From: Thermoplasmata archaeon | GTDB lineage: Archaea > Thermoplasmatota > Thermoplasmata > Lutacidiplasmatales > UBA184 | Length of the DNA: 64,000 bases | Direction of reading: 5' to 3' | Assembly (NCBI GenBank): GCA_022750115.1 | Contig: JAKIWI010000002.1 | Location: 109,221 to 173,220 of the forward strand | In this document: in pieces, positions 1 through 64,000 of the stretch | Position numbering within the stretch: the first letter of the stretch is position 1 | Layout: each line of letters begins with the position of its first letter | Made by a program: the position numbers and the translations under genes | The notes under the pieces: generated by a model | Seen by the model: the letters and a program-made list of their open reading frames with translations, nothing else | What the model was told of the DNA's origin: nothing | Databases searched by the model: none

Positions 1-680
1 CGGTCGGCGACCGATTCCGGGATTCCTCTGTGCTTTGCCCACGCCCGTAAGAGCGGTTTGGTTGGCTCCGACCCGTCGATGAACGGGAGTCGCTGGGCCA
101 GCGCGAGTTCGGAGACGGCGGCATCGAGGAAGGGTGCCACCAGTCGGACTCCCGCCGCCCGAGCGAGGTCGATGGTCGCCGGCCAGTCGACCTCGACGAG
201 CTTTCGCCAGTCGGACGTGCGTCGGCGCTCGGCCTCCGGTTCGTTCAACCCCCGAAAGTGGGCGTAGCCGCCGAACAGCTCGTCGGCTCCCTGCCCCACA
301 AGGCGGGGTCCCGGCGAGGGAACGTCGAGTGCGAGCGCGAGGGCGACCAGCACGGAGCGTCGCGGCTCGGCCTCGCCGGTCAAGCCCGTTCGGCGAAGGA
401 CCCCCTGGACCTCGGCAAGGTCCACCGTCGTGCCCGACCACGGCAGTGCGAGCATGCCGGCGGTCGACTCGGCGTCGCGCAGGTCCCCCGACCCGGATAC
501 GCCGACCGTGATCAACCGAGGCGCGGTGTAGCGGCCAGCCGCGCAGGCGACGAGGGTCGAGTCGACGCCGCCGCTGAACAGGACGGTGACCTCCGCGCCG
601 TCGGGCACGACGCGCCGAACCGCCCGATCGAATGCAGTGTCGAGTTCCCCGAAGGTGGGTGGGTCGCGCGAACGAAGCAT
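1..680 (-). CDS. Asparagine-synthase-like PP-loop ATP pyrophosphatase (3' end runs off the window)
   Basis: Not in the ORF track because it is open to the window edge. Reverse-strand translation from ATG (complement of 678-680) reads MLRSRDPPTFGELDTAFDRAVRRVVPDGAEVTVLFSGGVDSTLVA... 'SGGVDS' is a PP-loop and 'GQGADELFGGY' is typical of AsnB-type synthetase domains. Confidence 0.6.
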   Translation of the reverse strand, partial: MLRSRDPPTFGELDTAFDRAVRRVVPDGAEVTVLFSGGVDSTLVACAAGRYTAPRLITVGVSGSGDLRDAESTAGMLALPWSGTTVDLAEVQGVLRRTGLTGEAEPRRSVLVALALALDVPSPGPRLVGQGADELFGGYAHFRGLNEPEAERRRTSDWRKLVEVDWPATIDLARAAGVRLVAPFLDAAVSELALAQRLPFIDGSEPTKPLLRAWAKHRGIPESVAD

Positions 681-1318
681 CCGCTTCGGCCCAGCCCGTC
701 AACCCTTATCTGAATGCGAGGGCCGGACCGGGCGTGGGACCGTCACCGACCGGGGGCTCGAAGCGGCTCGACCGCCGGGCCGTCTTCGTCGACCGCGACG
801 GCACGTTGAACCCCGACCTTCACTATCTGTCCGACGCCGCGCGCGTCGAGGTATTCCGAGGGGTGGGCGAGGGACTTCGACTCTTGCGCGCGCACGGCTT
901 CCTCATCGTCTGTGTCACGAACCAATCGGGCATCGAACGCGGATTCTACACGGCGGCCGACGTCGACGCGATCCACGCTCGGATCAACGTCCTCCTCGCC
1001 CCGCTGGGCGCCGGCGTGGACCGGTTCTACTACTGCCCCCACGCGCCCGGCACGAACTGCCGGTGCCGAAAGCCGGGGGTCGAGCTGTTCGAGCGGGCGA
1101 AGTCGGAACTCGGGATCGATCTCCGGGCGTCGGCGATCATCGGCGACCGAAGCCTCGACGTGGAAGCGGGGGAAACCCTCGGGCTGCTGACGGTGCTCGT
1201 CCCGCCGCCGGGCCACGAGGCGGACGTGCTCCGCGAGGCCTCCAGCGGGGGCCCTCGGCCGGATGTCGTCGCCTCGTCGTTTCGCGCCGCCGCCCTGCAC
1301 ATCCTCCACCGGGGATAG
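632..1318 (+). CDS. HAD-IIIA phosphatase, GmhB/histidinol-phosphatase-like
   Basis: Motifs 'FVDRDGTLN' (DxDxT), 'VTNQSG', 'CRKPGVELF' and 'GDRSLDVEAG'. The ORF-track start overlaps the divergent gene, so the in-frame GTG at 734 is a likelier start. Confidence 0.7.
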   Translation: MQCRVPRRWVGRANEASASAQPVNPYLNARAGPGVGPSPTGGSKRLDRRAVFVDRDGTLNPDLHYLSDAARVEVFRGVGEGLRLLRAHGFLIVCVTNQSGIERGFYTAADVDAIHARINVLLAPLGAGVDRFYYCPHAPGTNCRCRKPGVELFERAKSELGIDLRASAIIGDRSLDVEAGETLGLLTVLVPPPGHEADVLREASSGGPRPDVVASSFRAAALHILHRG

Positions 1319-1417
1319 ACCGCCTCGCTGGGGGCCCTCGGGGCGGGCATCGCCCAAGGCTCCCCCGCGCGCCGCAAACCTTGTTAGCGGTGAGTTCGCT
1401 CGCGACGACGAGCGGTC

Positions 1418-2179
1418 TTGGTTCTACCCCTTCTCGACGCCTCCCTCGGCGTCGCGTTGACCGCCGCCCTCGCCGTGGCGGCGGTCGCTACCGGTGCGTT
1501 GACCCGGTCGGCCGGGGTGATCGCCTTCGGCTTCGGGGCGGTCATCGTGGTCCTCGGGGGCTTCCCCTACCTCGCGCTCCTCGTACTGTTCGTGTTCGCG
1601 AGCGTCCTCGCCACCCGGTTCCGGTTCGAGGAGAAGCGGCGGCGCAACGTCCACGAGGGGACGCACGGCGAGCGAGGAATCTCCAATGTGCTCGCGCACA
1701 TCGTCCTCCCCACGGCCCTCGTGCTCGTGGCATGGTTCGCGGGCTCGGACCTCCCCACCATCCCGCTGGCCGTCCTCTACACCTCGGCCCTCGCGTTCGG
1801 CGCCGCGGACACCTTCGCGAGCGAGTTCGGGGTGCTCGCGGGAAAGGCACGGTCGATCCTCACGGGCCGCCCCGTGAATCCCGGGACGAACGGGGGCGTT
1901 TCGTTGATCGGGGAGCTGTGGGCGGTCGTCGGCGCCATGACGACCGCCGTGGTGGCACTCGCCCTGTTCGTGCTCGCCTCCGGCCCGGGCCTTCCGGTCG
2001 CCGCCTTCCTCGTCGTGGCGCCGGTGGCGGGATTCGCGGGCTGCCAGGTCGATAGCGTCCTCGGCGAGACGCTCGAGAACCGACGGCTCCTGACGAAAGG
2101 GAGCACCAATTTCCTCGGCATGCTGTCGGCGATCATCCTCGCCGCGGTCCTGCTGGTGGCCACCGGGGTCTGGACATGA
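1418..2179 (+). CDS. DUF92/TMEM19-family integral membrane protein
   Basis: Multi-TM protein. 'GERGISNVLAH' and 'GAADTFASEFG' resemble the TIGR00297/DUF92 family. Confidence 0.6.
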   Translation: MVLPLLDASLGVALTAALAVAAVATGALTRSAGVIAFGFGAVIVVLGGFPYLALLVLFVFASVLATRFRFEEKRRRNVHEGTHGERGISNVLAHIVLPTALVLVAWFAGSDLPTIPLAVLYTSALAFGAADTFASEFGVLAGKARSILTGRPVNPGTNGGVSLIGELWAVVGAMTTAVVALALFVLASGPGLPVAAFLVVAPVAGFAGCQVDSVLGETLENRRLLTKGSTNFLGMLSAIILAAVLLVATGVWT

Positions 2180-2907
2180 GGCGCCCTCGACGCGCGGCGC
2201 CGAGCGTCGTGCTGCTCTCGGGCGGAATGGATTCCGCGACGTGCTTGGCGATCGCCGCCCGCCGCGGTCCGGTGTTCGCCCTCACCGTTTCGTACGGGCA
2301 GCGCCATGTCCGGGAACTTCGAAGTGCCCGCTCGCTGTCGCGGCACTATCGAGTCCGGCGTCACGCGGTGCTGACCATCCCGCTCGCGCCGTTAGTCCGC
2401 TCGTCGTTGACCGACGCATCGGCACCGCTCCCAAGTGGGGGGGTCGTCGCCGGCAAGATCCCGTCCACCTATGTCCCGGCCAGGAACACGATCCTTCTCG
2501 CTCTCGCCACCGCGTTCGCGGAGAGCCATGGGGCCGACCGGATCTACTTCGGCGCGAACGCGATCGACTATTCCGGCTACCCGGACTGTCGTCCCGAGTT
2601 CGTCCGATTGTTCAACCGGCTCGCCCGGCTGGCGACGCGCGCCGGCGTCGAGGGCCGACCGATCCGAGTCGTCGCCCCCCTGCAGCGTGCCTCCAAGGCC
2701 GAGATCGTTCGCTGGGGCGCCCGGCTCGGCGTTCCGTGGGAGCTCACCTGGAGCTGCTACGCCGGTGGAGCGGCGCCGTGCGGACGGTGCGACTCCTGCC
2801 GACTCCGCGCGGAAGGGTTCCGAGCCGCGGGACAGACCGACCCGCTCGGAGAGCGTTCGCCGACGGCCCGTCGCCGTCCGGGCTCGCGCCGCCGGACGCG
2901 TTCTTAG
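2176..2907 (+). CDS. queC: 7-cyano-7-deazaguanine synthase
   Basis: PP-loop 'VVLLSGGMDSATC' and C-terminal zinc Cys cluster 'CYAGGAAPCGRCDSCRLR'. There is a 4-nt overlap with the upstream gene. Confidence 0.9.
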   Translation: MRRPRRAAPSVVLLSGGMDSATCLAIAARRGPVFALTVSYGQRHVRELRSARSLSRHYRVRRHAVLTIPLAPLVRSSLTDASAPLPSGGVVAGKIPSTYVPARNTILLALATAFAESHGADRIYFGANAIDYSGYPDCRPEFVRLFNRLARLATRAGVEGRPIRVVAPLQRASKAEIVRWGARLGVPWELTWSCYAGGAAPCGRCDSCRLRAEGFRAAGQTDPLGERSPTARRRPGSRRRTRS

Positions 2908-3326
2908 GCGGAGACCGGGGGCACCGTCGAGGTGCAGAACCCGCAGCGGGTCGCCTTGATCGGAATCGTGTTGCAGCAGCTCGGGCAGTCGCGCGTCGTC
3001 GGCGGCGCGGCGGCTTCTCGGGCCTTCTTCCGGTCCTGGTACTTCGTGTACGGATAGACGATCAGGAAGAATACGACGAGCATCAGGATCACGAAGTTGA
3101 TGAGCGCGCCGAGGAGCGCCCCGCCCAGCAGCGTGGCGCCGTTGACGTTCAGCGCACCCAGATGCGAGAAGTCGACGTGCACGGCCGCGGCGATCAATGG
3201 GCCGATGATGTCCGTGACCAAGGCCCCGATCAACGCGACGATCGCGAGCCCGACCACGAACGCGACGGCCATCATGATGAGGCTGCCCGAGATCAGGAAT
3301 TTCTTGAAGTCCTCAACAACGCCCAT
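2904..3326 (-). CDS. mscL: Large-conductance mechanosensitive channel MscL with a C-terminal zinc-ribbon extension
   Basis: The N-terminus 'FKKFLISGSLIMMAVAFVVG...LVTDIIGPLI' and second TM are MscL-like. The C-terminus 'CPSCCNTIPIKATRCGFC' is a CxxC...CxxC ribbon. Confidence 0.8.
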   Translation of the reverse strand: MGVVEDFKKFLISGSLIMMAVAFVVGLAIVALIGALVTDIIGPLIAAAVHVDFSHLGALNVNGATLLGGALLGALINFVILMLVVFFLIVYPYTKYQDRKKAREAAAPPTTRDCPSCCNTIPIKATRCGFCTSTVPPVSA

Positions 3327-3431
3327 GCGAATCTACATCCACCGTCGAGCGCCCGACCGAGCGGGGAGAATATAGAGTCTCCTGCGGCGTCCGGATTTCC
3401 CCGAACGCGGCTCGACCGCTGCTGCGGTGGA

Positions 3432-5237
3432 CTACATCCGGTCGAGCCGGGCGAGGCCGAGCAGCGCGAGCGTGTTGCCGAGGGCGGTGCGGGAGGCCGC
3501 CACCAAGGCGAGCCGACTCTCCCTCTCGCCTCCTTCCGCCTTCAGGACCGGGGTCAGTTGGTAGAACGAGTTGAACGCGTCGGCAAGGTCGTGGCCGTAG
3601 CCGGCGATCGAGTGGACGTGCGTGGTCCGCGCCGCGTTGGCGACGGTGCGGGGCAGTCGGGCGAGCACCCGGACGAGCGCGCGTTCGGCCGGGGTCGTGA
3701 GGAGAGACCCATCGGCTTTCGGGGGGAGGGAAACGCCCTCCTCGGACGCCTTGCGAAGCAAGCTCGTCGCGCGGGCGAACGAATACTGAAGGAACGGCCC
3801 GCTCCGCCCCTCGAACGAGAGCGCGTCCTCCCATCGGAACGCGACGCTCTTCTCGGCGGCGACGCGGAGGATGTGGTAGCGGACGGCGCCCGCCGCGAGC
3901 GCGACTGCGATCTCCTCAACGGCCCCCTCGCCGAGTTCGGGGTTGCGAGATCGGACCTCTGCACGGGCCCGGTCCGTCGCCTCGTCCAAGAGGGAATCGA
4001 GAAGGACGACGGTCCCTTTTCGAGTCGACATGCGACCTTCCCCAGGGAGCGTGATGTACTGGTACAAGACGAACTCGGGCTCCCGGGTCTCCCCGATCTC
4101 CGTGAGCAAGGCCTTCAGAGTTTTCGCGTGCAGCAGATGGTCCTGGCCGAGCACGTCGACGACCCGGGCGAACCGCGCGAACTTCTGCAGATGGTAGGCG
4201 ACGTCCCGGGTCGGGTAGACGGTCGTGCCGTTCCCCCGGAGCACGATGGCCCGCGCCTCCTCGGTCGGGAGGCCGTAGACGGAGGTGTCGATCGCGAGCG
4301 CCCCGTTCTCCTCAACGACCGCGTGCGGCGCCTTCCGGAGCCGTTCGACCACGCGTTCGACCGAGCCGTCGTGCAGGAGGCTCGACTCCCAGACGAACTC
4401 GTCGAACGAAACACCGACGCGGGCGAGGCTCGCAAGCATCCCCTGGAGGATCGCCTCGCAGTAGCGGCGGTGCTCCGGGGAAGCGTCGCCCCGTTCGAGT
4501 CGCTCGGACAGAGAGGCGAGCTCCGCCGCCGCCTCGGGATGCGTCTTGACGTAGGCCGAGACCGCGGGATAGGGGCGTCCGAGGTAGTGGTCCGCCCGCT
4601 CCTCGCGCTCGTCGGCCCCCTGGAGCGTCTCGAGGATCTCGGGGGGCCAGGACTCCTTCGGCTTCGACCAGATCCACGTGACCATCGCAGACTGGCGGCC
4701 GATGTCGTCGACGTAGTATTGAGTGGTGACCGGGGACCCTGCGGCTCGGAGCACGCGCGCCAGCGTGTCGCCGATGAGGGCGTTGCGGACACGACCGATG
4801 TGGAACGGCGCGTTCGGGTTGGCGCTCGTGTGTTCGACGCAGACGGTGGCCGGTGACCCTTCCCAGGTCCCGTAGCGATCTCCCCGTACGGCGATCATGG
4901 CGAGCGTTCGCTCGGCGAGCCATGCCGGGTCGGCCTCGAAGTTGACGTAGGCTCCGACCGCGAATCGCCGCACGACGCCGGGGATCGCGGGGAGCGTGTT
5001 CGCGAGCTCGATCGCAAGCTCCGGAGCAGATCGGTGGGCCGCCGCCGCCACGCGGTGGAGCGGGATCGCCACGTCCCACCCGTCGCCACCGTCGGTGTCG
5101 AGGAGCCGCGCGACGGCCGCCCGGTCCGGGCCGGCGAGCGCCGCGGTGAGGGCGTCGACCAACGGCCCGACGAGCGCGGCGAGCGGATCGACCGCGGCCG
5201 CGTCCTGGCCCCCGGGGTCGGACGCGCCCTTCGCCAA
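3432..5237 (-). CDS. argS: Arginine--tRNA ligase
   Basis: Class I 'SANPNAPFHIGRVRNALIGD' (HIGH) and 'MSTRKG' (KMSKS variant typical of ArgS). 601 aa. Confidence 0.93.
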   Translation of the reverse strand: MAKGASDPGGQDAAAVDPLAALVGPLVDALTAALAGPDRAAVARLLDTDGGDGWDVAIPLHRVAAAAHRSAPELAIELANTLPAIPGVVRRFAVGAYVNFEADPAWLAERTLAMIAVRGDRYGTWEGSPATVCVEHTSANPNAPFHIGRVRNALIGDTLARVLRAAGSPVTTQYYVDDIGRQSAMVTWIWSKPKESWPPEILETLQGADEREERADHYLGRPYPAVSAYVKTHPEAAAELASLSERLERGDASPEHRRYCEAILQGMLASLARVGVSFDEFVWESSLLHDGSVERVVERLRKAPHAVVEENGALAIDTSVYGLPTEEARAIVLRGNGTTVYPTRDVAYHLQKFARFARVVDVLGQDHLLHAKTLKALLTEIGETREPEFVLYQYITLPGEGRMSTRKGTVVLLDSLLDEATDRARAEVRSRNPELGEGAVEEIAVALAAGAVRYHILRVAAEKSVAFRWEDALSFEGRSGPFLQYSFARATSLLRKASEEGVSLPPKADGSLLTTPAERALVRVLARLPRTVANAARTTHVHSIAGYGHDLADAFNSFYQLTPVLKAEGGERESRLALVAASRTALGNTLALLGLARLDRM

Positions 5238-5276
5238 GCAACGCTAAATCGGAACTTTCATCTTAACGATTCCTCC

Positions 5277-6173
5277 GTGACGTCGCTCGTCCTCGTTCGG
5301 TACGGCGAGCTGGCGCTGAAGTCCGCGCCGGTCCGGCGGGAATTCGAGCACCGGCTCCGCCAGAACATCCTCGGCCAGTTCGTGCGGGCGGGCTCGACCT
5401 GTCGGATCCGCGCCGATCACGGCCACGTCTACGTCGAGGCCGACGACGGCGAGGGCGCGGTCCGCCTGCTCCGCCGGACGTTCGGGGTAACCTCGGTGAG
5501 CCTCGCCGTCGAGGTCCCGACCGACCGGGCCGCGATGCGCGCGGCGGTGCTGGAAATGGCCGCCCGTCACGTCCGTCCGGGGATCTCGTTCGCACTCCGA
5601 GCACGCCGCACGGGCACCCACCCGTTCACGAGCCAGGAGCTCGGGCGCGAGCTCGGAGGAGACGTGTTCGAGGCGTATCGATCGATCGGGATCCGGGTCG
5701 ACCTCGACCACCCCGAGCTCGAGCTGTTCGTCGAGGTTCGTGGCCCGCGGACGTACCTCTACGCCGACCGCGTCGCCGGCCCCGGCGGCCTGCCACTCGG
5801 GGTTGCGGGGCGCGTCGTCGCGCTCGTCGACGGCCCACGCGGCGCGCTGGGAGCCTACCTGATGATGAAGCGCGGTTGCCGGTGCGACTGGGTCGCCAGC
5901 GGCGAGGGGGTCGCTCTCGCCGATCGTGTGCTCCGCGCCTTCGATCCCCGTGCTCCCACCGCCGTCAGCGAACCGACCGACCCGCTGGACTCGGCGATCG
6001 CCGCGCAGCTGGCCCAATCGCATGCGGACGGAGTTGTGCTGCCGCTCTCCGTCGACGACTACACCAACGCTCGGTCGCGATGGGGAGACGTCGTCGTCTT
6101 CTCGCCGACCGTCGGCCTGACCGACGAGGAGGTGGGAGCGCGATGGCACGCCGTCGAGGAGCTCGCCGGCTGA
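5277..6173 (+). CDS. THUMP-domain ThiI-like protein with degenerate PP-loop
   Basis: 'LVLVRYGELALKSAPVRREFE' is a ThiI N-terminal/THUMP region. The PP-loop position reads 'ALVDGPRGALGAYLMMKRG' instead of SGGxDS. Start taken at in-frame GTG 5277, because the longer ORF-track start overlaps argS. Confidence 0.7.
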   Translation: MTSLVLVRYGELALKSAPVRREFEHRLRQNILGQFVRAGSTCRIRADHGHVYVEADDGEGAVRLLRRTFGVTSVSLAVEVPTDRAAMRAAVLEMAARHVRPGISFALRARRTGTHPFTSQELGRELGGDVFEAYRSIGIRVDLDHPELELFVEVRGPRTYLYADRVAGPGGLPLGVAGRVVALVDGPRGALGAYLMMKRGCRCDWVASGEGVALADRVLRAFDPRAPTAVSEPTDPLDSAIAAQLAQSHADGVVLPLSVDDYTNARSRWGDVVVFSPTVGLTDEEVGARWHAVEELAG

Positions 6174-6371
6174 CCCACCCGAGCGGCGTCGCCCGGGCGA
6201 TCGACGGTGTCAGCGACGTTGGTCCGTCCTCGACACCGATGGCATCGAACCCCCCGGCGGCTTCGCCGGCGCCGGTGGGCGAGACCCTCGAGGACCGCCA
6301 GGAGCGGTGGTTCCGCGAGCGGGCACGACGTCGGGCGGCGCTCGCGCCGCCGTCAAGCTAGCGTCGCGCGG

Positions 6372-8492
6372 CTAGGCGAATCGAACCGGCATCCGCTTCG
6401 GCGGGGGCGGCTTCCGGTACTTCGGGCCGGGTCCGACGTTCGCTTGTCCGACGGCGACGGGCTTGTTCTTCTGGGCGAGCCGAGTGAATCCGGCCCCCAG
6501 GAAACCGGCTCCGAGCGCCTGGACCGACAGGCTCGCGATGCTGGTGGCCGCCGTCGGGGTCGGGATCGCGGCGCTCGGCAACGCCGGGCTCGGTATGGAT
6601 AGGAACGGAGGTGGGGTGGCGGGTGGCGGGGCATTCCCGGGCGGCACCGGGGCCTCGGGGCCGTAGACGATGCGAAGGATCGCGAGCGGGAACGACTCGA
6701 CGAGGGGACTGCTGTCGACCTGCGAAAGGTAGCGGGCGGCCGTCCAGGTACTGCTGACCGGGCCGCTCCCGCCGGCGGCACAGAGCGCGGTCGTGCACGC
6801 GTCCACCGGGATGCTCCCATACGGCGGACCCACCGCGATCACGTCGAACGAGGCGATCCACAAGTCGCCCGTGGTCAGGAAGTTCTTCGCCGGGTTGTTC
6901 GACCAGTTCCAGTTGAGGCTCGTGAAGCCGGAGCCGTTCACGTAGTCGGGAGAGGGGCAGATCCCGAGGGGACCGTCGGCGGTGAGGCAGGTCGTCTCCG
7001 AGTGCAGGTTCGGTGCGGGCCGGACGTTTGCGAACGGCACGAAGCGGAACATCGACACGTTCCCGCCGCGTGCGGCGATGTCGGTGACCGTCGGGCCGAA
7101 GCTGACGCCGCGAAACGCTGCGAACAGCGAGGGGTTGGAGGTTTGGGGCGTGTTCACAGGGCCGTACGGGACGTAATCGAGGTCGCCGAGCTGTCCATCC
7201 GGACAGCTGTAGTACGAAGGACCGTCCCACGAGCCGTTCGTCGCGTGCGCGAGGTCGCAGCCGGCGGTCAGGATCCGCTGGGAGTTCTGGATGACGTAGA
7301 CGCCGCCGGGCCCCCCGTTGTGGGACGACGGCCAGCCGGACGAGTACGGGTCCGTCGGCGTTGTCCACAGGTCGATCACATCGATCGTACATCGCTTCCC
7401 GAGCGAGTTGGCGCAGTCCGGTGCCGTGTTCGAGAGCGAGGCGATGGATTCGGCGCTGCCGCCGTTCGCCGAGACCCAGCCGATGCACGAGGGGCTGACC
7501 AGCCCGCCGAAGTTGTACGCGGGCTCGCAGCCGTCGCTGTAGGGCCCGGCCCCGCCGTAGCAGGCGTACCGCCATGCCTCCGACGCACTGACGCAGTAGT
7601 TCTGGACGTAGGAGGGGTCGCGCGGCGCGGTCGAACCGATCAGCACCAGAACGTGGTGAGCGTTCGGGAGCCAGTTGATGCCGTAGCCCTCCAGGACCCC
7701 GTACAGCGCCGTGATGCTGTCGGAATGCAGGTAGTTGTCCCCGAAGTCCGCGTCGTTGTAAGTCCAACCGCCCCCGAGGACGTTCTGGCCGAACGACCCG
7801 GCCACGGCCGCGCCGAACTGCGGGGCCGTCACGGGGGCGCCGACGTCGACGTGGTAGGCGTACGATTGGAAGTCGTTCAACTGGTCGTCGTACACGTCGC
7901 CGGTCGAGAAGAAATCCACGAGGCCGAACGTCACCGACGACCGGGGATTCACGGCGGCGATGGAGTTCGCGATATCGCCGGCGTGCGTGACGAAGAACGG
8001 GATCGCGTTCGACTCCTCGCACGGCTCGTGCAGGGACGAGTCCGCGCAGCTCTCGGTCCCCGGCGTCCCGCCGGTGCCGTCGTACGCGCCGTCGTAGATC
8101 GTCGTCTCGAGGAGGAAGACGACCTGGACCGCGGGGTAGGAGACGGTGACGAGCGCGGGGGCGGCCGCCGTCATGGTGACGCGCGCCGACCGTTCGTCGG
8201 AGGGGCAACCGAGATTGTTCGAGACGCAGATGATGCCCGGCGTCACGGAGATCGACAAGGAGAGCGCCCCGGTCCCGGACGAGACGGCCGGCGCGACCAG
8301 CGCTCGGGCCGCAACCGTGGGGACCACGGGCCCGGCGGCCGCCGGGGTCGGGGCGAGGAACGTCGCGGAAGCGCTCAGCGCGAGTGTCCCGAGCACGGCG
8401 CACACGGCCAGGATCAGCGTCCCGTTGTGACCGCGGGGAGCGCGGAATCGGCCGACCGCCTCGTCCTGGTCGCGCACGCTCGGTCGGCTCAT
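6372..8492 (-). CDS. Large secreted/membrane-anchored protein, possible vWA-like fold without MIDAS
   Basis: N-terminal hydrophobic segment 'LILAVCAVLGTLALSASA'. Several N-x-S/T sequons and many Cys. Beta-alpha pattern 'VQVVFLLETT...FGLVDFF...HVLVLIGSTAP'. Pro-rich linker, hydrophobic C-terminus and basic tail. Confidence 0.55.
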   Translation of the reverse strand: MSRPSVRDQDEAVGRFRAPRGHNGTLILAVCAVLGTLALSASATFLAPTPAAAGPVVPTVAARALVAPAVSSGTGALSLSISVTPGIICVSNNLGCPSDERSARVTMTAAAPALVTVSYPAVQVVFLLETTIYDGAYDGTGGTPGTESCADSSLHEPCEESNAIPFFVTHAGDIANSIAAVNPRSSVTFGLVDFFSTGDVYDDQLNDFQSYAYHVDVGAPVTAPQFGAAVAGSFGQNVLGGGWTYNDADFGDNYLHSDSITALYGVLEGYGINWLPNAHHVLVLIGSTAPRDPSYVQNYCVSASEAWRYACYGGAGPYSDGCEPAYNFGGLVSPSCIGWVSANGGSAESIASLSNTAPDCANSLGKRCTIDVIDLWTTPTDPYSSGWPSSHNGGPGGVYVIQNSQRILTAGCDLAHATNGSWDGPSYYSCPDGQLGDLDYVPYGPVNTPQTSNPSLFAAFRGVSFGPTVTDIAARGGNVSMFRFVPFANVRPAPNLHSETTCLTADGPLGICPSPDYVNGSGFTSLNWNWSNNPAKNFLTTGDLWIASFDVIAVGPPYGSIPVDACTTALCAAGGSGPVSSTWTAARYLSQVDSSPLVESFPLAILRIVYGPEAPVPPGNAPPPATPPPFLSIPSPALPSAAIPTPTAATSIASLSVQALGAGFLGAGFTRLAQKNKPVAVGQANVGPGPKYRKPPPPKRMPVRFA

Positions 8493-8641
8493 GCCCCGTC
8501 CCGGGCCGCAACGCGCGTACGCGCACCGCGACTCTGCCGGCGCCGCCGGTTCGAGAGCGGGGTACGTATTAACCCTCCCGTCGGCGGGCGCCTCGTCGCC
8601 GGAATCGTTATGTAACGAGCCACGGTGCGGCGGCGGTCTCG

Positions 8642-8833
8642 ATGTCGAAAGGTCACTGGTCGGTCACCGGCACCTTCCTAGCACGTCGGGCCGACTGGCA
8701 GACGTTCACGAAGGTCTGCGAGGCCGACTCGGCCGCGCAAGCCCAGGAGTGGGCCCTCAGCGAGATTGGCGGATGCCACCACGTGAAGCGCAACGTGATC
8801 CGCATCGCCTCGGTGAGCGAGGTCTCCGCGTGA
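8642..8833 (+). CDS. rplX: Ribosomal protein LX (L18Ae/eL20 family)
   Basis: 'WSVTGTF...FTK...SEIGGCHHVKRNVIRI' matches the LX pattern. It lies directly upstream of pfdA-ftsY, as in many archaea. Confidence 0.75.
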   Translation: MSKGHWSVTGTFLARRADWQTFTKVCEADSAAQAQEWALSEIGGCHHVKRNVIRIASVSEVSA

Positions 8834-9297
8834 GCGCCCCGACGGGGCCCGTGACCGAACGCCAGGTCCAGGAGGACGTCGCGCGGCTCGACGTCTATCG
8901 CAACCAGCTCAACTCCCTCCTCCAGCAACACCAGTATCTTTCGGCCTCGAGGGCCGAGCACGTGCGGGCTCGAACAACGCTCGAAGGACTCGAGCGAGTT
9001 GCTGCCGGCAGTGAGCTCCTGATCCCGGTCGGCGGGGAGACCTACCTCCGTGGCTCTCCGGCGCCCACCTCGAAGGTGCTCATCGGGATCGGCGACGGTT
9101 TCGTCGCGGAGGTGGAACGCGGCCAGGCGACCGAGCTCCTCGCCCAGCGCCTCACGAAGATCGACCAGGCGACCGGCGAGATCGAGGGCAACGTCCGCAC
9201 GCTCGAGGAGCGCATCCAGATCCTGAACCAGCGCCTGGACGCGCTCGCCCGGGCGACCAGCGGCGAGCCGCTCGCGGGCGATGTGGGCAGCGATTAA
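8830..9297 (+). CDS. pfdA: Prefoldin alpha subunit
   Basis: Coiled coil / beta-hairpin / coiled coil layout: 'LDVYRNQLNSLLQQHQYL...ELLIPVGGETYLRG...VLIGIGDGFVAEV...'. GTG start overlaps the rplX stop (GTGA). Confidence 0.8.
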   Translation: MSAPTGPVTERQVQEDVARLDVYRNQLNSLLQQHQYLSASRAEHVRARTTLEGLERVAAGSELLIPVGGETYLRGSPAPTSKVLIGIGDGFVAEVERGQATELLAQRLTKIDQATGEIEGNVRTLEERIQILNQRLDALARATSGEPLAGDVGSD

Positions 9298-10255
9298 GGC
9301 GCGCCTCACGGGGCGTCCTCCGGCGAACACCACTCCCGAGCCCGGGTCGAGCGCGACCCCTCCTGCTGCCGGTTCTCCGTTCACCGAGGGACTCTTGTCC
9401 CGTGGCATCGACGAGGCGAGGCTCGACGACGTCCTCGACGAGCTCGAGATCGTCCTCCTCCAGTCCGACGTCGCTCTGCCGGTCGTCGAGAAGATCCGGC
9501 GCGACCTTCGGAAGGGCCTCCAGGGGAAGCGGCTCCGCTGGGGGGCCGACGTGGCCGAGGCGGTCCGGACCAGCCTCGAGGCATCGGTCCGATCCATCCT
9601 CACGCAGCCGACCGTCGACATCGTCGAAGCGGCGCGCTCGGGGAAGAAGCCGTACATCGTGCTGTTCGTCGGCGTGAACGGGACCGGGAAGACCACGACC
9701 GTCGCCAAGCTCGCGATGCGACTGCGGGACGCCGGGCTCAGCGTCGTGATCGCCGCGGGGGACACGTTTCGTGCGGGGGCGATCGAGCAGCTCCTCGTCC
9801 ATGGCGAGCGGCTCGGGATTCGGGTGATCCGCCAGCAGGAGGGGAGCGACCCGGCCGCGGTCGCCTTCGACGCCGTCGAGCACGCGAAAGCGAAGAAGGT
9901 CGACGTCGTCCTCATCGACACCGCGGGGCGGCAGCACACCAACGAGAACCTGATCGCCGAGGCCCAGAAGATCCGCCGCGTCGTCCCTCCGTCGCTGACG
10001 GTGTTCGTCGGCGACGCGCTCTCGGGGAACGACGTTGTCGAGCAGGCGAAGCTGTTCCAGCAGTCGCTGGGCATCGATGGCCTCATCCTCACCAAGTTGG
10101 ACGCGGACGCGAAGGGCGGGGCGGCGCTCTCGGCGACGTTCGTGACCGGTCGCCCGATCCTCTACGTGGGCCTCGGCCAGGGGTACGGCGACCTCGCCCC
10201 GTTCGACCCGGACTGGATGGTCAAGAGATTGTTCGCGGAGGGGACTGCCGCGTGA
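9281..10255 (+). CDS. ftsY: Signal recognition particle receptor FtsY
   Basis: SRP-GTPase motifs 'FVGVNGTGKTTTVAKLA', 'DTAGRQH', 'TKLDADAKGG'. Confidence 0.93.
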   Translation: MWAAIKARLTGRPPANTTPEPGSSATPPAAGSPFTEGLLSRGIDEARLDDVLDELEIVLLQSDVALPVVEKIRRDLRKGLQGKRLRWGADVAEAVRTSLEASVRSILTQPTVDIVEAARSGKKPYIVLFVGVNGTGKTTTVAKLAMRLRDAGLSVVIAAGDTFRAGAIEQLLVHGERLGIRVIRQQEGSDPAAVAFDAVEHAKAKKVDVVLIDTAGRQHTNENLIAEAQKIRRVVPPSLTVFVGDALSGNDVVEQAKLFQQSLGIDGLILTKLDADAKGGAALSATFVTGRPILYVGLGQGYGDLAPFDPDWMVKRLFAEGTAA

Positions 10256-10992
10256 CCGTCCGCCTCAGCGTGGTGCTCGTCCGCCCGAAGGAGGACGGCA
10301 ACGTCGGCGCCGTCGCCCGGGTCGCGCGGAACTTCGGCGCGGACCAGCTCGTCATCGTTCGCCCACGGGCGGAACTCGGGACGGAGGCGCGCCGCCGAGC
10401 CATGGGGGGCGGGGCGCTCCTCGCCGCCGCGAAGGTCGTCGAGGACTTTTCTCAGGCCGTCGCCGACGCGGACATCGTGGTCGGCACGACCGATCTATCG
10501 ACCGGCCGCTCCGCGTCTTACCTGCGGCGGGCAGTCTCGCCCGAGCGGCTCGGGGAACTGGTGCGGCCAGTGGAAGGGACGGTGGCGCTCGTCTTCGGAC
10601 CCGAGGACAACGGTCTCGGCCGCGAGGAGCTCGGCCGCTGCGACCTGTTGGTCCACGTTCCGGCCCGCCGGGAGTTCCCCACGTTGAATCTATCGCATGC
10701 GGCCGCGATCGTCCTCTACGCCGTCCACCGAGGGCGGGGACCTTCGGACCCCGAGAGCACCCCGGCCCCCGAGGTCCTGCTCATGAACGGTTGGGAGAAG
10801 GAGATCCTCCTCCGCCGCGTGGAGGAGCTCGCGGCGAAGGCGGGCTACCCCGCGCACAAGCGCCGGGGCCTCGGACTCCTGTGGCGGAGGGTCCTCGGAC
10901 GCTCCACACCGACCGAGGCGGAGTATCGCATGCTCCTCGGATTCTTCAAGAGCGTCGACCGCTGGGCGGGGAGGTCGCATGGTGGACGATAA
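10252..10992 (+). CDS. SPOUT (SpoU/TrmJ-like) RNA 2'-O-methyltransferase
   Basis: 'VVLVRPKEDGNVGAVARVARNFGADQLVIV' and 'FPTLNLSHAAAIVLY' are TrmH/TrmJ-family motifs. Confidence 0.75.
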   Translation: MTVRLSVVLVRPKEDGNVGAVARVARNFGADQLVIVRPRAELGTEARRRAMGGGALLAAAKVVEDFSQAVADADIVVGTTDLSTGRSASYLRRAVSPERLGELVRPVEGTVALVFGPEDNGLGREELGRCDLLVHVPARREFPTLNLSHAAAIVLYAVHRGRGPSDPESTPAPEVLLMNGWEKEILLRRVEELAAKAGYPAHKRRGLGLLWRRVLGRSTPTEAEYRMLLGFFKSVDRWAGRSHGGR

Positions 10993-11434
10993 CGAGTGGC
11001 TGCGCGTCCGGGGCATGGGCCGCGAGAGGTTCGCGGGTCACCTCGCCGACTATCTTGCCGAGATCGGCTACGTCGTGCAGCGGACGGACACCACGGAGCC
11101 GTCGGAGAGTCATCTCGCGGCGGAGCTGACGCGCATGAACCCGGCCGTCCCCGTCGCGGCCAAGTCGCTTCGGTTCACGGTTGTCCCCACAAGCGGTGGG
11201 GCCGCGGTGGTCTGGATCGCTCCCCTCTCCGTGCCCGCGGAGGAGCGGGGACGACTCGACCGGCTCGTCCGCGAGATGGCCCAACACCTCGAGCGGACCG
11301 TCCTGACCGAAAGCCACGCCACGGCGCGCGTGAGTCGGTCGCCCGACCTCCGCCTGCCGTGGGAAGTCCCAGCGAGCCCGCCCCGCGCGCCCGGGAGCGA
11401 TCGGGACGACTCTCCTGCGCGACCGCGCCCTTAA
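10979..11434 (+). CDS. Hypothetical protein
   Basis: ORF only. It sits in a co-directional, tightly packed gene string and I recognised no motif. Confidence 0.4.
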   Translation: MVDDNEWLRVRGMGRERFAGHLADYLAEIGYVVQRTDTTEPSESHLAAELTRMNPAVPVAAKSLRFTVVPTSGGAAVVWIAPLSVPAEERGRLDRLVREMAQHLERTVLTESHATARVSRSPDLRLPWEVPASPPRAPGSDRDDSPARPRP

Positions 11435-11464
11435 GGGCCGGTCCGGCGCTCGAACGTTTCGCCG

Positions 11465-12070
11465 ATGGCGGGGGACGGAGTCGGGGACCGTGTCCTTCTA
11501 TCGATCCTGTTCCTGATCGCGGCCAGCAGCACCGTTTGGGGTCTCTATCAGATCTACTACGTCTCCCCGACCTCGCCGTCCGGATTGTTCAACACCGTCC
11601 TCGGTCTTCTCGTCCTTCTGGTCACGTGGGCCTACCTTCTCCCGTTCGTCGTCCCGAAGAAGTCGACGGAGTCGGGGTTTTCGGACCCGACCCCACCTCG
11701 CGCCTCGGCGTCCATCGGCGCCCGCGCTCGGTCCACCGGGCGACCCGCCCCGGCCATGCTCTCGCGAGCCGCCGGACCTCGGACGGCTGTCGCCAACCTG
11801 GGAGTTCCTCCGCCAGCGCCGGTCCGTCCGGTTCCTCGAGCGGCGAGCGCGGGAACTGTGCGACCCGCGCCGGCTCGGTCGATTCCCCCACGGCCCGCCC
11901 CGAGCGCGCCGACCATCCAGGAGGAGCGGGAGATCGCGGAGATCCTCGCCGACCTGCCCGAGCCGCTCGACCCCGGCCTGGCGGCGGAGTCACCGGACGA
12001 CGTCGTACGCCGTTTGGACGAGCTGCTCCGCGACCTTTCCGTCGACCCGACGAGCCTTCGGCCCGCCTGA
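11465..12070 (+). CDS. Hypothetical membrane protein (2 TM, Pro-rich linker, acidic C-terminal helix)
   Basis: Hydrophobic segments 'VLLSILFLIAASSTVWGL' and 'VLGLLVLLVTWAYLLPFVV'. The remainder is low-complexity and Pro/Ala-rich. Confidence 0.45.
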   Translation: MAGDGVGDRVLLSILFLIAASSTVWGLYQIYYVSPTSPSGLFNTVLGLLVLLVTWAYLLPFVVPKKSTESGFSDPTPPRASASIGARARSTGRPAPAMLSRAAGPRTAVANLGVPPPAPVRPVPRAASAGTVRPAPARSIPPRPAPSAPTIQEEREIAEILADLPEPLDPGLAAESPDDVVRRLDELLRDLSVDPTSLRPA

Positions 12071-12089
12071 CGAATCGCGCGAAGCTACC

Positions 12090-12096
12090 TTTATAA
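12090..12096 (+). promoter_or_regulatory. TATA-like box (TTTATAA) for rpl15e
   Basis: An AT-rich heptamer in an otherwise GC-rich spacer, about 30 nt upstream of the ATG at 12125. This implies a leaderless or short-leader mRNA. Confidence 0.5.
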
Positions 12097-12124
12097 CGAG
12101 ACCGAAGGTCCCCCGCCGCCGCCC

Positions 12125-12739
12125 ATGGCCCGTTCCCTCTACCGATACATCTCGCAATCGTTCCGCCGCACCCTCGGAGAGGAGGGGGCGGACCTGCGGC
12201 ATGAGCGCCTGCTCACCTGGCGGCGCGAGCACACCGTGACGCGCCTCGCCCACCCGACCCGCCTCGACCGCGCGCGGGCGATCGGCTGGAAGGCGAAGGA
12301 AGGGTTCATCGTCGTCCGCGTCCGGGTGCGACGCGGTGGCCAGAGGAAGCGCGCGATCATCGCCGGGCGCCGGCCGAAGCGCAAGGGTATCCTGCGCATG
12401 ACGCTCGCGAAGAGCGTCCAGCGGATCGCCGAGGAGCGCGCCCAGAAGCATTACCCGAACCTCGAGGTCCTCAACTCCTACTGGGTCGGCGAAGACGGGA
12501 AGGAGAAGTTCTACGAAGTCCTCCTGCTCGACCCCGCCCATCCGCAGATCATGAACGACCGGCAGTACGGCTGGATCGCGGGCGCCGCGCACACCGGTCG
12601 CGTCTACCGCGGACTGACCCGCGCGGGAAAGGACGGCCGGGGACTGCGCTGGAAGGGGAAGGGGACCGAGCGCATGCGCCCCTCGCGCCAGCGGAACCGC
12701 CGCGACATCCGCCGCACGCAGACGAAGGTCATCCCGTAG
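12125..12739 (+). CDS. rpl15e: Ribosomal protein L15e
   Basis: 'MARSLYRYISQSFRR...WRREHTVTRLAHPTRLDRARAIGWKAKEGFIVVRVRVRRGG' is the canonical eL15 sequence. Confidence 0.95.
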   Translation: MARSLYRYISQSFRRTLGEEGADLRHERLLTWRREHTVTRLAHPTRLDRARAIGWKAKEGFIVVRVRVRRGGQRKRAIIAGRRPKRKGILRMTLAKSVQRIAEERAQKHYPNLEVLNSYWVGEDGKEKFYEVLLLDPAHPQIMNDRQYGWIAGAAHTGRVYRGLTRAGKDGRGLRWKGKGTERMRPSRQRNRRDIRRTQTKVIP

Positions 12740-13196
12740 GGTCGCCCAGTCCGACGGCGTCGGCGATCTCGCCGTCGATCGGAGTTCCGGCTTCCTCCGC
12801 CACACGGCGGGCCCAGCCGTTCATCCCCTCGACGTGGGTGATCTCCCCCCGGAGGATCCGGGCGAACTTCCGGCGGTACTCGAGGTCGATGCCGACCGCT
12901 TCGGCTTCGAGGAATTCCCGCAGGCGCCGCGCGAGGTGGCCCCCTTCGAGGTCCCAGTCCGTGAGGACGATCGCCTTCCGACCGCCGCGCGCGAGGCGGG
13001 CCGCGAACGCGGCCAGAGTGCCCCCGCCGTGCACCAGTGCGATGGGCCCGCGGAGGCCCAGTCCCCGCAGCGAGCGCCGGTCTCGTTCGCCCTCCACGAC
13101 GACGACCGCGGTCCCGGACTCGGATTCCTCGCGGAGTCGGGCGAACAACCGGACGAACTTCGGCCAGGCCTCCGTGCGTCGCCCGGTCTCCCCCAT
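12729..13196 (-). CDS. Small stand-alone Toprim-domain protein (RNase M5/primase-like)
   Basis: 'VVVVEGERDRRSL' (Toprim Glu) and 'IVLTDWDLEGGHLA' (DxD). Start taken at the internal ATG (complement of 13194-13196). Confidence 0.7.
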   Translation of the reverse strand: MGETGRRTEAWPKFVRLFARLREESESGTAVVVVEGERDRRSLRGLGLRGPIALVHGGGTLAAFAARLARGGRKAIVLTDWDLEGGHLARRLREFLEAEAVGIDLEYRRKFARILRGEITHVEGMNGWARRVAEEAGTPIDGEIADAVGLGDPTG

Positions 13197-13249
13197 CGTC
13201 GGATTGCCGACGCCGGGGGACGCCAGCCTCCCGCCGAGTCGGCAAGCCC

Positions 13250-13259
13250 TTTTACCTAT
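13250..13259 (+). promoter_or_regulatory. TATA-like box (TTTTACCTAT) for the GINS gene
   Basis: About 28 nt upstream of the ATG at 13280, inside the divergent Toprim/GINS spacer. Confidence 0.4.
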
Positions 13260-13279
13260 CGCCCCTCGGACGGAGGCCG

Positions 13280-13936
13280 ATGCCCGACCCGTACACCCAG
13301 TTGCTGGAGTGGCGGCGGGCCGAGGGCGCGGCGCGAGGACTTGCGAAGCTCCCGCTCGAGTTCTACGACACGACGCGCTCGTTCCTCGCCGAGGTCCGGA
13401 AAACCTTCGAGGCGGAACTTCGGGCGAACCCCGGGGGGAAGAAAGGGGACCTGGCACGCCAGACCCACTCGCGGGCGAGCCAGGTCGCCCGGGACATCGT
13501 CGAAGCTCGGATGTCGAAGGTCCTCAGCGTCGCGTTCCAGGCCAGCGTCGGCGGGTCGCGCGACATCCCGAACGCTCTCCCCGAGGAGAGAGCCCTCTTC
13601 GACCGTGTCGTCGACGTGCTCCGGGGTCATCGGACGGCCGTCGCCCCGTTCCTCGAGTCGACGGCGGTGGCCGGCGCCTCGGCGCCCATCGTTGCCGCCC
13701 CCCCGGAGGTTCTCGGGACGGGACACCCGACCTCGGCCCCCTCGACCCCTCCCGACGCGCCGCGCCTCGCCTACGTCCGTGTCCTGAAGGACGGACCGAC
13801 CGTCGAGATGGGGAAGGAGACGCTCGAGCTGCGCGCCGAAGACGTGCTCGCGCTCCCCGAGGAACGGGCGAATCTCCTCGTGAAGAGCGGCCTCGCCGAG
13901 CGGATCCGCCGCGACGAGCGGCCAGTCACGACGTAG
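13280..13936 (+). CDS. gins51: GINS complex subunit (Gins51-type)
   Basis: N-terminus 'YTQLLEWRRAEGAARGLAKLPLEFYDTTRSFLAEVR' fits the archaeal Gins51 A-domain pattern. Start at the internal ATG 13280. Confidence 0.65.
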   Translation: MPDPYTQLLEWRRAEGAARGLAKLPLEFYDTTRSFLAEVRKTFEAELRANPGGKKGDLARQTHSRASQVARDIVEARMSKVLSVAFQASVGGSRDIPNALPEERALFDRVVDVLRGHRTAVAPFLESTAVAGASAPIVAAPPEVLGTGHPTSAPSTPPDAPRLAYVRVLKDGPTVEMGKETLELRAEDVLALPEERANLLVKSGLAERIRRDERPVTT

Positions 13937-15008
13937 GGCCGACCGGCTCGGGAGCCCCGAGCTCGAGGACGTGGAACGTCTCGAACCCGAACAGCAAGTT
14001 CTTGGCCTGCAGGCGGAGCTTCACGGCCTCCTGGGAGTCGGACGCGGACTTCTCCCGGGCGGCGAGGAGTTGCGGAAACCCCCACGCCCCGAGAGCCTCG
14101 GCCTGACGACGGAACGCGCGCTCGACCAGTCCGGCGCGGACGGCGGCGGCGCGCAGCCGGGTGAAATCCACGAACGCACTCAGGTCGGCGGTCCCGGGTT
14201 GAGCGAGGGGCTCGACCGGTCGGTGGCTCCGAACGGCGGCGAGGGTCCCGGCGCGGTGCCCCCGGAGAAGCTCGTCGGTGCTCGCGCCGTAATCCAGGAA
14301 GATGGCGGTGCCCGCGCTCAGGTGGTCCGCGACTTCGCGCACGAACCCATCGGCCCGTTCGAGGAGCTCGTACCGGCTCTCCTCCTCCGCCGGGGGGAGC
14401 GCTTCGCCGGGGATCGTGGGTGCGTCGGGTCCCTCGGCCCACTGCCACGTCTGCCCGTCCCACCGCACGCCCAGCTCGCGCCACGCGCCCCCTCGCCACG
14501 TCAGCCGGCGGAACGGGAGGGCGTCGAGCAGCTCGTTGGCGACGACGGCGCCCGCGAAGGGACCGCATTCCGATACGGAATCGGCGAAGGTGAACGAGAC
14601 GGACGTCGCCGCTGTCGCGGCGCGAACCCGCTCCGCGAGCGCTCGACGCAGCTTCGAGGACCGTTCCACGAACGTCCATTCCCAACCGGCTCCGTCGGAG
14701 GGGAGGGCGCGCGCGACATCGAGCGCGAGCGTCCCGTCCCCAGGGCCGGCCTCCACGACCCGGAAGTGCGCGGGGTTCCCGAGTCGCTCCCGCTCGGCCT
14801 GGAGCCGTCGCGCCAGCGCGGCGCCGAACAGCGGCGTCGTGTGCGCTGCGGTGTAGAACGAGCCCTCCGGTCCGAACGGAGCGTCGGACGAGTCGTAGAA
14901 CCCGCCCGCGGAGTAGAGCACGATCTCGACGAACCGGTCGAAGCGGAGGACGCCTCCGTCGGCGGCGGCGCGGAGCCGTTCGCCGACCGCGTCGGCCGGC
15001 GCCGCCAT
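13926..15008 (-). CDS. MidA/NDUFAF7-family (DUF185) SAM-dependent methyltransferase
   Basis: 'FDRFVEIVLYSAGGFYD...GPEGSFYTAAHTTPLFG' and 'VVEAGPGDGTLALDV' are DUF185 hallmarks. Confidence 0.75.
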   Translation of the reverse strand: MAAPADAVGERLRAAADGGVLRFDRFVEIVLYSAGGFYDSSDAPFGPEGSFYTAAHTTPLFGAALARRLQAERERLGNPAHFRVVEAGPGDGTLALDVARALPSDGAGWEWTFVERSSKLRRALAERVRAATAATSVSFTFADSVSECGPFAGAVVANELLDALPFRRLTWRGGAWRELGVRWDGQTWQWAEGPDAPTIPGEALPPAEEESRYELLERADGFVREVADHLSAGTAIFLDYGASTDELLRGHRAGTLAAVRSHRPVEPLAQPGTADLSAFVDFTRLRAAAVRAGLVERAFRRQAEALGAWGFPQLLAAREKSASDSQEAVKLRLQAKNLLFGFETFHVLELGAPEPVGPTS

Positions 15009-15015
15009 CGCTGGT

Positions 15016-15792
15016 TCAGCCGATGTAGCCGAGGTCGTCCCGGCTGGCCGGGGAAGGCGATTCGGGGGGATGCGCCTCGGCCTCGTGGATCTTCTGGGCG
15101 ATCCGGTCGATCTCCTTCGCCTTCGCTTCGAGGTCGGAGAAGTCGATCGTGACCTCGAGGATGCGCGCGAGCACCTTCAGGACGGCCTCGGCGCTGCGCG
15201 GGTCGACGAAGTAGCCGCTCGTCTCGCCCATCAGGCAGACGCCGTGCATGTCGTACAATCGGCCGAGACCGAGGAACAGGCCCGAGGCGCCGATCAGGCC
15301 GCCGCCGGGGTCGTTCCGCGAGAACACCACGCCGAACTTCTTCATCGCCTCGACGCGCTCGGGCGAGGTCGCGGCGCCGAGCACGCGGGGGGTGTCGACG
15401 ACCCGCCCCTGGGCGAACCCGGCGAGCGTGTAGACCTCCTTCGACCCGAGCGAGTGGGCGACCGACAGGATGCGTTCCGTCAGCTCGTACTGGCCCTCGG
15501 GGGTGATGCCCTGGTAGTCGCCGTTGAGGATGAGCAGGTCGCGCTCCTTCGGGCCGACCGCGCGCCGGTAGGACAGCTCGTTGGAGACGAGCCGCGTCAG
15601 GCCCTCCTCGCTCACGTAGACCTGGGGCGGGAAGAACTTCGAGTAGATCGTGGCGAGCGGTTTCGCTTCGAGCTTGTCGCGGAGGTAGTCCGCCGCGAGC
15701 TTCCCAACGTTCCCGACGCCCGGAAGTCCCTCGACGAGGACGGGGTCCTTCAGCTGGACCTTCTCGACCCACCGGATGTGAACATCGTCCAT
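15016..15792 (-). CDS. PAC2-family proteasome assembly chaperone-like protein
   Basis: 'PVLVEGLPGVGNVGKLAADYL' and 'GASGLFLGLG' are typical of the archaeal PAC2/COG1938 family. Confidence 0.75.
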   Translation of the reverse strand: MDDVHIRWVEKVQLKDPVLVEGLPGVGNVGKLAADYLRDKLEAKPLATIYSKFFPPQVYVSEEGLTRLVSNELSYRRAVGPKERDLLILNGDYQGITPEGQYELTERILSVAHSLGSKEVYTLAGFAQGRVVDTPRVLGAATSPERVEAMKKFGVVFSRNDPGGGLIGASGLFLGLGRLYDMHGVCLMGETSGYFVDPRSAEAVLKVLARILEVTIDFSDLEAKAKEIDRIAQKIHEAEAHPPESPSPASRDDLGYIG

Positions 15793-15840
15793 GCGAAACC
15801 CCGACGCGGACGAACCCAGCGGGTCCTAGTTAACTTAACG

Positions 15841-16623
15841 CTAACCCGACCGCGTTGCGGTGGCCTTCGGGTCCGGTCGCGCGACCGTGAGCCCGGTTTC
15901 GGTCATGCGCGCGGGTAGGATGCGCGTCCGCTCCGGATGGTTGCGGATCTTGCGCACCGCGAGCAGGTGTTCGTAGGCCTCGCCGCGTGGACGCGCCGTG
16001 AGCTCGACGACGACATCGGCCATGTCCTCGAGCATCCCCGAGACGCGCCGCTCGTGGAACTCTCCCTGCACGACGAGGAGCGCCTGCCCCCCGAGCTCCT
16101 GGGCGCGGTGGCGGATCTGGCGGACCATCGTCATGACGTCGGCGTTTTCGAGGACCTCGAAGAAGAAATCGAGGGAGTCGAGCACGAGGCGGAACCGTCC
16201 GTCGAGCGCGGCCAGGTCGGCCAGGAGCCGGCTCGTGATGTTGTACGTCGCCGCGGCGCTCGGCTTCGGCCGGTTCGTCGTGCTCAGGTCCGCGACCTTC
16301 AGGCCGCGCTCGCGGCGCTGCGAGACCTCGAGCGAGCGCACGAGGACGTTGCGGAAGTACTCCTCCGAGAGGTTGACGATCTGGACGCCGTCGGGGTCCC
16401 ATCCGAAGTCGCGGAACGCCTTGTGGACGTCCTCGGTCCGCTCGTAGGTCGTGTAGTACAGGACGGGCGACGCCCCGACCATGGCCTGGGCGAACTGCTT
16501 GGCGAACAGCGGGGTCCCGGCGCCGGAGTGGCCGACGAGGAGTCCGAGCCACCCCGGCGGCATGTAGGGGAACAGCTCCGGGTCGAGCTCGGGGATCCCG
16601 AGGACGCTCTGGTCGGTCGACAC
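15841..16623 (-). CDS. KaiC/RecA-superfamily protein with degenerate Walker A
   Basis: KaiC-like layout, but the P-loop reads 'GHSGAGTP' and lacks the Lys-Ser/Thr. A Walker-B-like 'FRLVLDSLD' is retained. Confidence 0.7.
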   Translation of the reverse strand: MSTDQSVLGIPELDPELFPYMPPGWLGLLVGHSGAGTPLFAKQFAQAMVGASPVLYYTTYERTEDVHKAFRDFGWDPDGVQIVNLSEEYFRNVLVRSLEVSQRRERGLKVADLSTTNRPKPSAAATYNITSRLLADLAALDGRFRLVLDSLDFFFEVLENADVMTMVRQIRHRAQELGGQALLVVQGEFHERRVSGMLEDMADVVVELTARPRGEAYEHLLAVRKIRNHPERTRILPARMTETGLTVARPDPKATATRSG

Positions 16624-16627
16624 GTCC

Positions 16628-17215
16628 TTACGAACGCCTCCGGACGACCTCGATCGTCTCGTCGACGACGAGACCGAGGAGCTGGTCGAGCTCGGACTGG
16701 CTGTCCTCGCTGACGATCAGCAGCACCGTCAGCACCTGACGGCTTTTCAGATTGTTCACCAGGATGTGGAAGAACTCCGAGAGGAGGTCCGCCGGGTTGT
16801 GGATCGCGAGCGAGTTGACCGAGTCGATGACCAGCAGCGACCGGGGGCTGGGGTGCTTCCGCAGCAGGTACTCGACGCGGAGCATGATGTCCTCCAGCAT
16901 CCGCGGCGACTCGACGTACGTCGCATTCGGGAGCGGGTCGCGGTAATTCATCATGATGTGGCTGATCGCGTCGACGAACGAGAGCCGGGCCGCGTCGACG
17001 TCGAGCGCCTGCGCGAGCGACCAGACGAGCGAGGCCGGGTTCGTGACCGAGACGTAGATGGTGTGCGCGTTCGTCTCGCTGCCGACGTCGCGCAGGGTGG
17101 CGTTCAGGACCGCGAAGTAGTCGTCGGCGTACTCCCGCGGGTTGAGCCGGATCGCCACCGCCGAGCCGCCCGGCAGCTGCCGCAGCCGCTCGCCGATGTC
17201 GTCCTCGGATGCCAC
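16628..17215 (-). CDS. KaiC/RecA-like protein lacking a P-loop
   Basis: No GxxGxGK[ST]. A Walker-B-like strand 'SLLVIDSVNSL' and RecA-fold periodicity are retained. 195 aa. Confidence 0.55.
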   Translation of the reverse strand: MASEDDIGERLRQLPGGSAVAIRLNPREYADDYFAVLNATLRDVGSETNAHTIYVSVTNPASLVWSLAQALDVDAARLSFVDAISHIMMNYRDPLPNATYVESPRMLEDIMLRVEYLLRKHPSPRSLLVIDSVNSLAIHNPADLLSEFFHILVNNLKSRQVLTVLLIVSEDSQSELDQLLGLVVDETIEVVRRRS

Positions 17216-17216
17216 G

Positions 17217-17993
17217 CTACGATTCCTGGCGTCCGCCCTTCAGGTGGGGCGCCATCAGGAGTCCGATCGGGGTGAGTTCCATCACATATTGCGCGCGGGA
17301 GTGCGAGGTGCCTCGCATCTTGACGACCTGGAGGATCCGCAGGATGTCGCCTTGCCGGCGCGCGTTGCCGAGCAGGATCACGCCGTCCACGATCGCCTCC
17401 TCGACGCCGTGCAGCGAGTAGCGGCCCGCGCTCTGGCCGATCTCCGACACGAGGAGGGTCGTGCAACCGAGCTCGGCGAGCCCTTGCGAGAGCTTCAGCA
17501 TGAAATCGCGGATCCGCTCGTCGCGCCGGATCCGGTAGCAGACCGAGGTGAGCGAGTCGACGACGACGCGGTGCGCGCCGACTTCGCGCGCGAGGTCGAG
17601 GAACGCCTTCAGGAGGAGGTCGATCTCCTCGACCGTGAGCTCTTCGTGGTTCAGGCCGAGCAGGTCGTAGATCTGCGGAACATCGACGAAGACGAGCCCG
17701 CCGGCGCTGATCAGGTCCTGGCGGAAGAACTCGAACGCCGAGAGATTTTCGATGAGCTTCGCCGAGGCCTCGGTGACGGAGAGGAACAGCGTCCGCTCGC
17801 CCTTCTCGGCGCCGCGGACGAGGAACTCGAGGCAGAGCGTCGTCTTGCCGGTGCCGACGCTACCGGCGATGAGGACGAGGTTGCCGCGCGGAATCCCCCC
17901 GCCGAGGATGTTGTCGAGCCCCTCGATGCCCGTGAGGCAGCGCTCCCGGAGCCCTCCCGCATCGGGCGGAGCTGGCTTCGCCGCAGATGCCAT
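17217..17993 (-). CDS. KaiC-like single-domain RecA-superfamily ATPase (intact motifs)
   Basis: 'GIEGLDNILGGGIPRGNLVLIAGSVGTGKTTLCLEFL', Walker B 'HRVVVDSLTS', and 'ILQVVKMRGTSHS'. Confidence 0.85.
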   Translation of the reverse strand: MASAAKPAPPDAGGLRERCLTGIEGLDNILGGGIPRGNLVLIAGSVGTGKTTLCLEFLVRGAEKGERTLFLSVTEASAKLIENLSAFEFFRQDLISAGGLVFVDVPQIYDLLGLNHEELTVEEIDLLLKAFLDLAREVGAHRVVVDSLTSVCYRIRRDERIRDFMLKLSQGLAELGCTTLLVSEIGQSAGRYSLHGVEEAIVDGVILLGNARRQGDILRILQVVKMRGTSHSRAQYVMELTPIGLLMAPHLKGGRQES

Positions 17994-18017
17994 CGGTGGA
18001 AAAGAGGCGACCTCGGG

Positions 18018-20501
18018 CTAAAGTCCTTTCCGAGAGTCGGAACGACCTCGGGTGGCCACGAGCCGGGTCCAGCGCTCGCGGGCGTCTGCGAGTTCGTCGG
18101 GTTCCAGCTCGGGCCCGAGCAGCTCCCGGAGCCGATCCCGTCGGACCGTCCAACTCCGGCCCGCGGGCGAATCCGTCGCCTCGAGTGCCGCCGCCGCTGC
18201 GAGCCGACCTCCCGCGAGCCGAACCGCATCCCCGTCCGGGTCGATGACCGACCGGAGCTCATCCAGCAGAACCGTCAGCGAGTCCCGCTCTCCCCCGTCG
18301 AGGAACCCGGCCCACAGCACGAGCAGCGCCGTCCGAGCCCCCTCCCGGCCCCCCCGTTCGTCCGAGGGCCCGCCGGAGTCCGGTTCGGGCGCAACGTCGA
18401 GGTCTTCGGGAGCCGCCCACAGATCCCGCGACTGCTCCCAGACCTCCCTCCAGCGATCCGGACGGGGGCGTTCGGGCGCGAACGGGAGTCGGACCCATCC
18501 CGATTCCCCGCCCTTCCCGATCAGGACCGCGGCTTCTCCCCGGCGAAGCGAGAGGGTCGACTCGATCGACAGTTCACTGACCCAACGGGCGAGCTCGCGA
18601 GCGTCGTCGGGGGATCCACGGAACACGACAAGGTCCGCACTGTTGGTGAGCGCCGCCTCCCGGACGGATTCCGCCAGGGACGCGAGCGACTGGGTCGCCG
18701 CCCACAGATGGGCGTTGAACCGCCGGCCGAGGCGCCACAACTCCACGGCGGACTCGTTGGCGAACCACTGGATCTCGTCGGCGACGACGAACACCTTCTC
18801 CGACGAGCCTCGCGAGATGAGGTCGGACCACAGCAGCGCGAGATGGACCGAGAGCAGCAACCGTGCCGCCGACTCGCCGACATCGGGCGCATCGCCGCTG
18901 AGCACGACGATCTTCCCGGCCCGAGCGGACGCGGCCACCGAGAACGTCGATTCCCGGCCCGCCAACATCCGGGCGAGGACGGGAGAGCGGACGACCTCGT
19001 CGAGGACGCGGCGCGCTCCGTCCAGCTCCTCGGGCCGAGAGCGGGCCCGGTCGGTCAGTTCGCGAACCGCGTCCCGCGCGGCCGGCGGGACGGTGCGTTC
19101 GCGCGTCGCTCCGCTTCCCAGGAGGGCCGCCGCCTCCCGGAGGGTGCCCTGCGGGTAGCGCGAAGCGGCCCGGAGCGCCAAGTGGACCATCTCCTCGACG
19201 CGCGGTCCCCAGAACGGCGAGTCGGCGTAGCGGCCCGCGCGAACCCGGCGGAGCGCCTGGACCAGGTCGGCGAGCGCCCGATCGCCCGCGGGCCCAGGGC
19301 GCGTCGCCCCAGCGAGCGCGTTGACGGCCACCGGCGAGACCGAGGGCGAAACCCAGACCACCCGGCCGACCGCGCTCGACGGCAAACGGTCCAGGAGGCG
19401 CCGCGACGTGTCCCCGACGGGGTCGAAGAAGACGACACCGCCGCGCTCGGCCGCGCGGACGGTCGCGTGGAGGAGCGCGGTGCTCTTGCCCATTCCGGTT
19501 TCCCCGAGGAACAGCGCGTGCCGCCCCTGGTGAGGTTCGACGGGCAAGCCCCACACGCGACCCGAACTCGAGCGGGCGATCGGGATGGTCGCTGCCGCCG
19601 GGGAGAGCTCGGAGGACGGGATCGGGAGGCGGAGTCCTGGGGACGGGAACAGTGCCGCGACCTCGGGCAGGGCGAGGACGATGGGTGGTGGGCCGCGCGC
19701 CCGGAGCCTCCCGACCCGCCGCCAAGCGAGGCCGTTCCCTCCGTCGGCCCGCGCCGCGGCCGCGACCATCCGGCCGCAGGACTCGCCGGCACTCCGATCC
19801 GGACTGGACAGGACCGCTCGGACGTCCCACTGCGGAGCCAGAAGTCGTTCCGCCGCCGCATCCGAGAGCCGGCGCGCCACCGTCGGTGGGGGTTGCGCTC
19901 GGAACCCCGACGGTTGCTCGACGAACGACGTGGGGGTGGCGATGGAGCTCGCTGCGCCGAGAGGACGAAGCCGCCATTCGAGGCGCGTTCCGGGCGGGAG
20001 GAGCGTGAACGCGGAAACGACGGAGTCCGACCAGGGAGCGAGCCACTCTACCGCCCACGGATGGGGAAGCCCGGGACCGAACAGCGAACGGCCGACCGCC
20101 GCCCATCCGGGGGCCCGAGGCGCGGGGGTCGCCTCGACCCAACTGCCCGCCGGATAGGCTGGAAGGAGCGTAGCCGTCAGCCAGTCGGAAGTCGCGCGGT
20201 CGGCGGCCGTGAGCCGGACCCCGCCCGCCGAGCCGCTCCGCCAGGTGATCTCGAAATCGACGGGGCATCCCCCCGCCAGTCGAAGGGCACCCAGCAGCGC
20301 GTAGTGGAACCGGTCGGGCCGCTCCGGCCTTCGAGCGACGGCGCTTCCGCGGAACGCCCACGACCTCCACTCTTTTCTCGCGCCGATGGGATTCCGTACC
20401 ACGAGAACGGCTGCCGAAGGCGGGAGAAGTCCGATGCGGACCCGACGAACGATGAACGACGAGTCCGGCCGCCGGAGAGCGAGCCGATATGTACGGTGCA
20501 C
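18018..20501 (-). CDS. TraD/VirD4/HerA-FtsK-like P-loop NTPase with an uncharacterised ~330-aa N-terminal domain
   Basis: Walker A 'FLGETGMGKST', Walker B 'KVFVVADEIQWF', and 'LWAATQSLASL' as in T4SS coupling-protein-type ATPases. I saw no TM segment. The start is uncertain because it overlaps the divergent drg ORF start. Confidence 0.7.
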   Translation of the reverse strand: MHRTYRLALRRPDSSFIVRRVRIGLLPPSAAVLVVRNPIGARKEWRSWAFRGSAVARRPERPDRFHYALLGALRLAGGCPVDFEITWRSGSAGGVRLTAADRATSDWLTATLLPAYPAGSWVEATPAPRAPGWAAVGRSLFGPGLPHPWAVEWLAPWSDSVVSAFTLLPPGTRLEWRLRPLGAASSIATPTSFVEQPSGFRAQPPPTVARRLSDAAAERLLAPQWDVRAVLSSPDRSAGESCGRMVAAAARADGGNGLAWRRVGRLRARGPPPIVLALPEVAALFPSPGLRLPIPSSELSPAAATIPIARSSSGRVWGLPVEPHQGRHALFLGETGMGKSTALLHATVRAAERGGVVFFDPVGDTSRRLLDRLPSSAVGRVVWVSPSVSPVAVNALAGATRPGPAGDRALADLVQALRRVRAGRYADSPFWGPRVEEMVHLALRAASRYPQGTLREAAALLGSGATRERTVPPAARDAVRELTDRARSRPEELDGARRVLDEVVRSPVLARMLAGRESTFSVAASARAGKIVVLSGDAPDVGESAARLLLSVHLALLWSDLISRGSSEKVFVVADEIQWFANESAVELWRLGRRFNAHLWAATQSLASLAESVREAALTNSADLVVFRGSPDDARELARWVSELSIESTLSLRRGEAAVLIGKGGESGWVRLPFAPERPRPDRWREVWEQSRDLWAAPEDLDVAPEPDSGGPSDERGGREGARTALLVLWAGFLDGGERDSLTVLLDELRSVIDPDGDAVRLAGGRLAAAAALEATDSPAGRSWTVRRDRLRELLGPELEPDELADARERWTRLVATRGRSDSRKGL

Positions 20502-21643
20502 CGTCGGGACGACGGAGCCTCGACGTGTCCGCCCTCGAAGAGCAGATCACCGCGGTCGAGGACGAGATCCGCAACACCCAGTACAACAAGGCGACGCAGC
20601 GCCACATCGGTCGACTGCGGGCGAAGCTCGCGGTCCTGCGCCTCGAACGGGAGACCCGGGCGAAGGGGAAGGGCGGCGGAACTGGGTACTCGGTCCGCAA
20701 ATCCGGCCACGCGACGGTCGGCCTCGTCGGCTACCCCTCGGTCGGAAAGTCGACCCTACTCACCCGGCTCACGGGCGCCGAGAGCGAGGCGGGCGCCTAC
20801 GATTTCACGACCACCTCGATCATTCCCGGGATGCTCCGCTGGGGCGGCGCGTCCATCCAGATCCTCGATATGCCCGGACTGGTGCCCGGGGCGGCGAAGG
20901 GGCGCGGTCGCGGACGCGAAGTGCTGTCGGTCGTCCGCGCCGTCGACCTCGTGCTCTACCTCATCGACCCGGAGCACACCGACTTCACGGCGCTCAAGAA
21001 CGAGCTCGAAGGATCCGGGGTCCGCAACAACCAGCGCCCGCCCCGCATCGTTGTGACCCGCGCCGACCGCGGGGGACTCACCGTCTCGAGCACGGTCAAA
21101 TTGACCCATCTCGCCGGAGGGCTCGCGGCCGACATCGCGCGCGAGTTCGGCCTCCACAACGGGCAGATCGTCCTGCGCGAGGACGCGACCTCCGACCAGC
21201 TCATCGATGTACTCGCGGGGAACCGGGTCTACCTCCCCGCGATCCTCGCCGTCAACAAGTGCGAGCTGTTGTCGCCGGCCCAGCGAGAGGCGATGGCGGT
21301 GCGCCTCCGCGAGTTCCGCCCGCGGTTCATCTCGGCGCGGGATCGCATCGCCCTGCCCGACCTCGTGGAGGCCATCGGCGAGGCGCTCCAGTTCATCCGG
21401 ATCTACGTCAAGCCCCCGGGGGAGGACCCCGACATGGACGAACCCGTGATCCTCCGCAAGGGCAACAAGATCACCGACCTGCTGAAGCGCCTCCCCACGG
21501 AGCTCGACGCGGCGTTCAAGTCAGCGCAGGTGTGGGGAACGAGTGCCCGGTTCCCCGGTCAGACCGTCGGCCGGGACCATCCGCTCGCCGACGAGGACAT
21601 CATCACCGTCGTCGTGCAACGCGGGGCGCGCCCCGGCGCTTAG
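20489..21643 (+). CDS. drg: Developmentally regulated GTP-binding protein (DRG, Obg family, TGS domain)
   Basis: 'IRNTQYNKATQRHIGRLRAKLA', G1 'GYPSVGKSTLL', 'DMPGL', and a C-terminal TGS-like 'GQTVGRDHPLADEDIITVV'. The in-frame GTG at 20525 is a likelier start. Confidence 0.88.
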   Translation: MYGAPSGRRSLDVSALEEQITAVEDEIRNTQYNKATQRHIGRLRAKLAVLRLERETRAKGKGGGTGYSVRKSGHATVGLVGYPSVGKSTLLTRLTGAESEAGAYDFTTTSIIPGMLRWGGASIQILDMPGLVPGAAKGRGRGREVLSVVRAVDLVLYLIDPEHTDFTALKNELEGSGVRNNQRPPRIVVTRADRGGLTVSSTVKLTHLAGGLAADIAREFGLHNGQIVLREDATSDQLIDVLAGNRVYLPAILAVNKCELLSPAQREAMAVRLREFRPRFISARDRIALPDLVEAIGEALQFIRIYVKPPGEDPDMDEPVILRKGNKITDLLKRLPTELDAAFKSAQVWGTSARFPGQTVGRDHPLADEDIITVVVQRGARPGA

Positions 21644-22340
21644 GCGACGCCGGCGGTTCGGGAACCGCGGGAGCGCCGGTGGCCCGCCCGCCGAGGAGGA
21701 AGTGGCGTTTGTGGAACGGCTCGAGCCCGAGTGGCGTGTCGAGCTCGAATCCCGGGGAGAGCCGCTCGACGGCGGAGGCGAGGTGGTCGCGGGGCGACTT
21801 TTCTCGCCCCATGCTGGCGGTCTTCAGCGCGAGCAGGAGCATCCCGGACGGACGGAGGAACCAGCGCGCGTTCTCGCGGGCGATCTCGACCTGGTCGACC
21901 TGCGCCAGATCGACGTAGAGCCCGTCGACGGGCGGCACCATCGGAAGATAGTCGAGGGGGGCGTGTGCGTCGCCCAGGATGGGACCCAGGTTCGGATACC
22001 GGCGGCCGAGCGCGAGGAGGCGGGCGAACGGCCGCAGGCTCTTCTCCACCGCGAACACGAATCCGTCCCGCCCGACGAGGTCGGCGACGTGCGAGGCGGT
22101 GGTGCCGGTCGCGGCGCCCAGGTACAGCCAGCGCTCGCCGGACCTCGGGAGCGCGCCGTCCCAGCCCTTGGCGAGTGCGGCCCCGAGCTTGCTGCGCGAC
22201 GGGTCCCACCTCCGGAGAACCGAATCCTCGACGGCGGTTACGCGCTCCCCGTACACGGCCGCCGGTTCGGAGAGGGCGACCGTCCAGTGGGAGTCGCCTT
22301 CGCGATCCTCCCGGACGAACAGCCGTTCACCGGGCGCCAT
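21603..22340 (-). CDS. flpA: Fibrillarin (C/D box sRNP 2'-O-methyltransferase)
   Basis: 'WDPSRSKLGAAL', SAM motif 'LYLGAATGTTASHVADLV', and 'LGDAHAP'. Start at the internal ATG (complement of 22338-22340). The basic C-terminal tail overlaps the drg 3' end. Confidence 0.9.
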   Translation of the reverse strand: MAPGERLFVREDREGDSHWTVALSEPAAVYGERVTAVEDSVLRRWDPSRSKLGAALAKGWDGALPRSGERWLYLGAATGTTASHVADLVGRDGFVFAVEKSLRPFARLLALGRRYPNLGPILGDAHAPLDYLPMVPPVDGLYVDLAQVDQVEIARENARWFLRPSGMLLLALKTASMGREKSPRDHLASAVERLSPGFELDTPLGLEPFHKRHFLLGGRATGAPAVPEPPASPKRRGAPRVARRR

Positions 22341-22363
22341 CCGGGTGGGGCGGTGCGCGACCC

Positions 22364-23239
22364 TCACGTTCGCCTCTGCAACAGCTGCTCGAGTCGCCGA
22401 TCCCGTCGGCGCACGAGCACCGGCGCCAGATCGGCCCGCGTCGTAGAATCCGCCCGTGCGGCGATCACGGCCAGGGCGGCGAGGGTCCGCGCGTACGCTC
22501 CCTGCCGGTCCGGAGGCAGACGGTCGACGCCCTCCGCTCGGTAGAGGAGACCGAACCTGGGACCTCGTCCTCCCCCAGGACGACGTCGGGAACCGAGAAG
22601 CTGGAGCCGGGACGCCGGCATGCGCGCGATCATGCCGAGGCCACCGCCGGCGGCGATCAATCGTGCCGCCACCCTCGGCCCGACCACACGCGACAGGTTG
22701 GGAGCGAATGCGTGAGCGACCCTCTCCGTCCGCGCCACGAGGTCGGCGTGGTGGCGCTCGAGCTGCGAGCGAAAGAGGGCCCAGTCGTCCGCGTACTCCG
22801 CGAGCGGACCCTCCGAGGGTCCGAGCCAACTCGCTCTCGCGCCGTCGTCGCGCGACCTGGCCCTCTCGACCCGTTCTTCCTCGCGGGCGAGCGCGATCAC
22901 GGTTTCCTCGGGGCTCGAGAGCGCCTCGGCGAGGCTCGCCTCCGCCTCCCGAAGCAACGACTCGCGCCGCTGGGCCGACGTTCGCTTCGGCAGCGCCGCT
23001 CGCGCTCGCGCGAAGACGGCGCGACTCGCCAAGGTCGCGGAAAAACCCACGGACCGAAGCGCTTCGAGGACCACCGGGTCCCCGGCCTGGATACCGGCCA
23101 CCGCGGCGAGCTTCCGAATCCCTCTCGGCTCCGGTGCCTCGCGGGGTGTCCGCGTCAGCTCAGCGGCACCGACGGTGCGATGCTCGACATCGACGACGAC
23201 CCACCGTCGGTCCTCCCGGAGGAGGACGGGCGGCGCCAC
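22364..23239 (-). CDS. nop5: Nop5 (Nop56/58 homologue), C/D box sRNP core protein
   Basis: Nop domain 'APNLSRVVGPRVAARLIAAGGGLGMIARMPASRLQLLG'. It lies directly upstream of flpA in the classic nop5-flpA operon. Confidence 0.85.
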   Translation of the reverse strand: MAPPVLLREDRRWVVVDVEHRTVGAAELTRTPREAPEPRGIRKLAAVAGIQAGDPVVLEALRSVGFSATLASRAVFARARAALPKRTSAQRRESLLREAEASLAEALSSPEETVIALAREEERVERARSRDDGARASWLGPSEGPLAEYADDWALFRSQLERHHADLVARTERVAHAFAPNLSRVVGPRVAARLIAAGGGLGMIARMPASRLQLLGSRRRPGGGRGPRFGLLYRAEGVDRLPPDRQGAYARTLAALAVIAARADSTTRADLAPVLVRRRDRRLEQLLQRRT

Positions 23240-23242
23240 GCG

Positions 23243-24649
23243 CTAGAACTCCTCGAGAGACTTCTGGAACCGTCGCCGTTCCTCGGGGACGTCGAGGGGG
23301 TAGCGCCCGGTGAGGCACCCGAGGCAGAGACCTTCCTGGGGGATCCCGATCGAGGAGACGAGCCCGGGCAGGGAGAGATAGTGGACCGACTCCGCGCCGA
23401 GCACCTTCGCCACCTCGTCCTCGGTCCGGCCGTTCGCGACGAGCTCCTTGCGCTCCTTCATATCGATGCCGAAGTAGCAGGGCGCGACGATCGGCGGGCA
23501 GCCGATCCGCACGTCGACGCTCGTCGCTCCGGCCTGGCGGACCATGCTGACGATCTCGCGCAGCGTCGTTCCGCGGACGATGGAGTCGTCGATGAGGACG
23601 ATGCGCTTCCCTCGAAGGAGTCCCGGCACCGGGTGGAGCTTGACGCGGACCTCGTCTTCCCGGCGCTTCTGGTCCGGAAGGATGAACGTCCGCTCGACGT
23701 AGCGGTTCTTGATCAGGCCCTCCGCGTACGGGATCCCCGAGACCTCCGAGAAGCCGAGCGCCTGCGGGCGCGAGGAGTCCGGGACCGGGATCACGAGGTC
23801 CGCGGACGCCGGGGATTCGTGCGCGAGCGTCTGGCCGATGCGGTGGCGCACCTCGTAGACCATCTGGCCCTCGACGACGGAGTCGGGGCGCGAGAAGTAC
23901 ACCCACTCGAACATGCAGTGGGCCCTCTCCCCGACGTTGGTCATCCGGGAGGAGTGCAGCACCTGGCCTTTGTCGATGATCAGGACCTCGCCGGGGAGCA
24001 GGTCGCGGACCAGCCGGCCGCCCATCATCTCGATCGCGACGGACTCGCTCGCGATCGCGTAGCCCCCGTCGAGCGTGCCGAGGACGAGAGGACGGATGCC
24101 GAGCGGGTCTCGGAAGGCGACGAGGCGCTGGCCGACGAGCATCGCGACCGCGTAGCCGCCGATCAGCTCCGCGCACGCGCGTCGGATCGCGGCCTCCAGG
24201 TCGCGGGTCCGTCCGTATTCGAGCGCGATCATCGCGGCGATGGTCTCGGAGTCCGCGCTGCCGAGGAACTCCACGCCCTGCGCCTGGAGGCGTCGGCGGA
24301 TCCGCTCGAAGTTGACGAGGTCGCCGTTGTGCGCGAGCGCCGCGTCCTCGTCGCGGAGCTTTACGACGAGGGGCTGGGCGTTCTCGAGGTCGCTCGTGCC
24401 CGTCGTCGAATAGCGAACGTGGCCGATCCCGACGGAGCCGCGGAGCGACTCGATCTCCTCCTGGTCGAACACCTCGTGGACGAGGCCCATCCCCTTGCGG
24501 TGATGGAGCGTGCCGTGGCTGCTCGTCGCGATGCCGGCGGACTCCTGGCCGCGGTGCTGGAGCGCCCGGAGGCCGCGGTAGAGGTAGGGCGCGGCGCCCT
24601 TCCCCTGCAGCGAGACCCCGAGGACGCCGCAGGCTTCTCGTGGCGGCAT
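23243..24649 (-). CDS. purF: Amidophosphoribosyltransferase
   Basis: Ntn 'MPPREACGVLGV', the PRPP-binding 'RIVLIDDSIVRGTT', and C-terminal Cys residues. Confidence 0.93.
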   Translation of the reverse strand: MPPREACGVLGVSLQGKGAAPYLYRGLRALQHRGQESAGIATSSHGTLHHRKGMGLVHEVFDQEEIESLRGSVGIGHVRYSTTGTSDLENAQPLVVKLRDEDAALAHNGDLVNFERIRRRLQAQGVEFLGSADSETIAAMIALEYGRTRDLEAAIRRACAELIGGYAVAMLVGQRLVAFRDPLGIRPLVLGTLDGGYAIASESVAIEMMGGRLVRDLLPGEVLIIDKGQVLHSSRMTNVGERAHCMFEWVYFSRPDSVVEGQMVYEVRHRIGQTLAHESPASADLVIPVPDSSRPQALGFSEVSGIPYAEGLIKNRYVERTFILPDQKRREDEVRVKLHPVPGLLRGKRIVLIDDSIVRGTTLREIVSMVRQAGATSVDVRIGCPPIVAPCYFGIDMKERKELVANGRTEDEVAKVLGAESVHYLSLPGLVSSIGIPQEGLCLGCLTGRYPLDVPEERRRFQKSLEEF

Positions 24650-24723
24650 GACTCGGGTGGTGCCGAAATCGGCTCCCGACCCGAGTCACCCGGCCTTGGG
24701 ACTTAAGTCGAGCGCCGTTCGGC

Positions 24724-25038
24724 TCAGCCGAACAGCGCCGAGAGTCCCTCGGCGGCCTCTTCCTCGGTGACGCCCTTCTCTTCCTTCTTCTCTTCTTCCT
24801 TCTTGCCGCCCTTCTCCTCCTTCTTGTCGGAGGCCGGGGGAGCGGCCGCGGGGGCCGAGAACGTCTCGGCCTTCGCGAGGACCTCGGTGATGTTGACACC
24901 CTCGAGGCTGGCGAGCAGCGCCTTCACGCGGGCCCCGTCGGGGCTGACGCCCGCGGCGGAGAGGACCTGCGTGAGGCCCTTTTCATCGATCGGCTTTCCG
25001 GCGGCGTTGAGCAGCAGGGCTCCGTAGACGTACTCCAT
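24724..25038 (-). CDS. rpl12: Ribosomal stalk protein P1 (L12e)
   Basis: '[19 protein letters not shown]...' with a Lys/Glu-rich hinge and the conserved C-terminus 'GLSALFG'. Confidence 0.95.
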
Positions 25039-25069
25039 CGTTGTTCCTCCAGATTTGGTTCCGGGTGGA

Positions 25070-25930
25070 CTAGGATCCGACCAATCGCTCCAGGGCTCGC
25101 GCCTGGGCGAGCGCCTTCGCGAGGATCGGTTGCAGGGTAGCGGGCGTCGTGTAGCCCGCGGCGATGGCGAGGGCGAGCGCGCGCCGGTGGCCGCGCGCCA
25201 TGAGGAGCGGCGCGGTGACGGGCGTGGCGTAGGCGAGCTCGAGGGCGAGCGAAATGGCGGAGCGGTGCGCCCGGACCATCTCGCCGCGTTGGGCGTCGAG
25301 GTCGACGGCGAGGACGGAGGGGGGGTAGAAGGTGTCGCCGTCGACGGCGGCCCGGAGCTCGAGTCCGACCTCGAGCGGGAAGATGTCGAGGCGCGTCAGC
25401 AGTCCCGCGACTTCGCGGCTGATCGGGAGGCCGGCCTTGACAACGGTCGTGTCCTTCTTCAGGACGACCTTCCCCTTCTCAATCGCCGCGGGGAACCCCG
25501 CGTGCTGGAGCTCGCCGACGATCGGGCCGGGCTTGAAGCTCGTGGTCTGGGCGGGGACCACGATGTCCTTCGGGGCCAGCTCGCCGCCGCGCGCCGGGGT
25601 CGGCGAGCGGGTGCGCGAGAGCTCCTGGTAGAGTGAGAACGGGTTCCCCTCGGCTGTGAGCACGGCCGTCTGGTCGTTCACGTGCTCGAGAAGCGGTTTC
25701 AACGCCGGTCGGTCCGGCGCCGCGAGTTCGATGGCGTGGCGGAGCGAGCTGTTCGTCGAGACCACGATCGGATGACCGCGGTCGCGCAGCGCGCGGCGCA
25801 TCTTCTGAAGGGCCGAGGCCGGCACGCCACGGACGCCGATGATCGCCGTCGTGCGGTGCGAGCGGATGGTGTCGGCCAAGGCCGCCACCTCGGTGATCTT
25901 CTCGGGACGAACGGATCCACGGCCGGGCAT
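25070..25930 (-). CDS. rplP0: Ribosomal stalk protein P0 (uL10)
   Basis: '[39 protein letters not shown]' and its position in the L1-P0-P1 operon. Confidence 0.92.
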
Positions 25931-25944
25931 TGCTCTCTCCGAAC

Positions 25945-26583
25945 CTACCAGAGGCGGACGGCCGGACCCATGGAGGTCTTGACGTAGACCGACTCGATGT
26001 TGTTGCGGCCGCGCTCGAGCTTCCCCACGATCCGGGAAAGAAGGGCGTCGACGTTCTGCGCGATCTGCTCGGGCGGCATCGTCCGCGTCCCCACCGGGGC
26101 GTGGAACGTCCGGTTGCCCTTCGAGCGGACCCGCACGGAGCGCTTCAGGGCGTTGATGATGTTGGTTGGGTCGCCGCCGGGGGGCACGGGGCGGGGCATC
26201 TTTCCCCGCGGGCCGAGCACGACGCCGAGCCGCTTGCCGATCGTCGGCATCAGGGGCGCCTCGGCGAGGAAGAAATCGATCTCCTCAACGAGCTTCTTCG
26301 CGGCGGCCTTGTCCTTCATCAGCTCATCGAGCTGCGCCGGGGCCATCACGACGTCCGCGACGTCCTTCGCCTTCTGGCACATCTCGGGCGTCCCGAACAG
26401 AGCGACCCGCACGTTGCGGCCACGTCCGTTGGGGAGGGGAACCTCGTCCTCCAGCCGGTTCTTGGGGACCGACAGGTCGAGGTCTTTCAGGTTGATCGAC
26501 ACCTCGACCGTCTCCGGAAACGCGCGCTCCTTCGCTTTTTGGAGCGTTTCCGTGACGACATCGATGGAGCTCCGGTCGGCCAT
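25945..26583 (-). CDS. rpl1: Ribosomal protein L1 (uL1)
   Basis: 'FPETVEVSINLKDLDLSVPKNRL' and 'LGVVLGPRGKMP'. Start at the internal ATG (complement of 26581-26583). Confidence 0.92.
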   Translation of the reverse strand: MADRSSIDVVTETLQKAKERAFPETVEVSINLKDLDLSVPKNRLEDEVPLPNGRGRNVRVALFGTPEMCQKAKDVADVVMAPAQLDELMKDKAAAKKLVEEIDFFLAEAPLMPTIGKRLGVVLGPRGKMPRPVPPGGDPTNIINALKRSVRVRSKGNRTFHAPVGTRTMPPEQIAQNVDALLSRIVGKLERGRNNIESVYVKTSMGPAVRLW

Positions 26584-26727
26584 TTCTCCTCGAGGGTGGG
26601 GCCGCCGAGTTGGCACCCTTACATAAGCGTTGAGGCGCTTTTCGAGGCGCCCGCTCGTCGAGGGACCCGGAAAAACGGCAGGACCATATCCCTCGATCCC
26701 ATCGAGGGTTCCCGAGGGAGTCCGGCG

Positions 26728-27303
26728 ATGCGCGAGGAGAAACCAATCGCGGCGTTCGCCCTGTCGCTCGCCGGCGGAGTGATGATCTTCGTCGGCGGAC
26801 TCTTCCTCGCCGTCGTCAGCAGCGTCGCTGGGTCCATCGGCGCCAGCGGCCTCAGCGCGGCCGTCGGCGGGCTCTCCATCATCGGCCTTCTGATCGGATT
26901 CCTCGTCATCGTGTTCGCCGGCCTCCTCTACGAGTCCCCGGAGCATCACACGCCGTACGGGATCGTGATCGTCATTCTCTCGGCCGTCAGCATCTTTGGT
27001 GGGGGCGGCTTCCTCATCGGGATCATTCTCGGCTTGATCGGCGGAGTCCTCGCGATCCGTTTCGAGGTGGACGAGGACCCGAACTTCGAGTGGGAATACA
27101 ACGGAGTTCGACCGAGCATTCCCGGCTCCTCCGCCTCGCGCCCGACCCCGCGAATGCAGGGGCTCTGCGCGAACTGCCAATCGACCGTTCCGGTGGGAGC
27201 GGACCGCTGCCCGAATTGCGAGACTCCCTACCGTCCACCGTCCCGCCCGGAGCGCGGACGGCCGACGAGCGGTGCGGCCCCGAGCGGGTCCCGGACCCCC
27301 TAG
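26728..27303 (+). CDS. Gly-rich polytopic membrane protein with a C-terminal zinc ribbon
   Basis: About 4 TM segments, then 'CANCQSTVPVGADRCPNCETPY' (CxxC...CxxC). Start at the internal ATG 26728. Confidence 0.6.
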   Translation: MREEKPIAAFALSLAGGVMIFVGGLFLAVVSSVAGSIGASGLSAAVGGLSIIGLLIGFLVIVFAGLLYESPEHHTPYGIVIVILSAVSIFGGGGFLIGIILGLIGGVLAIRFEVDEDPNFEWEYNGVRPSIPGSSASRPTPRMQGLCANCQSTVPVGADRCPNCETPYRPPSRPERGRPTSGAAPSGSRTP

Positions 27304-27407
27304 GGACCTCGCGAACTTGGCTCAACGCCACCCAGCGCACCGAGGCCCCGTCGACGGCAGTTCCATATCCACAGGGCGGGTGGTGGAATCCGGGGAAAGG
27401 TTCGAAC

Positions 27408-27923
27408 TTGGAGGGAGACCGGCCCCGCGTCGCCACGGCCCTGACCATCGTGGCGGGAGCCCTGATGGTTTGGCAGGCGGTGTCCACCTACTACCTGATC
27501 GACACGGCGACCCCCCTGGGAGGTTCTGCACTCCTCGTCGCTCTCGCCGGCTTCTTCTTCTGGTCGATCTTGGACGGGCTGGTTCTCGTCGCGCTGGGAG
27601 TGGTGCTCGGGCTAGTTCCGAAGTACCGAACCGCCCTCGGACTGTGGATCATGATTCTCTCGCTCCTCAGCCTGGCGGTGAGCTCCGAACTGCTCTTCGC
27701 CGCCGTCGTTGGGGTCGTCGGGGGCGCGATGGCGATCCGCCTCGAGCTCGCCGTCGATGCGCCCGCCGATTCCTTGCGGTTTCCCTCCCGGCCCCGCACT
27801 CCTTCCCGGGTGAGAAGCGGGCATCTCCCGACGACCCGAGTAGCCCGCGAGACCCAACCGGGAGTTCACAGCCCTCCGGTCTCCGCATCAAATCCGGATC
27901 GGGGATCCCAATCCACCCAGTAA
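27408..27923 (+). CDS. Polytopic membrane protein, paralog of 26728..27303 (no zinc ribbon)
   Basis: 'RPRVATALTIVAGALMVW' aligns with 'EKPIAAFALSLAGGVMIF' of the neighbour, and both carry '...GGxxAIRxE'. The putative TTG start at 27408 is uncertain. Confidence 0.45.
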   Translation: MEGDRPRVATALTIVAGALMVWQAVSTYYLIDTATPLGGSALLVALAGFFFWSILDGLVLVALGVVLGLVPKYRTALGLWIMILSLLSLAVSSELLFAAVVGVVGGAMAIRLELAVDAPADSLRFPSRPRTPSRVRSGHLPTTRVARETQPGVHSPPVSASNPDRGSQSTQ

Positions 27924-28069
27924 CCGGACGAGAACCCAGACCGATCCCGGCCAATTCCCGATCCGTTCGCGACACGGTCGGCCGGGCCGCCCAGAGGACC
28001 GACCAACGCGCCGAAATCGACGTGGGACAGGCCACAATCCGGGGAGCGAACGAAGGTCGGCCGTAACCC

Positions 28070-28075
28070 TATATA
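28070..28075 (+). promoter_or_regulatory. TATA box (TATATA) of the rpl44e-rps27e-eif2a-nop10 operon
   Basis: The only AT-rich hexamer in the spacer, centred about 27 nt upstream of the ATG at 28099. This implies a leaderless transcript. Confidence 0.55.
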
Positions 28076-28098
28076 CAAGGCTCGGCTCGGCGCCGCCG

Positions 28099-28383
28099 AT
28101 GCATTATCCCAAGGTCGTTCGGACCTATTGCCCGAAGTGTCGGGTGCACACCGAGCACGACGTCGAGAAGGCGAAGAAGCGCCCCGCATCGGAACTCAAG
28201 TGGGGGCAGCGCCGATTCCGTCGGGCGACGAGCGGCTACGGTGGTTTCCCTCGGCCAAAGCCCGAGGGCCGCGCCAAGCCCGTCCGCCGCGTCTTTCTGA
28301 AGTACAAGTGCAAGAAATGCAAATACACCGTCCAGCCGAAGAGCTGGCGGGCGGGAACCCTCGAACTCGTGGAGCACCGCTAG
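28099..28383 (+). CDS. rpl44e: Ribosomal protein L44e (eL42)
   Basis: 'YCPKCRVHTEH...KYKCKKCKY' zinc ribbon and 'GQRRFRRATSGYGG'. Confidence 0.95.
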   Translation: MHYPKVVRTYCPKCRVHTEHDVEKAKKRPASELKWGQRRFRRATSGYGGFPRPKPEGRAKPVRRVFLKYKCKKCKYTVQPKSWRAGTLELVEHR

Positions 28384-28385
28384 AC

Positions 28386-28565
28386 ATGCCGGCCCGAGGT
28401 CCGTCCCCGTTCTGGGTCGTCAAGTGCCCCGACTGCTCCGGTGAACAGACGATGTTCAGCCGACCCGCCACGACGGTCAACTGCTCCGTGTGCGGGGCGC
28501 GGCTCGCGACCCCGACCGGCGGGCAAGCCAAGCTCCGCGGCGAACTCCTGCGGACCGTCTCGTAG
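28386..28565 (+). CDS. rps27e: Ribosomal protein S27e
   Basis: 'FWVVKCPDCSGEQTMFSRPATTVNCSVCG' is a C4 zinc ribbon. 59 aa. Internal ATG at 28386. Confidence 0.9.
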   Translation: MPARGPSPFWVVKCPDCSGEQTMFSRPATTVNCSVCGARLATPTGGQAKLRGELLRTVS

Positions 28566-28579
28566 GGAGTCAATCGTTC

Positions 28580-29356
28580 TTGCCGCTCAGGCCCGAGTTC
28601 CCCGAGGAGGGGGAGCTCGTCGTCGGTACCGTCACCTCGATCCGGAACTTCGGGGCGTTCGTCACGCTCGACGAGTTCGCGAACCGCGAGGCGTTCATCC
28701 ATCTTTCCGAGGTCGCGACGGGGTGGGTCAAGTACATCCGGGACCACATCCGCGAGGGCCAGAAGATCGTCGCGCGGGTCCTGCGCCTCGACCCGGCGAA
28801 GAACCAGATCGACCTGTCCCTCAAGCGGATCAACGACCACCAGCGCCGCGAGAAGATCCAGAGCTGGAAGAACGAGCAGAAGGCGGTCCGCCTGCTGAAC
28901 CTCGTCGCCGCCAACCTGAATATCGAGCCGGACGCGACGCACGAGCTGTTCGCCGAGACGCTGGTCGAGCGCTACGGCAGCCTGTTCGATGCTTTCGAGG
29001 TCGCCGCGGCGGACCCGAAGCGATTCCAGAAAGAAGGCGGGAAGGCGGCCTGGGTCACCGCGTTCCTGAAGACGGCGCAGGAGAACATCGTCCCGCCCCA
29101 CATCACGATCCGGGGCACCCTCGAGCTCACCGACTCCTCCCCCACGGGCGTCGAGACCGTCCGCAAGGCGCTCCAGGCCGCCGAGGCCGTCGACCCGGAG
29201 TCCGTTATTGTCCAGTACGTAGGCGCGCCGCGCTACCGAATTCAGGTGGGCGGGACGCAATACAAACAGGCGGAAGAAACGATGAAGCACGCAACCGAGG
29301 CCGCGATCGCCGCGATCAAGTCGATGGGCGGTCAGGGGAGCTTCGCGCGCGCATGA
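28580..29356 (+). CDS. eif2a: Translation initiation factor aIF2 alpha subunit
   Basis: S1 domain 'GELVVGTVTSIRNFGAFVTLDEF..EAFIHLSEVATGWVKYIRDHIREGQKIVARVLRLD'. The putative TTG start at 28580 is uncertain. Confidence 0.88.
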   Translation: MPLRPEFPEEGELVVGTVTSIRNFGAFVTLDEFANREAFIHLSEVATGWVKYIRDHIREGQKIVARVLRLDPAKNQIDLSLKRINDHQRREKIQSWKNEQKAVRLLNLVAANLNIEPDATHELFAETLVERYGSLFDAFEVAAADPKRFQKEGGKAAWVTAFLKTAQENIVPPHITIRGTLELTDSSPTGVETVRKALQAAEAVDPESVIVQYVGAPRYRIQVGGTQYKQAEETMKHATEAAIAAIKSMGGQGSFARA

Positions 29357-29529
29357 CGGACTCGTTGCTCCGCGTCTGCCGCCAGTGCGCCCGCTACACG
29401 TTCTCCGACGCCTGCCCGAACGGGCACGGCGCGACCCGCACCCCGCACCCGCCCCGCTACTCTCCCCACGACCGGTGGGGAAAGTACCGCCGGGCCCTCT
29501 ACGCTGCCGGCCCGTCCGGGGGGGCGTAA
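29353..29529 (+). CDS. nop10: H/ACA RNP protein Nop10
   Basis: 'LRVCRQCARYTFSDACPNGHG...HPPRYSPHDRWGKYRR'. ATGA overlap with eif2a. Confidence 0.9.
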   Translation: MTDSLLRVCRQCARYTFSDACPNGHGATRTPHPPRYSPHDRWGKYRRALYAAGPSGGA

Positions 29530-29533
29530 GTCG

Positions 29534-30058
29534 ATGGCGGCGGTGATGCACCGGATCAAGGTCGTCAACGACATGAGTGAGCTCGTTCCGATCCTGCGGG
29601 CCGTCGACTCGCCGGTGAAGCTGAAGCTCGTTCAGCGGCTTGCCGATGCCTGGCTGACGAGCGAAGACGTCGAGCGCGAGTTCGGGAAGGAAGGGACGAA
29701 GGCGCTCTCCTTCTTCGAGAAGCTGAAGCTGATCGACACCCGCTGGGTCGCACGGGAAGGCAAGCGCCAACCGGAGAAGAGCTACCACTTCTACTACTCC
29801 ACGATCAACATCAACACGACCGCCCCGCTGGCGGAGGTGAGCGAGATCCTCGCCATCGCCTCGATGCCGGACAAGGACTACGCGAAGCTCGAGAAGCGGA
29901 TCTTCGACGCGGTCGGCGACGCCGGCCGATTCTTCTCCGATGTCGCGGAGGAGCTCGGGATGTCGCCGACGCGTCTGAAGGGGCTCGTCAAGCGTTCCGA
30001 CAAGCTGGAATACCGGGGCCATCGGATCGAGCGGTTCCATGCCGCGCCCGCGACGTAG
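29534..30058 (+). CDS. Uncharacterised winged-helix (ArsR-like) domain protein
   Basis: N-terminal 'SPVKLKLVQRLADAWLTSEDVEREFG' and C-terminal 'FFSDVAEELGMSPTRLKGLVKR' both look HTH-like. Family not recognised with certainty. Confidence 0.45.
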   Translation: MAAVMHRIKVVNDMSELVPILRAVDSPVKLKLVQRLADAWLTSEDVEREFGKEGTKALSFFEKLKLIDTRWVAREGKRQPEKSYHFYYSTININTTAPLAEVSEILAIASMPDKDYAKLEKRIFDAVGDAGRFFSDVAEELGMSPTRLKGLVKRSDKLEYRGHRIERFHAAPAT

Positions 30059-30590
30059 CGCGGGGCCCCGCGTCTCGGTCCTGCGCATCGGCCACCGGGC
30101 TGGGCGCGACCCGCGTCTCACCACGCACGTCGCGCTCACCGCCCGCGCCTTCGGCGCCGAGCGGCTGTACTTGCATCCCGGCGATGCCGCGCTCGCCGAG
30201 CGGATCGCACGGGTCGCCGCCACCTGGGGTGGTTCGTTCGCCGTCGAAGCCGTCCGCGACTGGAAGCGTCTGATCCGGGAGTTCGACGGGGTCGTCGTCC
30301 ACTTGACGATGTACGGCGAACCGGTCGCTCGGGTCGCCCCCAAACTGCGGCGCGCGACGTCGGTCCTCCTGGTCGTCGGAGGGGCGAAAGTGCCCCCGGA
30401 CCTCTATCGGTTGGCGGCCCACAACGTCGCCGTCGGCCATCAGCCGCACAGCGAGGTCGCCGCGCTCGCGGTGATCCTGGCGAAGATTCGAGGAATCCCG
30501 GGTCCTGGGGTCTGGCCGGGAGCGAGGGCGGTCCTCGTTCCGCAGGCCCATGGGAAGAAGGTCGTGGCGATCGCGGAGGGCGCGGGGTGA
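30039..30590 (+). CDS. trm56: tRNA (cytidine56-2'-O)-methyltransferase aTrm56
   Basis: 'VLRIGHRAGRDPRLTTHVALTARAFGA' and 'VVGGAKVP...VAVGHQPHSEVAALAV' are the SPOUT Trm56 signature. Confidence 0.85.
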   Translation: MPRPRRSAGPRVSVLRIGHRAGRDPRLTTHVALTARAFGAERLYLHPGDAALAERIARVAATWGGSFAVEAVRDWKRLIREFDGVVVHLTMYGEPVARVAPKLRRATSVLLVVGGAKVPPDLYRLAAHNVAVGHQPHSEVAALAVILAKIRGIPGPGVWPGARAVLVPQAHGKKVVAIAEGAG

Positions 30591-31582
30591 GCGGGGAGCC
30601 GATTCCGCCCGGTTCGCTCCCGCTCGCCGCCCGGGCCCCGGGAAAGTGCATCCTGTTCGGCGAGCACGCCGTGGTGCACGGCCGGCCGGAACTGGTCCTC
30701 GCGATCGACCTCCCCGTTCAGGTCGGCGTGCAATCCGCCGTGCGATCGAGCCTGAACCGCGATTTCGAGGCGACCGAGCGCCATCCGTACTTCCGCGCCG
30801 CGCTCAAGCAACTGTGGGCCGACGGCCCGCCCATCGAGGTCCGTGTCCAGTCCCGTGTCCCCCGCGCGGCAGGGCTCGGCTCGAGCGCGGCGTTCTCGGC
30901 GGCCCTCGCGGCCACGCTCAGCTCCGCCCGCGGAGGAATCTCACGCGCCGGACTGGCCGAGCGGGCGTTCGCCGTCGAGCGGGCGGCGCAGGGCGTCGGG
31001 AGTCCGGGCGACACGGCGGCGTCGGTCGCCGGCGGCTACGTCTCCCTGAACGGCCCCGGCGGCGAAGTACTCTCGGAGTACACCGACGGGAACCAGTCGT
31101 GGACCGCCCGCCGGGTTCACGACCCATCCTGGTCCTGGGTCGTCGCCTACTCCGGACTCCCGCGGAGCACCGCGGATGCGGTTCGAGCGGTCGGCGAGCG
31201 CCTGAAGCGCAGCGACGGGCCGGAGCTGCTCGACCGATTTGCCCGGGTCGCGGAGTCGGGCATTCGGGCCGTAGTGGCCGAGGACCGAGAGGCGGTCGGA
31301 ACGCTCCTCGACGAGAACCAGCTGTTGTTGGCGGAGGTGGGCGTCTCGCACCCGCAGCTGGAGAAACTGCTCCGGGCGGCGCGACCAACGATCCTTGGAG
31401 GCAAGCTCACCGGGGCCGGCGCCGGGGGCTCCGTCGTGGTGCTCCCCCTCCCGGGACGGGAGCTCGACGCCGCGCGGCGGATGGCGCGCGCCGGTGGACT
31501 TCCGTTCGTTGTCCGACCCGAGTCCGAAGGCGCCTCGCTGGTGGCGAGGCCGGTCGAGCCCGCGGCGCCTACCGACGAGTGA
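30587..31582 (+). CDS. mvk: Mevalonate kinase
   Basis: GHMP motifs 'APGKCILFGEHAVVHG', 'GLGSSAAFSAALAA' and 'KLTGAGAGGSVVVL'. Confidence 0.9.
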   Translation: MSGEPIPPGSLPLAARAPGKCILFGEHAVVHGRPELVLAIDLPVQVGVQSAVRSSLNRDFEATERHPYFRAALKQLWADGPPIEVRVQSRVPRAAGLGSSAAFSAALAATLSSARGGISRAGLAERAFAVERAAQGVGSPGDTAASVAGGYVSLNGPGGEVLSEYTDGNQSWTARRVHDPSWSWVVAYSGLPRSTADAVRAVGERLKRSDGPELLDRFARVAESGIRAVVAEDREAVGTLLDENQLLLAEVGVSHPQLEKLLRAARPTILGGKLTGAGAGGSVVVLPLPGRELDAARRMARAGGLPFVVRPESEGASLVARPVEPAAPTDE

Positions 31583-32765
31583 CGACGCGCACGACGGCGC
31601 CCGCCTCGAGGGGCGAGTCGGCGGCGAGCGCGCGGTGCGTCCGCGCATCGATGGCCTTGAGGAAGTTCTCCCCGAGATCCGAGTGGATCCGGTAGGCGAA
31701 GTCCCGAGCGTGCGTGCCGGCCGGAACGAGGAACGCATCCGGGAGGACCCGGCCGCGGCTGTCGGTCCACTTCTGCTCGTCCTCGACGGGGAACACGACG
31801 ACCTCCCGGAGCCCCTCGAAGACCATCTGTTCGAGGGCGGCCTGAACCCCGGTCGTTCCCCACGCCTTCAAGATCGCGCGGATCTCTTCCAGCGCCCGGC
31901 GCTGTCCGATCGACAGCCGGTCGGCGTCGACGATGTCGAAGTTCGAGGCGCCCGGGGAATATCGCACCAGGTTCGCCCGCTGAGCGCGGCGCAGGGTGAG
32001 CTCGGCCTCCGCGGAAGTCGGCAGCGAGGGGAGCGGTCGAACGCGTTCGGTGAGTTCGGCGACCTGGGCCGGCGTCGTGCGGTCGCACTTGTTCCATGCG
32101 ACGCAGCGAGGCTTGGAGGCGCGCAGGAGCGCGGCAGCGAGCGCCCGCCGTTCGGAGTCGTTCCAGCGGGCCGGGTGCGCGCGGTCGACCGGCGTCTCCC
32201 GCAGGGCGGAGGCGATATTGCCCGGCGTGATGGCGAGTCCCGTCAGCCGGGATTGCAGAAGTTCCTCGACTGAGCCGCCGGTGAGCTCGATCGACTTCGA
32301 GTGCTTCGAGAAGTCGCGGGAAAGGATCCCCGCGATCCACGAGATGAGCTCGGCCTCCAGCCACTCGACCTCCTCGGCGGGGTCGGTCGTCCCGACCGGG
32401 GCGGGAACGCCCTCGGCCGTCGTCGCCCCGGCGCCATCGACGACCTGAAGGAATCCGGACGCGGTCCGCAACTCGTCGAGGAACTCGTGACCGAGCCCCT
32501 TCCCCTCGTGGGCGCCCGGCACCAGGCCGGGAACGTCGATGAGTCCGATCGGGACCCAGCGCGTCCCGTCCACGCACTTCGCGTTGCCCGGCGTGCACGC
32601 GATCCCACGCTCCGTGTGGGGGCAGGGGACGCGCACGGCGCCGACGCCGCGGTTCGGTTTCAGGGTGGTGAACGGGTAGGGGGCGACCGGCACATCCATG
32701 AGGGTGAGGGCGTTGAACAGTGTGGACTTTCCGACGTTCGGCTTGCCAACGACGCCGACCTCCAT
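31569..32765 (-). CDS. ychF: Obg-family GTPase/ATPase, YchF-like with C-terminal TGS
   Basis: G1 'VGKPNVGKSTLFNALT', 'DVPGLVPGAHEGKGLG' and 'NKCD'. 398 aa. Confidence 0.85.
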   Translation of the reverse strand: MEVGVVGKPNVGKSTLFNALTLMDVPVAPYPFTTLKPNRGVGAVRVPCPHTERGIACTPGNAKCVDGTRWVPIGLIDVPGLVPGAHEGKGLGHEFLDELRTASGFLQVVDGAGATTAEGVPAPVGTTDPAEEVEWLEAELISWIAGILSRDFSKHSKSIELTGGSVEELLQSRLTGLAITPGNIASALRETPVDRAHPARWNDSERRALAAALLRASKPRCVAWNKCDRTTPAQVAELTERVRPLPSLPTSAEAELTLRRAQRANLVRYSPGASNFDIVDADRLSIGQRRALEEIRAILKAWGTTGVQAALEQMVFEGLREVVVFPVEDEQKWTDSRGRVLPDAFLVPAGTHARDFAYRIHSDLGENFLKAIDARTHRALAADSPLEAGAVVRVVTRR

Positions 32766-32787
32766 GGATGCCCCCGTCGCGCCCGAC

Positions 32788-33339
32788 TCAGATGGCGTAG
32801 TTGGGCGCTTGCTCGATGAATCCGGCCTTCCGGTTGACGACGAGGGCGACCGCGAACAGAAGGTCGCTCAGCCGGTTGGCCCACTGGATCAGCTCGTCGC
32901 TCACGGGTGCCTCCGCATGGAGCGCCCAGAGCTCGCGCTCCGCGCGGCGCGCGACCGTGCGCGCGATGTGGAGGGCCGCCCCCGCCGGGGTCCCTCTCGG
33001 GAGGACGAACGCGTGGACGGGCTCGATCTCGCCGGAGTACTGGTCGATGAGCGCCTCGAGCTCCGCGACGTGGCGGGAGGAGATTCGGTGGGCGGGGGGA
33101 GCGTGGTCGGGCGGGGTCGCGAGCTCGCTCATCGCAACATACAGCTGGTGCTGCAGTCGGACGAGGAGCTCGCCCACGTCCCCGCGGGGGGTCGGGAGGT
33201 TCGCCTCGGCGGCGCCGAGAAAGGCGCCGAGCTCGTCGAACGTCCCGAAGGCGCGGATGCGCGCGGAGGTCTTCGCTACGCGGGCACCGCCGCTGAGGCC
33301 GGTCTCGCCATGGTCGCCGGTACGGGTGTAGAGCCGCGT
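32788..33339 (-). CDS. PduO-type ATP:cob(I)alamin adenosyltransferase (no canonical start codon)
   Basis: The ORF track lists only the C-terminal 129 aa. The same open frame continues upstream as '...TRLYTRTGDHGETGLSGGARVAKTSARIRAFGTFDELGAFLG', the conserved PduO N-terminus. There is no ATG/GTG/TTG in frame above 33177. The 5' end is set at the ACG codon (complement of 33337-33339), and a CTG lies at 33363. Confidence 0.7.
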   Translation of the reverse strand, partial: TRLYTRTGDHGETGLSGGARVAKTSARIRAFGTFDELGAFLGAAEANLPTPRGDVGELLVRLQHQLYVAMSELATPPDHAPPAHRISSRHVAELEALIDQYSGEIEPVHAFVLPRGTPAGAALHIARTVARRAERELWALHAEAPVSDELIQWANRLSDLLFAVALVVNRKAGFIEQAPNYAI

Positions 33340-33527
33340 ACGGTCCGAGCCTCCGGTCGCCAGGGGAGCGCGTCGATCGGCGAGCTCAGCCCGTGGACGG
33401 GGCAGAATGAGATGTGCAGCACCTCATTATGCTTCGCGTCTTGGCGGCACAGTCGGCAAATAAACCCGCTTCGCTGGCTCCAGGCAATCCCTAGCGTCTC
33501 CATTCAACCACGTTCCCTTCGTGCGCC

Positions 33528-33926
33528 CTAGCCCTCGAGCATTCCCTGCCCTCGCTTGTCGAGCTGACGGCGTTCGCGTCGCCGCGCCGCTCCGTCCCGC
33601 GCATTCTGGCGCAGGCGCGGAAGGCGGTCGTCGTGCAGGCGAGCGAAGTCACCGAGGCCGAGGGTCAGGAGCAGAGTCACCGCTGCGTCCAGATCCGCGG
33701 CCCATCCGTCCTCGACCAGCTCTTCGACCTTGGCGAGCAACGCCACCGGTAGCTCGGGCGCTCCGGTCCCAACCTTCTCCGAATCGCGCACGAGGGCGCG
33801 CACCGCATCGGAGCGGGTCGAGGCACCAGAGCGAGTCCGGAACCGGTCGAGCTGCTCGACCTCTCCCGCCGTCAGCCGGACGCCGAGGAAGTGGTCGGAG
33901 CGGGGAGGCTCTCGGGCCAATCGCAC
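33528..33926 (-). CDS. Ribbon-helix-helix (CopG-like) DNA-binding protein
   Basis: 'HFLGVRLTAGEVEQLDRFRTRSGASTRSDAVRALV' has the RHH beta-alpha-alpha pattern. GTG start. Confidence 0.6.
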   Translation of the reverse strand: MRLAREPPRSDHFLGVRLTAGEVEQLDRFRTRSGASTRSDAVRALVRDSEKVGTGAPELPVALLAKVEELVEDGWAADLDAAVTLLLTLGLGDFARLHDDRLPRLRQNARDGAARRRERRQLDKRGQGMLEG

Positions 33927-33949
33927 GGCGTTTAACAGAATTTAACGAC

Positions 33950-33955
33950 TATATC
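33950..33955. promoter_or_regulatory. Bidirectional AT-rich promoter core (TATATC/GATATA)
   Basis: Centred about 26 nt upstream of the RHH GTG (33926, minus strand). On the plus strand it precedes the A1 box and the long non-coding gap. Confidence 0.45.
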
Positions 33956-33970
33956 TATTTTCTGCCATTG

Positions 33971-34000
33971 TTGTTTAACAGTCGGGGGCAGGGCGTCTCC
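33971..34000 (+). repeat. Intergenic box copy A1: TTGTTTAACAGTCGGGGGCAGGGCGTCTCC
   Basis: Near-identical to 48690..48719 (3 mismatches in my 30-nt manual alignment). A degenerate tandem copy lies at 34059..34087. Confidence 0.8.
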
Positions 34001-34058
34001 AATCTCGCCCAAAGAAATCCTCCCCGATCGTGGCCCTAGCCCGACCCTCCTCTCGGAC

Positions 34059-34087
34059 CGTTGAACATCCGGGGGGAGGGCGTCTCC
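34059..34087 (+). repeat. Intergenic box copy A2 (degenerate): CGTTGAACATCCGGGGGGAGGGCGTCTCC
   Basis: Same GTTnAAC-N-GGGGG-N-GGGCGTCTCC layout, 88 nt downstream of A1. Confidence 0.6.
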
Positions 34088-34579
34088 GCCCCTCGATAGC
34101 GAGGTCGTAGCGATCACCGCTTGAACCTCGAAACCCCCGGCCCCCGACCCGGGCCGGACCGCCGATTCCGCGGATTCGGGACCTCGCGGGCGTCGATGGC
34201 ACGGCGCGGACTCGCGGTGGGTCGCTGGGTCCGAAAACGGGAAGGCTGCGGTCGCAACGACGGTCGCGCCTCGGGCCGGCGCTCGCCTCACGGCGGCGAG
34301 CCACGCGGTTGGGCTAGGCCGGTGCACGTTCCGAATGCCGCACGCCGGGACCGCCTCATGCGATGCCGGAACTCTAACGGAGTGCCGACCCCGCCCCTAT
34401 AGCCGAAAGTCCCGGAGCCGCGACAAGACCTTTCCCACCCTCCAGGATTGATCTATGCTTCCGGAACTCGGCTCCTTCCCCGGAGGAATACGGCCGTTGC
34501 TGCGCCTGGAGGCGCGCCGCAGAAGTGGCCACCGAATCCGAGGCCGAAATCCCTTTTGCGATGCCGGCCACTGAGGGTC

Positions 34580-35467
34580 ATGAGCCCGGTCCGTTCAGGT
34601 GGGCCGCCGCGGAGGATCGGTTGGAGCCGCCTCCAATCCTGGGCGGTCGTCGGCTTCCTCGTCGTCCTCCCTCTCCCGCTCGCCCTGGGGTTCGGATGGT
34701 TCGGGCTCAATCCGGTCACTGCGGAAAGGAACGCGCCCGTCGGCTCCCTCGCCCACGAGCTTCTCAACTCGTTTCCGGACGACCGGCTCCTCGTCGAGAT
34801 CGCCTCGGCCCCGGGGGCCGCGCCGCCCGCCGCTTCCGTTTCGCTGCTGTGGGCCCGGATGAATGAGACCGTTCAGAAGGCGTCGATCCAGTTCGTTTTC
34901 GAGACCGTATCGGTCCCCACGGCGTCGTTCACGGCCGACGGGCTTTTCTCGATCGAGGAGGGCGTCCGCCAGTCCTGGCCCGCGGTCGGAGAGATGGCGC
35001 TTTTCTACCTGTGCCTTCACGGATCGTATGCGGACCAATCCGGTGTCCTCGGGCTGGCGTACCGGGGGAGTTCGATTGCGGTCTTCTCGGACACGATCGC
35101 ATCGACAGCGGGCGGCGGAGACCCAACCGCGATTACAAGCACCGTCCTGATCCACGAATTCGGACACGAACTCGGGCTCGTGGGTCTCGTGGGAACCGCA
35201 CCGAACGAAGACCCGGCCCACCCTGGGCATTCGACCGACCCGAACGATGTGATGTACTACGCGGTCGAAACCTCGGGGGGCCTCGGCAGTCTCTTCGGCG
35301 GCACGCCGCCTCCCACGCAGTTCGGGGCCGCGGACCTCGCCGACCTCGGGACCGTTCGCAACACCCCGATCCCCCTCGAACTGATTCCCCCGGTGGTCCT
35401 GACCTTGTGCTGGATTGCGGCTGGGGCCGCCGTTGTCGTGGTCCGGCGGGCCGCCCTCAGGTCATGA
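34580..35467 (+). CDS. Membrane-anchored zinc metalloprotease (HExxH)
   Basis: N-terminal TM 'WAVVGFLVVLPLPLALGF', zincin motif 'VLIHEFGHELGL' followed by 'HPGHSTDPNDVMYY', and a C-terminal TM. Start taken at the internal ATG 34580, because the ORF-track start 34448 lies in the structured gap. Confidence 0.7.
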   Translation: MSPVRSGGPPRRIGWSRLQSWAVVGFLVVLPLPLALGFGWFGLNPVTAERNAPVGSLAHELLNSFPDDRLLVEIASAPGAAPPAASVSLLWARMNETVQKASIQFVFETVSVPTASFTADGLFSIEEGVRQSWPAVGEMALFYLCLHGSYADQSGVLGLAYRGSSIAVFSDTIASTAGGGDPTAITSTVLIHEFGHELGLVGLVGTAPNEDPAHPGHSTDPNDVMYYAVETSGGLGSLFGGTPPPTQFGAADLADLGTVRNTPIPLELIPPVVLTLCWIAAGAAVVVVRRAALRS

Positions 35468-35755
35468 TTCGGTAGGGGGCCCAGCGGACCTTCCCCCGCG
35501 GATTTGGCCGGCACTCCGACCCCAGTCGAGCTGGTGAGCGGTGGGAGGGGGAGCGTGCCTCGCGATCCTCTTGCCGACGACTCGATTCGCGACTGCGCCA
35601 ATCGAACGAGTTCGTGCGGCCGTGTCGCCACCAGGTCCGCCCCCTTCGGGTCACGGAGCCCATGTTGCGGTTCCGGGGCACGCCGGCCGCACAAGCCGGC
35701 CCGGCGTCCGACGTATGGGACGGGTTTCGTCTATCGGAGGTGAGCGTTGCCGACC

Positions 35756-35805
35756 AAGTTGGTGACGGGGGTGCCCCGACTGTTTAACAAAAGGGGGCAC
35801 CCCCC
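35756..35805 (+). repeat. Intergenic element copy C: AAGTTGGTGACGGGGGTGCCCC-GAC-TGTTTAAC-AAAA-GGGGGCACCCCC
   Basis: Shares GTTGGTG-NN-GGGGGTGCCCC-N3-TGTTTAAC with 48667..48698. GGGGGTGCCCC and GGGGCACCCCC form an inverted repeat bracketing the TTTAAC core. Confidence 0.7.
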
Positions 35806-36016
35806 ACCAACCCGAATCCGGCCCTCCGCCCTTCGCGGATTCCCATCTAGTGACCTCCGAGAGCCCCCGTCGGTCGTGGGGTGGGTCTTTGGTGGAAGTC
35901 GCGCTCCCTCGGCGGGTGGCGAATCGGGAGAGACACCGCGTCCGCAGGTCCCGCCGGCGCCCCCCCCCCTCGCCGTTATGGTGATTCAGGTCGTACCTTG
36001 CGCGCGGTCTCCGCCC

Positions 36017-38803
36017 ATGGCTCTAACGTCCCCGAGAGACCCGGCGGCCCGAGATCGGAACTCGGTACGAGGACTCGCCGCCACCTTTTGCTTGGAGGCG
36101 ATCGTCCTGCTGGTCGCCGTGCCCGCGGCCCCCGTGCTTCTCGGGCTCCCGGCCTCGGCGAGCACGCCCCCGCCCCTCCACGTCGCCCGGCTCGCCGAGA
36201 TCGCGACCCAATTGGTCGCCCCGACCCCGGCATCCTTCCACGCGCTGAATCGGCCCGAGACCATCCGCGTGGGTACCGGTCCTCAGGTTCCGGTCGTGGA
36301 CCCGAAGAACGGCTGGGTGTACGTACCGAACCTCTACTCCGATAACGTGTCAGTCCTCAACGGGACCAGCGTCGTGGGGAGCGTCACGCTGAACGAAACC
36401 CCGGTGTCTGCCACTGTGGACTCCTCGAACGGATGGGTCTACATCGCCACGGAGCCGAACCTCACGGGCACAGCCAATCCGCCGTCGTACGTCGTCGTCC
36501 TCAACGGCACCGCTGTCGCGGCGTCCGTTGCGCTCGGGGTCAACGTCACGATTTCCGGAAGCACTTACTCCTCCCGGAACGAGTGCGTGTACGAAGCGGC
36601 GCCATCGAACGACTCGGTCTTCGTCGTCAATGGCACCCAGCTCGTTGCGCAACTACCCACGGGGAACGGCCCAGGTTCTCCCGTGTTCGACCCCGTGAAC
36701 GGGCTCGTGTACGTGCCGAACGCGGGATCTCAAAACGTAACGGCGCTGAATGGATCGGCGCACGATGCCAATGGCCCCAGGGGCTCGGTCGTGGTCGGCA
36801 CCGGACCGGATTCGATCGCGATCGACCCCGCGAACGGGTTCGCCTACGTGGTCAATGAGTACGCGGGACGCAATTTTGGAACGGTCTCGGTAGTGAACGG
36901 TACCACCCTCGTGGCGACGGTCTCATTGGTCAACTACATCTACGGTTACCAACCAAGCCAGGCATTCTGGGACCCCCTCCACGGTGTGCTCTACGTCCTC
37001 TCCGAGGGGAACGGGTACAATTGGGTCGGTGGGGTCGCTGTGATTCGCGGGTCGACGCTTGAGGCCACCGAAGCCCTCGCGCTCCAGGGTTCGACGCCGT
37101 ATCCCACCCAGGCACTCTCCGCGACGTTCGATCCGGCAATCGGAGAATTGTACGTGACGAACGCGACCGGAGGGGCCAACGTCTCCCTGCTCAGCAACAC
37201 GACCATCTTGGGAAACCTGTCGATCGGGGCGGGCCTCCAGGATGGCGCGTACGACCCGGCCGATGGCCTCCTCTACATCCCGGTCGGAGGGCCCGACTCC
37301 ACGAACCTCACCGTCCTCAACGCCTCGGCGATGCCCCCCTCAATCACCGGGTTCACGGCCTCACCTGGTCCGGACCCGCTCGGCACGACAGACGTCTTCC
37401 GGGTGAACGTCAGCGGCCCGGCGGGGGGTCTCATCTACTGGTACTCCGGCGTCTATCCACAGCCGTACTTCAGCTACCAAGAGCCTCTCCCCCCCGGGTG
37501 CGCGAGCGCGAACTCGTCCACGCTCTCGTGTGAGTTCCTCCACCCCCTGGGAGCCTACATACAGGTCCACGTCGTCGCACCGTCGGGGTACAGTGCCACG
37601 GCTGCGGTGTACGTCCGCGTGCTTCCGCTCGGCGTGGCGTCGTTCGTAGCGGCCCCCTCGACGATGGAGATCGGCTCGCCGACCACGGGTGCGCTCAAGT
37701 TCGACGTGAATCTCTCGGACGGGATCGACCCGTTCTCGTACAACTACTGGTCGCTGCCGTTCGGGTGCTCGACGGCGAACGTGTCACCGCTCCCGTGCGA
37801 CCCCAACGCGACGGACCTCGGACGCGACGACTCCTACACGTTCTTCCCCAGTGTGAACGTCACGGACTCCGCCGGGAACTCCGTCGTCGCGTCGACGCAA
37901 GTGGTGGTCTACGCCCCGCTCACGGCCACTGTGGGCGTCTCGGAGCCGGTGGTCGACGTCGGGGAGCCGGACCTGTTCTCGATCGCCCCCGTCGGTGGCT
38001 CGCCGAGCGTCGCCTACTCGTGGCTGTTCGGGGACGGGTCGTCGTCCTCCCTCCAGCAGCCCGGTCACGCCTACGCGTCGACGGGGAACTACACCGTCGA
38101 GATGTGGGCGAACGACTCTCTCGGCGGGACAATCCACCGGACGTTTTCAATCCAGGTCGAGCCCGCCCTCCGGGCAACCCTCACGATCTCCAACTCGAGC
38201 CCCACGATCGGCCAATCGATCCGGATCAACGTGAGCGCGAGCGGCGGATCAGGGACCTACGCGTACGTGTACGCCGGGCTACCCCCCGGCTGCGTCTCGG
38301 TCAACGCCTCGACCATCGGATGCCTGCCGACGCAGGCCGGGACTTACACGCTCGTCGTCAACGCCACGGACGCGAACTCGGGTCTCGCTCAGGCCTCGAC
38401 CACCCTCACCGTCGTGTTCGGCTTCACGGTCGTATCCCCCTCCTCGTCGGTGGTGGGACAGCCGGTCACGATCAGCGTCGACGTCGCCACGGTCCCAGGC
38501 TCGATGCACTACGCCTACACCGGGCTCCCGCCGGGGTGCGAGTCCGCCGACTCCGCCCAAATCACGTGCACGCCGACCAGCCCGGGCCACTACGCCGTTG
38601 CGATCGCGGTGACGAACTCCGTGTACGGGGCCGCTCACAAGACCGTCAACCTGCGGGTCGTGAGCGCGGGCTTGGGGCTGGGGAGCGAGGGCCTCGTCGT
38701 CGTGGTGGCGGTGGGCGTCGCCGTGGCCGCCGCCGTCGGGATCGCCGTCGTACGTCGGCGACGGCGCGGTACCCGGCGCTCCCCCCCCGTGACCTCCCCG
38801 TAG
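36017..38803 (+). CDS. Giant surface glycoprotein: YVTN beta-propeller + PKD + Cys-pair Ig-like (He_PIG-like) modules, C-terminal TM anchor
   Basis: Signal/TM 'LEAIVLLVAVPAAPVLLGL'. Repeated 'G.VYVPN..S.NV(S/T)(V/A)LNG' YVTN units. PKD 'YSWLFGDGSSSSLQQPGHAYASTGNYTVEMWANDSLGG'. 'YAYVYAGLPPGCVSVNASTIGCLP' modules. Tail 'VVVVAVGVAVAAAVGIAVVRRRRRG'. Dense N-x-S/T sequons. The start is ambiguous (ATG 35978 or 36017). Confidence 0.8.
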   Translation: MALTSPRDPAARDRNSVRGLAATFCLEAIVLLVAVPAAPVLLGLPASASTPPPLHVARLAEIATQLVAPTPASFHALNRPETIRVGTGPQVPVVDPKNGWVYVPNLYSDNVSVLNGTSVVGSVTLNETPVSATVDSSNGWVYIATEPNLTGTANPPSYVVVLNGTAVAASVALGVNVTISGSTYSSRNECVYEAAPSNDSVFVVNGTQLVAQLPTGNGPGSPVFDPVNGLVYVPNAGSQNVTALNGSAHDANGPRGSVVVGTGPDSIAIDPANGFAYVVNEYAGRNFGTVSVVNGTTLVATVSLVNYIYGYQPSQAFWDPLHGVLYVLSEGNGYNWVGGVAVIRGSTLEATEALALQGSTPYPTQALSATFDPAIGELYVTNATGGANVSLLSNTTILGNLSIGAGLQDGAYDPADGLLYIPVGGPDSTNLTVLNASAMPPSITGFTASPGPDPLGTTDVFRVNVSGPAGGLIYWYSGVYPQPYFSYQEPLPPGCASANSSTLSCEFLHPLGAYIQVHVVAPSGYSATAAVYVRVLPLGVASFVAAPSTMEIGSPTTGALKFDVNLSDGIDPFSYNYWSLPFGCSTANVSPLPCDPNATDLGRDDSYTFFPSVNVTDSAGNSVVASTQVVVYAPLTATVGVSEPVVDVGEPDLFSIAPVGGSPSVAYSWLFGDGSSSSLQQPGHAYASTGNYTVEMWANDSLGGTIHRTFSIQVEPALRATLTISNSSPTIGQSIRINVSASGGSGTYAYVYAGLPPGCVSVNASTIGCLPTQAGTYTLVVNATDANSGLAQASTTLTVVFGFTVVSPSSSVVGQPVTISVDVATVPGSMHYAYTGLPPGCESADSAQITCTPTSPGHYAVAIAVTNSVYGAAHKTVNLRVVSAGLGLGSEGLVVVVAVGVAVAAAVGIAVVRRRRRGTRRSPPVTSP

Positions 38804-38940
38804 GCTCCCCGCCCGAGGTTCCGCGCCCGAGACGGCGGGGCGTGCGGCCGCGGACGAGTACGTGTCGAACCGGCCCGGCTCGAGCGGCGCGTTTCCCGAC
38901 TCGCCGTTCGGTGAGCGAGCGCGGCTTCGACCCGGGACGC

Positions 38941-39030
38941 AAGTCACCCCCCACAGGGCCGCCGGAGGTCGGTGGGAGAGACTCCGCAAGGGGCGGACGG
39001 CCGGCTTCGGGTTGGTGCGGGGGCACCCCC
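38941..39030 (+). repeat. Intergenic element copy E1 (decayed; TTTAAC core lost)
   Basis: AAGTCACC...GGCCG(C/T)CGGAGGTC...GAGACTCCGC(A/G)AGGG...GTTGGTGCGGGGG(C/T)(A/G)CCCC is collinear with 48604..48686. Confidence 0.65.
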
Positions 39031-39712
39031 ATCGCGAACCTAACCTCAAGTGGCCTCCGTCAAGCACTCCGCCGGCAGCCCGCTCCCCCCGTGACTCGGC
39101 TCGATGGGCGATATCGAGAATCTGCTGGGCGTGGCGACCCGCGATCGCATCCCGACCCGGAGCTGAGGAACCGGAAGGGGCGGAGGTCGGTGGGTGCGGA
39201 CAACTCGATCGCCATCGAGATCGACGGCAACGTTGCGGAGGGGAAGGGGCGGTCCGACCCGGACGGCTCGACGCGATGCGCGCGATCGACGTGCTCGAGG
39301 CCGCGAACGAGCGGAGGTGGAGCGCGCCTCCGACCCCGGCGCCTCGGCGTTTTTCCGCTGAGCTGTTCAGCGGATCCCGCGGAGGGTCCACCGAGCGCCC
39401 CCCGCCTCGCTCAGGGCCAGATGGTACGTTGATTGCCGACGGGGCGACCTGTGACGGCGGGTCCATGCTCCGGAGGGGTCATTCGGAGTTAGGGTTGGTT
39501 CTGTCCCTCGGCCTCCTCGTCGCATTGCCCGTGGAGGCCGCCCGTCACGCATCCCGCAGACGGTGCTCGCTCGGATCGGGGAGGGCCTTCCGGTTGGGCA
39601 GCCCGACGGAGCTCCGGATTCACGCTTCGCGCCCGGGCCAAAGTGGCCGTCGAACGGCTCCACTCTCAGCCCGACCTCCGTTCGCGGGGCGGGGTCGGCT
39701 CCGTGCCTCACG

Positions 39713-42700
39713 TCAGTTCGGCGACTGCCCGAACGTCGTAAAGGCGTAAAGATAGCCGTCTTCGGCACCCACGAAGACCGTCCCATCAACGACAGTAGGG
39801 GCGCTGGCGAGGCCAGCGGTGGTGCGGTAATCCCAGAGGGTCACGTTGGAATAGGTACGGGCCGCCCCAACTGACCCCGCGGCCGTCTCGAATAGGACGA
39901 CCCCGTCCAAGGCCGAAACGCCGACGATGGGCGATCCCACCGTGACCAGGAAGTTCAACGACCCGTTCGTGGCATTGATGGCGTACAAGTTCCCGTTGAG
40001 CGACCCCACCAGGAGCTCCAGGGACGAGCCACCCGGGGTGCCGCGATTCGAGAGCGCGGCGTCGGACACGACGCCGCCACCAGTGCGGTAGGTCCACAGC
40101 TTCCCTCCCGTGGACTCCTGGAGACAGGTGACGTTTCCGCCGGCGGATACGACGTAGACCTTCGACGCCGATACCATCGGCGATGCTTCGATCGGACTTC
40201 CGGCCGCGTACGTCCAATTGTGGGCGCCCGTGGTCGAATTCATCGCCACCAGGTCCCCGTTCATCTCCCCGACCAGCAGCAGGTGGTGGGACACGTCGAG
40301 CGCCACGGTCGCTCTCACCGGGCTCGTCACGACCGTGACCCACGAACGGGTCCCGTTGGATTCCCGCAGCGCGGCGATGGTTCTGTTTCCCGAGGCGACG
40401 TAGACCTCGCCGCCTCCGAACATGGGATCCGTCAACGTGCCTCCTACCGAGGCGTTCCAGACGAGGGTCCCATTCCTGGTCGATATCGCGTAGACGATTC
40501 CGTCGTTCGCGGCCACGAAGACCAGGCTCTGGGCGGAGTCCACGGCCGGAGAGCCGTTGATCGACGCGCCGGAGGGGTCGGTCCAGTGCCAGAGCATTCC
40601 GCCGTTGTGAATGTCGACGGCGAACACGTCGCCGGCGGTGTCCGCGACGTACGCGACGCCGTCCACAACCGCGGGCGAGGCGCGAACGGCAAATCCTGCG
40701 TCGAAGTGCCACGCGAGATACATCCAGTCCGGGCCCCCGGGGTAGACATGGTTCTTCAAGGTCACATCGTTCGGCTCGAACCCGAGATGGCCGGCCCCGT
40801 AGCCCGATTGGGCCCAGCTGTTCGAGATCACGATCGCGGCCGTCGCGACCCGTCCGGAGATGACCCCCGTCGCGACCAGGGACGTCCGGCCGAGGGACGC
40901 CCGCGAGGGAACGTGGACCGAGAACGCCGGGAGGTAGCCGGTAGCGGTCGTGCGCCCCGTCGCCAACGTCGAGCCCAACAGGCTGACCGTCACGTTCTCC
41001 GTGCGCCCAAACCCGCCGCCGAGTACCGTCGCTGAGGCACCGGGAGCGAGGTACATCGAGGTCGTTCGGAGGCGCGGGCCGGTGGTCGTGAAGTTGACGG
41101 AGAATCCGGACGACGCGCCGACGAGGTCGGACTGTCCCGACCGAGACGTGGCGTACACCGTGACCTCGTAGGTCCCACCCGCGGCCGAAGCCGGAAACGT
41201 GTACGACCAGGACGCCGAGGTCCGGTTCGCCGACACGTTGACCGTCGCCGCGCCGGCCATCGGCCCGGGCGTCCAAGCCCCCGTCGCCTGGTCCCACCAG
41301 GGCCCTCCCGTTCCGCTCGATTGGACCGCGACGACAACGCCGGCCAAACCGTTGGGATCGTTCGCGGTGCCGGTGACGGTCTCGTTTCCATTCGGATTGG
41401 CGAGCGTCGCCCCGTCCCGGGGCGATGAGATCGTCGTCGTGGGGAGCGTGGCATCGTTCCCGCCCCCGACCGCGAAATCGTAGAGGAACCCATCCGAGGA
41501 GGAGATCAGCAGATTGCCGGCGGTCGCCGCGGGGGACGCGGTGACGTACCCGCCGGTCTGGTAGTGGTAGAGCTGCGTCCCGTTCGCCAGAGACACGACA
41601 TCAAACCCGCCACCGAGATCGCCGACCGCTGCGATCTCGTGCCCAGCGGAGCCGACGATCGCCGGCGAGGAGATCGCCTCGGTGCGGGTCGTGTCGTTGT
41701 ATTGCCAGACCACGGCCCCCGTGGTCGCGTTCAGGTCGAACAAGCCCCCCTTGAATCCGAAGACGAGGTTCCGGCCGTCGAGGGCAGCCGTGGACCGGCC
41801 CCCGCCGGTGACGCCGGCGAGTTGATTGAAATTGACGCTCCAGATCGGCGTGCCATTCGAAAGGTCGAGGGCGTAGAGGATCCCGTACTTGCTGGGTACG
41901 TAGGCCACTCCGTCGGCGATCCCGAGGGAGCCGGGCGACGACACCGTGACCCCGGCCCCGATGTCATAGACCCCCGGCGACGGATTGTAGGATTGGAAGC
42001 GCCAGACCTCGGCCCCGGTGCGGGCATCGAGCGCGTACACTCCCGAATCCGTGTCGGAGGTGCCGAAGAGAACGAGGGGCACTCCCGTCACGTTCACCGC
42101 GGTCGCCACCGGGTCCCAACTTCCAGCGGGGTGGCGGTAGCCCGTAAACTCCCACACGATGGCACAATTGGCCACGTTGACAGCCAGGAGCGGACCGGCC
42201 AGTGTGGACGTGTCCGTAGTGCCGACGAACGCCGTCGCGTTCCCGTTCGTCAGGTGCCAAATGCTGGGGGATCCCTCGATCGGAAGCGGAGAAACGGCCG
42301 AGCAGTCGATCGCGCCGGTGCTCGCGTTCAGCTTGAAGAGCGCCGGATTCACGTCGGTGCCAACGAAGACGGCACCGTTCGCGAGCGCGGGAGTCGCGCG
42401 GATTGGAGAGCCGAGCCACGTCCCCCAGGCAATCTGCCCGTTCGCCACGTCGATGGCGAGGACGTTGCCACTTTCCGTGCCGATGTAGGCCAGGGTCTCG
42501 CCGAGCGCCGCGTCGTAGCCGACGACCGGCGAGTCGAGGGCCGCCCCGTAGAGGTCCGCGGCCCACGCCACGCCCAGTTGAGAGGCGTTCTTCGCGGAGA
42601 GAGTACCTCCGCTCTCGGCACCGGTGAGCCGGGAGTTCCGGTGGAACTCGGGCCAGTCGAACGACGAGCTTGCCACCGATCGGAGATGTACGTCGGCTCT

Positions 42701-42919
42701 CGGCAGGAGTCCCGACGAGCCCGCGCCGGTCCAGCCCGCACCGGGAGGGGCGCCCTCCGGGCCACGGGGGGCCGCCGCGGGTGCCGGGAGGAGCGCATGC
42801 GTCGTCGTTCCCCCGAACGCTCCCGCGGGAAGCAGCAGCATCACGAGGGCGCCGGCCACGCCGACGGCGGTAGCGAGCCTTCGTGACCTACGGGACTGAC
42901 GGGCGTTCGGCCGGGACAT
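39713..42919 (-). CDS. Secreted PQQ-like (BamB-type) tandem beta-propeller protein with Ig-like inserts
   Basis: Signal 'RRLATAVGVAGALVMLLLPAGAFG'. Many 'G(T/Q)..W.....G.....SPA...G.V(Y/F)V.(S/T).DG.(L/V)YA(L/I/F)' PQQ-type blades. Start at the internal ATG (complement of 42917-42919). Confidence 0.8.
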   Translation of the reverse strand: MSRPNARQSRRSRRLATAVGVAGALVMLLLPAGAFGGTTTHALLPAPAAAPRGPEGAPPGAGWTGAGSSGLLPRADVHLRSVASSSFDWPEFHRNSRLTGAESGGTLSAKNASQLGVAWAADLYGAALDSPVVGYDAALGETLAYIGTESGNVLAIDVANGQIAWGTWLGSPIRATPALANGAVFVGTDVNPALFKLNASTGAIDCSAVSPLPIEGSPSIWHLTNGNATAFVGTTDTSTLAGPLLAVNVANCAIVWEFTGYRHPAGSWDPVATAVNVTGVPLVLFGTSDTDSGVYALDARTGAEVWRFQSYNPSPGVYDIGAGVTVSSPGSLGIADGVAYVPSKYGILYALDLSNGTPIWSVNFNQLAGVTGGGRSTAALDGRNLVFGFKGGLFDLNATTGAVVWQYNDTTRTEAISSPAIVGSAGHEIAAVGDLGGGFDVVSLANGTQLYHYQTGGYVTASPAATAGNLLISSSDGFLYDFAVGGGNDATLPTTTISSPRDGATLANPNGNETVTGTANDPNGLAGVVVAVQSSGTGGPWWDQATGAWTPGPMAGAATVNVSANRTSASWSYTFPASAAGGTYEVTVYATSRSGQSDLVGASSGFSVNFTTTGPRLRTTSMYLAPGASATVLGGGFGRTENVTVSLLGSTLATGRTTATGYLPAFSVHVPSRASLGRTSLVATGVISGRVATAAIVISNSWAQSGYGAGHLGFEPNDVTLKNHVYPGGPDWMYLAWHFDAGFAVRASPAVVDGVAYVADTAGDVFAVDIHNGGMLWHWTDPSGASINGSPAVDSAQSLVFVAANDGIVYAISTRNGTLVWNASVGGTLTDPMFGGGEVYVASGNRTIAALRESNGTRSWVTVVTSPVRATVALDVSHHLLLVGEMNGDLVAMNSTTGAHNWTYAAGSPIEASPMVSASKVYVVSAGGNVTCLQESTGGKLWTYRTGGGVVSDAALSNRGTPGGSSLELLVGSLNGNLYAINATNGSLNFLVTVGSPIVGVSALDGVVLFETAAGSVGAARTYSNVTLWDYRTTAGLASAPTVVDGTVFVGAEDGYLYAFTTFGQSPN

Positions 42920-43295
42920 CCGGCGGGCGGAGCGGAGGAGCGGGTTATCATGCCATCCATCGCCGAATCCGCTCCCGGAGGCGTCTCGGTGGCGATGGGT
43001 CGGTGCGAATCGGCCCCACGTGGAATGCGCCGCCTCGGCCGCCGGCGGCCCCACCGAGGAGCACTCTGACGGTGCGTCGGGTCGCACACGGTCGGGGCCG
43101 CGCTGGCCCCGTCGAGCGCACGTCCTGACGAGTCAGCGCCGAAGGGTCGAACCCGCGCGGCGGCCGGAGCCGCCGCATCCTCGGGTTCGGAGGGAACGGG
43201 CACGGTCGATCCGTGGGGAAACCTCGTCGCCAAGTTCTGTACCCGCGTGAGAACCGGCCGCTCTCGTGGCTCTTAAATAGCCGGCACCGCGGACG

Positions 43296-45314
43296 ATGGG
43301 CCCTTGTCGCCCGCGGACTTCGCCGAAGCGTTCGACGGCGGCTCGCGCGTACGTCCGCGGCCGGACCCGCACCGAGCGGATCCCCGGGGTCGATAGCCGT
43401 CGTCGCGCCATGCTCGGATGGAGTCATTGGCCGTGGGGACTCGCCGCCCTCCTCACGGTAATCGGGGGCGTCCTCGGGTGGGGCGTGATCCGGTTGCACC
43501 GCTCGCTCGACCGAGGTCACCGTCTGCCTCCGCTCTCGGAGGCGACGTACTCGGTGTTTTCGGGCGTGAGAGCCGAGGCCCCTTCCGGCTTTCGAGGATT
43601 CGCTTGGAAGTTTACGACCACGTTCGTCCTCCTTGGTTCCGCCCTGCTCCTGGTCGGCCCGTGGCTCTTCGCCGGGTTCGGTTCGCTCGAACAGTGGCTC
43701 GCGGCGATCGCTCTGTGGCCCCGACCGGCGGCGCTCGATATTCAGCCCGACTACGTGTTCCTCCTGTTCGTCGCGCTCTTCGCGACTCTCGCGACCGTCG
43801 TCGGCCTCGAATTCGATGCCGTTCGTTGCACGCCGAACGAGCGGACCCGTCCGGTCGCCTACCTCGGATTGTACATCTTGGCCGCGGCGGCGATTGACGT
43901 TGCGCTCGGGTTCGCTCAGTGGCCGTTCGCCTACGGCCTGATCCCTCGTTCGCTCCTCGGGGGGGAGTTCTACACCCTTGCCCTCTTCCGACTCGCGAGC
44001 CGGCCCCGCCCGATCGTGATCGTGACCGAACGCCGGGACCCGGCGACGAAGTTCACGTTCGCGCTTTGCCTCGGGGTGAGCATCCTCGCCGCCGTGGCCG
44101 TGATCGTGCTCCTCTACCCAGTTTGGCTCGCGACCGGTAACGCCGTCGTCCGGGTCTCCTTCCTCCTCCTCATCCCCTCGCTTTCGGTCGTCTTCTTCGG
44201 CGCGTTCGGGCTTCTGCTCTACCTTCGAAGTGAAGGGAGGGAGGCTCGCCTCCGCCCGTCGGTCGCGGACTTCCATCCCGCGGTCTCGATCATCATCCCG
44301 GCGTACAACGAGGCCCCGACGATCGCCGAAACGCTCGCCCGGGTCGACGCGGCCGCCGCCGAGTACCCCGGGTCGGTCGAGGTCATCGTCGGAAACGACG
44401 GATCCTCGGACCGAACTTCGGAGGTCGCCCGAGTGGCGATGCAGGTGTTCCGTCACTCGACCGGTCGGTGCCTCGACCTCGCGCACGGCGGGAAATCGAG
44501 TGCGCTGAACGGGGCGCTTCTCGCGGCGAAGGGCGAGGTCGTCCTTCGGATCGACGCCGACACACCGGTGGTCCGGTTCGCCTCGATCATCCCATACTTT
44601 CACGACCGGGACATGGGGGAGGTCCAGGGTCGGATCCTCCCCGTTCGACGGACGGGATGGATCGCCCGATTCCGGCTCATGGAGGTGATGTGGAACCACG
44701 CGTTCTTCCGACGGGCCCTCCTGATCACCGGCGCCGTCCAGGTCCTCTCGGGGAACTTCTGCGCGTTCCGGCGGGACCGGTTGCTGGCCGCAGGCGGCTG
44801 GGTCCCCTGGAACGGGGAGGACGCGGAGATCTCGATTCGCTTCCTTCGGCTCGGTTACAAGCTCCGGATGGACCTGGACTCCCTCGCCTACGAGGATACG
44901 CCGGACACGGTGGGCCACTGGCTCAAGCAGCGGATTCGCTGGAATCGGGGAGGCTTTTTCTCGCATGCGTATCACTACGGGGCCCTGTTCGGCGGGCTCG
45001 AGTGCGGCGCGGCCTCGATCTACTGGTGGCTCTGGCTCGCGGCCCGGAGCGCCCGGAAGTACCTTGTCCTCGTGTTCGCCCTCGCCCTCTCGTTGGCCGT
45101 GCTCCCGTTCGACATCTTCCGCGTACTGGTCCTGATGGGTCTGATGTTCTTGCCCCGGGCGATCGTCATCGCCGCCTTCCTCGCCCGGTGGGGCTTCCTC
45201 CGGCAGGTGGGTTGGGCTCTCGCGTGGCCCGTTCTCTGGGTGTTCCGGTCCTACTTCTATCTCGAGTCGCTCGGCACGATCCTGCCGGGAAACGCGCCGG
45301 AGTTCTCCGATTGA
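43296..45314 (+). CDS. Processive family-2 glycosyltransferase (polysaccharide synthase) with N- and C-terminal TM bundles
   Basis: 'VSIIIPAYNEAPTI', 'VGNDGSSDRT', 'RIDADT', 'FCAFRRDRLLAAGGW', 'EDAEISIR', and 'QRIRWNRG' (the QxxRW processivity motif). ATG 43410 is an alternative start. Confidence 0.85.
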   Translation: MGPCRPRTSPKRSTAARAYVRGRTRTERIPGVDSRRRAMLGWSHWPWGLAALLTVIGGVLGWGVIRLHRSLDRGHRLPPLSEATYSVFSGVRAEAPSGFRGFAWKFTTTFVLLGSALLLVGPWLFAGFGSLEQWLAAIALWPRPAALDIQPDYVFLLFVALFATLATVVGLEFDAVRCTPNERTRPVAYLGLYILAAAAIDVALGFAQWPFAYGLIPRSLLGGEFYTLALFRLASRPRPIVIVTERRDPATKFTFALCLGVSILAAVAVIVLLYPVWLATGNAVVRVSFLLLIPSLSVVFFGAFGLLLYLRSEGREARLRPSVADFHPAVSIIIPAYNEAPTIAETLARVDAAAAEYPGSVEVIVGNDGSSDRTSEVARVAMQVFRHSTGRCLDLAHGGKSSALNGALLAAKGEVVLRIDADTPVVRFASIIPYFHDRDMGEVQGRILPVRRTGWIARFRLMEVMWNHAFFRRALLITGAVQVLSGNFCAFRRDRLLAAGGWVPWNGEDAEISIRFLRLGYKLRMDLDSLAYEDTPDTVGHWLKQRIRWNRGGFFSHAYHYGALFGGLECGAASIYWWLWLAARSARKYLVLVFALALSLAVLPFDIFRVLVLMGLMFLPRAIVIAAFLARWGFLRQVGWALAWPVLWVFRSYFYLESLGTILPGNAPEFSD

Positions 45315-47866
45315 TGATCGACTTGCGCCGGGGCGGGGCGAGGGCCGGGAACCGGCCCGCCCAGCGAGCGGTCGTCGGTCGAGCTCGCCGGGTTCCCGTG
45401 GACGACTCACGCCAGCGCGACGGGCGGCCCCGAAAGAACCGGGGGGGCGGAACGGCCACGCCCAGCCGGGTGCTCGTCCTGGCGTTCGTGATCGGAACGG
45501 TGATTCTTCTCACGAGCCCGCCAGCGAGTCCCACGGATGCGGTTCGCGGGACCACCGGCCTGCCCGTCCTTCTCCCCGCGTCCTCGCCAACCATCGTCCC
45601 GGCTCCGGGGGTGGCGGGGCTCGCTCCGAGGGCCGTGAACTTCTCCCTTTCCGGGAGCCCACTCACCCTTCCGTCTGAGTTCTGGGGCGCGACGGCGCCC
45701 GTCGACGCGGGGATCGTCGCGAACGAGTCCGACTTCATCCAGGCGACTCCCGCACGGTTTCTCGTATGGCCGGGCGGCGGGTTCGGGGAGCGCTACGACC
45801 CGATCGCCGGCATCCTCCACGGAGGTGGTCGGGCGGCTGGCCCCGCGGCGTCCAACGAGACGGCGTTCATCGGGCTATGCCGAGCCGTCGGCTGTCACGC
45901 GATCTTTCAGGTGCCGGGAGAGATCAACTCGAGCACTCTCGCGGCCCGGATCGTGTCGTACACCGAGAACACGCTCGGCTTCCGTCCCGACTATTGGGAG
46001 ATCGGGAACGAACCGGCCCTCTGGCGCCATTTCGACCTCCCGTGGACCCTGTGGAACCACACCCAGGCGATCGGCACCACCCCGAACGCGTACGCCGAGG
46101 AGGTCAATGCGTACGGCCAGGCCATGCGAGCGGTGGATCCCACGATCCGGATCCTCGGCCTACCCGGGGCCGGTGCGGGTGGACAGGCCGAGGACACCTG
46201 GTTTGCCGCCGTCGCTGCCCGCGACGGCGCATGGATCGCGGGCCTGGCGATCCATGCCTACCCCGCCGGCATCGGGCCGACCGCGCCTTCCCTCTCCGGT
46301 TTCCTCGGGAGTCTGACCGACCCGAACTCGCTCCCGAGCCGGATCCCGCGAGACCGGGCGGTGCTGAACGCGTCCTGCGGCCGCTGCGGCTCGCTCCCGC
46401 TCTTCGTGACCGAACTTGGGTCGGCGGTCCTCTCCGGCACCTACGACCCGTACGTCGAAGGATTCCCGGACGCCGTGTTCCTGGGTGCCGAAGTGGTTCA
46501 GGCGGTGGAGCTGAACTTGACGAACATCGATACGTTCGCCGTTCGTTTCGGGAATCCCGGGTCGTGGGAGAACCTTTCGTTTGCGGTTCGTCCGTCCTAC
46601 ACGCTCTTCAGCGAGCTCCTCGCCCGCCTCGGCCGAGTCGTCCAGCCGCTCCGAGTCTCCGGCGGGGTGGGGGGCGTCTACGCCCTCGAAGCCACCCGAC
46701 CGGGTGCGCCCCAAGTGACCGATCTATTGGTCGTGAACGCGAACGCCACCTCGGCGATCCAGCTCCCACCGGGGTCCACGCCGGGGTTTCCGGGGGGACC
46801 GGCGGAGATGTGGGCTTGGGATTCGACCACGACCGAACCGATCCTTTCGTACTGGCCGACCGGTGTTCCGGCGTCGGTTACCGTGCCGCCGGTGGGCCTC
46901 CTCCTCGTCGAGACCAGTTCCCCGAGTGCCGTCCCGGTGACGGTCTCGGAATCGGGGCTGGCCGCGGGCGCCCGATGGTACCTGTCCGTGTCGAACCAGA
47001 CCGAGACGAGCGGGTCAGCGCAGATGACATTCTTCCTCCCGCCCGGAGCGTACCCGGTCGTGGGCAGTTCGCCCGTTTGGCTGGCCGACGGGGAACGACG
47101 CGCCGAGTTCACGCCCGGTACCGTGGTCGTCGGGGCATCGCCGCTCGGGATGACGGTCACGTTCCGAGTGCAGTATTTCCTGCAAGTGGAGGTGACTCCA
47201 TCGGGTGCCGGTACAGCTACCCCCGGTACGGGGTGGTACAACGAGAGCGCACCGCTCGTGCTTCGGGCCGTCCCGCACTCCGGCTTTGTCTTCGTCTCCT
47301 GGTCCCGTGTCGGTCCGCTCGGGTACGCAGGGTCCGTTGCCAACGCGTCCCTCTCCCTCGCCGGCAGTACCGTCGAAGTGGCGAACTTCACCATCGCAGC
47401 TGGCGGAGCTCCTCCCGACCCGGCGCCGGCTGCCGCCCACGCCGCTCTGTTCAGCGGGGTGCTGGGTCCGGCGGAGGCGATCCCGCTCGCGACCGCCCTC
47501 GTCCTCGCCGCGATAATCCTCAACTTCCGGGCACGTCGTTCACCGGGCGCCCCTCCGAACACAGGGCCCCCCGGAGCAACGCCATCCCGCTCCCCCAGGA
47601 CGGGGACGGAGGCAGGGACGCCGGCGAGCGGGGCGGGAAACCGTGCGGACGACTCGGGGAAATCCACCGAACTCCGACGGCGAGCCGCCCTCGGCCGGAT
47701 CCGCAGATTGACGGAGCAGGCCCAGAGACCCGAGCTGAGCTCGCGGGAGGTGGACACCCTCCTGCTCGACCTCCGTCGGTCGCTCGTGTTGGTGACGGCC
47801 TCACGATTCGACGAGGCCGAACGAATCCTCTCCGAGTCCGAACGAGCGCTGGACTCGGCCGGCTGA
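45314..47866 (+). CDS. Membrane-anchored glycoside hydrolase (clan GH-A-like TIM barrel) + InlB-B-type repeat, C-terminal TM and coiled-coil tail
   Basis: 'RPDYWEIGNEPALW' (NEP acid/base motif), 'LAIHAYP', 'LFVTELGS', and 'GTGWYNESAPLVLRAVPHSGFVFVSWS'. The ATG shares one nt with the GT2 stop (TGATG). Confidence 0.7.
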   Translation: MIDLRRGGARAGNRPAQRAVVGRARRVPVDDSRQRDGRPRKNRGGGTATPSRVLVLAFVIGTVILLTSPPASPTDAVRGTTGLPVLLPASSPTIVPAPGVAGLAPRAVNFSLSGSPLTLPSEFWGATAPVDAGIVANESDFIQATPARFLVWPGGGFGERYDPIAGILHGGGRAAGPAASNETAFIGLCRAVGCHAIFQVPGEINSSTLAARIVSYTENTLGFRPDYWEIGNEPALWRHFDLPWTLWNHTQAIGTTPNAYAEEVNAYGQAMRAVDPTIRILGLPGAGAGGQAEDTWFAAVAARDGAWIAGLAIHAYPAGIGPTAPSLSGFLGSLTDPNSLPSRIPRDRAVLNASCGRCGSLPLFVTELGSAVLSGTYDPYVEGFPDAVFLGAEVVQAVELNLTNIDTFAVRFGNPGSWENLSFAVRPSYTLFSELLARLGRVVQPLRVSGGVGGVYALEATRPGAPQVTDLLVVNANATSAIQLPPGSTPGFPGGPAEMWAWDSTTTEPILSYWPTGVPASVTVPPVGLLLVETSSPSAVPVTVSESGLAAGARWYLSVSNQTETSGSAQMTFFLPPGAYPVVGSSPVWLADGERRAEFTPGTVVVGASPLGMTVTFRVQYFLQVEVTPSGAGTATPGTGWYNESAPLVLRAVPHSGFVFVSWSRVGPLGYAGSVANASLSLAGSTVEVANFTIAAGGAPPDPAPAAAHAALFSGVLGPAEAIPLATALVLAAIILNFRARRSPGAPPNTGPPGATPSRSPRTGTEAGTPASGAGNRADDSGKSTELRRRAALGRIRRLTEQAQRPELSSREVDTLLLDLRRSLVLVTASRFDEAERILSESERALDSAG

Positions 47867-48131
47867 TCGCAGGGCCGAGCCGGCGTCACCGGTATCGGCC
47901 ATTCGAGAGAACCCGACCGGTCTGTTGTCGTCCCGGGTGCTCGAGCCGCCCGAGGCGGAGGTCAGGCGGCGCCCCTCCGTCGTCGGTTCCCACGGTCGTT
48001 CGGCCCCTGATCTGGACCGGGCGGGCCACCCACGGGATTCCAAGGGAGCAGCTGCGTTCCGGCTGCATGGGTGCGCCGTCGGCGCCACGGCAGGGCCGAG
48101 AGCTCGTGACCAAAGTCACCGCTCGCACGGA

Positions 48132-48296
48132 ATCGCCCAAAGTGCGCTGGCGGCCCCGGCGATCGCGTTCCTGCCGGTCGCCTTGCCGGTGGCCGAAACG
48201 GCGACGAGCCACACCGTTCCAATCCTCCGAGCGCGATTCGCCGGAGCCCCGTACGCGCTCGGTTCGACCACGATCGAAGCGTGCCAGGGCGACGGC
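48132..48296 (+). pseudogene. Fragment: N-terminal remnant of a paralog of the 53574..54383 secreted protein
   Basis: 'AFLPVALPVAETATSHTVPILRARFAGAPYALGSTTIEACQG' aligns with 'LLLAAPFAESATPPAAATLRAPFAGLPYLGSTTSTEGCQV' of the intact gene. There is no start codon nearby, and similarity ends at about 48300. Confidence 0.6.
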
Positions 48297-48309
48297 CCGG
48301 CCCTCGGAC

Positions 48310-48597
48310 CTACCGGAAGCGGCCCCCGGAGACGATCCGCTTCCCATCGACTTGGACGTCCGCGCCAGCAATCATGGCGTACCCGCGCATCTTCGCCGTG
48401 TTGGCACCCCCGGCGAACGTGTTATTCCCCACGCTCAGCAGCACGGCGCCGTCCTCCGTGTCCTCTGCGGGGGCCGCGTCGATGAGTCTCAGGACCTCCC
48501 TGGTCGGCTCCCGACACTCAACCCCTATCTCGCCCCAGCCGCGATCCAAGAGGCCATCCAGACTCCCCAAGCGCCGGGCAAGTGCGGCTTCGACCAA
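48310..48597 (-). pseudogene. Fragment: C-terminal remnant of an M29-like aminopeptidase paralog
   Basis: 'PAEDTEDGAVLLSVGNNTFAGGANTAKMRGYAMIAGADVQVDGKRIVSGGRFR' aligns with the C-terminus of 50978..52078. In my manual DNA alignment of 48310-48465 (rc) against 51923-52078, 131 of 156 positions match. Confidence 0.8.
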
Positions 48598-48603
48598 AAA
48601 CCC

Positions 48604-48719
48604 AAGTCACCACCAACGAGGCCGTCGGAGGTCCGCGAGGAGACTCCGCGAAGGGAGGTTGGTCGAGTTGGTGCGGGGGGTGCCCCCTATTGTTTAACCG
48701 TCGGGGGCAAGGCGTCTCC
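48604..48719 (+). repeat. Intergenic element copy E2/B (most complete copy)
   Basis: It contains all three modules: the E1-like arm, GTTGGTGCGGGGGGTGCCCC, and the A1-like TTGTTTAACCGTCGGGGGCAAGGCGTCTCC. It abuts the truncated aminopeptidase fragment. Confidence 0.8.
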
Positions 48720-48826
48720 GAACCTGGCGAGCGGTTCGCTGCCCCCCCTAGGAGTGGGCGTGGTCCAGACTCGTCACGAGGACCCGTCCTCCGGTCCAGC
48801 GACATTCACCCGCCCTCGCCGGGAGG

Positions 48827-48832
48827 TTTATA
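48827..48832 (+). promoter_or_regulatory. TATA box (TTTATA) of the 48859 surface-protein gene
   Basis: Centred about 29 nt upstream of the GTG at 48859. Confidence 0.5.
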
Positions 48833-48858
48833 GGCCAACGCGCCCGGTCGGGAGCACC

Positions 48859-50661
48859 GTGAGGAGCCGGTCGTGGCGGCCCGGGCGCGGCATTGGCCGG
48901 GTGCTCCCGATCGCCGTCGCGGTGCTTGCAGTCCTCGCGGCGAACGTCGTTGACTTCGGTGCGCCATTTTCGTCGGGCGGACCTCCGGTGGGGCACACGT
49001 CTACCCCGTCCAGTCCGCCGATTCGGGACCTGTCCCGGGGTCTTGGAGCCGCCCTCGCACTCCCATCGAATCCGGCCGCTTCGCGACCGGCTGCCGCACT
49101 CAGCGTCCGTGGACCGACGTTCGAGCCAAACCCGGCGGCGGTGGGTCACCGGTTCCTGATTGTGACCGAAGTCACCGGGGGTCAACCCCCGTACCGGTTC
49201 AGCTACAGCGGACTGCCCGTCGGCTGCGCGTCGCAAAACCTCTCCGAACTCCCTTGCCGAGCTAACGCGACCGGGAATTTCACCGTTGGAGTCAATGTGA
49301 CCGACTCTGCCGGAAGCAGCGCCACATCGGCCGCCGCGCTCCGGGTCAACCCGGACAATACTTTCTGGGATGAGTACTGGCAGGAGTCGGGTCTTGGTCA
49401 GGGAATTCAGTGGGGCGTCACGATCTACGGGACGGACTACACGAGCAACACACAAGGGCTCGACATCTACCTGTCCCCAGGCTACTACCCCTACTCGGTG
49501 GATGCGGTTCCGGGCTACTACGCGACTCCGAGGAACGGAAGCATCGTGGTCAACCATTCGCTTTTCACCATCGACGTCGCCTTCACGCAGGCGCTCTACC
49601 CCGTCACCTTCGTCCAAGCCGGCCTCCCGCATGGGACCCCATGGAGCATCACGGTCGCCGCCGGTCTAACCGCCGGCTCGACCAACGGAACGGCCGAACT
49701 CGAACTGCCGAACGGAACCACCTCGTACTACGTCTCGCCTCCGGCTCTCTGGCGAGCGCTCCCGCCGGGCGGGAACCTTACAGTCGTCGGGGGTCCTACG
49801 ATGGTGAACATCACCTTCGTTCCGATTCCGACGTTCGCGGTCTCCTTCCTCGCGAGCGATCTTCCGACCCAATTCGTCTGGAGCGTGAATGTGCGGGGAA
49901 GGATCGTCTCCTCGGACCTCGCCAATCTGACAACGGCCGAGCCAAACGGGACGTACTGGTTCTTCGTCCACCCGCCGTCGGGTTGGACGGCGAGCCCGGA
50001 CCAAGGGAACGTGAGTGTGGACGGCCAGGCGATCCAGGAACCGATCACCTTCGCCTTCTATCGGCTCACGTTGCACGAAACGGGCCTCCCCCCGGGAACG
50101 AATTGGTCGGCGATCGTCAACGACAGCCTCCTTTTCGGGAGGACACCCAATCTCACCGAAGGCCTCCCACCGGGAACCTACGCCTTTAGCGTGAATGCTC
50201 TCCCGGGATGGGCCGTAACGCCCGGAGCCGGCGTGATCGTGGTCGGCGCGGGCTCCAGCGGCCTCGCCGAGGTAGCGTTCACGCCCCCGGTCGAGAGGTT
50301 CAACGTGACTTTCCTCGGGAGCGGGCTCCCCTCGGACTTGACATGGTCGGCCCTCGTCGACGGACAAAATAATCGCGCGGGGGTCTCTGGACTCGTAGTG
50401 CAGCTTTCGAACGGAAGCTACCCATTCGCCGTCAGCGCCCCGACCGGCTGGGCGGCGAGCCCGAGCCGCGGAACCGTCGTCGTGGTCGGAAAACCCGTGA
50501 ACGTTTCGATCGTCTTTGCCGTTCCGGCACCGCCCACCACGTCATGGCTCGGACCGGACCCGCAGGCCTGGGTCACCTTCTCGGCCGCCCTCGGGGGTTC
50601 CCTCGTCGCCGGGGCGCTCGCGGGGGTCACGGTCGTCCGCCTCCGTTCTCGGCGTGGATGA
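48859..50661 (+). CDS. Surface glycoprotein with one Cys-pair Ig-like module and tandem thermopsin-type 'GLPxGTxW' repeats, C-terminal TM
   Basis: Signal 'VLPIAVAVLAVLAANVV'. 'YRFSYSGLPVGCASQNLSELPC'. About 5 repeats such as 'VTFVQAGLPHGTPWSITV', 'LHETGLPPGTNWSAIV' and 'FLGSGLPSDLTWSALV'. Tail 'LVAGALAGVTVVRLRSRRG'. GTG start. Confidence 0.75.
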   Translation: MRSRSWRPGRGIGRVLPIAVAVLAVLAANVVDFGAPFSSGGPPVGHTSTPSSPPIRDLSRGLGAALALPSNPAASRPAAALSVRGPTFEPNPAAVGHRFLIVTEVTGGQPPYRFSYSGLPVGCASQNLSELPCRANATGNFTVGVNVTDSAGSSATSAAALRVNPDNTFWDEYWQESGLGQGIQWGVTIYGTDYTSNTQGLDIYLSPGYYPYSVDAVPGYYATPRNGSIVVNHSLFTIDVAFTQALYPVTFVQAGLPHGTPWSITVAAGLTAGSTNGTAELELPNGTTSYYVSPPALWRALPPGGNLTVVGGPTMVNITFVPIPTFAVSFLASDLPTQFVWSVNVRGRIVSSDLANLTTAEPNGTYWFFVHPPSGWTASPDQGNVSVDGQAIQEPITFAFYRLTLHETGLPPGTNWSAIVNDSLLFGRTPNLTEGLPPGTYAFSVNALPGWAVTPGAGVIVVGAGSSGLAEVAFTPPVERFNVTFLGSGLPSDLTWSALVDGQNNRAGVSGLVVQLSNGSYPFAVSAPTGWAASPSRGTVVVVGKPVNVSIVFAVPAPPTTSWLGPDPQAWVTFSAALGGSLVAGALAGVTVVRLRSRRG

Positions 50662-50947
50662 CCCGGGGGGCGGCGAAGGCGCCGACTTCCTGCTACCATC
50701 CGCCCTCCGCCGCTGCGGGAGTCGACCCCGCGAACGTCACCGACTTCGTTTCGGTGATGGGAAGGTACTAGGCGCCGGTTCTGAGAGCTGCCTGCTCGCG
50801 CTGGGGGACCCCCTCCCAACCGTTGGTGGACCATCAAGGGCCCTACCGGTCGTCACGCAACCCTGCCGCAGGCCAACCCCGACCCGTCCGGCCGAGGTCA
50901 GTCGAGCCTTTCGGACGGAGGGGCCGACCGACCCGCCCTGTTCGCGG

Positions 50948-50955
50948 GATAAATA
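50948..50955 (+). promoter_or_regulatory. TATA-like box (GATAAATA) of the aminopeptidase gene
   Basis: Centred about 26 nt upstream of the GTG at 50978. Confidence 0.5.
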
Positions 50956-50977
50956 CCGGCGCGGCCTCCGGGGGGCC

Positions 50978-52078
50978 GTGAGCGACTCCGCGGAGGCCTT
51001 GGCGCGTGCGGTCCTTCGAAAGAATCTCGGCATCCGAAAGGGCGAGTCGGTGGTGATCGAGACCTGGCCCCACACCCTCGAATATGCCCGGGCATTCGTT
51101 GCGGAGACCCGCCGTCTCGGCGCGGTGCCCACGCTGCTCTACGAGGACGAGTCGGCGTGGTGGGACGCGGTCGATGCGAAGAACCTGGCCTCGTTCGCGA
51201 AGCTGTCCAAGGCAGAGAAGGCCGCGGTCGGGAAGGCGGACGTGTACGTCCACTTCTTCGGCCCCGCGGACCAGGTCCGGTTGAATTCCCTGACCGAGCC
51301 GGTCCGAAACAAGGCGTTCGCGTTCAACGAGGAGTGGTACGACACCGCCCAAAAGGGCGGGCTCCGAGGTACCCGGATGTCGATCGGTGTGATGCAGGAT
51401 GTGTACGCGGAGAATTTCGGCACCACCGGGCCGGCGCTTCGCGAGAAGCTGCTCAAGGCGGGGTCGGTGGACGCCCGAAAGATGGCCCAGAAGGGGGCCA
51501 AGCTCCAGAAGGCGATCGAAAAGGGGTCGGAGATTCGGATCCGGCACTCGAACGGAACGGACCTTACGTTCCATCTGAAGGGCGCGCATGCCCGCGCCGA
51601 CACCGGGATCATCGACGCCGCCGCGAAGAAGCGCCGCTACGGCCTCCTCTCGAACAACCCCACCGGCCTGTTGATGGTCGGCGTCGACCAGGCGAGCGCC
51701 ATCGGAACCATCGTCGGAAATCGCGCGGTCTACGACGGGATGGTCGCGAAGCGGTTCGCCGGGGCGGACTGGACGTTCGAGGCGGGCAAGCTCGCCAAGC
51801 GCGGCTTCGACGAAGGCGCGAAGGAATTCGAGGCGGCGTTCGCGAAGGGGGGCAAGGGCCGCGAGGAGCTGAGCTACTTCTCGATCGGGCTCAACCCCGA
51901 AGGCAAGGAGTCGGCTCCCGCCGAGGACACGGAAGAGGGCGCGGTGCTGATCAGCGTCGGGAACAACACGTTCGCCGGCGGGACGAACAAGGCGAAGATG
52001 CGCGGCTACGCCATGATCGCCGGCGCGGACGTCGAGGTCGACGGCAAGCCGATCATCTCCGGAGGTCGGATCCGGTAG
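50978..52078 (+). CDS. M29 (aminopeptidase T/PepS)-like protein, paralog A
   Basis: N-terminus 'LARAVLRKNLGIRKGESVVIETW' and overall length fit the COG2309/M29-like family. Family call made by eye only. GTG start at 50978. Confidence 0.55.
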   Translation: MSDSAEALARAVLRKNLGIRKGESVVIETWPHTLEYARAFVAETRRLGAVPTLLYEDESAWWDAVDAKNLASFAKLSKAEKAAVGKADVYVHFFGPADQVRLNSLTEPVRNKAFAFNEEWYDTAQKGGLRGTRMSIGVMQDVYAENFGTTGPALREKLLKAGSVDARKMAQKGAKLQKAIEKGSEIRIRHSNGTDLTFHLKGAHARADTGIIDAAAKKRRYGLLSNNPTGLLMVGVDQASAIGTIVGNRAVYDGMVAKRFAGADWTFEAGKLAKRGFDEGAKEFEAAFAKGGKGREELSYFSIGLNPEGKESAPAEDTEEGAVLISVGNNTFAGGTNKAKMRGYAMIAGADVEVDGKPIISGGRIR

Positions 52079-52191
52079 ACCGGCTGCCCGGGCGCGGCGC
52101 GCCTGACCGTCGCCCGCGTCGGAGGGGTCGACCCGAACGTGGATCGCGAGCTCGAGTTCGGCCCGATCGCCCGGCTGGGACCTCGTGGCAC

Positions 52192-53313
52192 CTAGAGGAT
52201 CTTCCCCGCTCGCACGACCGGCGTCCCGCCCACGCTGATCTCCGAGCCCGCGAGGGAGAGGCATCCCATGAAGTCCGACGGATTGCTCCCCCCCGCGTAC
52301 TCGTTCCCCCCCAGCCTCACACGGACGCTGCCACGCTCCTTGTCGTCCGCGTACGGAAGGTTCTTGATCTTCGGGTTGAGGCCAATTTCCAGCTGGCCGG
52401 TGCGGTCCTTCCCTGGCGTCCCCTGGGCGTAGTGCCGGGCGAACTCGGCTTCGCCCTCCTCAAACGTGAACGATGTCAGCTTCCCATCGGAGAACTCGAA
52501 CGTGCCGCCCGAGTACGTCTGCCACGGGTACCAGGTGAGGTCGTAGCTGGGGTGGGTCGCGACGATCCTCCCCTCGGCGGTCTTGGAGTCCAGCGCGGTG
52601 ATGAACTTCCCCGCCGGGAAGTTCGCCAGCATGTCGTACTGACTGTAGGCCTCGTTCTTGGGGTGGGGGTACCCCTCGTAGAACCTGGATGGCACCCCGG
52701 CCAGGGCCACTTCCACGTCGGTCCCGTTGGAGTGCGTGATCCGGACCTTCTTCGCCCCGGTGAAGGCGCGAGAAAGGCGCCGGCCGCTGGCCGCCATCTC
52801 CTTCGGGTCGACCAAGCATCCCTCGAGGAGCCCGTTCCGCCACTCGTTCTTCCGGAACCCCCACTGCCGGGCTCGGGTGTCCGTCACGAAACCCACGTCC
52901 ATCCGCCCACCGCGCAATCCAGTTGACTGGGCGACCTTGTACCATCGGTCGAACCAGGCCGTGGCCTGGTCCAAGGGCTTCTCGGCGGTCGACTCGACGC
53001 GCGCCGAGTCCCCCGGTCCCCAGAACATCACGTAGACCTCCGCCGCCTGGAGGGCAGCCCATTCCGGCGCGCTCAGTCGACCCAGGAGCTTGGTCTGTTT
53101 GCGTTGCACCGCGCGCCACCAGGCGTCATCGCTCTCGTACACGGTGCACGCGCTCCCGCCGACTCGGCGGACCTCGTCCACCATTGCGGATGCCATGGGG
53201 AGAGTGTGCGTCCAGGTGTCGACGATGACGTTCTCGCCGGGCTTGACGCGGAGGTAATTCTTGACCAAGTTTCGGGCGGCTGCGCGTTCGAGGGACGAGG
53301 GACTCTCGCTCAC
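52192..53313 (-). CDS. M29 (aminopeptidase T/PepS)-like protein, paralog B
   Basis: 'AARNLVKNYLRVKPGENVIVDTW' and collinear similarity to 50978..52078. Convergent with paralog A. Confidence 0.55.
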   Translation of the reverse strand: MSESPSSLERAAARNLVKNYLRVKPGENVIVDTWTHTLPMASAMVDEVRRVGGSACTVYESDDAWWRAVQRKQTKLLGRLSAPEWAALQAAEVYVMFWGPGDSARVESTAEKPLDQATAWFDRWYKVAQSTGLRGGRMDVGFVTDTRARQWGFRKNEWRNGLLEGCLVDPKEMAASGRRLSRAFTGAKKVRITHSNGTDVEVALAGVPSRFYEGYPHPKNEAYSQYDMLANFPAGKFITALDSKTAEGRIVATHPSYDLTWYPWQTYSGGTFEFSDGKLTSFTFEEGEAEFARHYAQGTPGKDRTGQLEIGLNPKIKNLPYADDKERGSVRVRLGGNEYAGGSNPSDFMGCLSLAGSEISVGGTPVVRAGKIL

Positions 53314-53573
53314 AGCCTGGAGAGCGAGCCGGGCCGGCTATTTGTGCCGTACCTCGTCGAGAGGGGGAGGGTCAGATCCTCGACCCCCGCTCAACCCGCA
53401 GGGTGACCTGGTACGACGGTCCGAGTCGCCGACAGGGTGTTCGAGCGAGACGCCGCCGAATCGAGGCGGCGGCCGGCGATAGAGCGGAGGTTATGCACGG
53501 GGGTGGGTGGGCGGGACCGTCGTCCGTTCGGGCCTCCGAGGGAAACTCGGTGGGACGGACCAAAGAGGTTCGA

Positions 53574-54383
53574 ATGAGCACGAGCGAGGTCCGGAGGGAT
53601 GTCCACGAAACGCCGCGCCCGATTCGGCAGCGCGCGGCAGCTCGGCATCATCCCCCCCTCTGGATTCGCTCCAGCCTTCTGGGGGGATTGGCGATCTCGA
53701 TCCTGCTGCTCGCGGCGCCGTTCGCCGAGTCCGCGACTCCCCCCGCGGCCGCCACCCTCCGAGCGCCCTTCGCTGGTTTGCCCTACCTGGGCAGTACGAC
53801 CTCGACCGAGGGTTGCCAGGTTGCCACCTCCGTCCCGAACGCGCCGGCGATGAATCTCTCCTCCGGCCGCGCGACGGCTTCGGTCAAGAGTCACGCGAGC
53901 GCGTGCGCGTCGGCGACCGGTCGAGACGGCGCGGAATCGATCGCCTACTTCGGCCTCTACACCACTTCGTTCACGATGTCGAGCGGACCGCACAACATCA
54001 CGCTCCACTGGCGCGTGACGTGGACCGCGACCGTCACAGCCCGCCCACTGCCCGCGGTGGCGTTCTACCCGAGTGCGGAAACCTACCTGACCCTCGAGAA
54101 CTACCTGGATGACTCGACGAACGGAACCTTCCTCAATCCCTCCAACGGGTGGCACGCCTCCAGCGTCACGTTCAACGGTTCGTCGACATCCCATCACAGC
54201 GCTGCGGTGACAATTTTCTTCAATCAGACGCTCGTCGCCGGGCACCACTACATCGTCTACTCGTGGTTGGCCGCCTCGACGCTGATCTTCGTGCCGGATA
54301 CGGGCCGGAGCATCGCCGCCGCGAGCCTGGACGTTGCGACGCACGGAAACGGTGCGACGTTGACCTCGATCGTACTCCGCTGA
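53574..54383 (+). CDS. Secreted hypothetical protein
   Basis: Signal 'LLGGLAISILLLAAPFAES'. Rich in Ser/Thr and N-x-S/T. No recognised domain. Start at the internal ATG 53574. Confidence 0.5.
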   Translation: MSTSEVRRDVHETPRPIRQRAAARHHPPLWIRSSLLGGLAISILLLAAPFAESATPPAAATLRAPFAGLPYLGSTTSTEGCQVATSVPNAPAMNLSSGRATASVKSHASACASATGRDGAESIAYFGLYTTSFTMSSGPHNITLHWRVTWTATVTARPLPAVAFYPSAETYLTLENYLDDSTNGTFLNPSNGWHASSVTFNGSSTSHHSAAVTIFFNQTLVAGHHYIVYSWLAASTLIFVPDTGRSIAAASLDVATHGNGATLTSIVLR

Positions 54384-54505
54384 GCGTCGGTACCGTCCGG
54401 CGCTGCAGGCCGCGTGCCTCGGCCGGACCCAGGTGATCCCGGCGCGGTCGGACGCCTCAGGCACGGGACGTGGCGAGGGGCGGTACGGCCGCTCGCAGTG
54501 ACCCG

Positions 54506-57500
54506 TTACACCGCGTAGATCGTGCCGGAGCCGGCGATCGTCACGTTCGTCGTCGCGCCCGTTGGAGGCGCGAACGTGAGGTTCGAGTTCGCGAACCACC
54601 GGAGCCCGGAGATCGTTCCGCCGCCGAGCGTCAGGGTGTAGACGCCCGAGGGGAGGTTGGCCGTCTGCCCGGCGTGGAGGACCTTCGTCCCACCGATGCC
54701 CGTGAGCGTCACCGTCATGTGGAAGTTGAACGGGAAATCGATGAACGTTACGGGGTGCGTCGTCGCTCCGAACACCGCGGTCACGGTCCCGCTCCCGGTC
54801 ACGGTGAGATTGTACCAGGGAACCCATTCGCCCGCGAAGTTCTCGACGTCGGCCAGGGAGCCTGCGGTCAGGACGAACGTCGTGCCGACCTGAACGTGTC
54901 CGGAGGTCTTCCAGCCCAGGAACATTTCGCCGACGGCCGGCGATTCGCCGATCGTGTACGTCCCGGGCGAGACGACGACGGTGTTCGTTCCGTTCCACGA
55001 GTCGACGGCGTTGAACTCGATCGTTCCCCCGTTCGCTCGGGACACGACCGAGGCGGAAGTCGCGCTTCGGACGAAGTGTGGGGTGAGGGTCACGCTGCCG
55101 TTTATCTGGATCGAGGTCGTCGGCGACGTCAGGTTCGCGACCCAGGCCTGGGACGGATTCCCGACGGACCAATGCGAGAACGTGAAGCCCGAGTTCGGGA
55201 CCGATTCGAGCTGATAGGTGATGTTCCCGACCTGCGGGAGCGTCACGTTCCCCACCACCAGCCGGTCGTCGAGGGCGAAGCCCCCGCCGACTCCGCTACC
55301 GCCCGAACGGACCACGGGCGTCGAAGAGAACACGGCGGTCAGGTAGTCGTTCCCGTACTGCGCAACGAACTGGGAGGGGTTCGCGGGATTCGTCATGGTT
55401 CCGACGAACCCGGGCGCCCAACCCAGGAACTGGAAGCCGGGGGCCGCGATCGCCTGCACCGCGTAGGTGCCGGCGGCGGCGCTGAACACGGCGCCCGACG
55501 CGAACGTGAACGGCCCGAACCGCAGGGAGCCGCCCTGGGAGGGGTAGCTCGCGAGCCACAACGTGGCGAGGAGTGACGTCGACTGATAGTGCGCGGTCAG
55601 CGTTCCCCCGGTCGAGGAGACGTTGAACCACGTGTAGTTCGTCCCGGGAGCGAACACGTAGACGCCCGGGGAGGCCGACCAGCCGGTGAAGTTGTACCCC
55701 GGCCGGGGGTTCGCCTCGATGGAGTAGATTCCGGGCGCGAGCGAGAGGGTGCCGCCGGCGGGCACCTCGGTTGCGGACCTCGGGAACACCGGCGCGAGCC
55801 CGAACCCGGGCCCGGCGGGTGGGTAGAGGGCCGAAACCGGGAACTCGAAGCCGGGCACCACCGTGACGGAGCCGTGGTGACCCGTGTCCTGGAACGTCAC
55901 GGAGGTCGCGTTCGGCGGTGCGGGACCGAAGTACGCTGTGAGGGTGGCCAGGCCGTTCAGTTGGAAGCTGTTCCACGCCGAGCCGGCCGTGTCGAGAGTC
56001 AGGGCGCCCGTCGTTGCGTAGCCCTCAAAGTACTGGCCGGACGCGGGCGCGGCGTTCACGGAGTACGCCCCGCTCAGGAGGTGAGGGAAGGTGGTCGAGT
56101 GCGTCAGACCGTCGTTCAGGAAGTGGACCGTCCCCGAACCGTGGACGCCGATGGTGAGCGAATTGCCCGCGGAGGTCGGGAGGCTGAAGTTCTTGATCGG
56201 GTAGAAGTTGAGGCCCGAGGAGTCCGCCTGGAGGGTCGAGCCGAACTCGGCGTACGTCCCGAAATCCGCTGTCGTCCCGCGGTAGTCCGTCGCGCCGAAC
56301 TCGAACGCGCCGAGCGAGCCGTCGAAGCTGTACCAGGGATAGCTGCAGTACGCGCTCCCGTCCCGGCCGTCGCATGTGCCGTAGCTCAGACCGTCGATCC
56401 ACGCCGACGCCCCGAAGTCCTGCTCGAACCCGTACTGGACCGCGGTCTGCCGCGTGGCGGAGTTGAAGAACGTGGTCGGGTAGAAATGCCACGGGACCTT
56501 CGTATCCATCGCCCAATCCCTCGGGCTGTAACTGCCGCACGGGACCGCTCCGTTGAGCGCGGTCGCCGGGGGGACGCCGGTGTTGCAACCGCCAAACGTG
56601 TCGTTTTGCGGGTTGTCGGTCGTGTGCCCGGACTCGAACGCGAACGAGACCGGGAGGTCGCCGCCCGGACTCCAGGGGAGCGCGTCCTCGACGTTGTTCT
56701 CGAGATAGGCAGGGTTGAGCGGGTAGTGATGACCCCGGTTGTAGAGGGTCATGTGGGACACCACGCCGATCGTGGTGTCGACGACCGAGATCTTCTCGCC
56801 CGTGGTCGAGCCCTGCCAGCCGGTCATGTTGACGTAGAGGTGGTCGCCGGCATTCATCTGGAGCGGCGTGCCGTTCGGCTCACTCAGGGGCGCAGCGAAG
56901 CACGGGTCCTCCTGGCCGTTCGAGAGTTGGATCTGCCAGGCTACGGCGAACGCGGACCAGGTTCCGACCTGCACCGCGCCCGAACCCGCCGTGTCGGGGT
57001 ACATCTGGAGCTCGAGGAAGCACTGGCCACTGTACCCATACGGGTCGAGCAAGTCCATGCCGAACCAGATGGCGATGTAGATGTCGGACTGGTTGTGCGC
57101 TGGCCCGCCGTCCACGGGGAGCGAAACGTTCCACGAGACGTTGCCCCCGCTCCCGGGTAGGTCCGAAAACGGATTGATCGCCGGCTCGTCGTGGCCGAGG
57201 CACGAGCTTGCGTAGACGGACTGCCCGCCGAACGGCCACTTCCCGACACACGTCGGGGGGCTCGCCGATGACGAGGGTACCGGGGCTCCCGGGGGTCGAG
57301 CGTCCGAGCCCCACGCCGCGGGAAGATGAGCCGGAGTCGGACCGCTGTAGACGATGGGGGGAACGACCCCGCGCGGCAGGGAGGGGGCCTGGAAGGTCGA
57401 CGCGGACGAGGGGACGACCGAGGGGCCACGAACGGCTCCTGCGGACGCCGGCAGGATGGACCCCGTCACGCCTCCTGGGCGTGCGTCGGCCGCCACCAGC

Positions 57501-57685
57501 GTCCCGGCAATGCCCAGCAGCATCAGGCTCGCGACGGCGATGGACGCGAATTTCGGCGCAGAACTGAACATGGTACCTCTCCTCCCGCGGGCGACGCCTT
57601 CGAGTCGATGGTCGGCAGTCCCGGCCCGGAACGCGCGAACGCCTGCACGGCTCCTGGCGACATCGATCTGGACGGAGGTCGGCAT
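54506..57685 (-). CDS. Giant secreted protein: unknown N-terminal Cys-containing domain + multiple InlB-B-type ('GxxFxGW') repeats
   Basis: Signal 'FASIAVASLMLLGIAGTLVAADA'. Repeats 'PRPGYNFTGWSASPGVYVF', 'APGFQFLGWAPGF', 'NSGFTFSHWSVGN' and 'GEMFLGWKTSGHV'. No C-terminal TM. A TTAATA box is centred about 25 nt upstream of ATG 57685, and ATG 57571 is the alternative start. Confidence 0.7.
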   Translation of the reverse strand: MPTSVQIDVARSRAGVRAFRAGTADHRLEGVARGRRGTMFSSAPKFASIAVASLMLLGIAGTLVAADARPGGVTGSILPASAGAVRGPSVVPSSASTFQAPSLPRGVVPPIVYSGPTPAHLPAAWGSDARPPGAPVPSSSASPPTCVGKWPFGGQSVYASSCLGHDEPAINPFSDLPGSGGNVSWNVSLPVDGGPAHNQSDIYIAIWFGMDLLDPYGYSGQCFLELQMYPDTAGSGAVQVGTWSAFAVAWQIQLSNGQEDPCFAAPLSEPNGTPLQMNAGDHLYVNMTGWQGSTTGEKISVVDTTIGVVSHMTLYNRGHHYPLNPAYLENNVEDALPWSPGGDLPVSFAFESGHTTDNPQNDTFGGCNTGVPPATALNGAVPCGSYSPRDWAMDTKVPWHFYPTTFFNSATRQTAVQYGFEQDFGASAWIDGLSYGTCDGRDGSAYCSYPWYSFDGSLGAFEFGATDYRGTTADFGTYAEFGSTLQADSSGLNFYPIKNFSLPTSAGNSLTIGVHGSGTVHFLNDGLTHSTTFPHLLSGAYSVNAAPASGQYFEGYATTGALTLDTAGSAWNSFQLNGLATLTAYFGPAPPNATSVTFQDTGHHGSVTVVPGFEFPVSALYPPAGPGFGLAPVFPRSATEVPAGGTLSLAPGIYSIEANPRPGYNFTGWSASPGVYVFAPGTNYTWFNVSSTGGTLTAHYQSTSLLATLWLASYPSQGGSLRFGPFTFASGAVFSAAAGTYAVQAIAAPGFQFLGWAPGFVGTMTNPANPSQFVAQYGNDYLTAVFSSTPVVRSGGSGVGGGFALDDRLVVGNVTLPQVGNITYQLESVPNSGFTFSHWSVGNPSQAWVANLTSPTTSIQINGSVTLTPHFVRSATSASVVSRANGGTIEFNAVDSWNGTNTVVVSPGTYTIGESPAVGEMFLGWKTSGHVQVGTTFVLTAGSLADVENFAGEWVPWYNLTVTGSGTVTAVFGATTHPVTFIDFPFNFHMTVTLTGIGGTKVLHAGQTANLPSGVYTLTLGGGTISGLRWFANSNLTFAPPTGATTNVTIAGSGTIYAV

Positions 57686-57809
57686 GGGGGACCGGAAGCC
57701 GGCCGCCTATTAATTCCGCGGCGCGGCGTCTCCCCCGTTCCTCCCATCGACCGACGCGAGGCACAGTCCCCCAACTCCCTCCGTCGGCGGAGGAATCGGT
57801 AGCGGGGTT

Positions 57810-58493
57810 TCAACCGTCGGCTCGTTGGAACTGGACCACGGTCCAGGTCAACCCGATGAGGCCGCCGGCCGCCAGTGCCTCTGGAAATGTCGGGGTGAGC
57901 CGCCCTTCCAGCAGAAACAGGCTCGCGAGGCCCGCGACGACGACGCCGGCGAGCACGCCCGCAACGAGCGCTTGCGAGGAGCTTCGCGTGAGGAACCCCG
58001 CGGCCGAGGTGACCCCCCCGAGGAACAGAAGGAGCCCGAACAGTCCCGCGGCCAGGTGCGCCGGCACGAGGATGGCGGGCACCGCTCCCGGCAAGGAAGC
58101 GACCAGTTCGCTTGCGAGCGCGAGAACCAGGATGACCCCGACCCCGAACACCGCGAGCGACCCCCCCACCGCGATCGTGAGTCGCCCCGCGAGGGCCGCG
58201 GCCCTGGATTGCGGCAAGGCGAAGGTGAAGTAGTGGGTGCGAAGCGCGAGGTCCTCCCCGACGGCGAGCGCGGTCAGGTCCAGAAGGACGAGGGAGGCCA
58301 GCCCGGCCGTGATGAGGAGTCCCAGAACTTGGGCGGTGGCCGGAGACGGCACCCGGAGGTAGAGGTCCGCCAGCGTGCTGCCGATCGGTCCCGCGATTGC
58401 CGGGATGAGGAGCAACCAGATCCGCTGCGACCGACGGAGACGAACCAGCTCCCATCGTGCATTGTCCAGGAAGTCGCGGATGACGCCGGTCAT
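57810..58493 (-). CDS. ABC-2-type transporter permease
   Basis: Six predicted TM segments. 4-nt overlap with the upstream ATPase gene. Confidence 0.65.
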   Translation of the reverse strand: MTGVIRDFLDNARWELVRLRRSQRIWLLLIPAIAGPIGSTLADLYLRVPSPATAQVLGLLITAGLASLVLLDLTALAVGEDLALRTHYFTFALPQSRAAALAGRLTIAVGGSLAVFGVGVILVLALASELVASLPGAVPAILVPAHLAAGLFGLLLFLGGVTSAAGFLTRSSSQALVAGVLAGVVVAGLASLFLLEGRLTPTFPEALAAGGLIGLTWTVVQFQRADG

Positions 58494-59437
58494 TCCGAGT
58501 CCTCCCGTCCAACCCTCTCGAAGTACCGTCGCGCCAGGTCGGGCTCCGGAGGAGACGCCCCGACGAGCGGGAGTCCTGCCGCGAGAAGCCGCACCAGCAG
58601 CTCTCGTTGCTCGACGTCCCCTCCGGAAAATCGGACGATTGCGTCGCGTGGGGTATCTATCGTGATCGCGTAGTCCGGACCTAACGCCCCCCCGACCGAA
58701 GCGCTGGTCACGTCCGAGCTGAACCGCAACCGGAGCGCGCGGTTTGACGCCCCGCCCCCATCGAGGTCGCTCGGGCGCAGCGGCTCATCGCCGACCAGCG
58801 CGCCGTCCCGCAGGAACAGGACCCGGCCGCAGACCGCTTCGACGTCCTCGAGCAAGTGGGTCGAAAGGAGGAGGGTCAGACCGTTCCGCGCGAGTCCCCG
58901 CAGGACGACGCGAAGGTCGTGCCGGGCCGCCGGGTCGAGCCCGAGGGTCGGCTCGTCGAGGAGGAGCAGGTCGGGCTCGCCGATCAACGTCGCGGCGAGC
59001 AGGAGCCGACGAGCCAGGCCCGTCGAGAGAGTGCCGAAGGCACGGTCCGTGTGACCTTCGACCCCCATCGCCTCGGCCGCGCGCCGCGCGGCGCCGCGAC
59101 GCTCGCCCGCGGGCACCCCCTTGACCCGGGCGACGTAGTCGAGGAGGTCGCGTCCCTGAAGGTACGGCGGAACTCCCGGGGTTTCGACGAGGGCGCCCAG
59201 TTTCCGCAGGGCCGCGCCGCGATCCCCGACGGGGTCGAGCCCGTGGATCTGCACCGACCCGCGCGTGGGGCGGGAGATCCCGGCGAGCAGCTTGAGGGTC
59301 GTCGTCTTGCCGGCGCCGTTCGGCCCGAGATACCCGACGGCCTCGCCGCTCCGCAAGGTGAAGCGAACGTCGCGGAGGACCTCGCGGTTTCCGTACCGCT
59401 TCCACAGCCCATCCGCGACGACGACGTCCGAGGTCAT
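58490..59437 (-). CDS. ABC transporter ATP-binding protein
   Basis: Walker A 'GPNGAGKTTTL', signature 'LSTGLARRL', Walker B 'LLLLDEPTLGLD'. Confidence 0.9.
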   Translation of the reverse strand: MTSDVVVADGLWKRYGNREVLRDVRFTLRSGEAVGYLGPNGAGKTTTLKLLAGISRPTRGSVQIHGLDPVGDRGAALRKLGALVETPGVPPYLQGRDLLDYVARVKGVPAGERRGAARRAAEAMGVEGHTDRAFGTLSTGLARRLLLAATLIGEPDLLLLDEPTLGLDPAARHDLRVVLRGLARNGLTLLLSTHLLEDVEAVCGRVLFLRDGALVGDEPLRPSDLDGGGASNRALRLRFSSDVTSASVGGALGPDYAITIDTPRDAIVRFSGGDVEQRELLVRLLAAGLPLVGASPPEPDLARRYFERVGREDSE

Positions 59438-59656
59438 TCGCGAATCCTTGGGTCCGCGGGATAATCATCCTCGCGGTCGACGGGCGGACCGCCGCGCTGG
59501 GGGCCGAACCAGTCCGAGAGAGATCCATCGGAGAGCGGCGCTATGACCAGGTGTCCCGGGCGGAGCGGGGCCCGATTCCGTCGCTCGGTCGCGCCACAGG
59601 CTCGATTCGACGACGCGGTCGACGAATCGACCGACGATCGCGGGCAGGCGGGTGGA

Positions 59657-60154
59657 CTAGTAGAATCCCGCCCCGATCATGGCGATCGAGGTCAGGATCA
59701 GCAGCACTGCCGTTGCCATGGCCGAGAGACTGGCCTTCTTCAGCGTGCCGGGGAACGCGGCGGGCGGCTGGTGGGCTCCGGAGGCCATCATGTCCCGGAT
59801 CATCTGGACCGCCTTCATCTGGAGGGGCGCCGAGACGAACTCGGCAAGGACGAAGGCGGCCAGGGCGAGCGTGATCCCGATCGACAGGTCGACCGAGTAG
59901 AAGCTCGATCCACTCAGGATGGACGTGCCACCGAGGTTGTAGAGCAGCAGGAATCCAAAGAGGATGGTCAGTCCGGCGAACACCTGGATGAATCGGACGA
60001 CGTTGGGGACGACCTTCACGAGGAACTCGCCCGAGCTGGCGGGAGAGAGCTTGGAGAGCGCCGGAGCGACCACGAACACGAAGATGATCCCGCCTCCGAG
60101 CCAGCACATCGCCGAAACGACATGTCCGATCGCGAGAATCCAGGTGCTCCACAT
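59657..60154 (-). CDS. Small polytopic membrane protein (about 4 TM)
   Basis: 'MWSTWILAIGHVVSAMCWLGGGIIFVFVVAP...' Start at the internal ATG (complement of 60152-60154). The much longer ORF-track frame is an artefact of GC richness. Confidence 0.55.
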   Translation of the reverse strand: MWSTWILAIGHVVSAMCWLGGGIIFVFVVAPALSKLSPASSGEFLVKVVPNVVRFIQVFAGLTILFGFLLLYNLGGTSILSGSSFYSVDLSIGITLALAAFVLAEFVSAPLQMKAVQMIRDMMASGAHQPPAAFPGTLKKASLSAMATAVLLILTSIAMIGAGFY

Positions 60155-60454
60155 GGTTCGAGGCCGCCCGTGCGCTACTCTGTCGACGAGATAACGACCG
60201 CCCGCGCCGTGCGATTCGGGTCGGGATGGCGCCAAGGGCCCGTCCCGCCTTCCCCTCGTCCGTTGCGCCGCCCCCCGCTCGCCGGCGCGGCGCTCCTGAC
60301 ATGCCGACGACTCCCCTCTCGCCGTCCGTTCGCCCTCCTCGACTGCGTCCAACGAACGCCGGTCGCCAACTCTCCGACGACCGCGGCTTTCCTCGATGAA
60401 TACCGAATATATCCGGGGGCGGTTTATGAACGCCAATCCGTTCGGACCCTGCCG

Positions 60455-62989
60455 ATGACGGGTCCAACGACCTCTCCCCACGTCGGTCACGACCGAAGCC
60501 AAGCAATCCAGATCCCCCCGTCGGGCGCCCAATCTCCGCGACGATGCGGCGACCGGCCCGGCGGACTGCCCGTGGTCGGGGGTGCGATCGCCCTGGTCGG
60601 ACTTCTGCTGCTCGTCGGTGGGGCCGGACTTGTGGGTGGAGCGCGACTCGGGGCGCCCTCCTCCCACTCCGGAGCGACTTTCGTCGGGTCGGAGGCTTTG
60701 CTGAGCGAAGCCCGCGCCTCCGCGGCCCGAGGTGAGGGCCCGGGCGCCGTCGCAGTCCCGTCGGTCGCCACCCACCCCTCGGCCGGACCGAACCTCACGT
60801 TCGGGGTCGCGATGACCTACGACACGGCCGACGCCTACGTGCTCGCGGTCTCCCTGAACGCGAGCGGCGGGCCGTACAACAACACCTACGCACCCAACGA
60901 ATTGACCTGGAAGTTCTCCGGCGGGAACTGGAGCCTCCTCTCTACCACCGGACAGGTTCCCGCCACCCTCGGACCTGGCCTGGTGTACGACGGGCACGAC
61001 GGCTACGTGCTGCTGTACGGGGGCCGTCTCATGGCCACGGGCGCGTCGAACGCCCCCGTGACGAACCAGACCTGGAGCTACTCGGCCGGCACTTGGTCGA
61101 ACCTGAGCGCGAACAGCACGGCCGCTCCGACCGCGGTGGATTTCGCGAACCTCGTCTACGACGCTGCGGACGAGTACGTTCTCCTCTACGACCAGCTCGG
61201 TCTGTCGGGGAGCCCGAACGGGACGCTCTACACGACGTGGTCGTACGCCGCGGGAGTCTGGGCGAACCTGACGGGAACGGCCGGCGCCTCCCCGCCCTCG
61301 TTCTGGGGGGCGATGACGTACGACGCGCGCGACCAGTACGTGGTCTACTTCGGCGGGGTCACCCTGAGCAACAACCTCACCAACGCGACCTGGACCTTCC
61401 ACGGAGGGTTGTGGAAGAACGCGAGCCTCGTGGTCTCTAATGCGCCCGCGGCCCGGATGAACTTCGGGATCACCTACGACAGCTCCCACCAGGAGGTCCT
61501 CCTCTACGGGGGCGTCGTGCACCTCCTCGATTTCAACGTGTCCGCCTACAGCGGGGAGACATGGGGGTACGCGAACGGGACGTGGACCCTCCTCGCCTCG
61601 AACGGCACGATGTACAATCCCCAGGGAATGGTGTACGATGCGGCCGACAACGAGACCGTCCTGCTCGGCGCGAACCTCAGCTTCGCCTCCCTCGCGGTGG
61701 TCACGTGGGCCTTCTCGGGCTCGTTCTGGGCCGTCGCCGCCCCGGCCCTGGCGCCGACCGCGCGCACCACGGACACGGGTCGCGCTGTGACGCTCGAGGT
61801 GACCGAGTCGCCGAACGGAGGGAACCTCTCGTACAGCTACTCCGGACTGCCGACGGGCTGCGCTTCGCAGGACACCCCGGCCCTCGTCTGCGTGCCGACG
61901 GCCGCGGGATCGTACCCGGTGCTGGTGCGCATCGCCGGAGCCGCTGGCTTCGCCGCGACCGCGCGGACGACCCTCGATGTCAACGCCGCCCCCACGATCC
62001 AGGAGTTCACCGCGTCGTCGTCCGTCGGAGAGGTCGGGATCCCGCTCCAATTCGCCGTCGCGGCGAGCAATGGGACGGGCTCGCTGGCCTACGCGTACGC
62101 GGGGTTGCCGACCGGCTGTCTACCGCTCAACTCCGCCGACCTGGTGTGCATCCCGGCGGCTTCGGGAAACTACCTCGTTTCCGCCAGCGCGACCGATGCG
62201 CTGGGCGTCGCGGCGGTCGGAGAGATCTCGGTGACCGTCGTTCCAGCGCTCTCGGTCGTCGACTTCGCTCCCAACCATGCGGCCCTCGATGTCGGCCAGA
62301 CCCTGTCGGTCGAAACGGCGTTGGCCGGGGGTTCGGGGCCGTTCGCGTTCGACTATGTGGGATTGCCGTCGGCGTGCTCGACCGCCGACCAAACGGTCCT
62401 CACCTGTCAGCCGTCGGCGACCGGTACGTTCTCGATCGCAGTCGCGGCGCAGGATCAGCTGGGCGGGATGGCCAGCGCGCGCACGACCGTTGTCGTGAAC
62501 TCCCTCCCCACGGTCGTTTCCCTGGTGGCGTCGTCCAGCGCGGTCCGTGCGGGCGACAGTCTCCAGCTGACCGCGACGGTCGCCGGTGGGACCGGGCCGT
62601 TCGTGTACGTCTACGCGGGGCTTCCCTCCGGATGCGCCGCGAGCTCGGGCCCAGTGGTGAACTGCACGTCCGCGGCAAGCGGTCGGTTCGCGGTCGAGCT
62701 GAAGATCACCGACTCGACGGGCGCCACCGCCAGCGGCTCGACCGTCCTCACCGTCAGTCCCGACACCGGCGGCCGGAGCGTGGCTGGCGGCGGATTCGGC
62801 GGGGGTGCGTTCTGGTGGGGCCTCGCCGTCGGAGCCGTGGCCATCGCCCTCGCGGGAGTCTACGGCGGGAACCGCCTCCGACTCGCGCGGCAGGGCGAGC
62901 AGATCGTGGCGGATCTCCGGGGGTCGGCATCGCCGGACGAGTCCGCCCGCACGCCCCCCGGGGACGACACGGGCGAGCAGGAGCTCTGA
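60455..62989 (+). CDS. Surface protein: Kelch-type beta-propeller + four Cys-pair Ig-like (He_PIG-like) modules, C-terminal TM
   Basis: Blades 'YDGHDGYVLLYGG', 'YDAADEYVLLYDQ', 'YDARDQYVVYFGG', 'YDSSHQEVLLYGG' with 'TW(S/T)(Y/F)..G.W.N'. Modules 'YSYSGLPTGCASQDTPALVCVP', 'YAYAGLPTGCLPLNSADLVCIP', 'FDYVGLPSACSTADQTVLTCQP', 'YVYAGLPSGCAASSGPVVNCTS'. TM 'WWGLAVGAVAIALAGVY'. Confidence 0.8.
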   Translation: MTGPTTSPHVGHDRSQAIQIPPSGAQSPRRCGDRPGGLPVVGGAIALVGLLLLVGGAGLVGGARLGAPSSHSGATFVGSEALLSEARASAARGEGPGAVAVPSVATHPSAGPNLTFGVAMTYDTADAYVLAVSLNASGGPYNNTYAPNELTWKFSGGNWSLLSTTGQVPATLGPGLVYDGHDGYVLLYGGRLMATGASNAPVTNQTWSYSAGTWSNLSANSTAAPTAVDFANLVYDAADEYVLLYDQLGLSGSPNGTLYTTWSYAAGVWANLTGTAGASPPSFWGAMTYDARDQYVVYFGGVTLSNNLTNATWTFHGGLWKNASLVVSNAPAARMNFGITYDSSHQEVLLYGGVVHLLDFNVSAYSGETWGYANGTWTLLASNGTMYNPQGMVYDAADNETVLLGANLSFASLAVVTWAFSGSFWAVAAPALAPTARTTDTGRAVTLEVTESPNGGNLSYSYSGLPTGCASQDTPALVCVPTAAGSYPVLVRIAGAAGFAATARTTLDVNAAPTIQEFTASSSVGEVGIPLQFAVAASNGTGSLAYAYAGLPTGCLPLNSADLVCIPAASGNYLVSASATDALGVAAVGEISVTVVPALSVVDFAPNHAALDVGQTLSVETALAGGSGPFAFDYVGLPSACSTADQTVLTCQPSATGTFSIAVAAQDQLGGMASARTTVVVNSLPTVVSLVASSSAVRAGDSLQLTATVAGGTGPFVYVYAGLPSGCAASSGPVVNCTSAASGRFAVELKITDSTGATASGSTVLTVSPDTGGRSVAGGGFGGGAFWWGLAVGAVAIALAGVYGGNRLRLARQGEQIVADLRGSASPDESARTPPGDDTGEQEL

Positions 62990-63080
62990 CAGAACCGCTC
63001 GTCGCGCCCCGCCCCCCGGGTCGGGTCCCACTCGGGGACCGGCCCCCGGCGGCGCGCCCCCCGGCGAGGGATCCGGCGCT

Positions 63081-63677
63081 GTGAACCCTTTCGACTTTGC
63101 GGCGGGCCTTCTGGCCGGGGTCGGCATCGCCGCCGGACTGTACCTCCTGCTCTGGTGGATGGCCACCCGACGACGATCGGTGGGTGGCCGCACCGTCGAA
63201 GCACGGACGTTAGCGGACAACATCGCCCCGGTCGAGGGTGCGACTCTGCCAACCGAGATGGCCGCCGACGCGCCCGTCCCGACATCCGTGATTCCGAACT
63301 CGACCCCCGAATCCGAGTCCGTCCCTCCCCAGCCCGACGCGCCCACTCCCCCCCGAACCGGAAGCGCTCCGACGCCGAAGGGGACGCTCCGCCTGTCCCA
63401 GCGAGTGATCCTGCACGTGTATTCGCAGGGAAGGTGGCCCCCCGGCGAGGTGGCGCCCGCCGGGCTGTGTCAGGCCGGGATGGTCGAGGCGCTCGGGATT
63501 CCCCAGGCCGGCCTGGCCGCCGTCCTGCGACGACTCGAGGCAGCAGGAATCCTGGAGGGGGAACGAGCCCATGTTCGTGGCCGTGATCGTCGGCTGAAGG
63601 TCTATCGCCTCTCGACCCGCGGCCTCGATCTCGCGCAGGAGCTCCGTCGCCGACCCCGGAGCAAAGGCGGACCGTGA
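63081..63677 (+). CDS. Membrane-tethered winged-helix (MarR-like) DNA-binding protein
   Basis: N-terminal TM 'FAAGLLAGVGIAAGLYLLLWW', a Pro-rich linker, then 'QAGMVEALGIPQAGLAAVLRRLEAAGILEGERAHVRGRDRRLKVYRLSTRG'. GTG start at 63081. Confidence 0.6.
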   Translation: MNPFDFAAGLLAGVGIAAGLYLLLWWMATRRRSVGGRTVEARTLADNIAPVEGATLPTEMAADAPVPTSVIPNSTPESESVPPQPDAPTPPRTGSAPTPKGTLRLSQRVILHVYSQGRWPPGEVAPAGLCQAGMVEALGIPQAGLAAVLRRLEAAGILEGERAHVRGRDRRLKVYRLSTRGLDLAQELRRRPRSKGGP

Positions 63678-63787
63678 GCCCCCGAATCGAGGCGCCGTCG
63701 GGACAGCACGAACCGCGAGAGGCTCGCCGTCTCCGCCGCTTCCGAACGCTCGATCCGAGGGATCGCGCAAAGCTTCCGCCGGAAAGT

Positions 63788-64000
63788 CTACGCCGACCGA
63801 CCGCCGGGGGACTGGTCCATCGCCGCGAAGGCGAGCGAGTAGAACTCGGCGGGGGCCGTTTCGAGCGTCGCGATCTCGGCGGCTGTGAGACGGCCCGGAT
63901 TGAGGCTCGTCCAGATCAACAGGAAGAGCCACAGCGCACCTCCGAGGAAGGTGATCGGCGTCAGGATCTGGAGCTCGAGCGTGCTGACGAACCCGACCGA
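63788..64000 (-). CDS. Membrane protein, C-terminal part only (5' end outside the window)
   Basis: Not in the ORF track. The reverse strand reads '...SVGFVSTLELQILTPITFLGGALWLFLLIWTSLNPGRLTAAEIATLETAPAEFYSLAFAAMDQSPGGRSA*' with the stop at the complement of 63788-63790. Confidence 0.45.
   Translation of the reverse strand, partial: SVGFVSTLELQILTPITFLGGALWLFLLIWTSLNPGRLTAAEIATLETAPAEFYSLAFAAMDQSPGGRSA

Follow-up and report, generated by a model that had tools for sequence, protein, structure and literature searches.

The window, a 64,000-nucleotide stretch (~70% GC) from a soil archaeon of the Thermoplasmata (Lutacidiplasmatales-like), carries four consecutive open reading frames on one strand, encoding a large ATPase designated BIG and three KaiC-like proteins, K1, K2, and K3 (Table 1). 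Their coordinates confirmed an earlier sequence-only reading of four same-strand genes separated by 24, 1, and 4 bp, and third-position GC values of 0.83-0.95 in all four ORFs are typical of coding sequence. The minus-strand cluster extends past K3 into a PAC2-family gene and then a Methyltransf_28 gene, and the DRG-type GTPase gene at its other end adjoins BIG in nearly all related loci. Neighbourhood annotation agreed with the proposed setting, a housekeeping block in which no pore or membrane gene was found near the BIG-K genes, and base composition is unchanged at the BIG locus. Nop56/fibrillarin and methyltransferase genes surround the K triplet.

Table 1. Genes, domains, and motifs of the BIG-K locus, with positions in the window (BIG residues numbered on the 827-aa ORF)
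Feature	Position	Strand	Description
Methyltransf_28 gene	13926..15008	-	7 bp after PAC2; no promoter-like box of its own
PAC2-family gene	15016..15792	-	Next transcription unit, 48 bp after K3; own AT-rich box 43-56 nt upstream
K3	15841..16623	-	260 aa; KaiC-like pseudo-ATPase, PF06745 E 8e-15
K2	16628..17215	-	195 aa; truncated KaiC-like pseudo-ATPase, DUF7504 type
K1	17217..17993	-	258 aa; canonical single-domain KaiC-like ATPase
K1 KMRGTSH	17298-17324
K1 Walker A GSVGTGKTT	17838-17864		Intact
K1 promoter-like element	17994..18031	-	GGAAAGGACTTTAG, separated from the K1 ATG by 24 nt that include a T-rich run
BIG	18018..20402	-	Soluble FtsK/HerA/VirB4-superfamily ATPase (modelled); probably 794 aa from GTG at 20402
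BIG C-terminal domain, residues 715-820	18042..18359	-	Helix-strand-helix-helix-strand-strand, as in winged helix
BIG ATPase core, residues 303-690	18432..19595	-	Sequence family, AF2 model, fold matches
BIG Walker B VFVVADEIQWF, residues 570-580	18762..18794	-	E576 invariant, D575 nearly invariant
BIG Walker A GETGMGKST, residues 333-341	19479..19505	-	Family alignment
BIG N-terminal alpha/beta domain, residues 43-302	19596..20375	-	Weak VirB4/TrwK N-domain fold match
DRG-type GTPase gene (MMR_HSR1 + TGS)	20489..21643	+	Divergent; bounds the cluster

As described earlier, BIG is followed by a canonical KaiC-like gene and two degenerate ones, the Walker A motif being intact in K1 and its lysine missing from K2 and K3. 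K1 matched Pfam PF06745 (E 4e-56), PDB KaiC (E 7e-73), and PH0186 (E 2e-49) in profile searches and retains 64-93% identity across the clade. K2 has no Walker A motif, yet it is highly conserved (63-93% identity), and the P-loop of K3, GHSGAGTPLFAKQFA, lacks the GK[ST] lysine while the protein retains an RKIRNHPE motif.

Domain structure and family placement of BIG

The longest BIG ORF (18018-20501, GTG start) does encode the 827 aa first reported for this lead protein, but its start is probably mis-called, since it runs 13 nt into the divergent DRG gene, pLDDT stays below 50 over residues 1-42, and BIG homologues begin only around residue 45; the true start is probably the in-frame GTG listed in Table 1. 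The AF2 model (pLDDT 83) shows two VirB4-like domains followed by a C-terminal domain of winged-helix topology. A fold search with the N-terminal domain alone retrieved 7o42_E (E 1.3e-2, prob 0.98, TMq 0.50), and a Pfam search of the N-terminal 300 aa matched no family, consistent with the lack of recognised motifs noted previously. The three motifs singled out in the sequence-only reading were all located in the core (ATQSLASL at residues 602-609), where an all-helical insert (~400-530) separates Walker A from Walker B; G333, E334, G336, M337, G338, and K339 are invariant among 33 family members. The reported acidic C-terminal ~150 aa stood only in part: residues 691-720 form an acidic linker (net charge -6), whereas residues 721-827 are folded and near-neutral (net charge -2). 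R761, G764, and W784 are invariant in the C-terminal domain, and its sequence similarity to winged-helix families is weak (PhoB, E 0.3; PaaX Pfam in 3/23 members). As had been expected, no transmembrane segment was predicted (maximum Kyte-Doolittle 19-residue mean, 1.43). Relatives of BIG were found in Thermoplasmata MAGs only.

Foldseek matches to TrwK/VirB4 (E 9e-14), HerA, and TrwB bore out the assignment to the FtsK/HerA/VirB4/VirD4 superfamily, and as modelled BIG is a soluble, uncharacterised member of it. TrwK/VirB4 structures are the top PDB fold matches over the full length, a search with the N-terminal domain alone again retrieves TrwK, and the Pfam TrwB_AAD_bind threshold is exceeded in part of the family (P0039, 28.6 bits), which would suit a VirB4 or coupling-protein homologue left over from a conjugative element or from Ced/Ted-type DNA transfer. 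We regard this origin as highly improbable: BIG has no transmembrane segment, no VirB2/3/6/8, relaxase, CedA, or integrase gene was found within 8-10 kb at more than 100 loci, and the gene lies in a housekeeping context of unchanged base composition. NCBIfam scores were likewise far below their cutoffs for CedB (12.9 vs 700 bits), TraD (15.1 vs 366 bits), and VirB4-like CD1110 (12.2 vs 325 bits), so that the link to Ced or conjugation raised earlier was not borne out. A T4SS, NurA, or relaxase partner was sought near BIG and none was found.

The best sequence-profile match of BIG is the PADLOC mad8 HMM (E 1e-13, residues 324-676), which covers the whole ATPase core; together with fold matches that include DndH-C, TdpA, and the Sir2-HerA and DUF4297-HerA complexes, and an evolutionary rate much above that of neighbouring genes, it would suit a HerA-type motor working in defence or genome conflict (as in Sir2-HerA, DUF4297-HerA, TdpAB, DndFGH, or MADS) beside which the K operon would lie by chance. 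However, K1 also matches mad8 at its P-loop (E 1.6e-5), so the match of BIG is partly unspecific, at least around the P-loop. Moreover, no effector (Sir2, nuclease, or DNA methyltransferase) adjoins BIG, and its fixed position beside DRG in nearly all clade loci contrasts with defence genes, which are patchy and island-borne. A defence role therefore appears improbable.

Synteny of the locus and a promoter-like element before K1

Searches from both directions revealed the order BIG-K1-K2-K3 in about 120 related loci, all from Thermoplasmata, so the linkage is not absent from related genomes. Of the K2-anchored loci, 44 extended far enough upstream to be informative, and every one of them had BIG there, even where BIG identity fell to 37%. 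The flanking DRG, PAC2, and Methyltransf_28 genes keep their order equally well. At all six sister-lineage loci, K1-K2-K3 occurs without BIG and is followed by Pilin_N (type IV pilin) genes; orthology is one-to-one, with identities of 41-59% for K1 (58-59% at five of the six loci), 31-41% for K2, and 33-37% for K3 in the five loci having it. Judged from these comparisons, the triplet is older than BIG and widespread across Thermoplasmata lineages. A pilin gene was found neither in the window nor in any BIG-bearing locus, which makes the pilus link of the triplet indirect for the organism studied here.

A set of three different RecA-like subunits that includes two degenerate ones also recalls the eukaryotic Elp4/5/6 hetero-hexamer, and an archaeal counterpart acting in tRNA/RNA modification would suit the nearby Nop56/fibrillarin and methyltransferase genes; weak Pfam matches connect K1 to PAXNEB (Elp4; 1.2e-5) and K2 to Elong_Iki1 (Elp5; 6e-3). 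Such an identity seems exceedingly improbable, given that K1 and K3 profiles searched against PDB sequences matched KaiC, PH0186, PH0284, and FlaH and no Elp4/5/6 chain, that the K2 profile search returned no match, and that the sister-lineage triplet adjoins pilin genes rather than RNA-modification genes.

The spacing of the four genes had been taken to imply one transcript. Instead, the 24-bp gap and the BIG stop form a BRE/TATA-like element, fixed ~27 nt upstream of the K1 ATG in 88/107 non-redundant loci (shuffled controls: mean 3.7, maximum 9 loci). The BIG TAG stop (18018-20) falls inside GGAAAGGACTTTAG in the window, and the BIG-K1 gap measures 19-25 nt in about half of the species. The box persists where BIG ends 60-256 nt upstream and where an opposite-strand DUF1697 gene is inserted between BIG and K1, as in 7 species. 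Similar ACCTTTAT boxes precede PAC2 and L15e, and none of this type was found before K2, K3, or Methyltransf_28. The K1-K2-K3 transcript is predicted from this geometry to be leaderless. In many loci the promoter motif and the BIG stop codon share TAG, so conservation of the box could be partly stop-codon-driven. An internal promoter is compatible with an additional, longer transcript.

These data bear on whether BIG and the K proteins constitute one module, in which a KaiC-like switch gates a VirB4/HerA-like motor; in one variant, such a module might handle DNA or protein as a soluble machine, having replaced the pilus-linked role in the BIG-bearing clade. The KaiC-like protein ArlH partners and modulates the hexameric ATPase ArlI (PMC12448462; PMC4858521), offering a precedent, and BIG and K1 are same-strand neighbours in essentially every clade locus, many with very short gaps. 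The highest residual distance correlation of BIG is with K3 (0.41), but that with Methyltransf_28 is similar (0.33) and that with K1 negative (-0.20), so the co-evolution signal is unspecific; mean pairwise distances are 0.86 for BIG, 0.25 for K1, and 0.26 for K2. We consider a single module rather unlikely, because K1 has its own conserved promoter-like box, opposite-strand genes intervene between BIG and K1, and the triplet is missing from the site in two species (L073 and L068) that keep BIG. The proposal of one dedicated BIG-K system likewise sits poorly with an older triplet that occurs without BIG beside type IV pilin genes, and with BIG-K1 synteny no stronger than that of unrelated housekeeping flanks.

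Two proposed neighbouring units and their relation to known systems

Because the KaiC-like operon is older and has its own promoter-like box, the supposed four-gene operon is likelier to be two neighbouring units; we put at somewhat better than even the chance that the locus comprises a BIG unit and an older K1-K2-K3 operon with its own promoter, not one demonstrated operon. The first unit would be BIG, a ring-type ATPase confined to a single Thermoplasmata clade whose named members are Lutacidiplasmatales. It is presumably hexameric and would spend ATP on moving or remodelling nucleic acid, dsDNA being the likeliest substrate; DNA or a partner would be bound by the C-terminal domain, and the N-terminal domain would dock the protein. 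The second would be the older operon, with tight or overlapping gene junctions, whose products may assemble into a mixed KaiC-like ring where only K1 sites hydrolyse ATP or autophosphorylate. Such a ring could work as a switch that responds to nucleotide or phosphorylation state; its ancestral target would have been a type IV pilus system, in a relationship like that of ArlH to ArlI. In the BIG-bearing clade, BIG would have come to lie between DRG and the K operon, close enough to the latter for the BIG stop codon to enter the K1 TATA-like box, and with the stop inside that box the short BIG-K1 gap would reflect promoter geometry rather than co-transcription. Read-through co-transcription and functional coupling may occur, since adjacency is universal in the clade and gaps are short.

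Among known systems, VirB4 (TrwK of plasmid R388) resembles BIG in length (~800 aa) and in combining an N-terminal alpha/beta domain with a RecA-like ATPase bearing a helical insert, and is its best PDB fold match (8rtd, over ~840 columns). However, sequence likeness is confined to the P-loop, BIG carries the additional winged-helix-like domain, no VirB3/6/8/pilin partners accompany it, and its gene is chromosomal and apparently vertically inherited. The coupling proteins VirD4/TraD/TrwB share the all-alpha insert between Walker A and B (TrwB, TM ~0.6 on target), whereas BIG of the window falls below the TrwB_AAD_bind threshold (13.1 vs 20.5 bits), lacks an N-terminal membrane anchor, and has no relaxase or transfer genes nearby. 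HerA, as in archaeal and bacterial HerA-NurA and in the Sir2-HerA and DUF4297-HerA defence systems, shares the superfamily fold (4d2i, 9x1m, 8sub), and DUF87 is detected in more distant BIG family members; the protein of the window scores 15.1 bits against DUF87 (cutoff 23.2), shows no HAS-barrel N-domain match, and has no NurA, Sir2, or nuclease partner nearby. The best full-length BFVD predicted-structure matches are Bacillus phage G gp156 and a 913-aa Bacillus phage JL protein (E ~5e-26, ~860-960 columns), similar in length, of bacterial-virus origin, and 13-14% identical in sequence; both are uncharacterised and hence functionally uninformative for BIG.

K1 and K3 have strong KaiC-domain matches, and three motifs of cyanobacterial KaiC, namely Walker A, Walker B, and KMRG(T/S)xH, are retained in K1; by contrast, the K proteins are single-domain products of three separate paralogous genes rather than CI-CII tandems, with no KaiB or KaiA gene near them. 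K1 is not orthologous to ArlH (NF052589, 48.8 bits; cutoff 215), the K system has three distinct subunits, two of them predicted to be inactive, and no arlI/arlJ or pilB/pilC gene lies near the triplet. In the BIG-bearing clade no pilin gene adjoins the triplet. KaiC-family genes are associated with archaeal type IV pilus loci (PMC4858521), and in sister lineages the triplet resembles the KaiC genes of ArlH-ArlI and type IV pilus loci in placing a gene for a single-domain KaiC-like protein next to genes for surface filaments.

A large soluble ATPase with a VirB4-like layout

The gene layout was as the sequence-only reading had described it, with four minus-strand ORFs separated by gaps of 24, 1 and 4 bp, and all four displayed the third-position GC excess typical of real genes in a window of ~70% GC throughout. 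The first ORF encodes a large ATPase (BIG; residue numbers follow the 827-aa ORF), in which the three motifs picked out earlier were confirmed: GETGMGKST at residues 333-341, VFVVADEIQWF at 570-580 and ATQSLASL at 602-609. The claim that BIG lacks a transmembrane (TM) segment also held, and no TM-like segment was detected in any of the four proteins. What had been described as an acidic C-terminal tail stood in part, being an acidic linker (residues 691-720), whereas the remainder is a folded, nearly neutral domain. The start is likely the in-frame GTG at 20402, giving 794 rather than 827 aa: the ORF called from 20501 runs 13 nt into the divergent DRG-type GTPase gene, homologues of BIG set in at about residue 45, and the pLDDT profile of the model marks residues 1-42 as disordered. 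The same-strand cluster extends past the three KaiC-like genes K1, K2 and K3, with a PAC2-family gene after 48 bp and a Methyltransf_28 gene after a further 7 bp. Elsewhere, the window encodes a series of probable surface proteins of very large size, with M29-peptidase-like genes among them, and scans of the whole 64 kb for tRNA genes and for Rfam families at the gathering threshold found none of either.

Features of the window and their positions
Feature	Position	Strand	Remark
706-aa ORF	6372-8492	-	strong coding signal (GC3 0.91), no Pfam match
Methyltransf_28 gene	13926-15008	-	NDUFAF7-like
PAC2 gene	15016-15792	-	
K3	15841-16623	-	degenerate KaiC-like
K2	16628-17215	-	degenerate KaiC-like
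K1	17217-17993	-	canonical KaiC-like
BIG	18018-20501	-	likely 18018-20402
BIG C-terminal peptide	18018-18032	-	
DRG-BIG intergenic element	20403-20500		
DRG-type GTPase gene	20489-21643	+	
Large probable surface-protein run	35747-62989		
1018-aa protein	within 35747-62989		PKD
1124-aa protein	within 35747-62989		PQQ/beta-propeller
1059-aa protein	within 35747-62989		InlB B-repeat
1148-aa protein	within 35747-62989		PKD/Kelch
M29-peptidase-like genes	within 35747-62989		
GT2 glycosyltransferase	43296-45314		among large probable surface-protein genes
1631-aa protein	45766-50661		no clear Pfam match

Membership of the FtsK/HerA/VirB4 superfamily was judged by a RecA-like ASCE core, Walker A and Walker B (hhhhDE) motifs, and a fold match to members. 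The AlphaFold2 model of BIG (33 sequences; pLDDT 83) yielded 136 PDB matches at E<=1e-3 in Foldseek, led by TrwK, HerA, TrwB and VirB4; the top matches were TrwK/VirB4 (E 9e-14, ~840 columns), HerA, TrwB, Thermoanaerobacter VirB4, DndH-C and TdpA. The Walker A and Walker B residues were invariant or nearly so across 33 BIG-family sequences. Every Pfam and NCBIfam match of the window protein was sub-threshold, with sequence models detecting the P-loop region alone, whereas more distant relatives exceeded the DUF87 and TrwB_AAD_bind thresholds. Matches of the family profile to PDB sequences were likewise confined to the Walker A surroundings of HerA, EssC and TrwB, and the strongest profile match was to the PADLOC model mad8 (E 1e-13), across the ATPase core. 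The fold matches, conserved motifs and absent TM segment together establish BIG as a divergent soluble member of this superfamily, with a VirB4-like layout, an added C-terminal domain and invariant catalytic motifs, and the earlier superfamily call is thereby upheld.

Modelled alone (pLDDT 89.6), the N-terminal domain found its best PDB match, a weak one, in the N-terminal domain of TrwK (E 1.3e-2, prob 0.98, TMq 0.50), with no accompanying sequence signal and nothing else of note among the PDB matches. The C-terminal ~105 residues are modelled as helix-strand-helix-helix-strand-strand, as a winged helix would be, and R761, G764 and W784 are invariant in it; sequence hints of a winged helix were faint (PhoB, E 0.3; PaaX in 3 of 23 members), and PRDM9 zinc-finger matches of this domain's profile were discarded as repeat artefacts. 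In BFVD, the full-length model was matched best by two uncharacterised Bacillus phage proteins, gp156 of phage G and one from phage JL (G3MBM2, S5MSQ0; ~825-913 aa, E ~5e-26), which outscored every solved structure; gp155, adjoining gp156 in phage G, matched as well (E 4e-10). All named BIG homologues belonged to MAGs of Thermoplasmata, among them Candidatus Lutacidiplasma and Lutacidiplasmatales, the latter an order with ~69% GC, genomes of ~2.1 Mb and archaellum genes reported absent (PMC9287336).

The KaiC-like triplet and its pilin-associated relatives

The canonical member is K1, a single-domain KaiC-like ATPase (PF06745 E 4e-56, 190 bits against a cutoff of 26.6), whose profile matched KaiC (E 7e-73), PH0186 (E 2e-49) and, far more weakly, FlaH/ArlH (1e-5) in the PDB and whose conserved Walker A (GSVGTGKTT) and VVVDSLTS motifs place it in the KaiC family. 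K3 is a KaiC-domain member by fold (PF06745 E 8e-15, 55 bits) with a P-loop, G-x-x-G-S-G-x-x-L-x-A-K-Q-F-A, that is devoid of the GK[ST] lysine; it retains R-K-[IV]-R-N-H-P-E, aligned to V-K-M-R-G-T-S-H of K1, a region we take to be the KaiC arginine-finger site. K2 (195 aa) has no P-loop, is missing the C-terminal part, scores 25.5 bits for PF06745, just below the cutoff, and resembles DUF7504. Both K2 and K3 are degenerate KaiC-family members. Weak sub-threshold PAXNEB and Iki1 Pfam matches had pointed to Elp4/5/6 homology of the triplet, a lead that was dropped because PDB profile searches of K1, K2 and K3 returned KaiC-like, RadA and FlaH chains only and no Elp4/5/6 chain.

The first homologue search with K2 listed close relatives only; a profile search of a library of 1.84 billion representatives supplied the distant ones, 737 relatives in all, including DUF7504- and DUF835-type degenerate KaiC domains. 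DUF7504-type K2-like domains also occur at the C-termini of giant TPR/CARDB/BatD proteins of 920-1767 aa and fused to DUF835 (P0218, P0230, P0235, P0205, P0264), a pattern that points to the K2-type domain as a reusable adaptor inside the cell.

K2 orthologues at 31-41% identity were present in other, mostly lower-GC Thermoplasmata. In these sister lineages, all six loci (L084-L089) lack BIG and consist of an opposite-strand gene (OMP-decarboxylase/RraA, or a TPR gene in one locus), K1-K2-K3 with overlapping junctions (K3 missing in one) and one to three Pilin_N genes, with an RDD-family membrane gene beyond the pilin genes in five. Orthology was one-to-one, at 41-59% identity for K1 (58-59% in five of the six loci), 31-41% for K2 and 33-37% for K3 in the five loci having it. 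The Pilin_N genes (~9400-11200) share a nearly identical textbook class III signal peptide, AVSPVIATILMVAITVVLAAVLY. A ~1500-aa protein also lies nearby in L084 and L088, with an InlB B-repeat (Flg_new_2) match in L088. Neither a class III signal-peptide regular expression nor tblastn with 11 sister-lineage pilins detected a pilin-like gene in the window or in the related loci L001-L082. The triplet predates BIG. KaiC-family genes have been reported to associate generally with archaeal type IV pilus loci (PMC4858521).

Gene order in the clade and the BIG-K1 junction

With each species represented by one genome, a survey identified a BIG relative in 144 species; 80 loci were kept, 79 labelled Thermoplasmata, Thermoplasmatota or Methanobacteriota and one a MAG labelled 'bacterium'. 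The four-gene linkage is real within this BIG-bearing clade of Thermoplasmata: almost every locus of sufficient length had the order DRG (opposite strand), BIG, K1, K2, K3, PAC2, Methyltransf_28, and BIG lay upstream on the same strand in 44 of the 44 K2-anchored metagenome loci whose upstream sequence reached 3.8 kb or more. The unrelated housekeeping genes at the flanks are as syntenic as the BIG-K pair, and adjacency alone therefore does not mark a functional pair. The PAC2 and Methyltransf_28 genes (13926-15792) also stand together in most loci long enough. Identity to the window proteins was 37-58% for BIG, 64-93% for K1, 63-93% for K2, which is as conserved as K1, and 71-90% for PAC2; the mean pairwise distance was 0.86 for BIG versus 0.25 for K1. 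Mirror-tree partial correlations of BIG (0.41 with K3, 0.33 with Methyltransf_28, -0.20 with K1) probably reflect a shared fast-rate effect.

Where the order breaks, it does so at the BIG-K1 junction. In one sub-clade, comprising seven species loci (L002/L052, L024, L026, L030, L036, L037, L050), a DUF1697 gene on the opposite strand separates BIG from K1, L026 carrying ~3.5 kb of further inserted genes, and other junctions have insertions of 1.3-4.5 kb. The triplet is absent from the site in L073, where a 148-aa ORF occupies the stretch between BIG and PAC2 (10300-10860), and in L068 (10250-16074), where two response-regulator/HTH genes follow BIG; in both loci, BIG is still beside DRG. The most distant BIG relative, P0048, sits on a short contig whose context is uninformative. 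Away from this junction, the close relative L001 carries an inserted TnpB-like (Cas12f1-like_TNB) gene (4540-5454), flanked by the ribosomal P1 gene on one side and purF on the other; no TnpB-like counterpart was seen at the matching place in the window.

In archaeal promoters, a BRE rich in purines is followed by a TATA box, whose centre lies ~26 nt from the start site, and by a proximal AT-rich element at about -10. The sequence ahead of K1 has a consensus common to the loci, CACAACCCTCTTAGGGACGGAACGGCTCGTTCTACCG-ATG. Of 107 non-redundant loci, 88 have an AT-rich tetramer that starts 24-30 nt (mode 27) ahead of an in-frame start codon, whereas the same test on shuffled sequences gave 3.7 loci on average and 9 at most. 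The window version reads GGAAAGGACTTTAG-(24 nt, TTTT at about -13 to -10)-ATG, with the TAG stop of BIG inside the box. The box keeps its distance to K1 where BIG ends 60-256 nt earlier (L015, L019, L021, L028, L040, L041) and where the DUF1697 gene intervenes, and in BIG-free sister lineages an AT-rich box stands about as far from K1. Since its position ~27 nt before the K1 ATG fits archaeal promoter geometry, a leaderless K1 mRNA is predicted. A scan for sigma-70 promoters and intrinsic terminators, a model not applicable to archaeal promoters, gave no match at the BIG-K1 junction. The bases AAAGGACTTTAG both encode the BIG C-terminal peptide, (S/A)(R/Q)KGL*, which is conserved in close relatives (P0002-P0007), and form the BRE/TATA-like box of K1; the 3' end of BIG looks to be under a dual coding and promoter constraint. 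At the other end of BIG, the DRG-BIG intergenic region holds a conserved element TACTTGAG (TACATATC in the window) followed ~25-30 nt on by CACCGTTCA (L001-L126), which may mark where BIG starts or serve as the promoter region of the divergent genes.

Comparable ACCTTTAT(A/C) boxes lie upstream of PAC2, where the AT-rich box is 43-56 nt away, and of the L15e gene, whereas no similar box was found before K2, K3 or Methyltransf_28. From this distribution of boxes, three transcription units are predicted, namely BIG, K1-K2-K3 and PAC2-Methyltransf_28, with read-through from BIG into K1 possible. A single operon would lack an internal promoter or terminator and keep an unbroken same-strand order in relatives; instead, the TATA-like box precedes K1 and DUF1697 interrupts the order on the opposite strand in seven species. 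The single transcript that the sequence-only reading had drawn from short spacing finds no support, given this conserved box and these insertions; in compact archaeal genomes whose mRNAs are leaderless, a gap of ~25 nt can be a whole promoter, and short spacing alone is no sign of an operon. Its proposal of one dedicated four-gene system likewise gains no support from the comparative evidence of an older, BIG-free triplet and equally syntenic flanks.

A possible mechanism and comparison with known systems

K1, K2 and K3 could be produced at a constant ratio to one another and build a mixed KaiC-like ring, in which ATP turnover or autophosphorylation would occur at the K1 sites alone, while K3, and perhaps K2, would provide trans-acting and adaptor surfaces. 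By analogy with ArlH-ArlI, such a ring may work as a switch set by nucleotide state, with ancestral ties to a type IV pilus system. BIG, for its part, might translocate or remodel DNA as a hexamer, its winged-helix-like domain recognizing DNA or a partner and its VirB4-like N-terminal domain acting in docking. That the ring acts on BIG is doubtful, and we consider it improbable that a pilus-linked K1-K2-K3 hetero-ring was re-wired to BIG in Lutacidiplasmatales-like archaea as a KaiC-gated soluble machine for DNA or protein translocation or remodelling. If true, this would be a previously undescribed cytoplasmic machine, with a VirB4-like hexameric motor bearing a DNA-binding winged helix. The locus defines two strongly conserved, uncharacterised modules in widespread soil and peat archaea. 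Motors of the VirB4 type normally belong to membrane machines, and a clade-wide soluble ATPase in a housekeeping context would broaden the known uses of this fold. The triplet, with one active and two inactive subunits across Thermoplasmata lineages, offers a testable case for hetero-oligomeric KaiC-like rings and, through its place beside pilins in sister lineages, for KaiC-like proteins regulating archaeal surface filaments.

The KaiABC oscillator has a tandem CI-CII KaiC and KaiB, whereas the K proteins are all single-domain (195-260 aa) and no KaiB-like gene was found among the neighbourhood genes inspected. For ArlH/FlaH, K1 scored 48.8 bits with NF052589 against a cutoff of 215, and no arl genes lie nearby. 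The K proteins thus belong to the KaiC family but are neither the KaiABC oscillator nor ArlH.

BIG resembles VirB4 in overall layout, its N-terminal domain matching that of TrwK weakly, but carries an additional domain at the C-terminus and lacks secretion partners: neither VirB3/6/8 nor pilin genes surround it in L001 or L002, gene order being constant across ~120 loci, and it scored 12.2 bits with the VirB4 model NF045971 (cutoff 325). It differs from VirD4/TraD in lacking the N-terminal TM anchor and in its scores with PF10412 (13.1 bits vs 20.5) and TIGR03743 (15.1 vs 366), although its relative P0039 reaches 28.6 bits for PF10412 (TrwB_AAD_bind), above threshold. Against HerA, the window protein scored 15.1 bits for PF01935 (DUF87; cutoff 23.2), though distant relatives pass, and no NurA, Sir2 or nuclease gene adjoins it among the neighbourhood genes inspected. 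The suggested link to the Ced system fell away, the match to the CedB equivalog NF041017 covering the P-loop alone (12.9 bits vs 700) with no adjoining membrane gene; by NCBIfam, membership in CedB, TraD and VirB4 was rejected, all scores lying far below cutoff. Unlike FtsK/SpoIIIE, BIG has no TM segment and no PF01580 match, P0039 reaching just 13.9 bits, its winged-helix-like domain being analogous in position alone. MADS is an eight-gene mad operon; in K1, K2 and K3, the only neighbours scanned with PADLOC, no model other than mad8 matched at E < 0.05, mad8 also matching the K1 P-loop, and the other flanks are PAC2, Methyltransf_28 and DRG by Pfam, so MADS membership was rejected. BIG therefore falls outside VirB4, VirD4/TraD, HerA-NurA, FtsK, CedB and MADS, yet it clearly has the fold of their superfamily.
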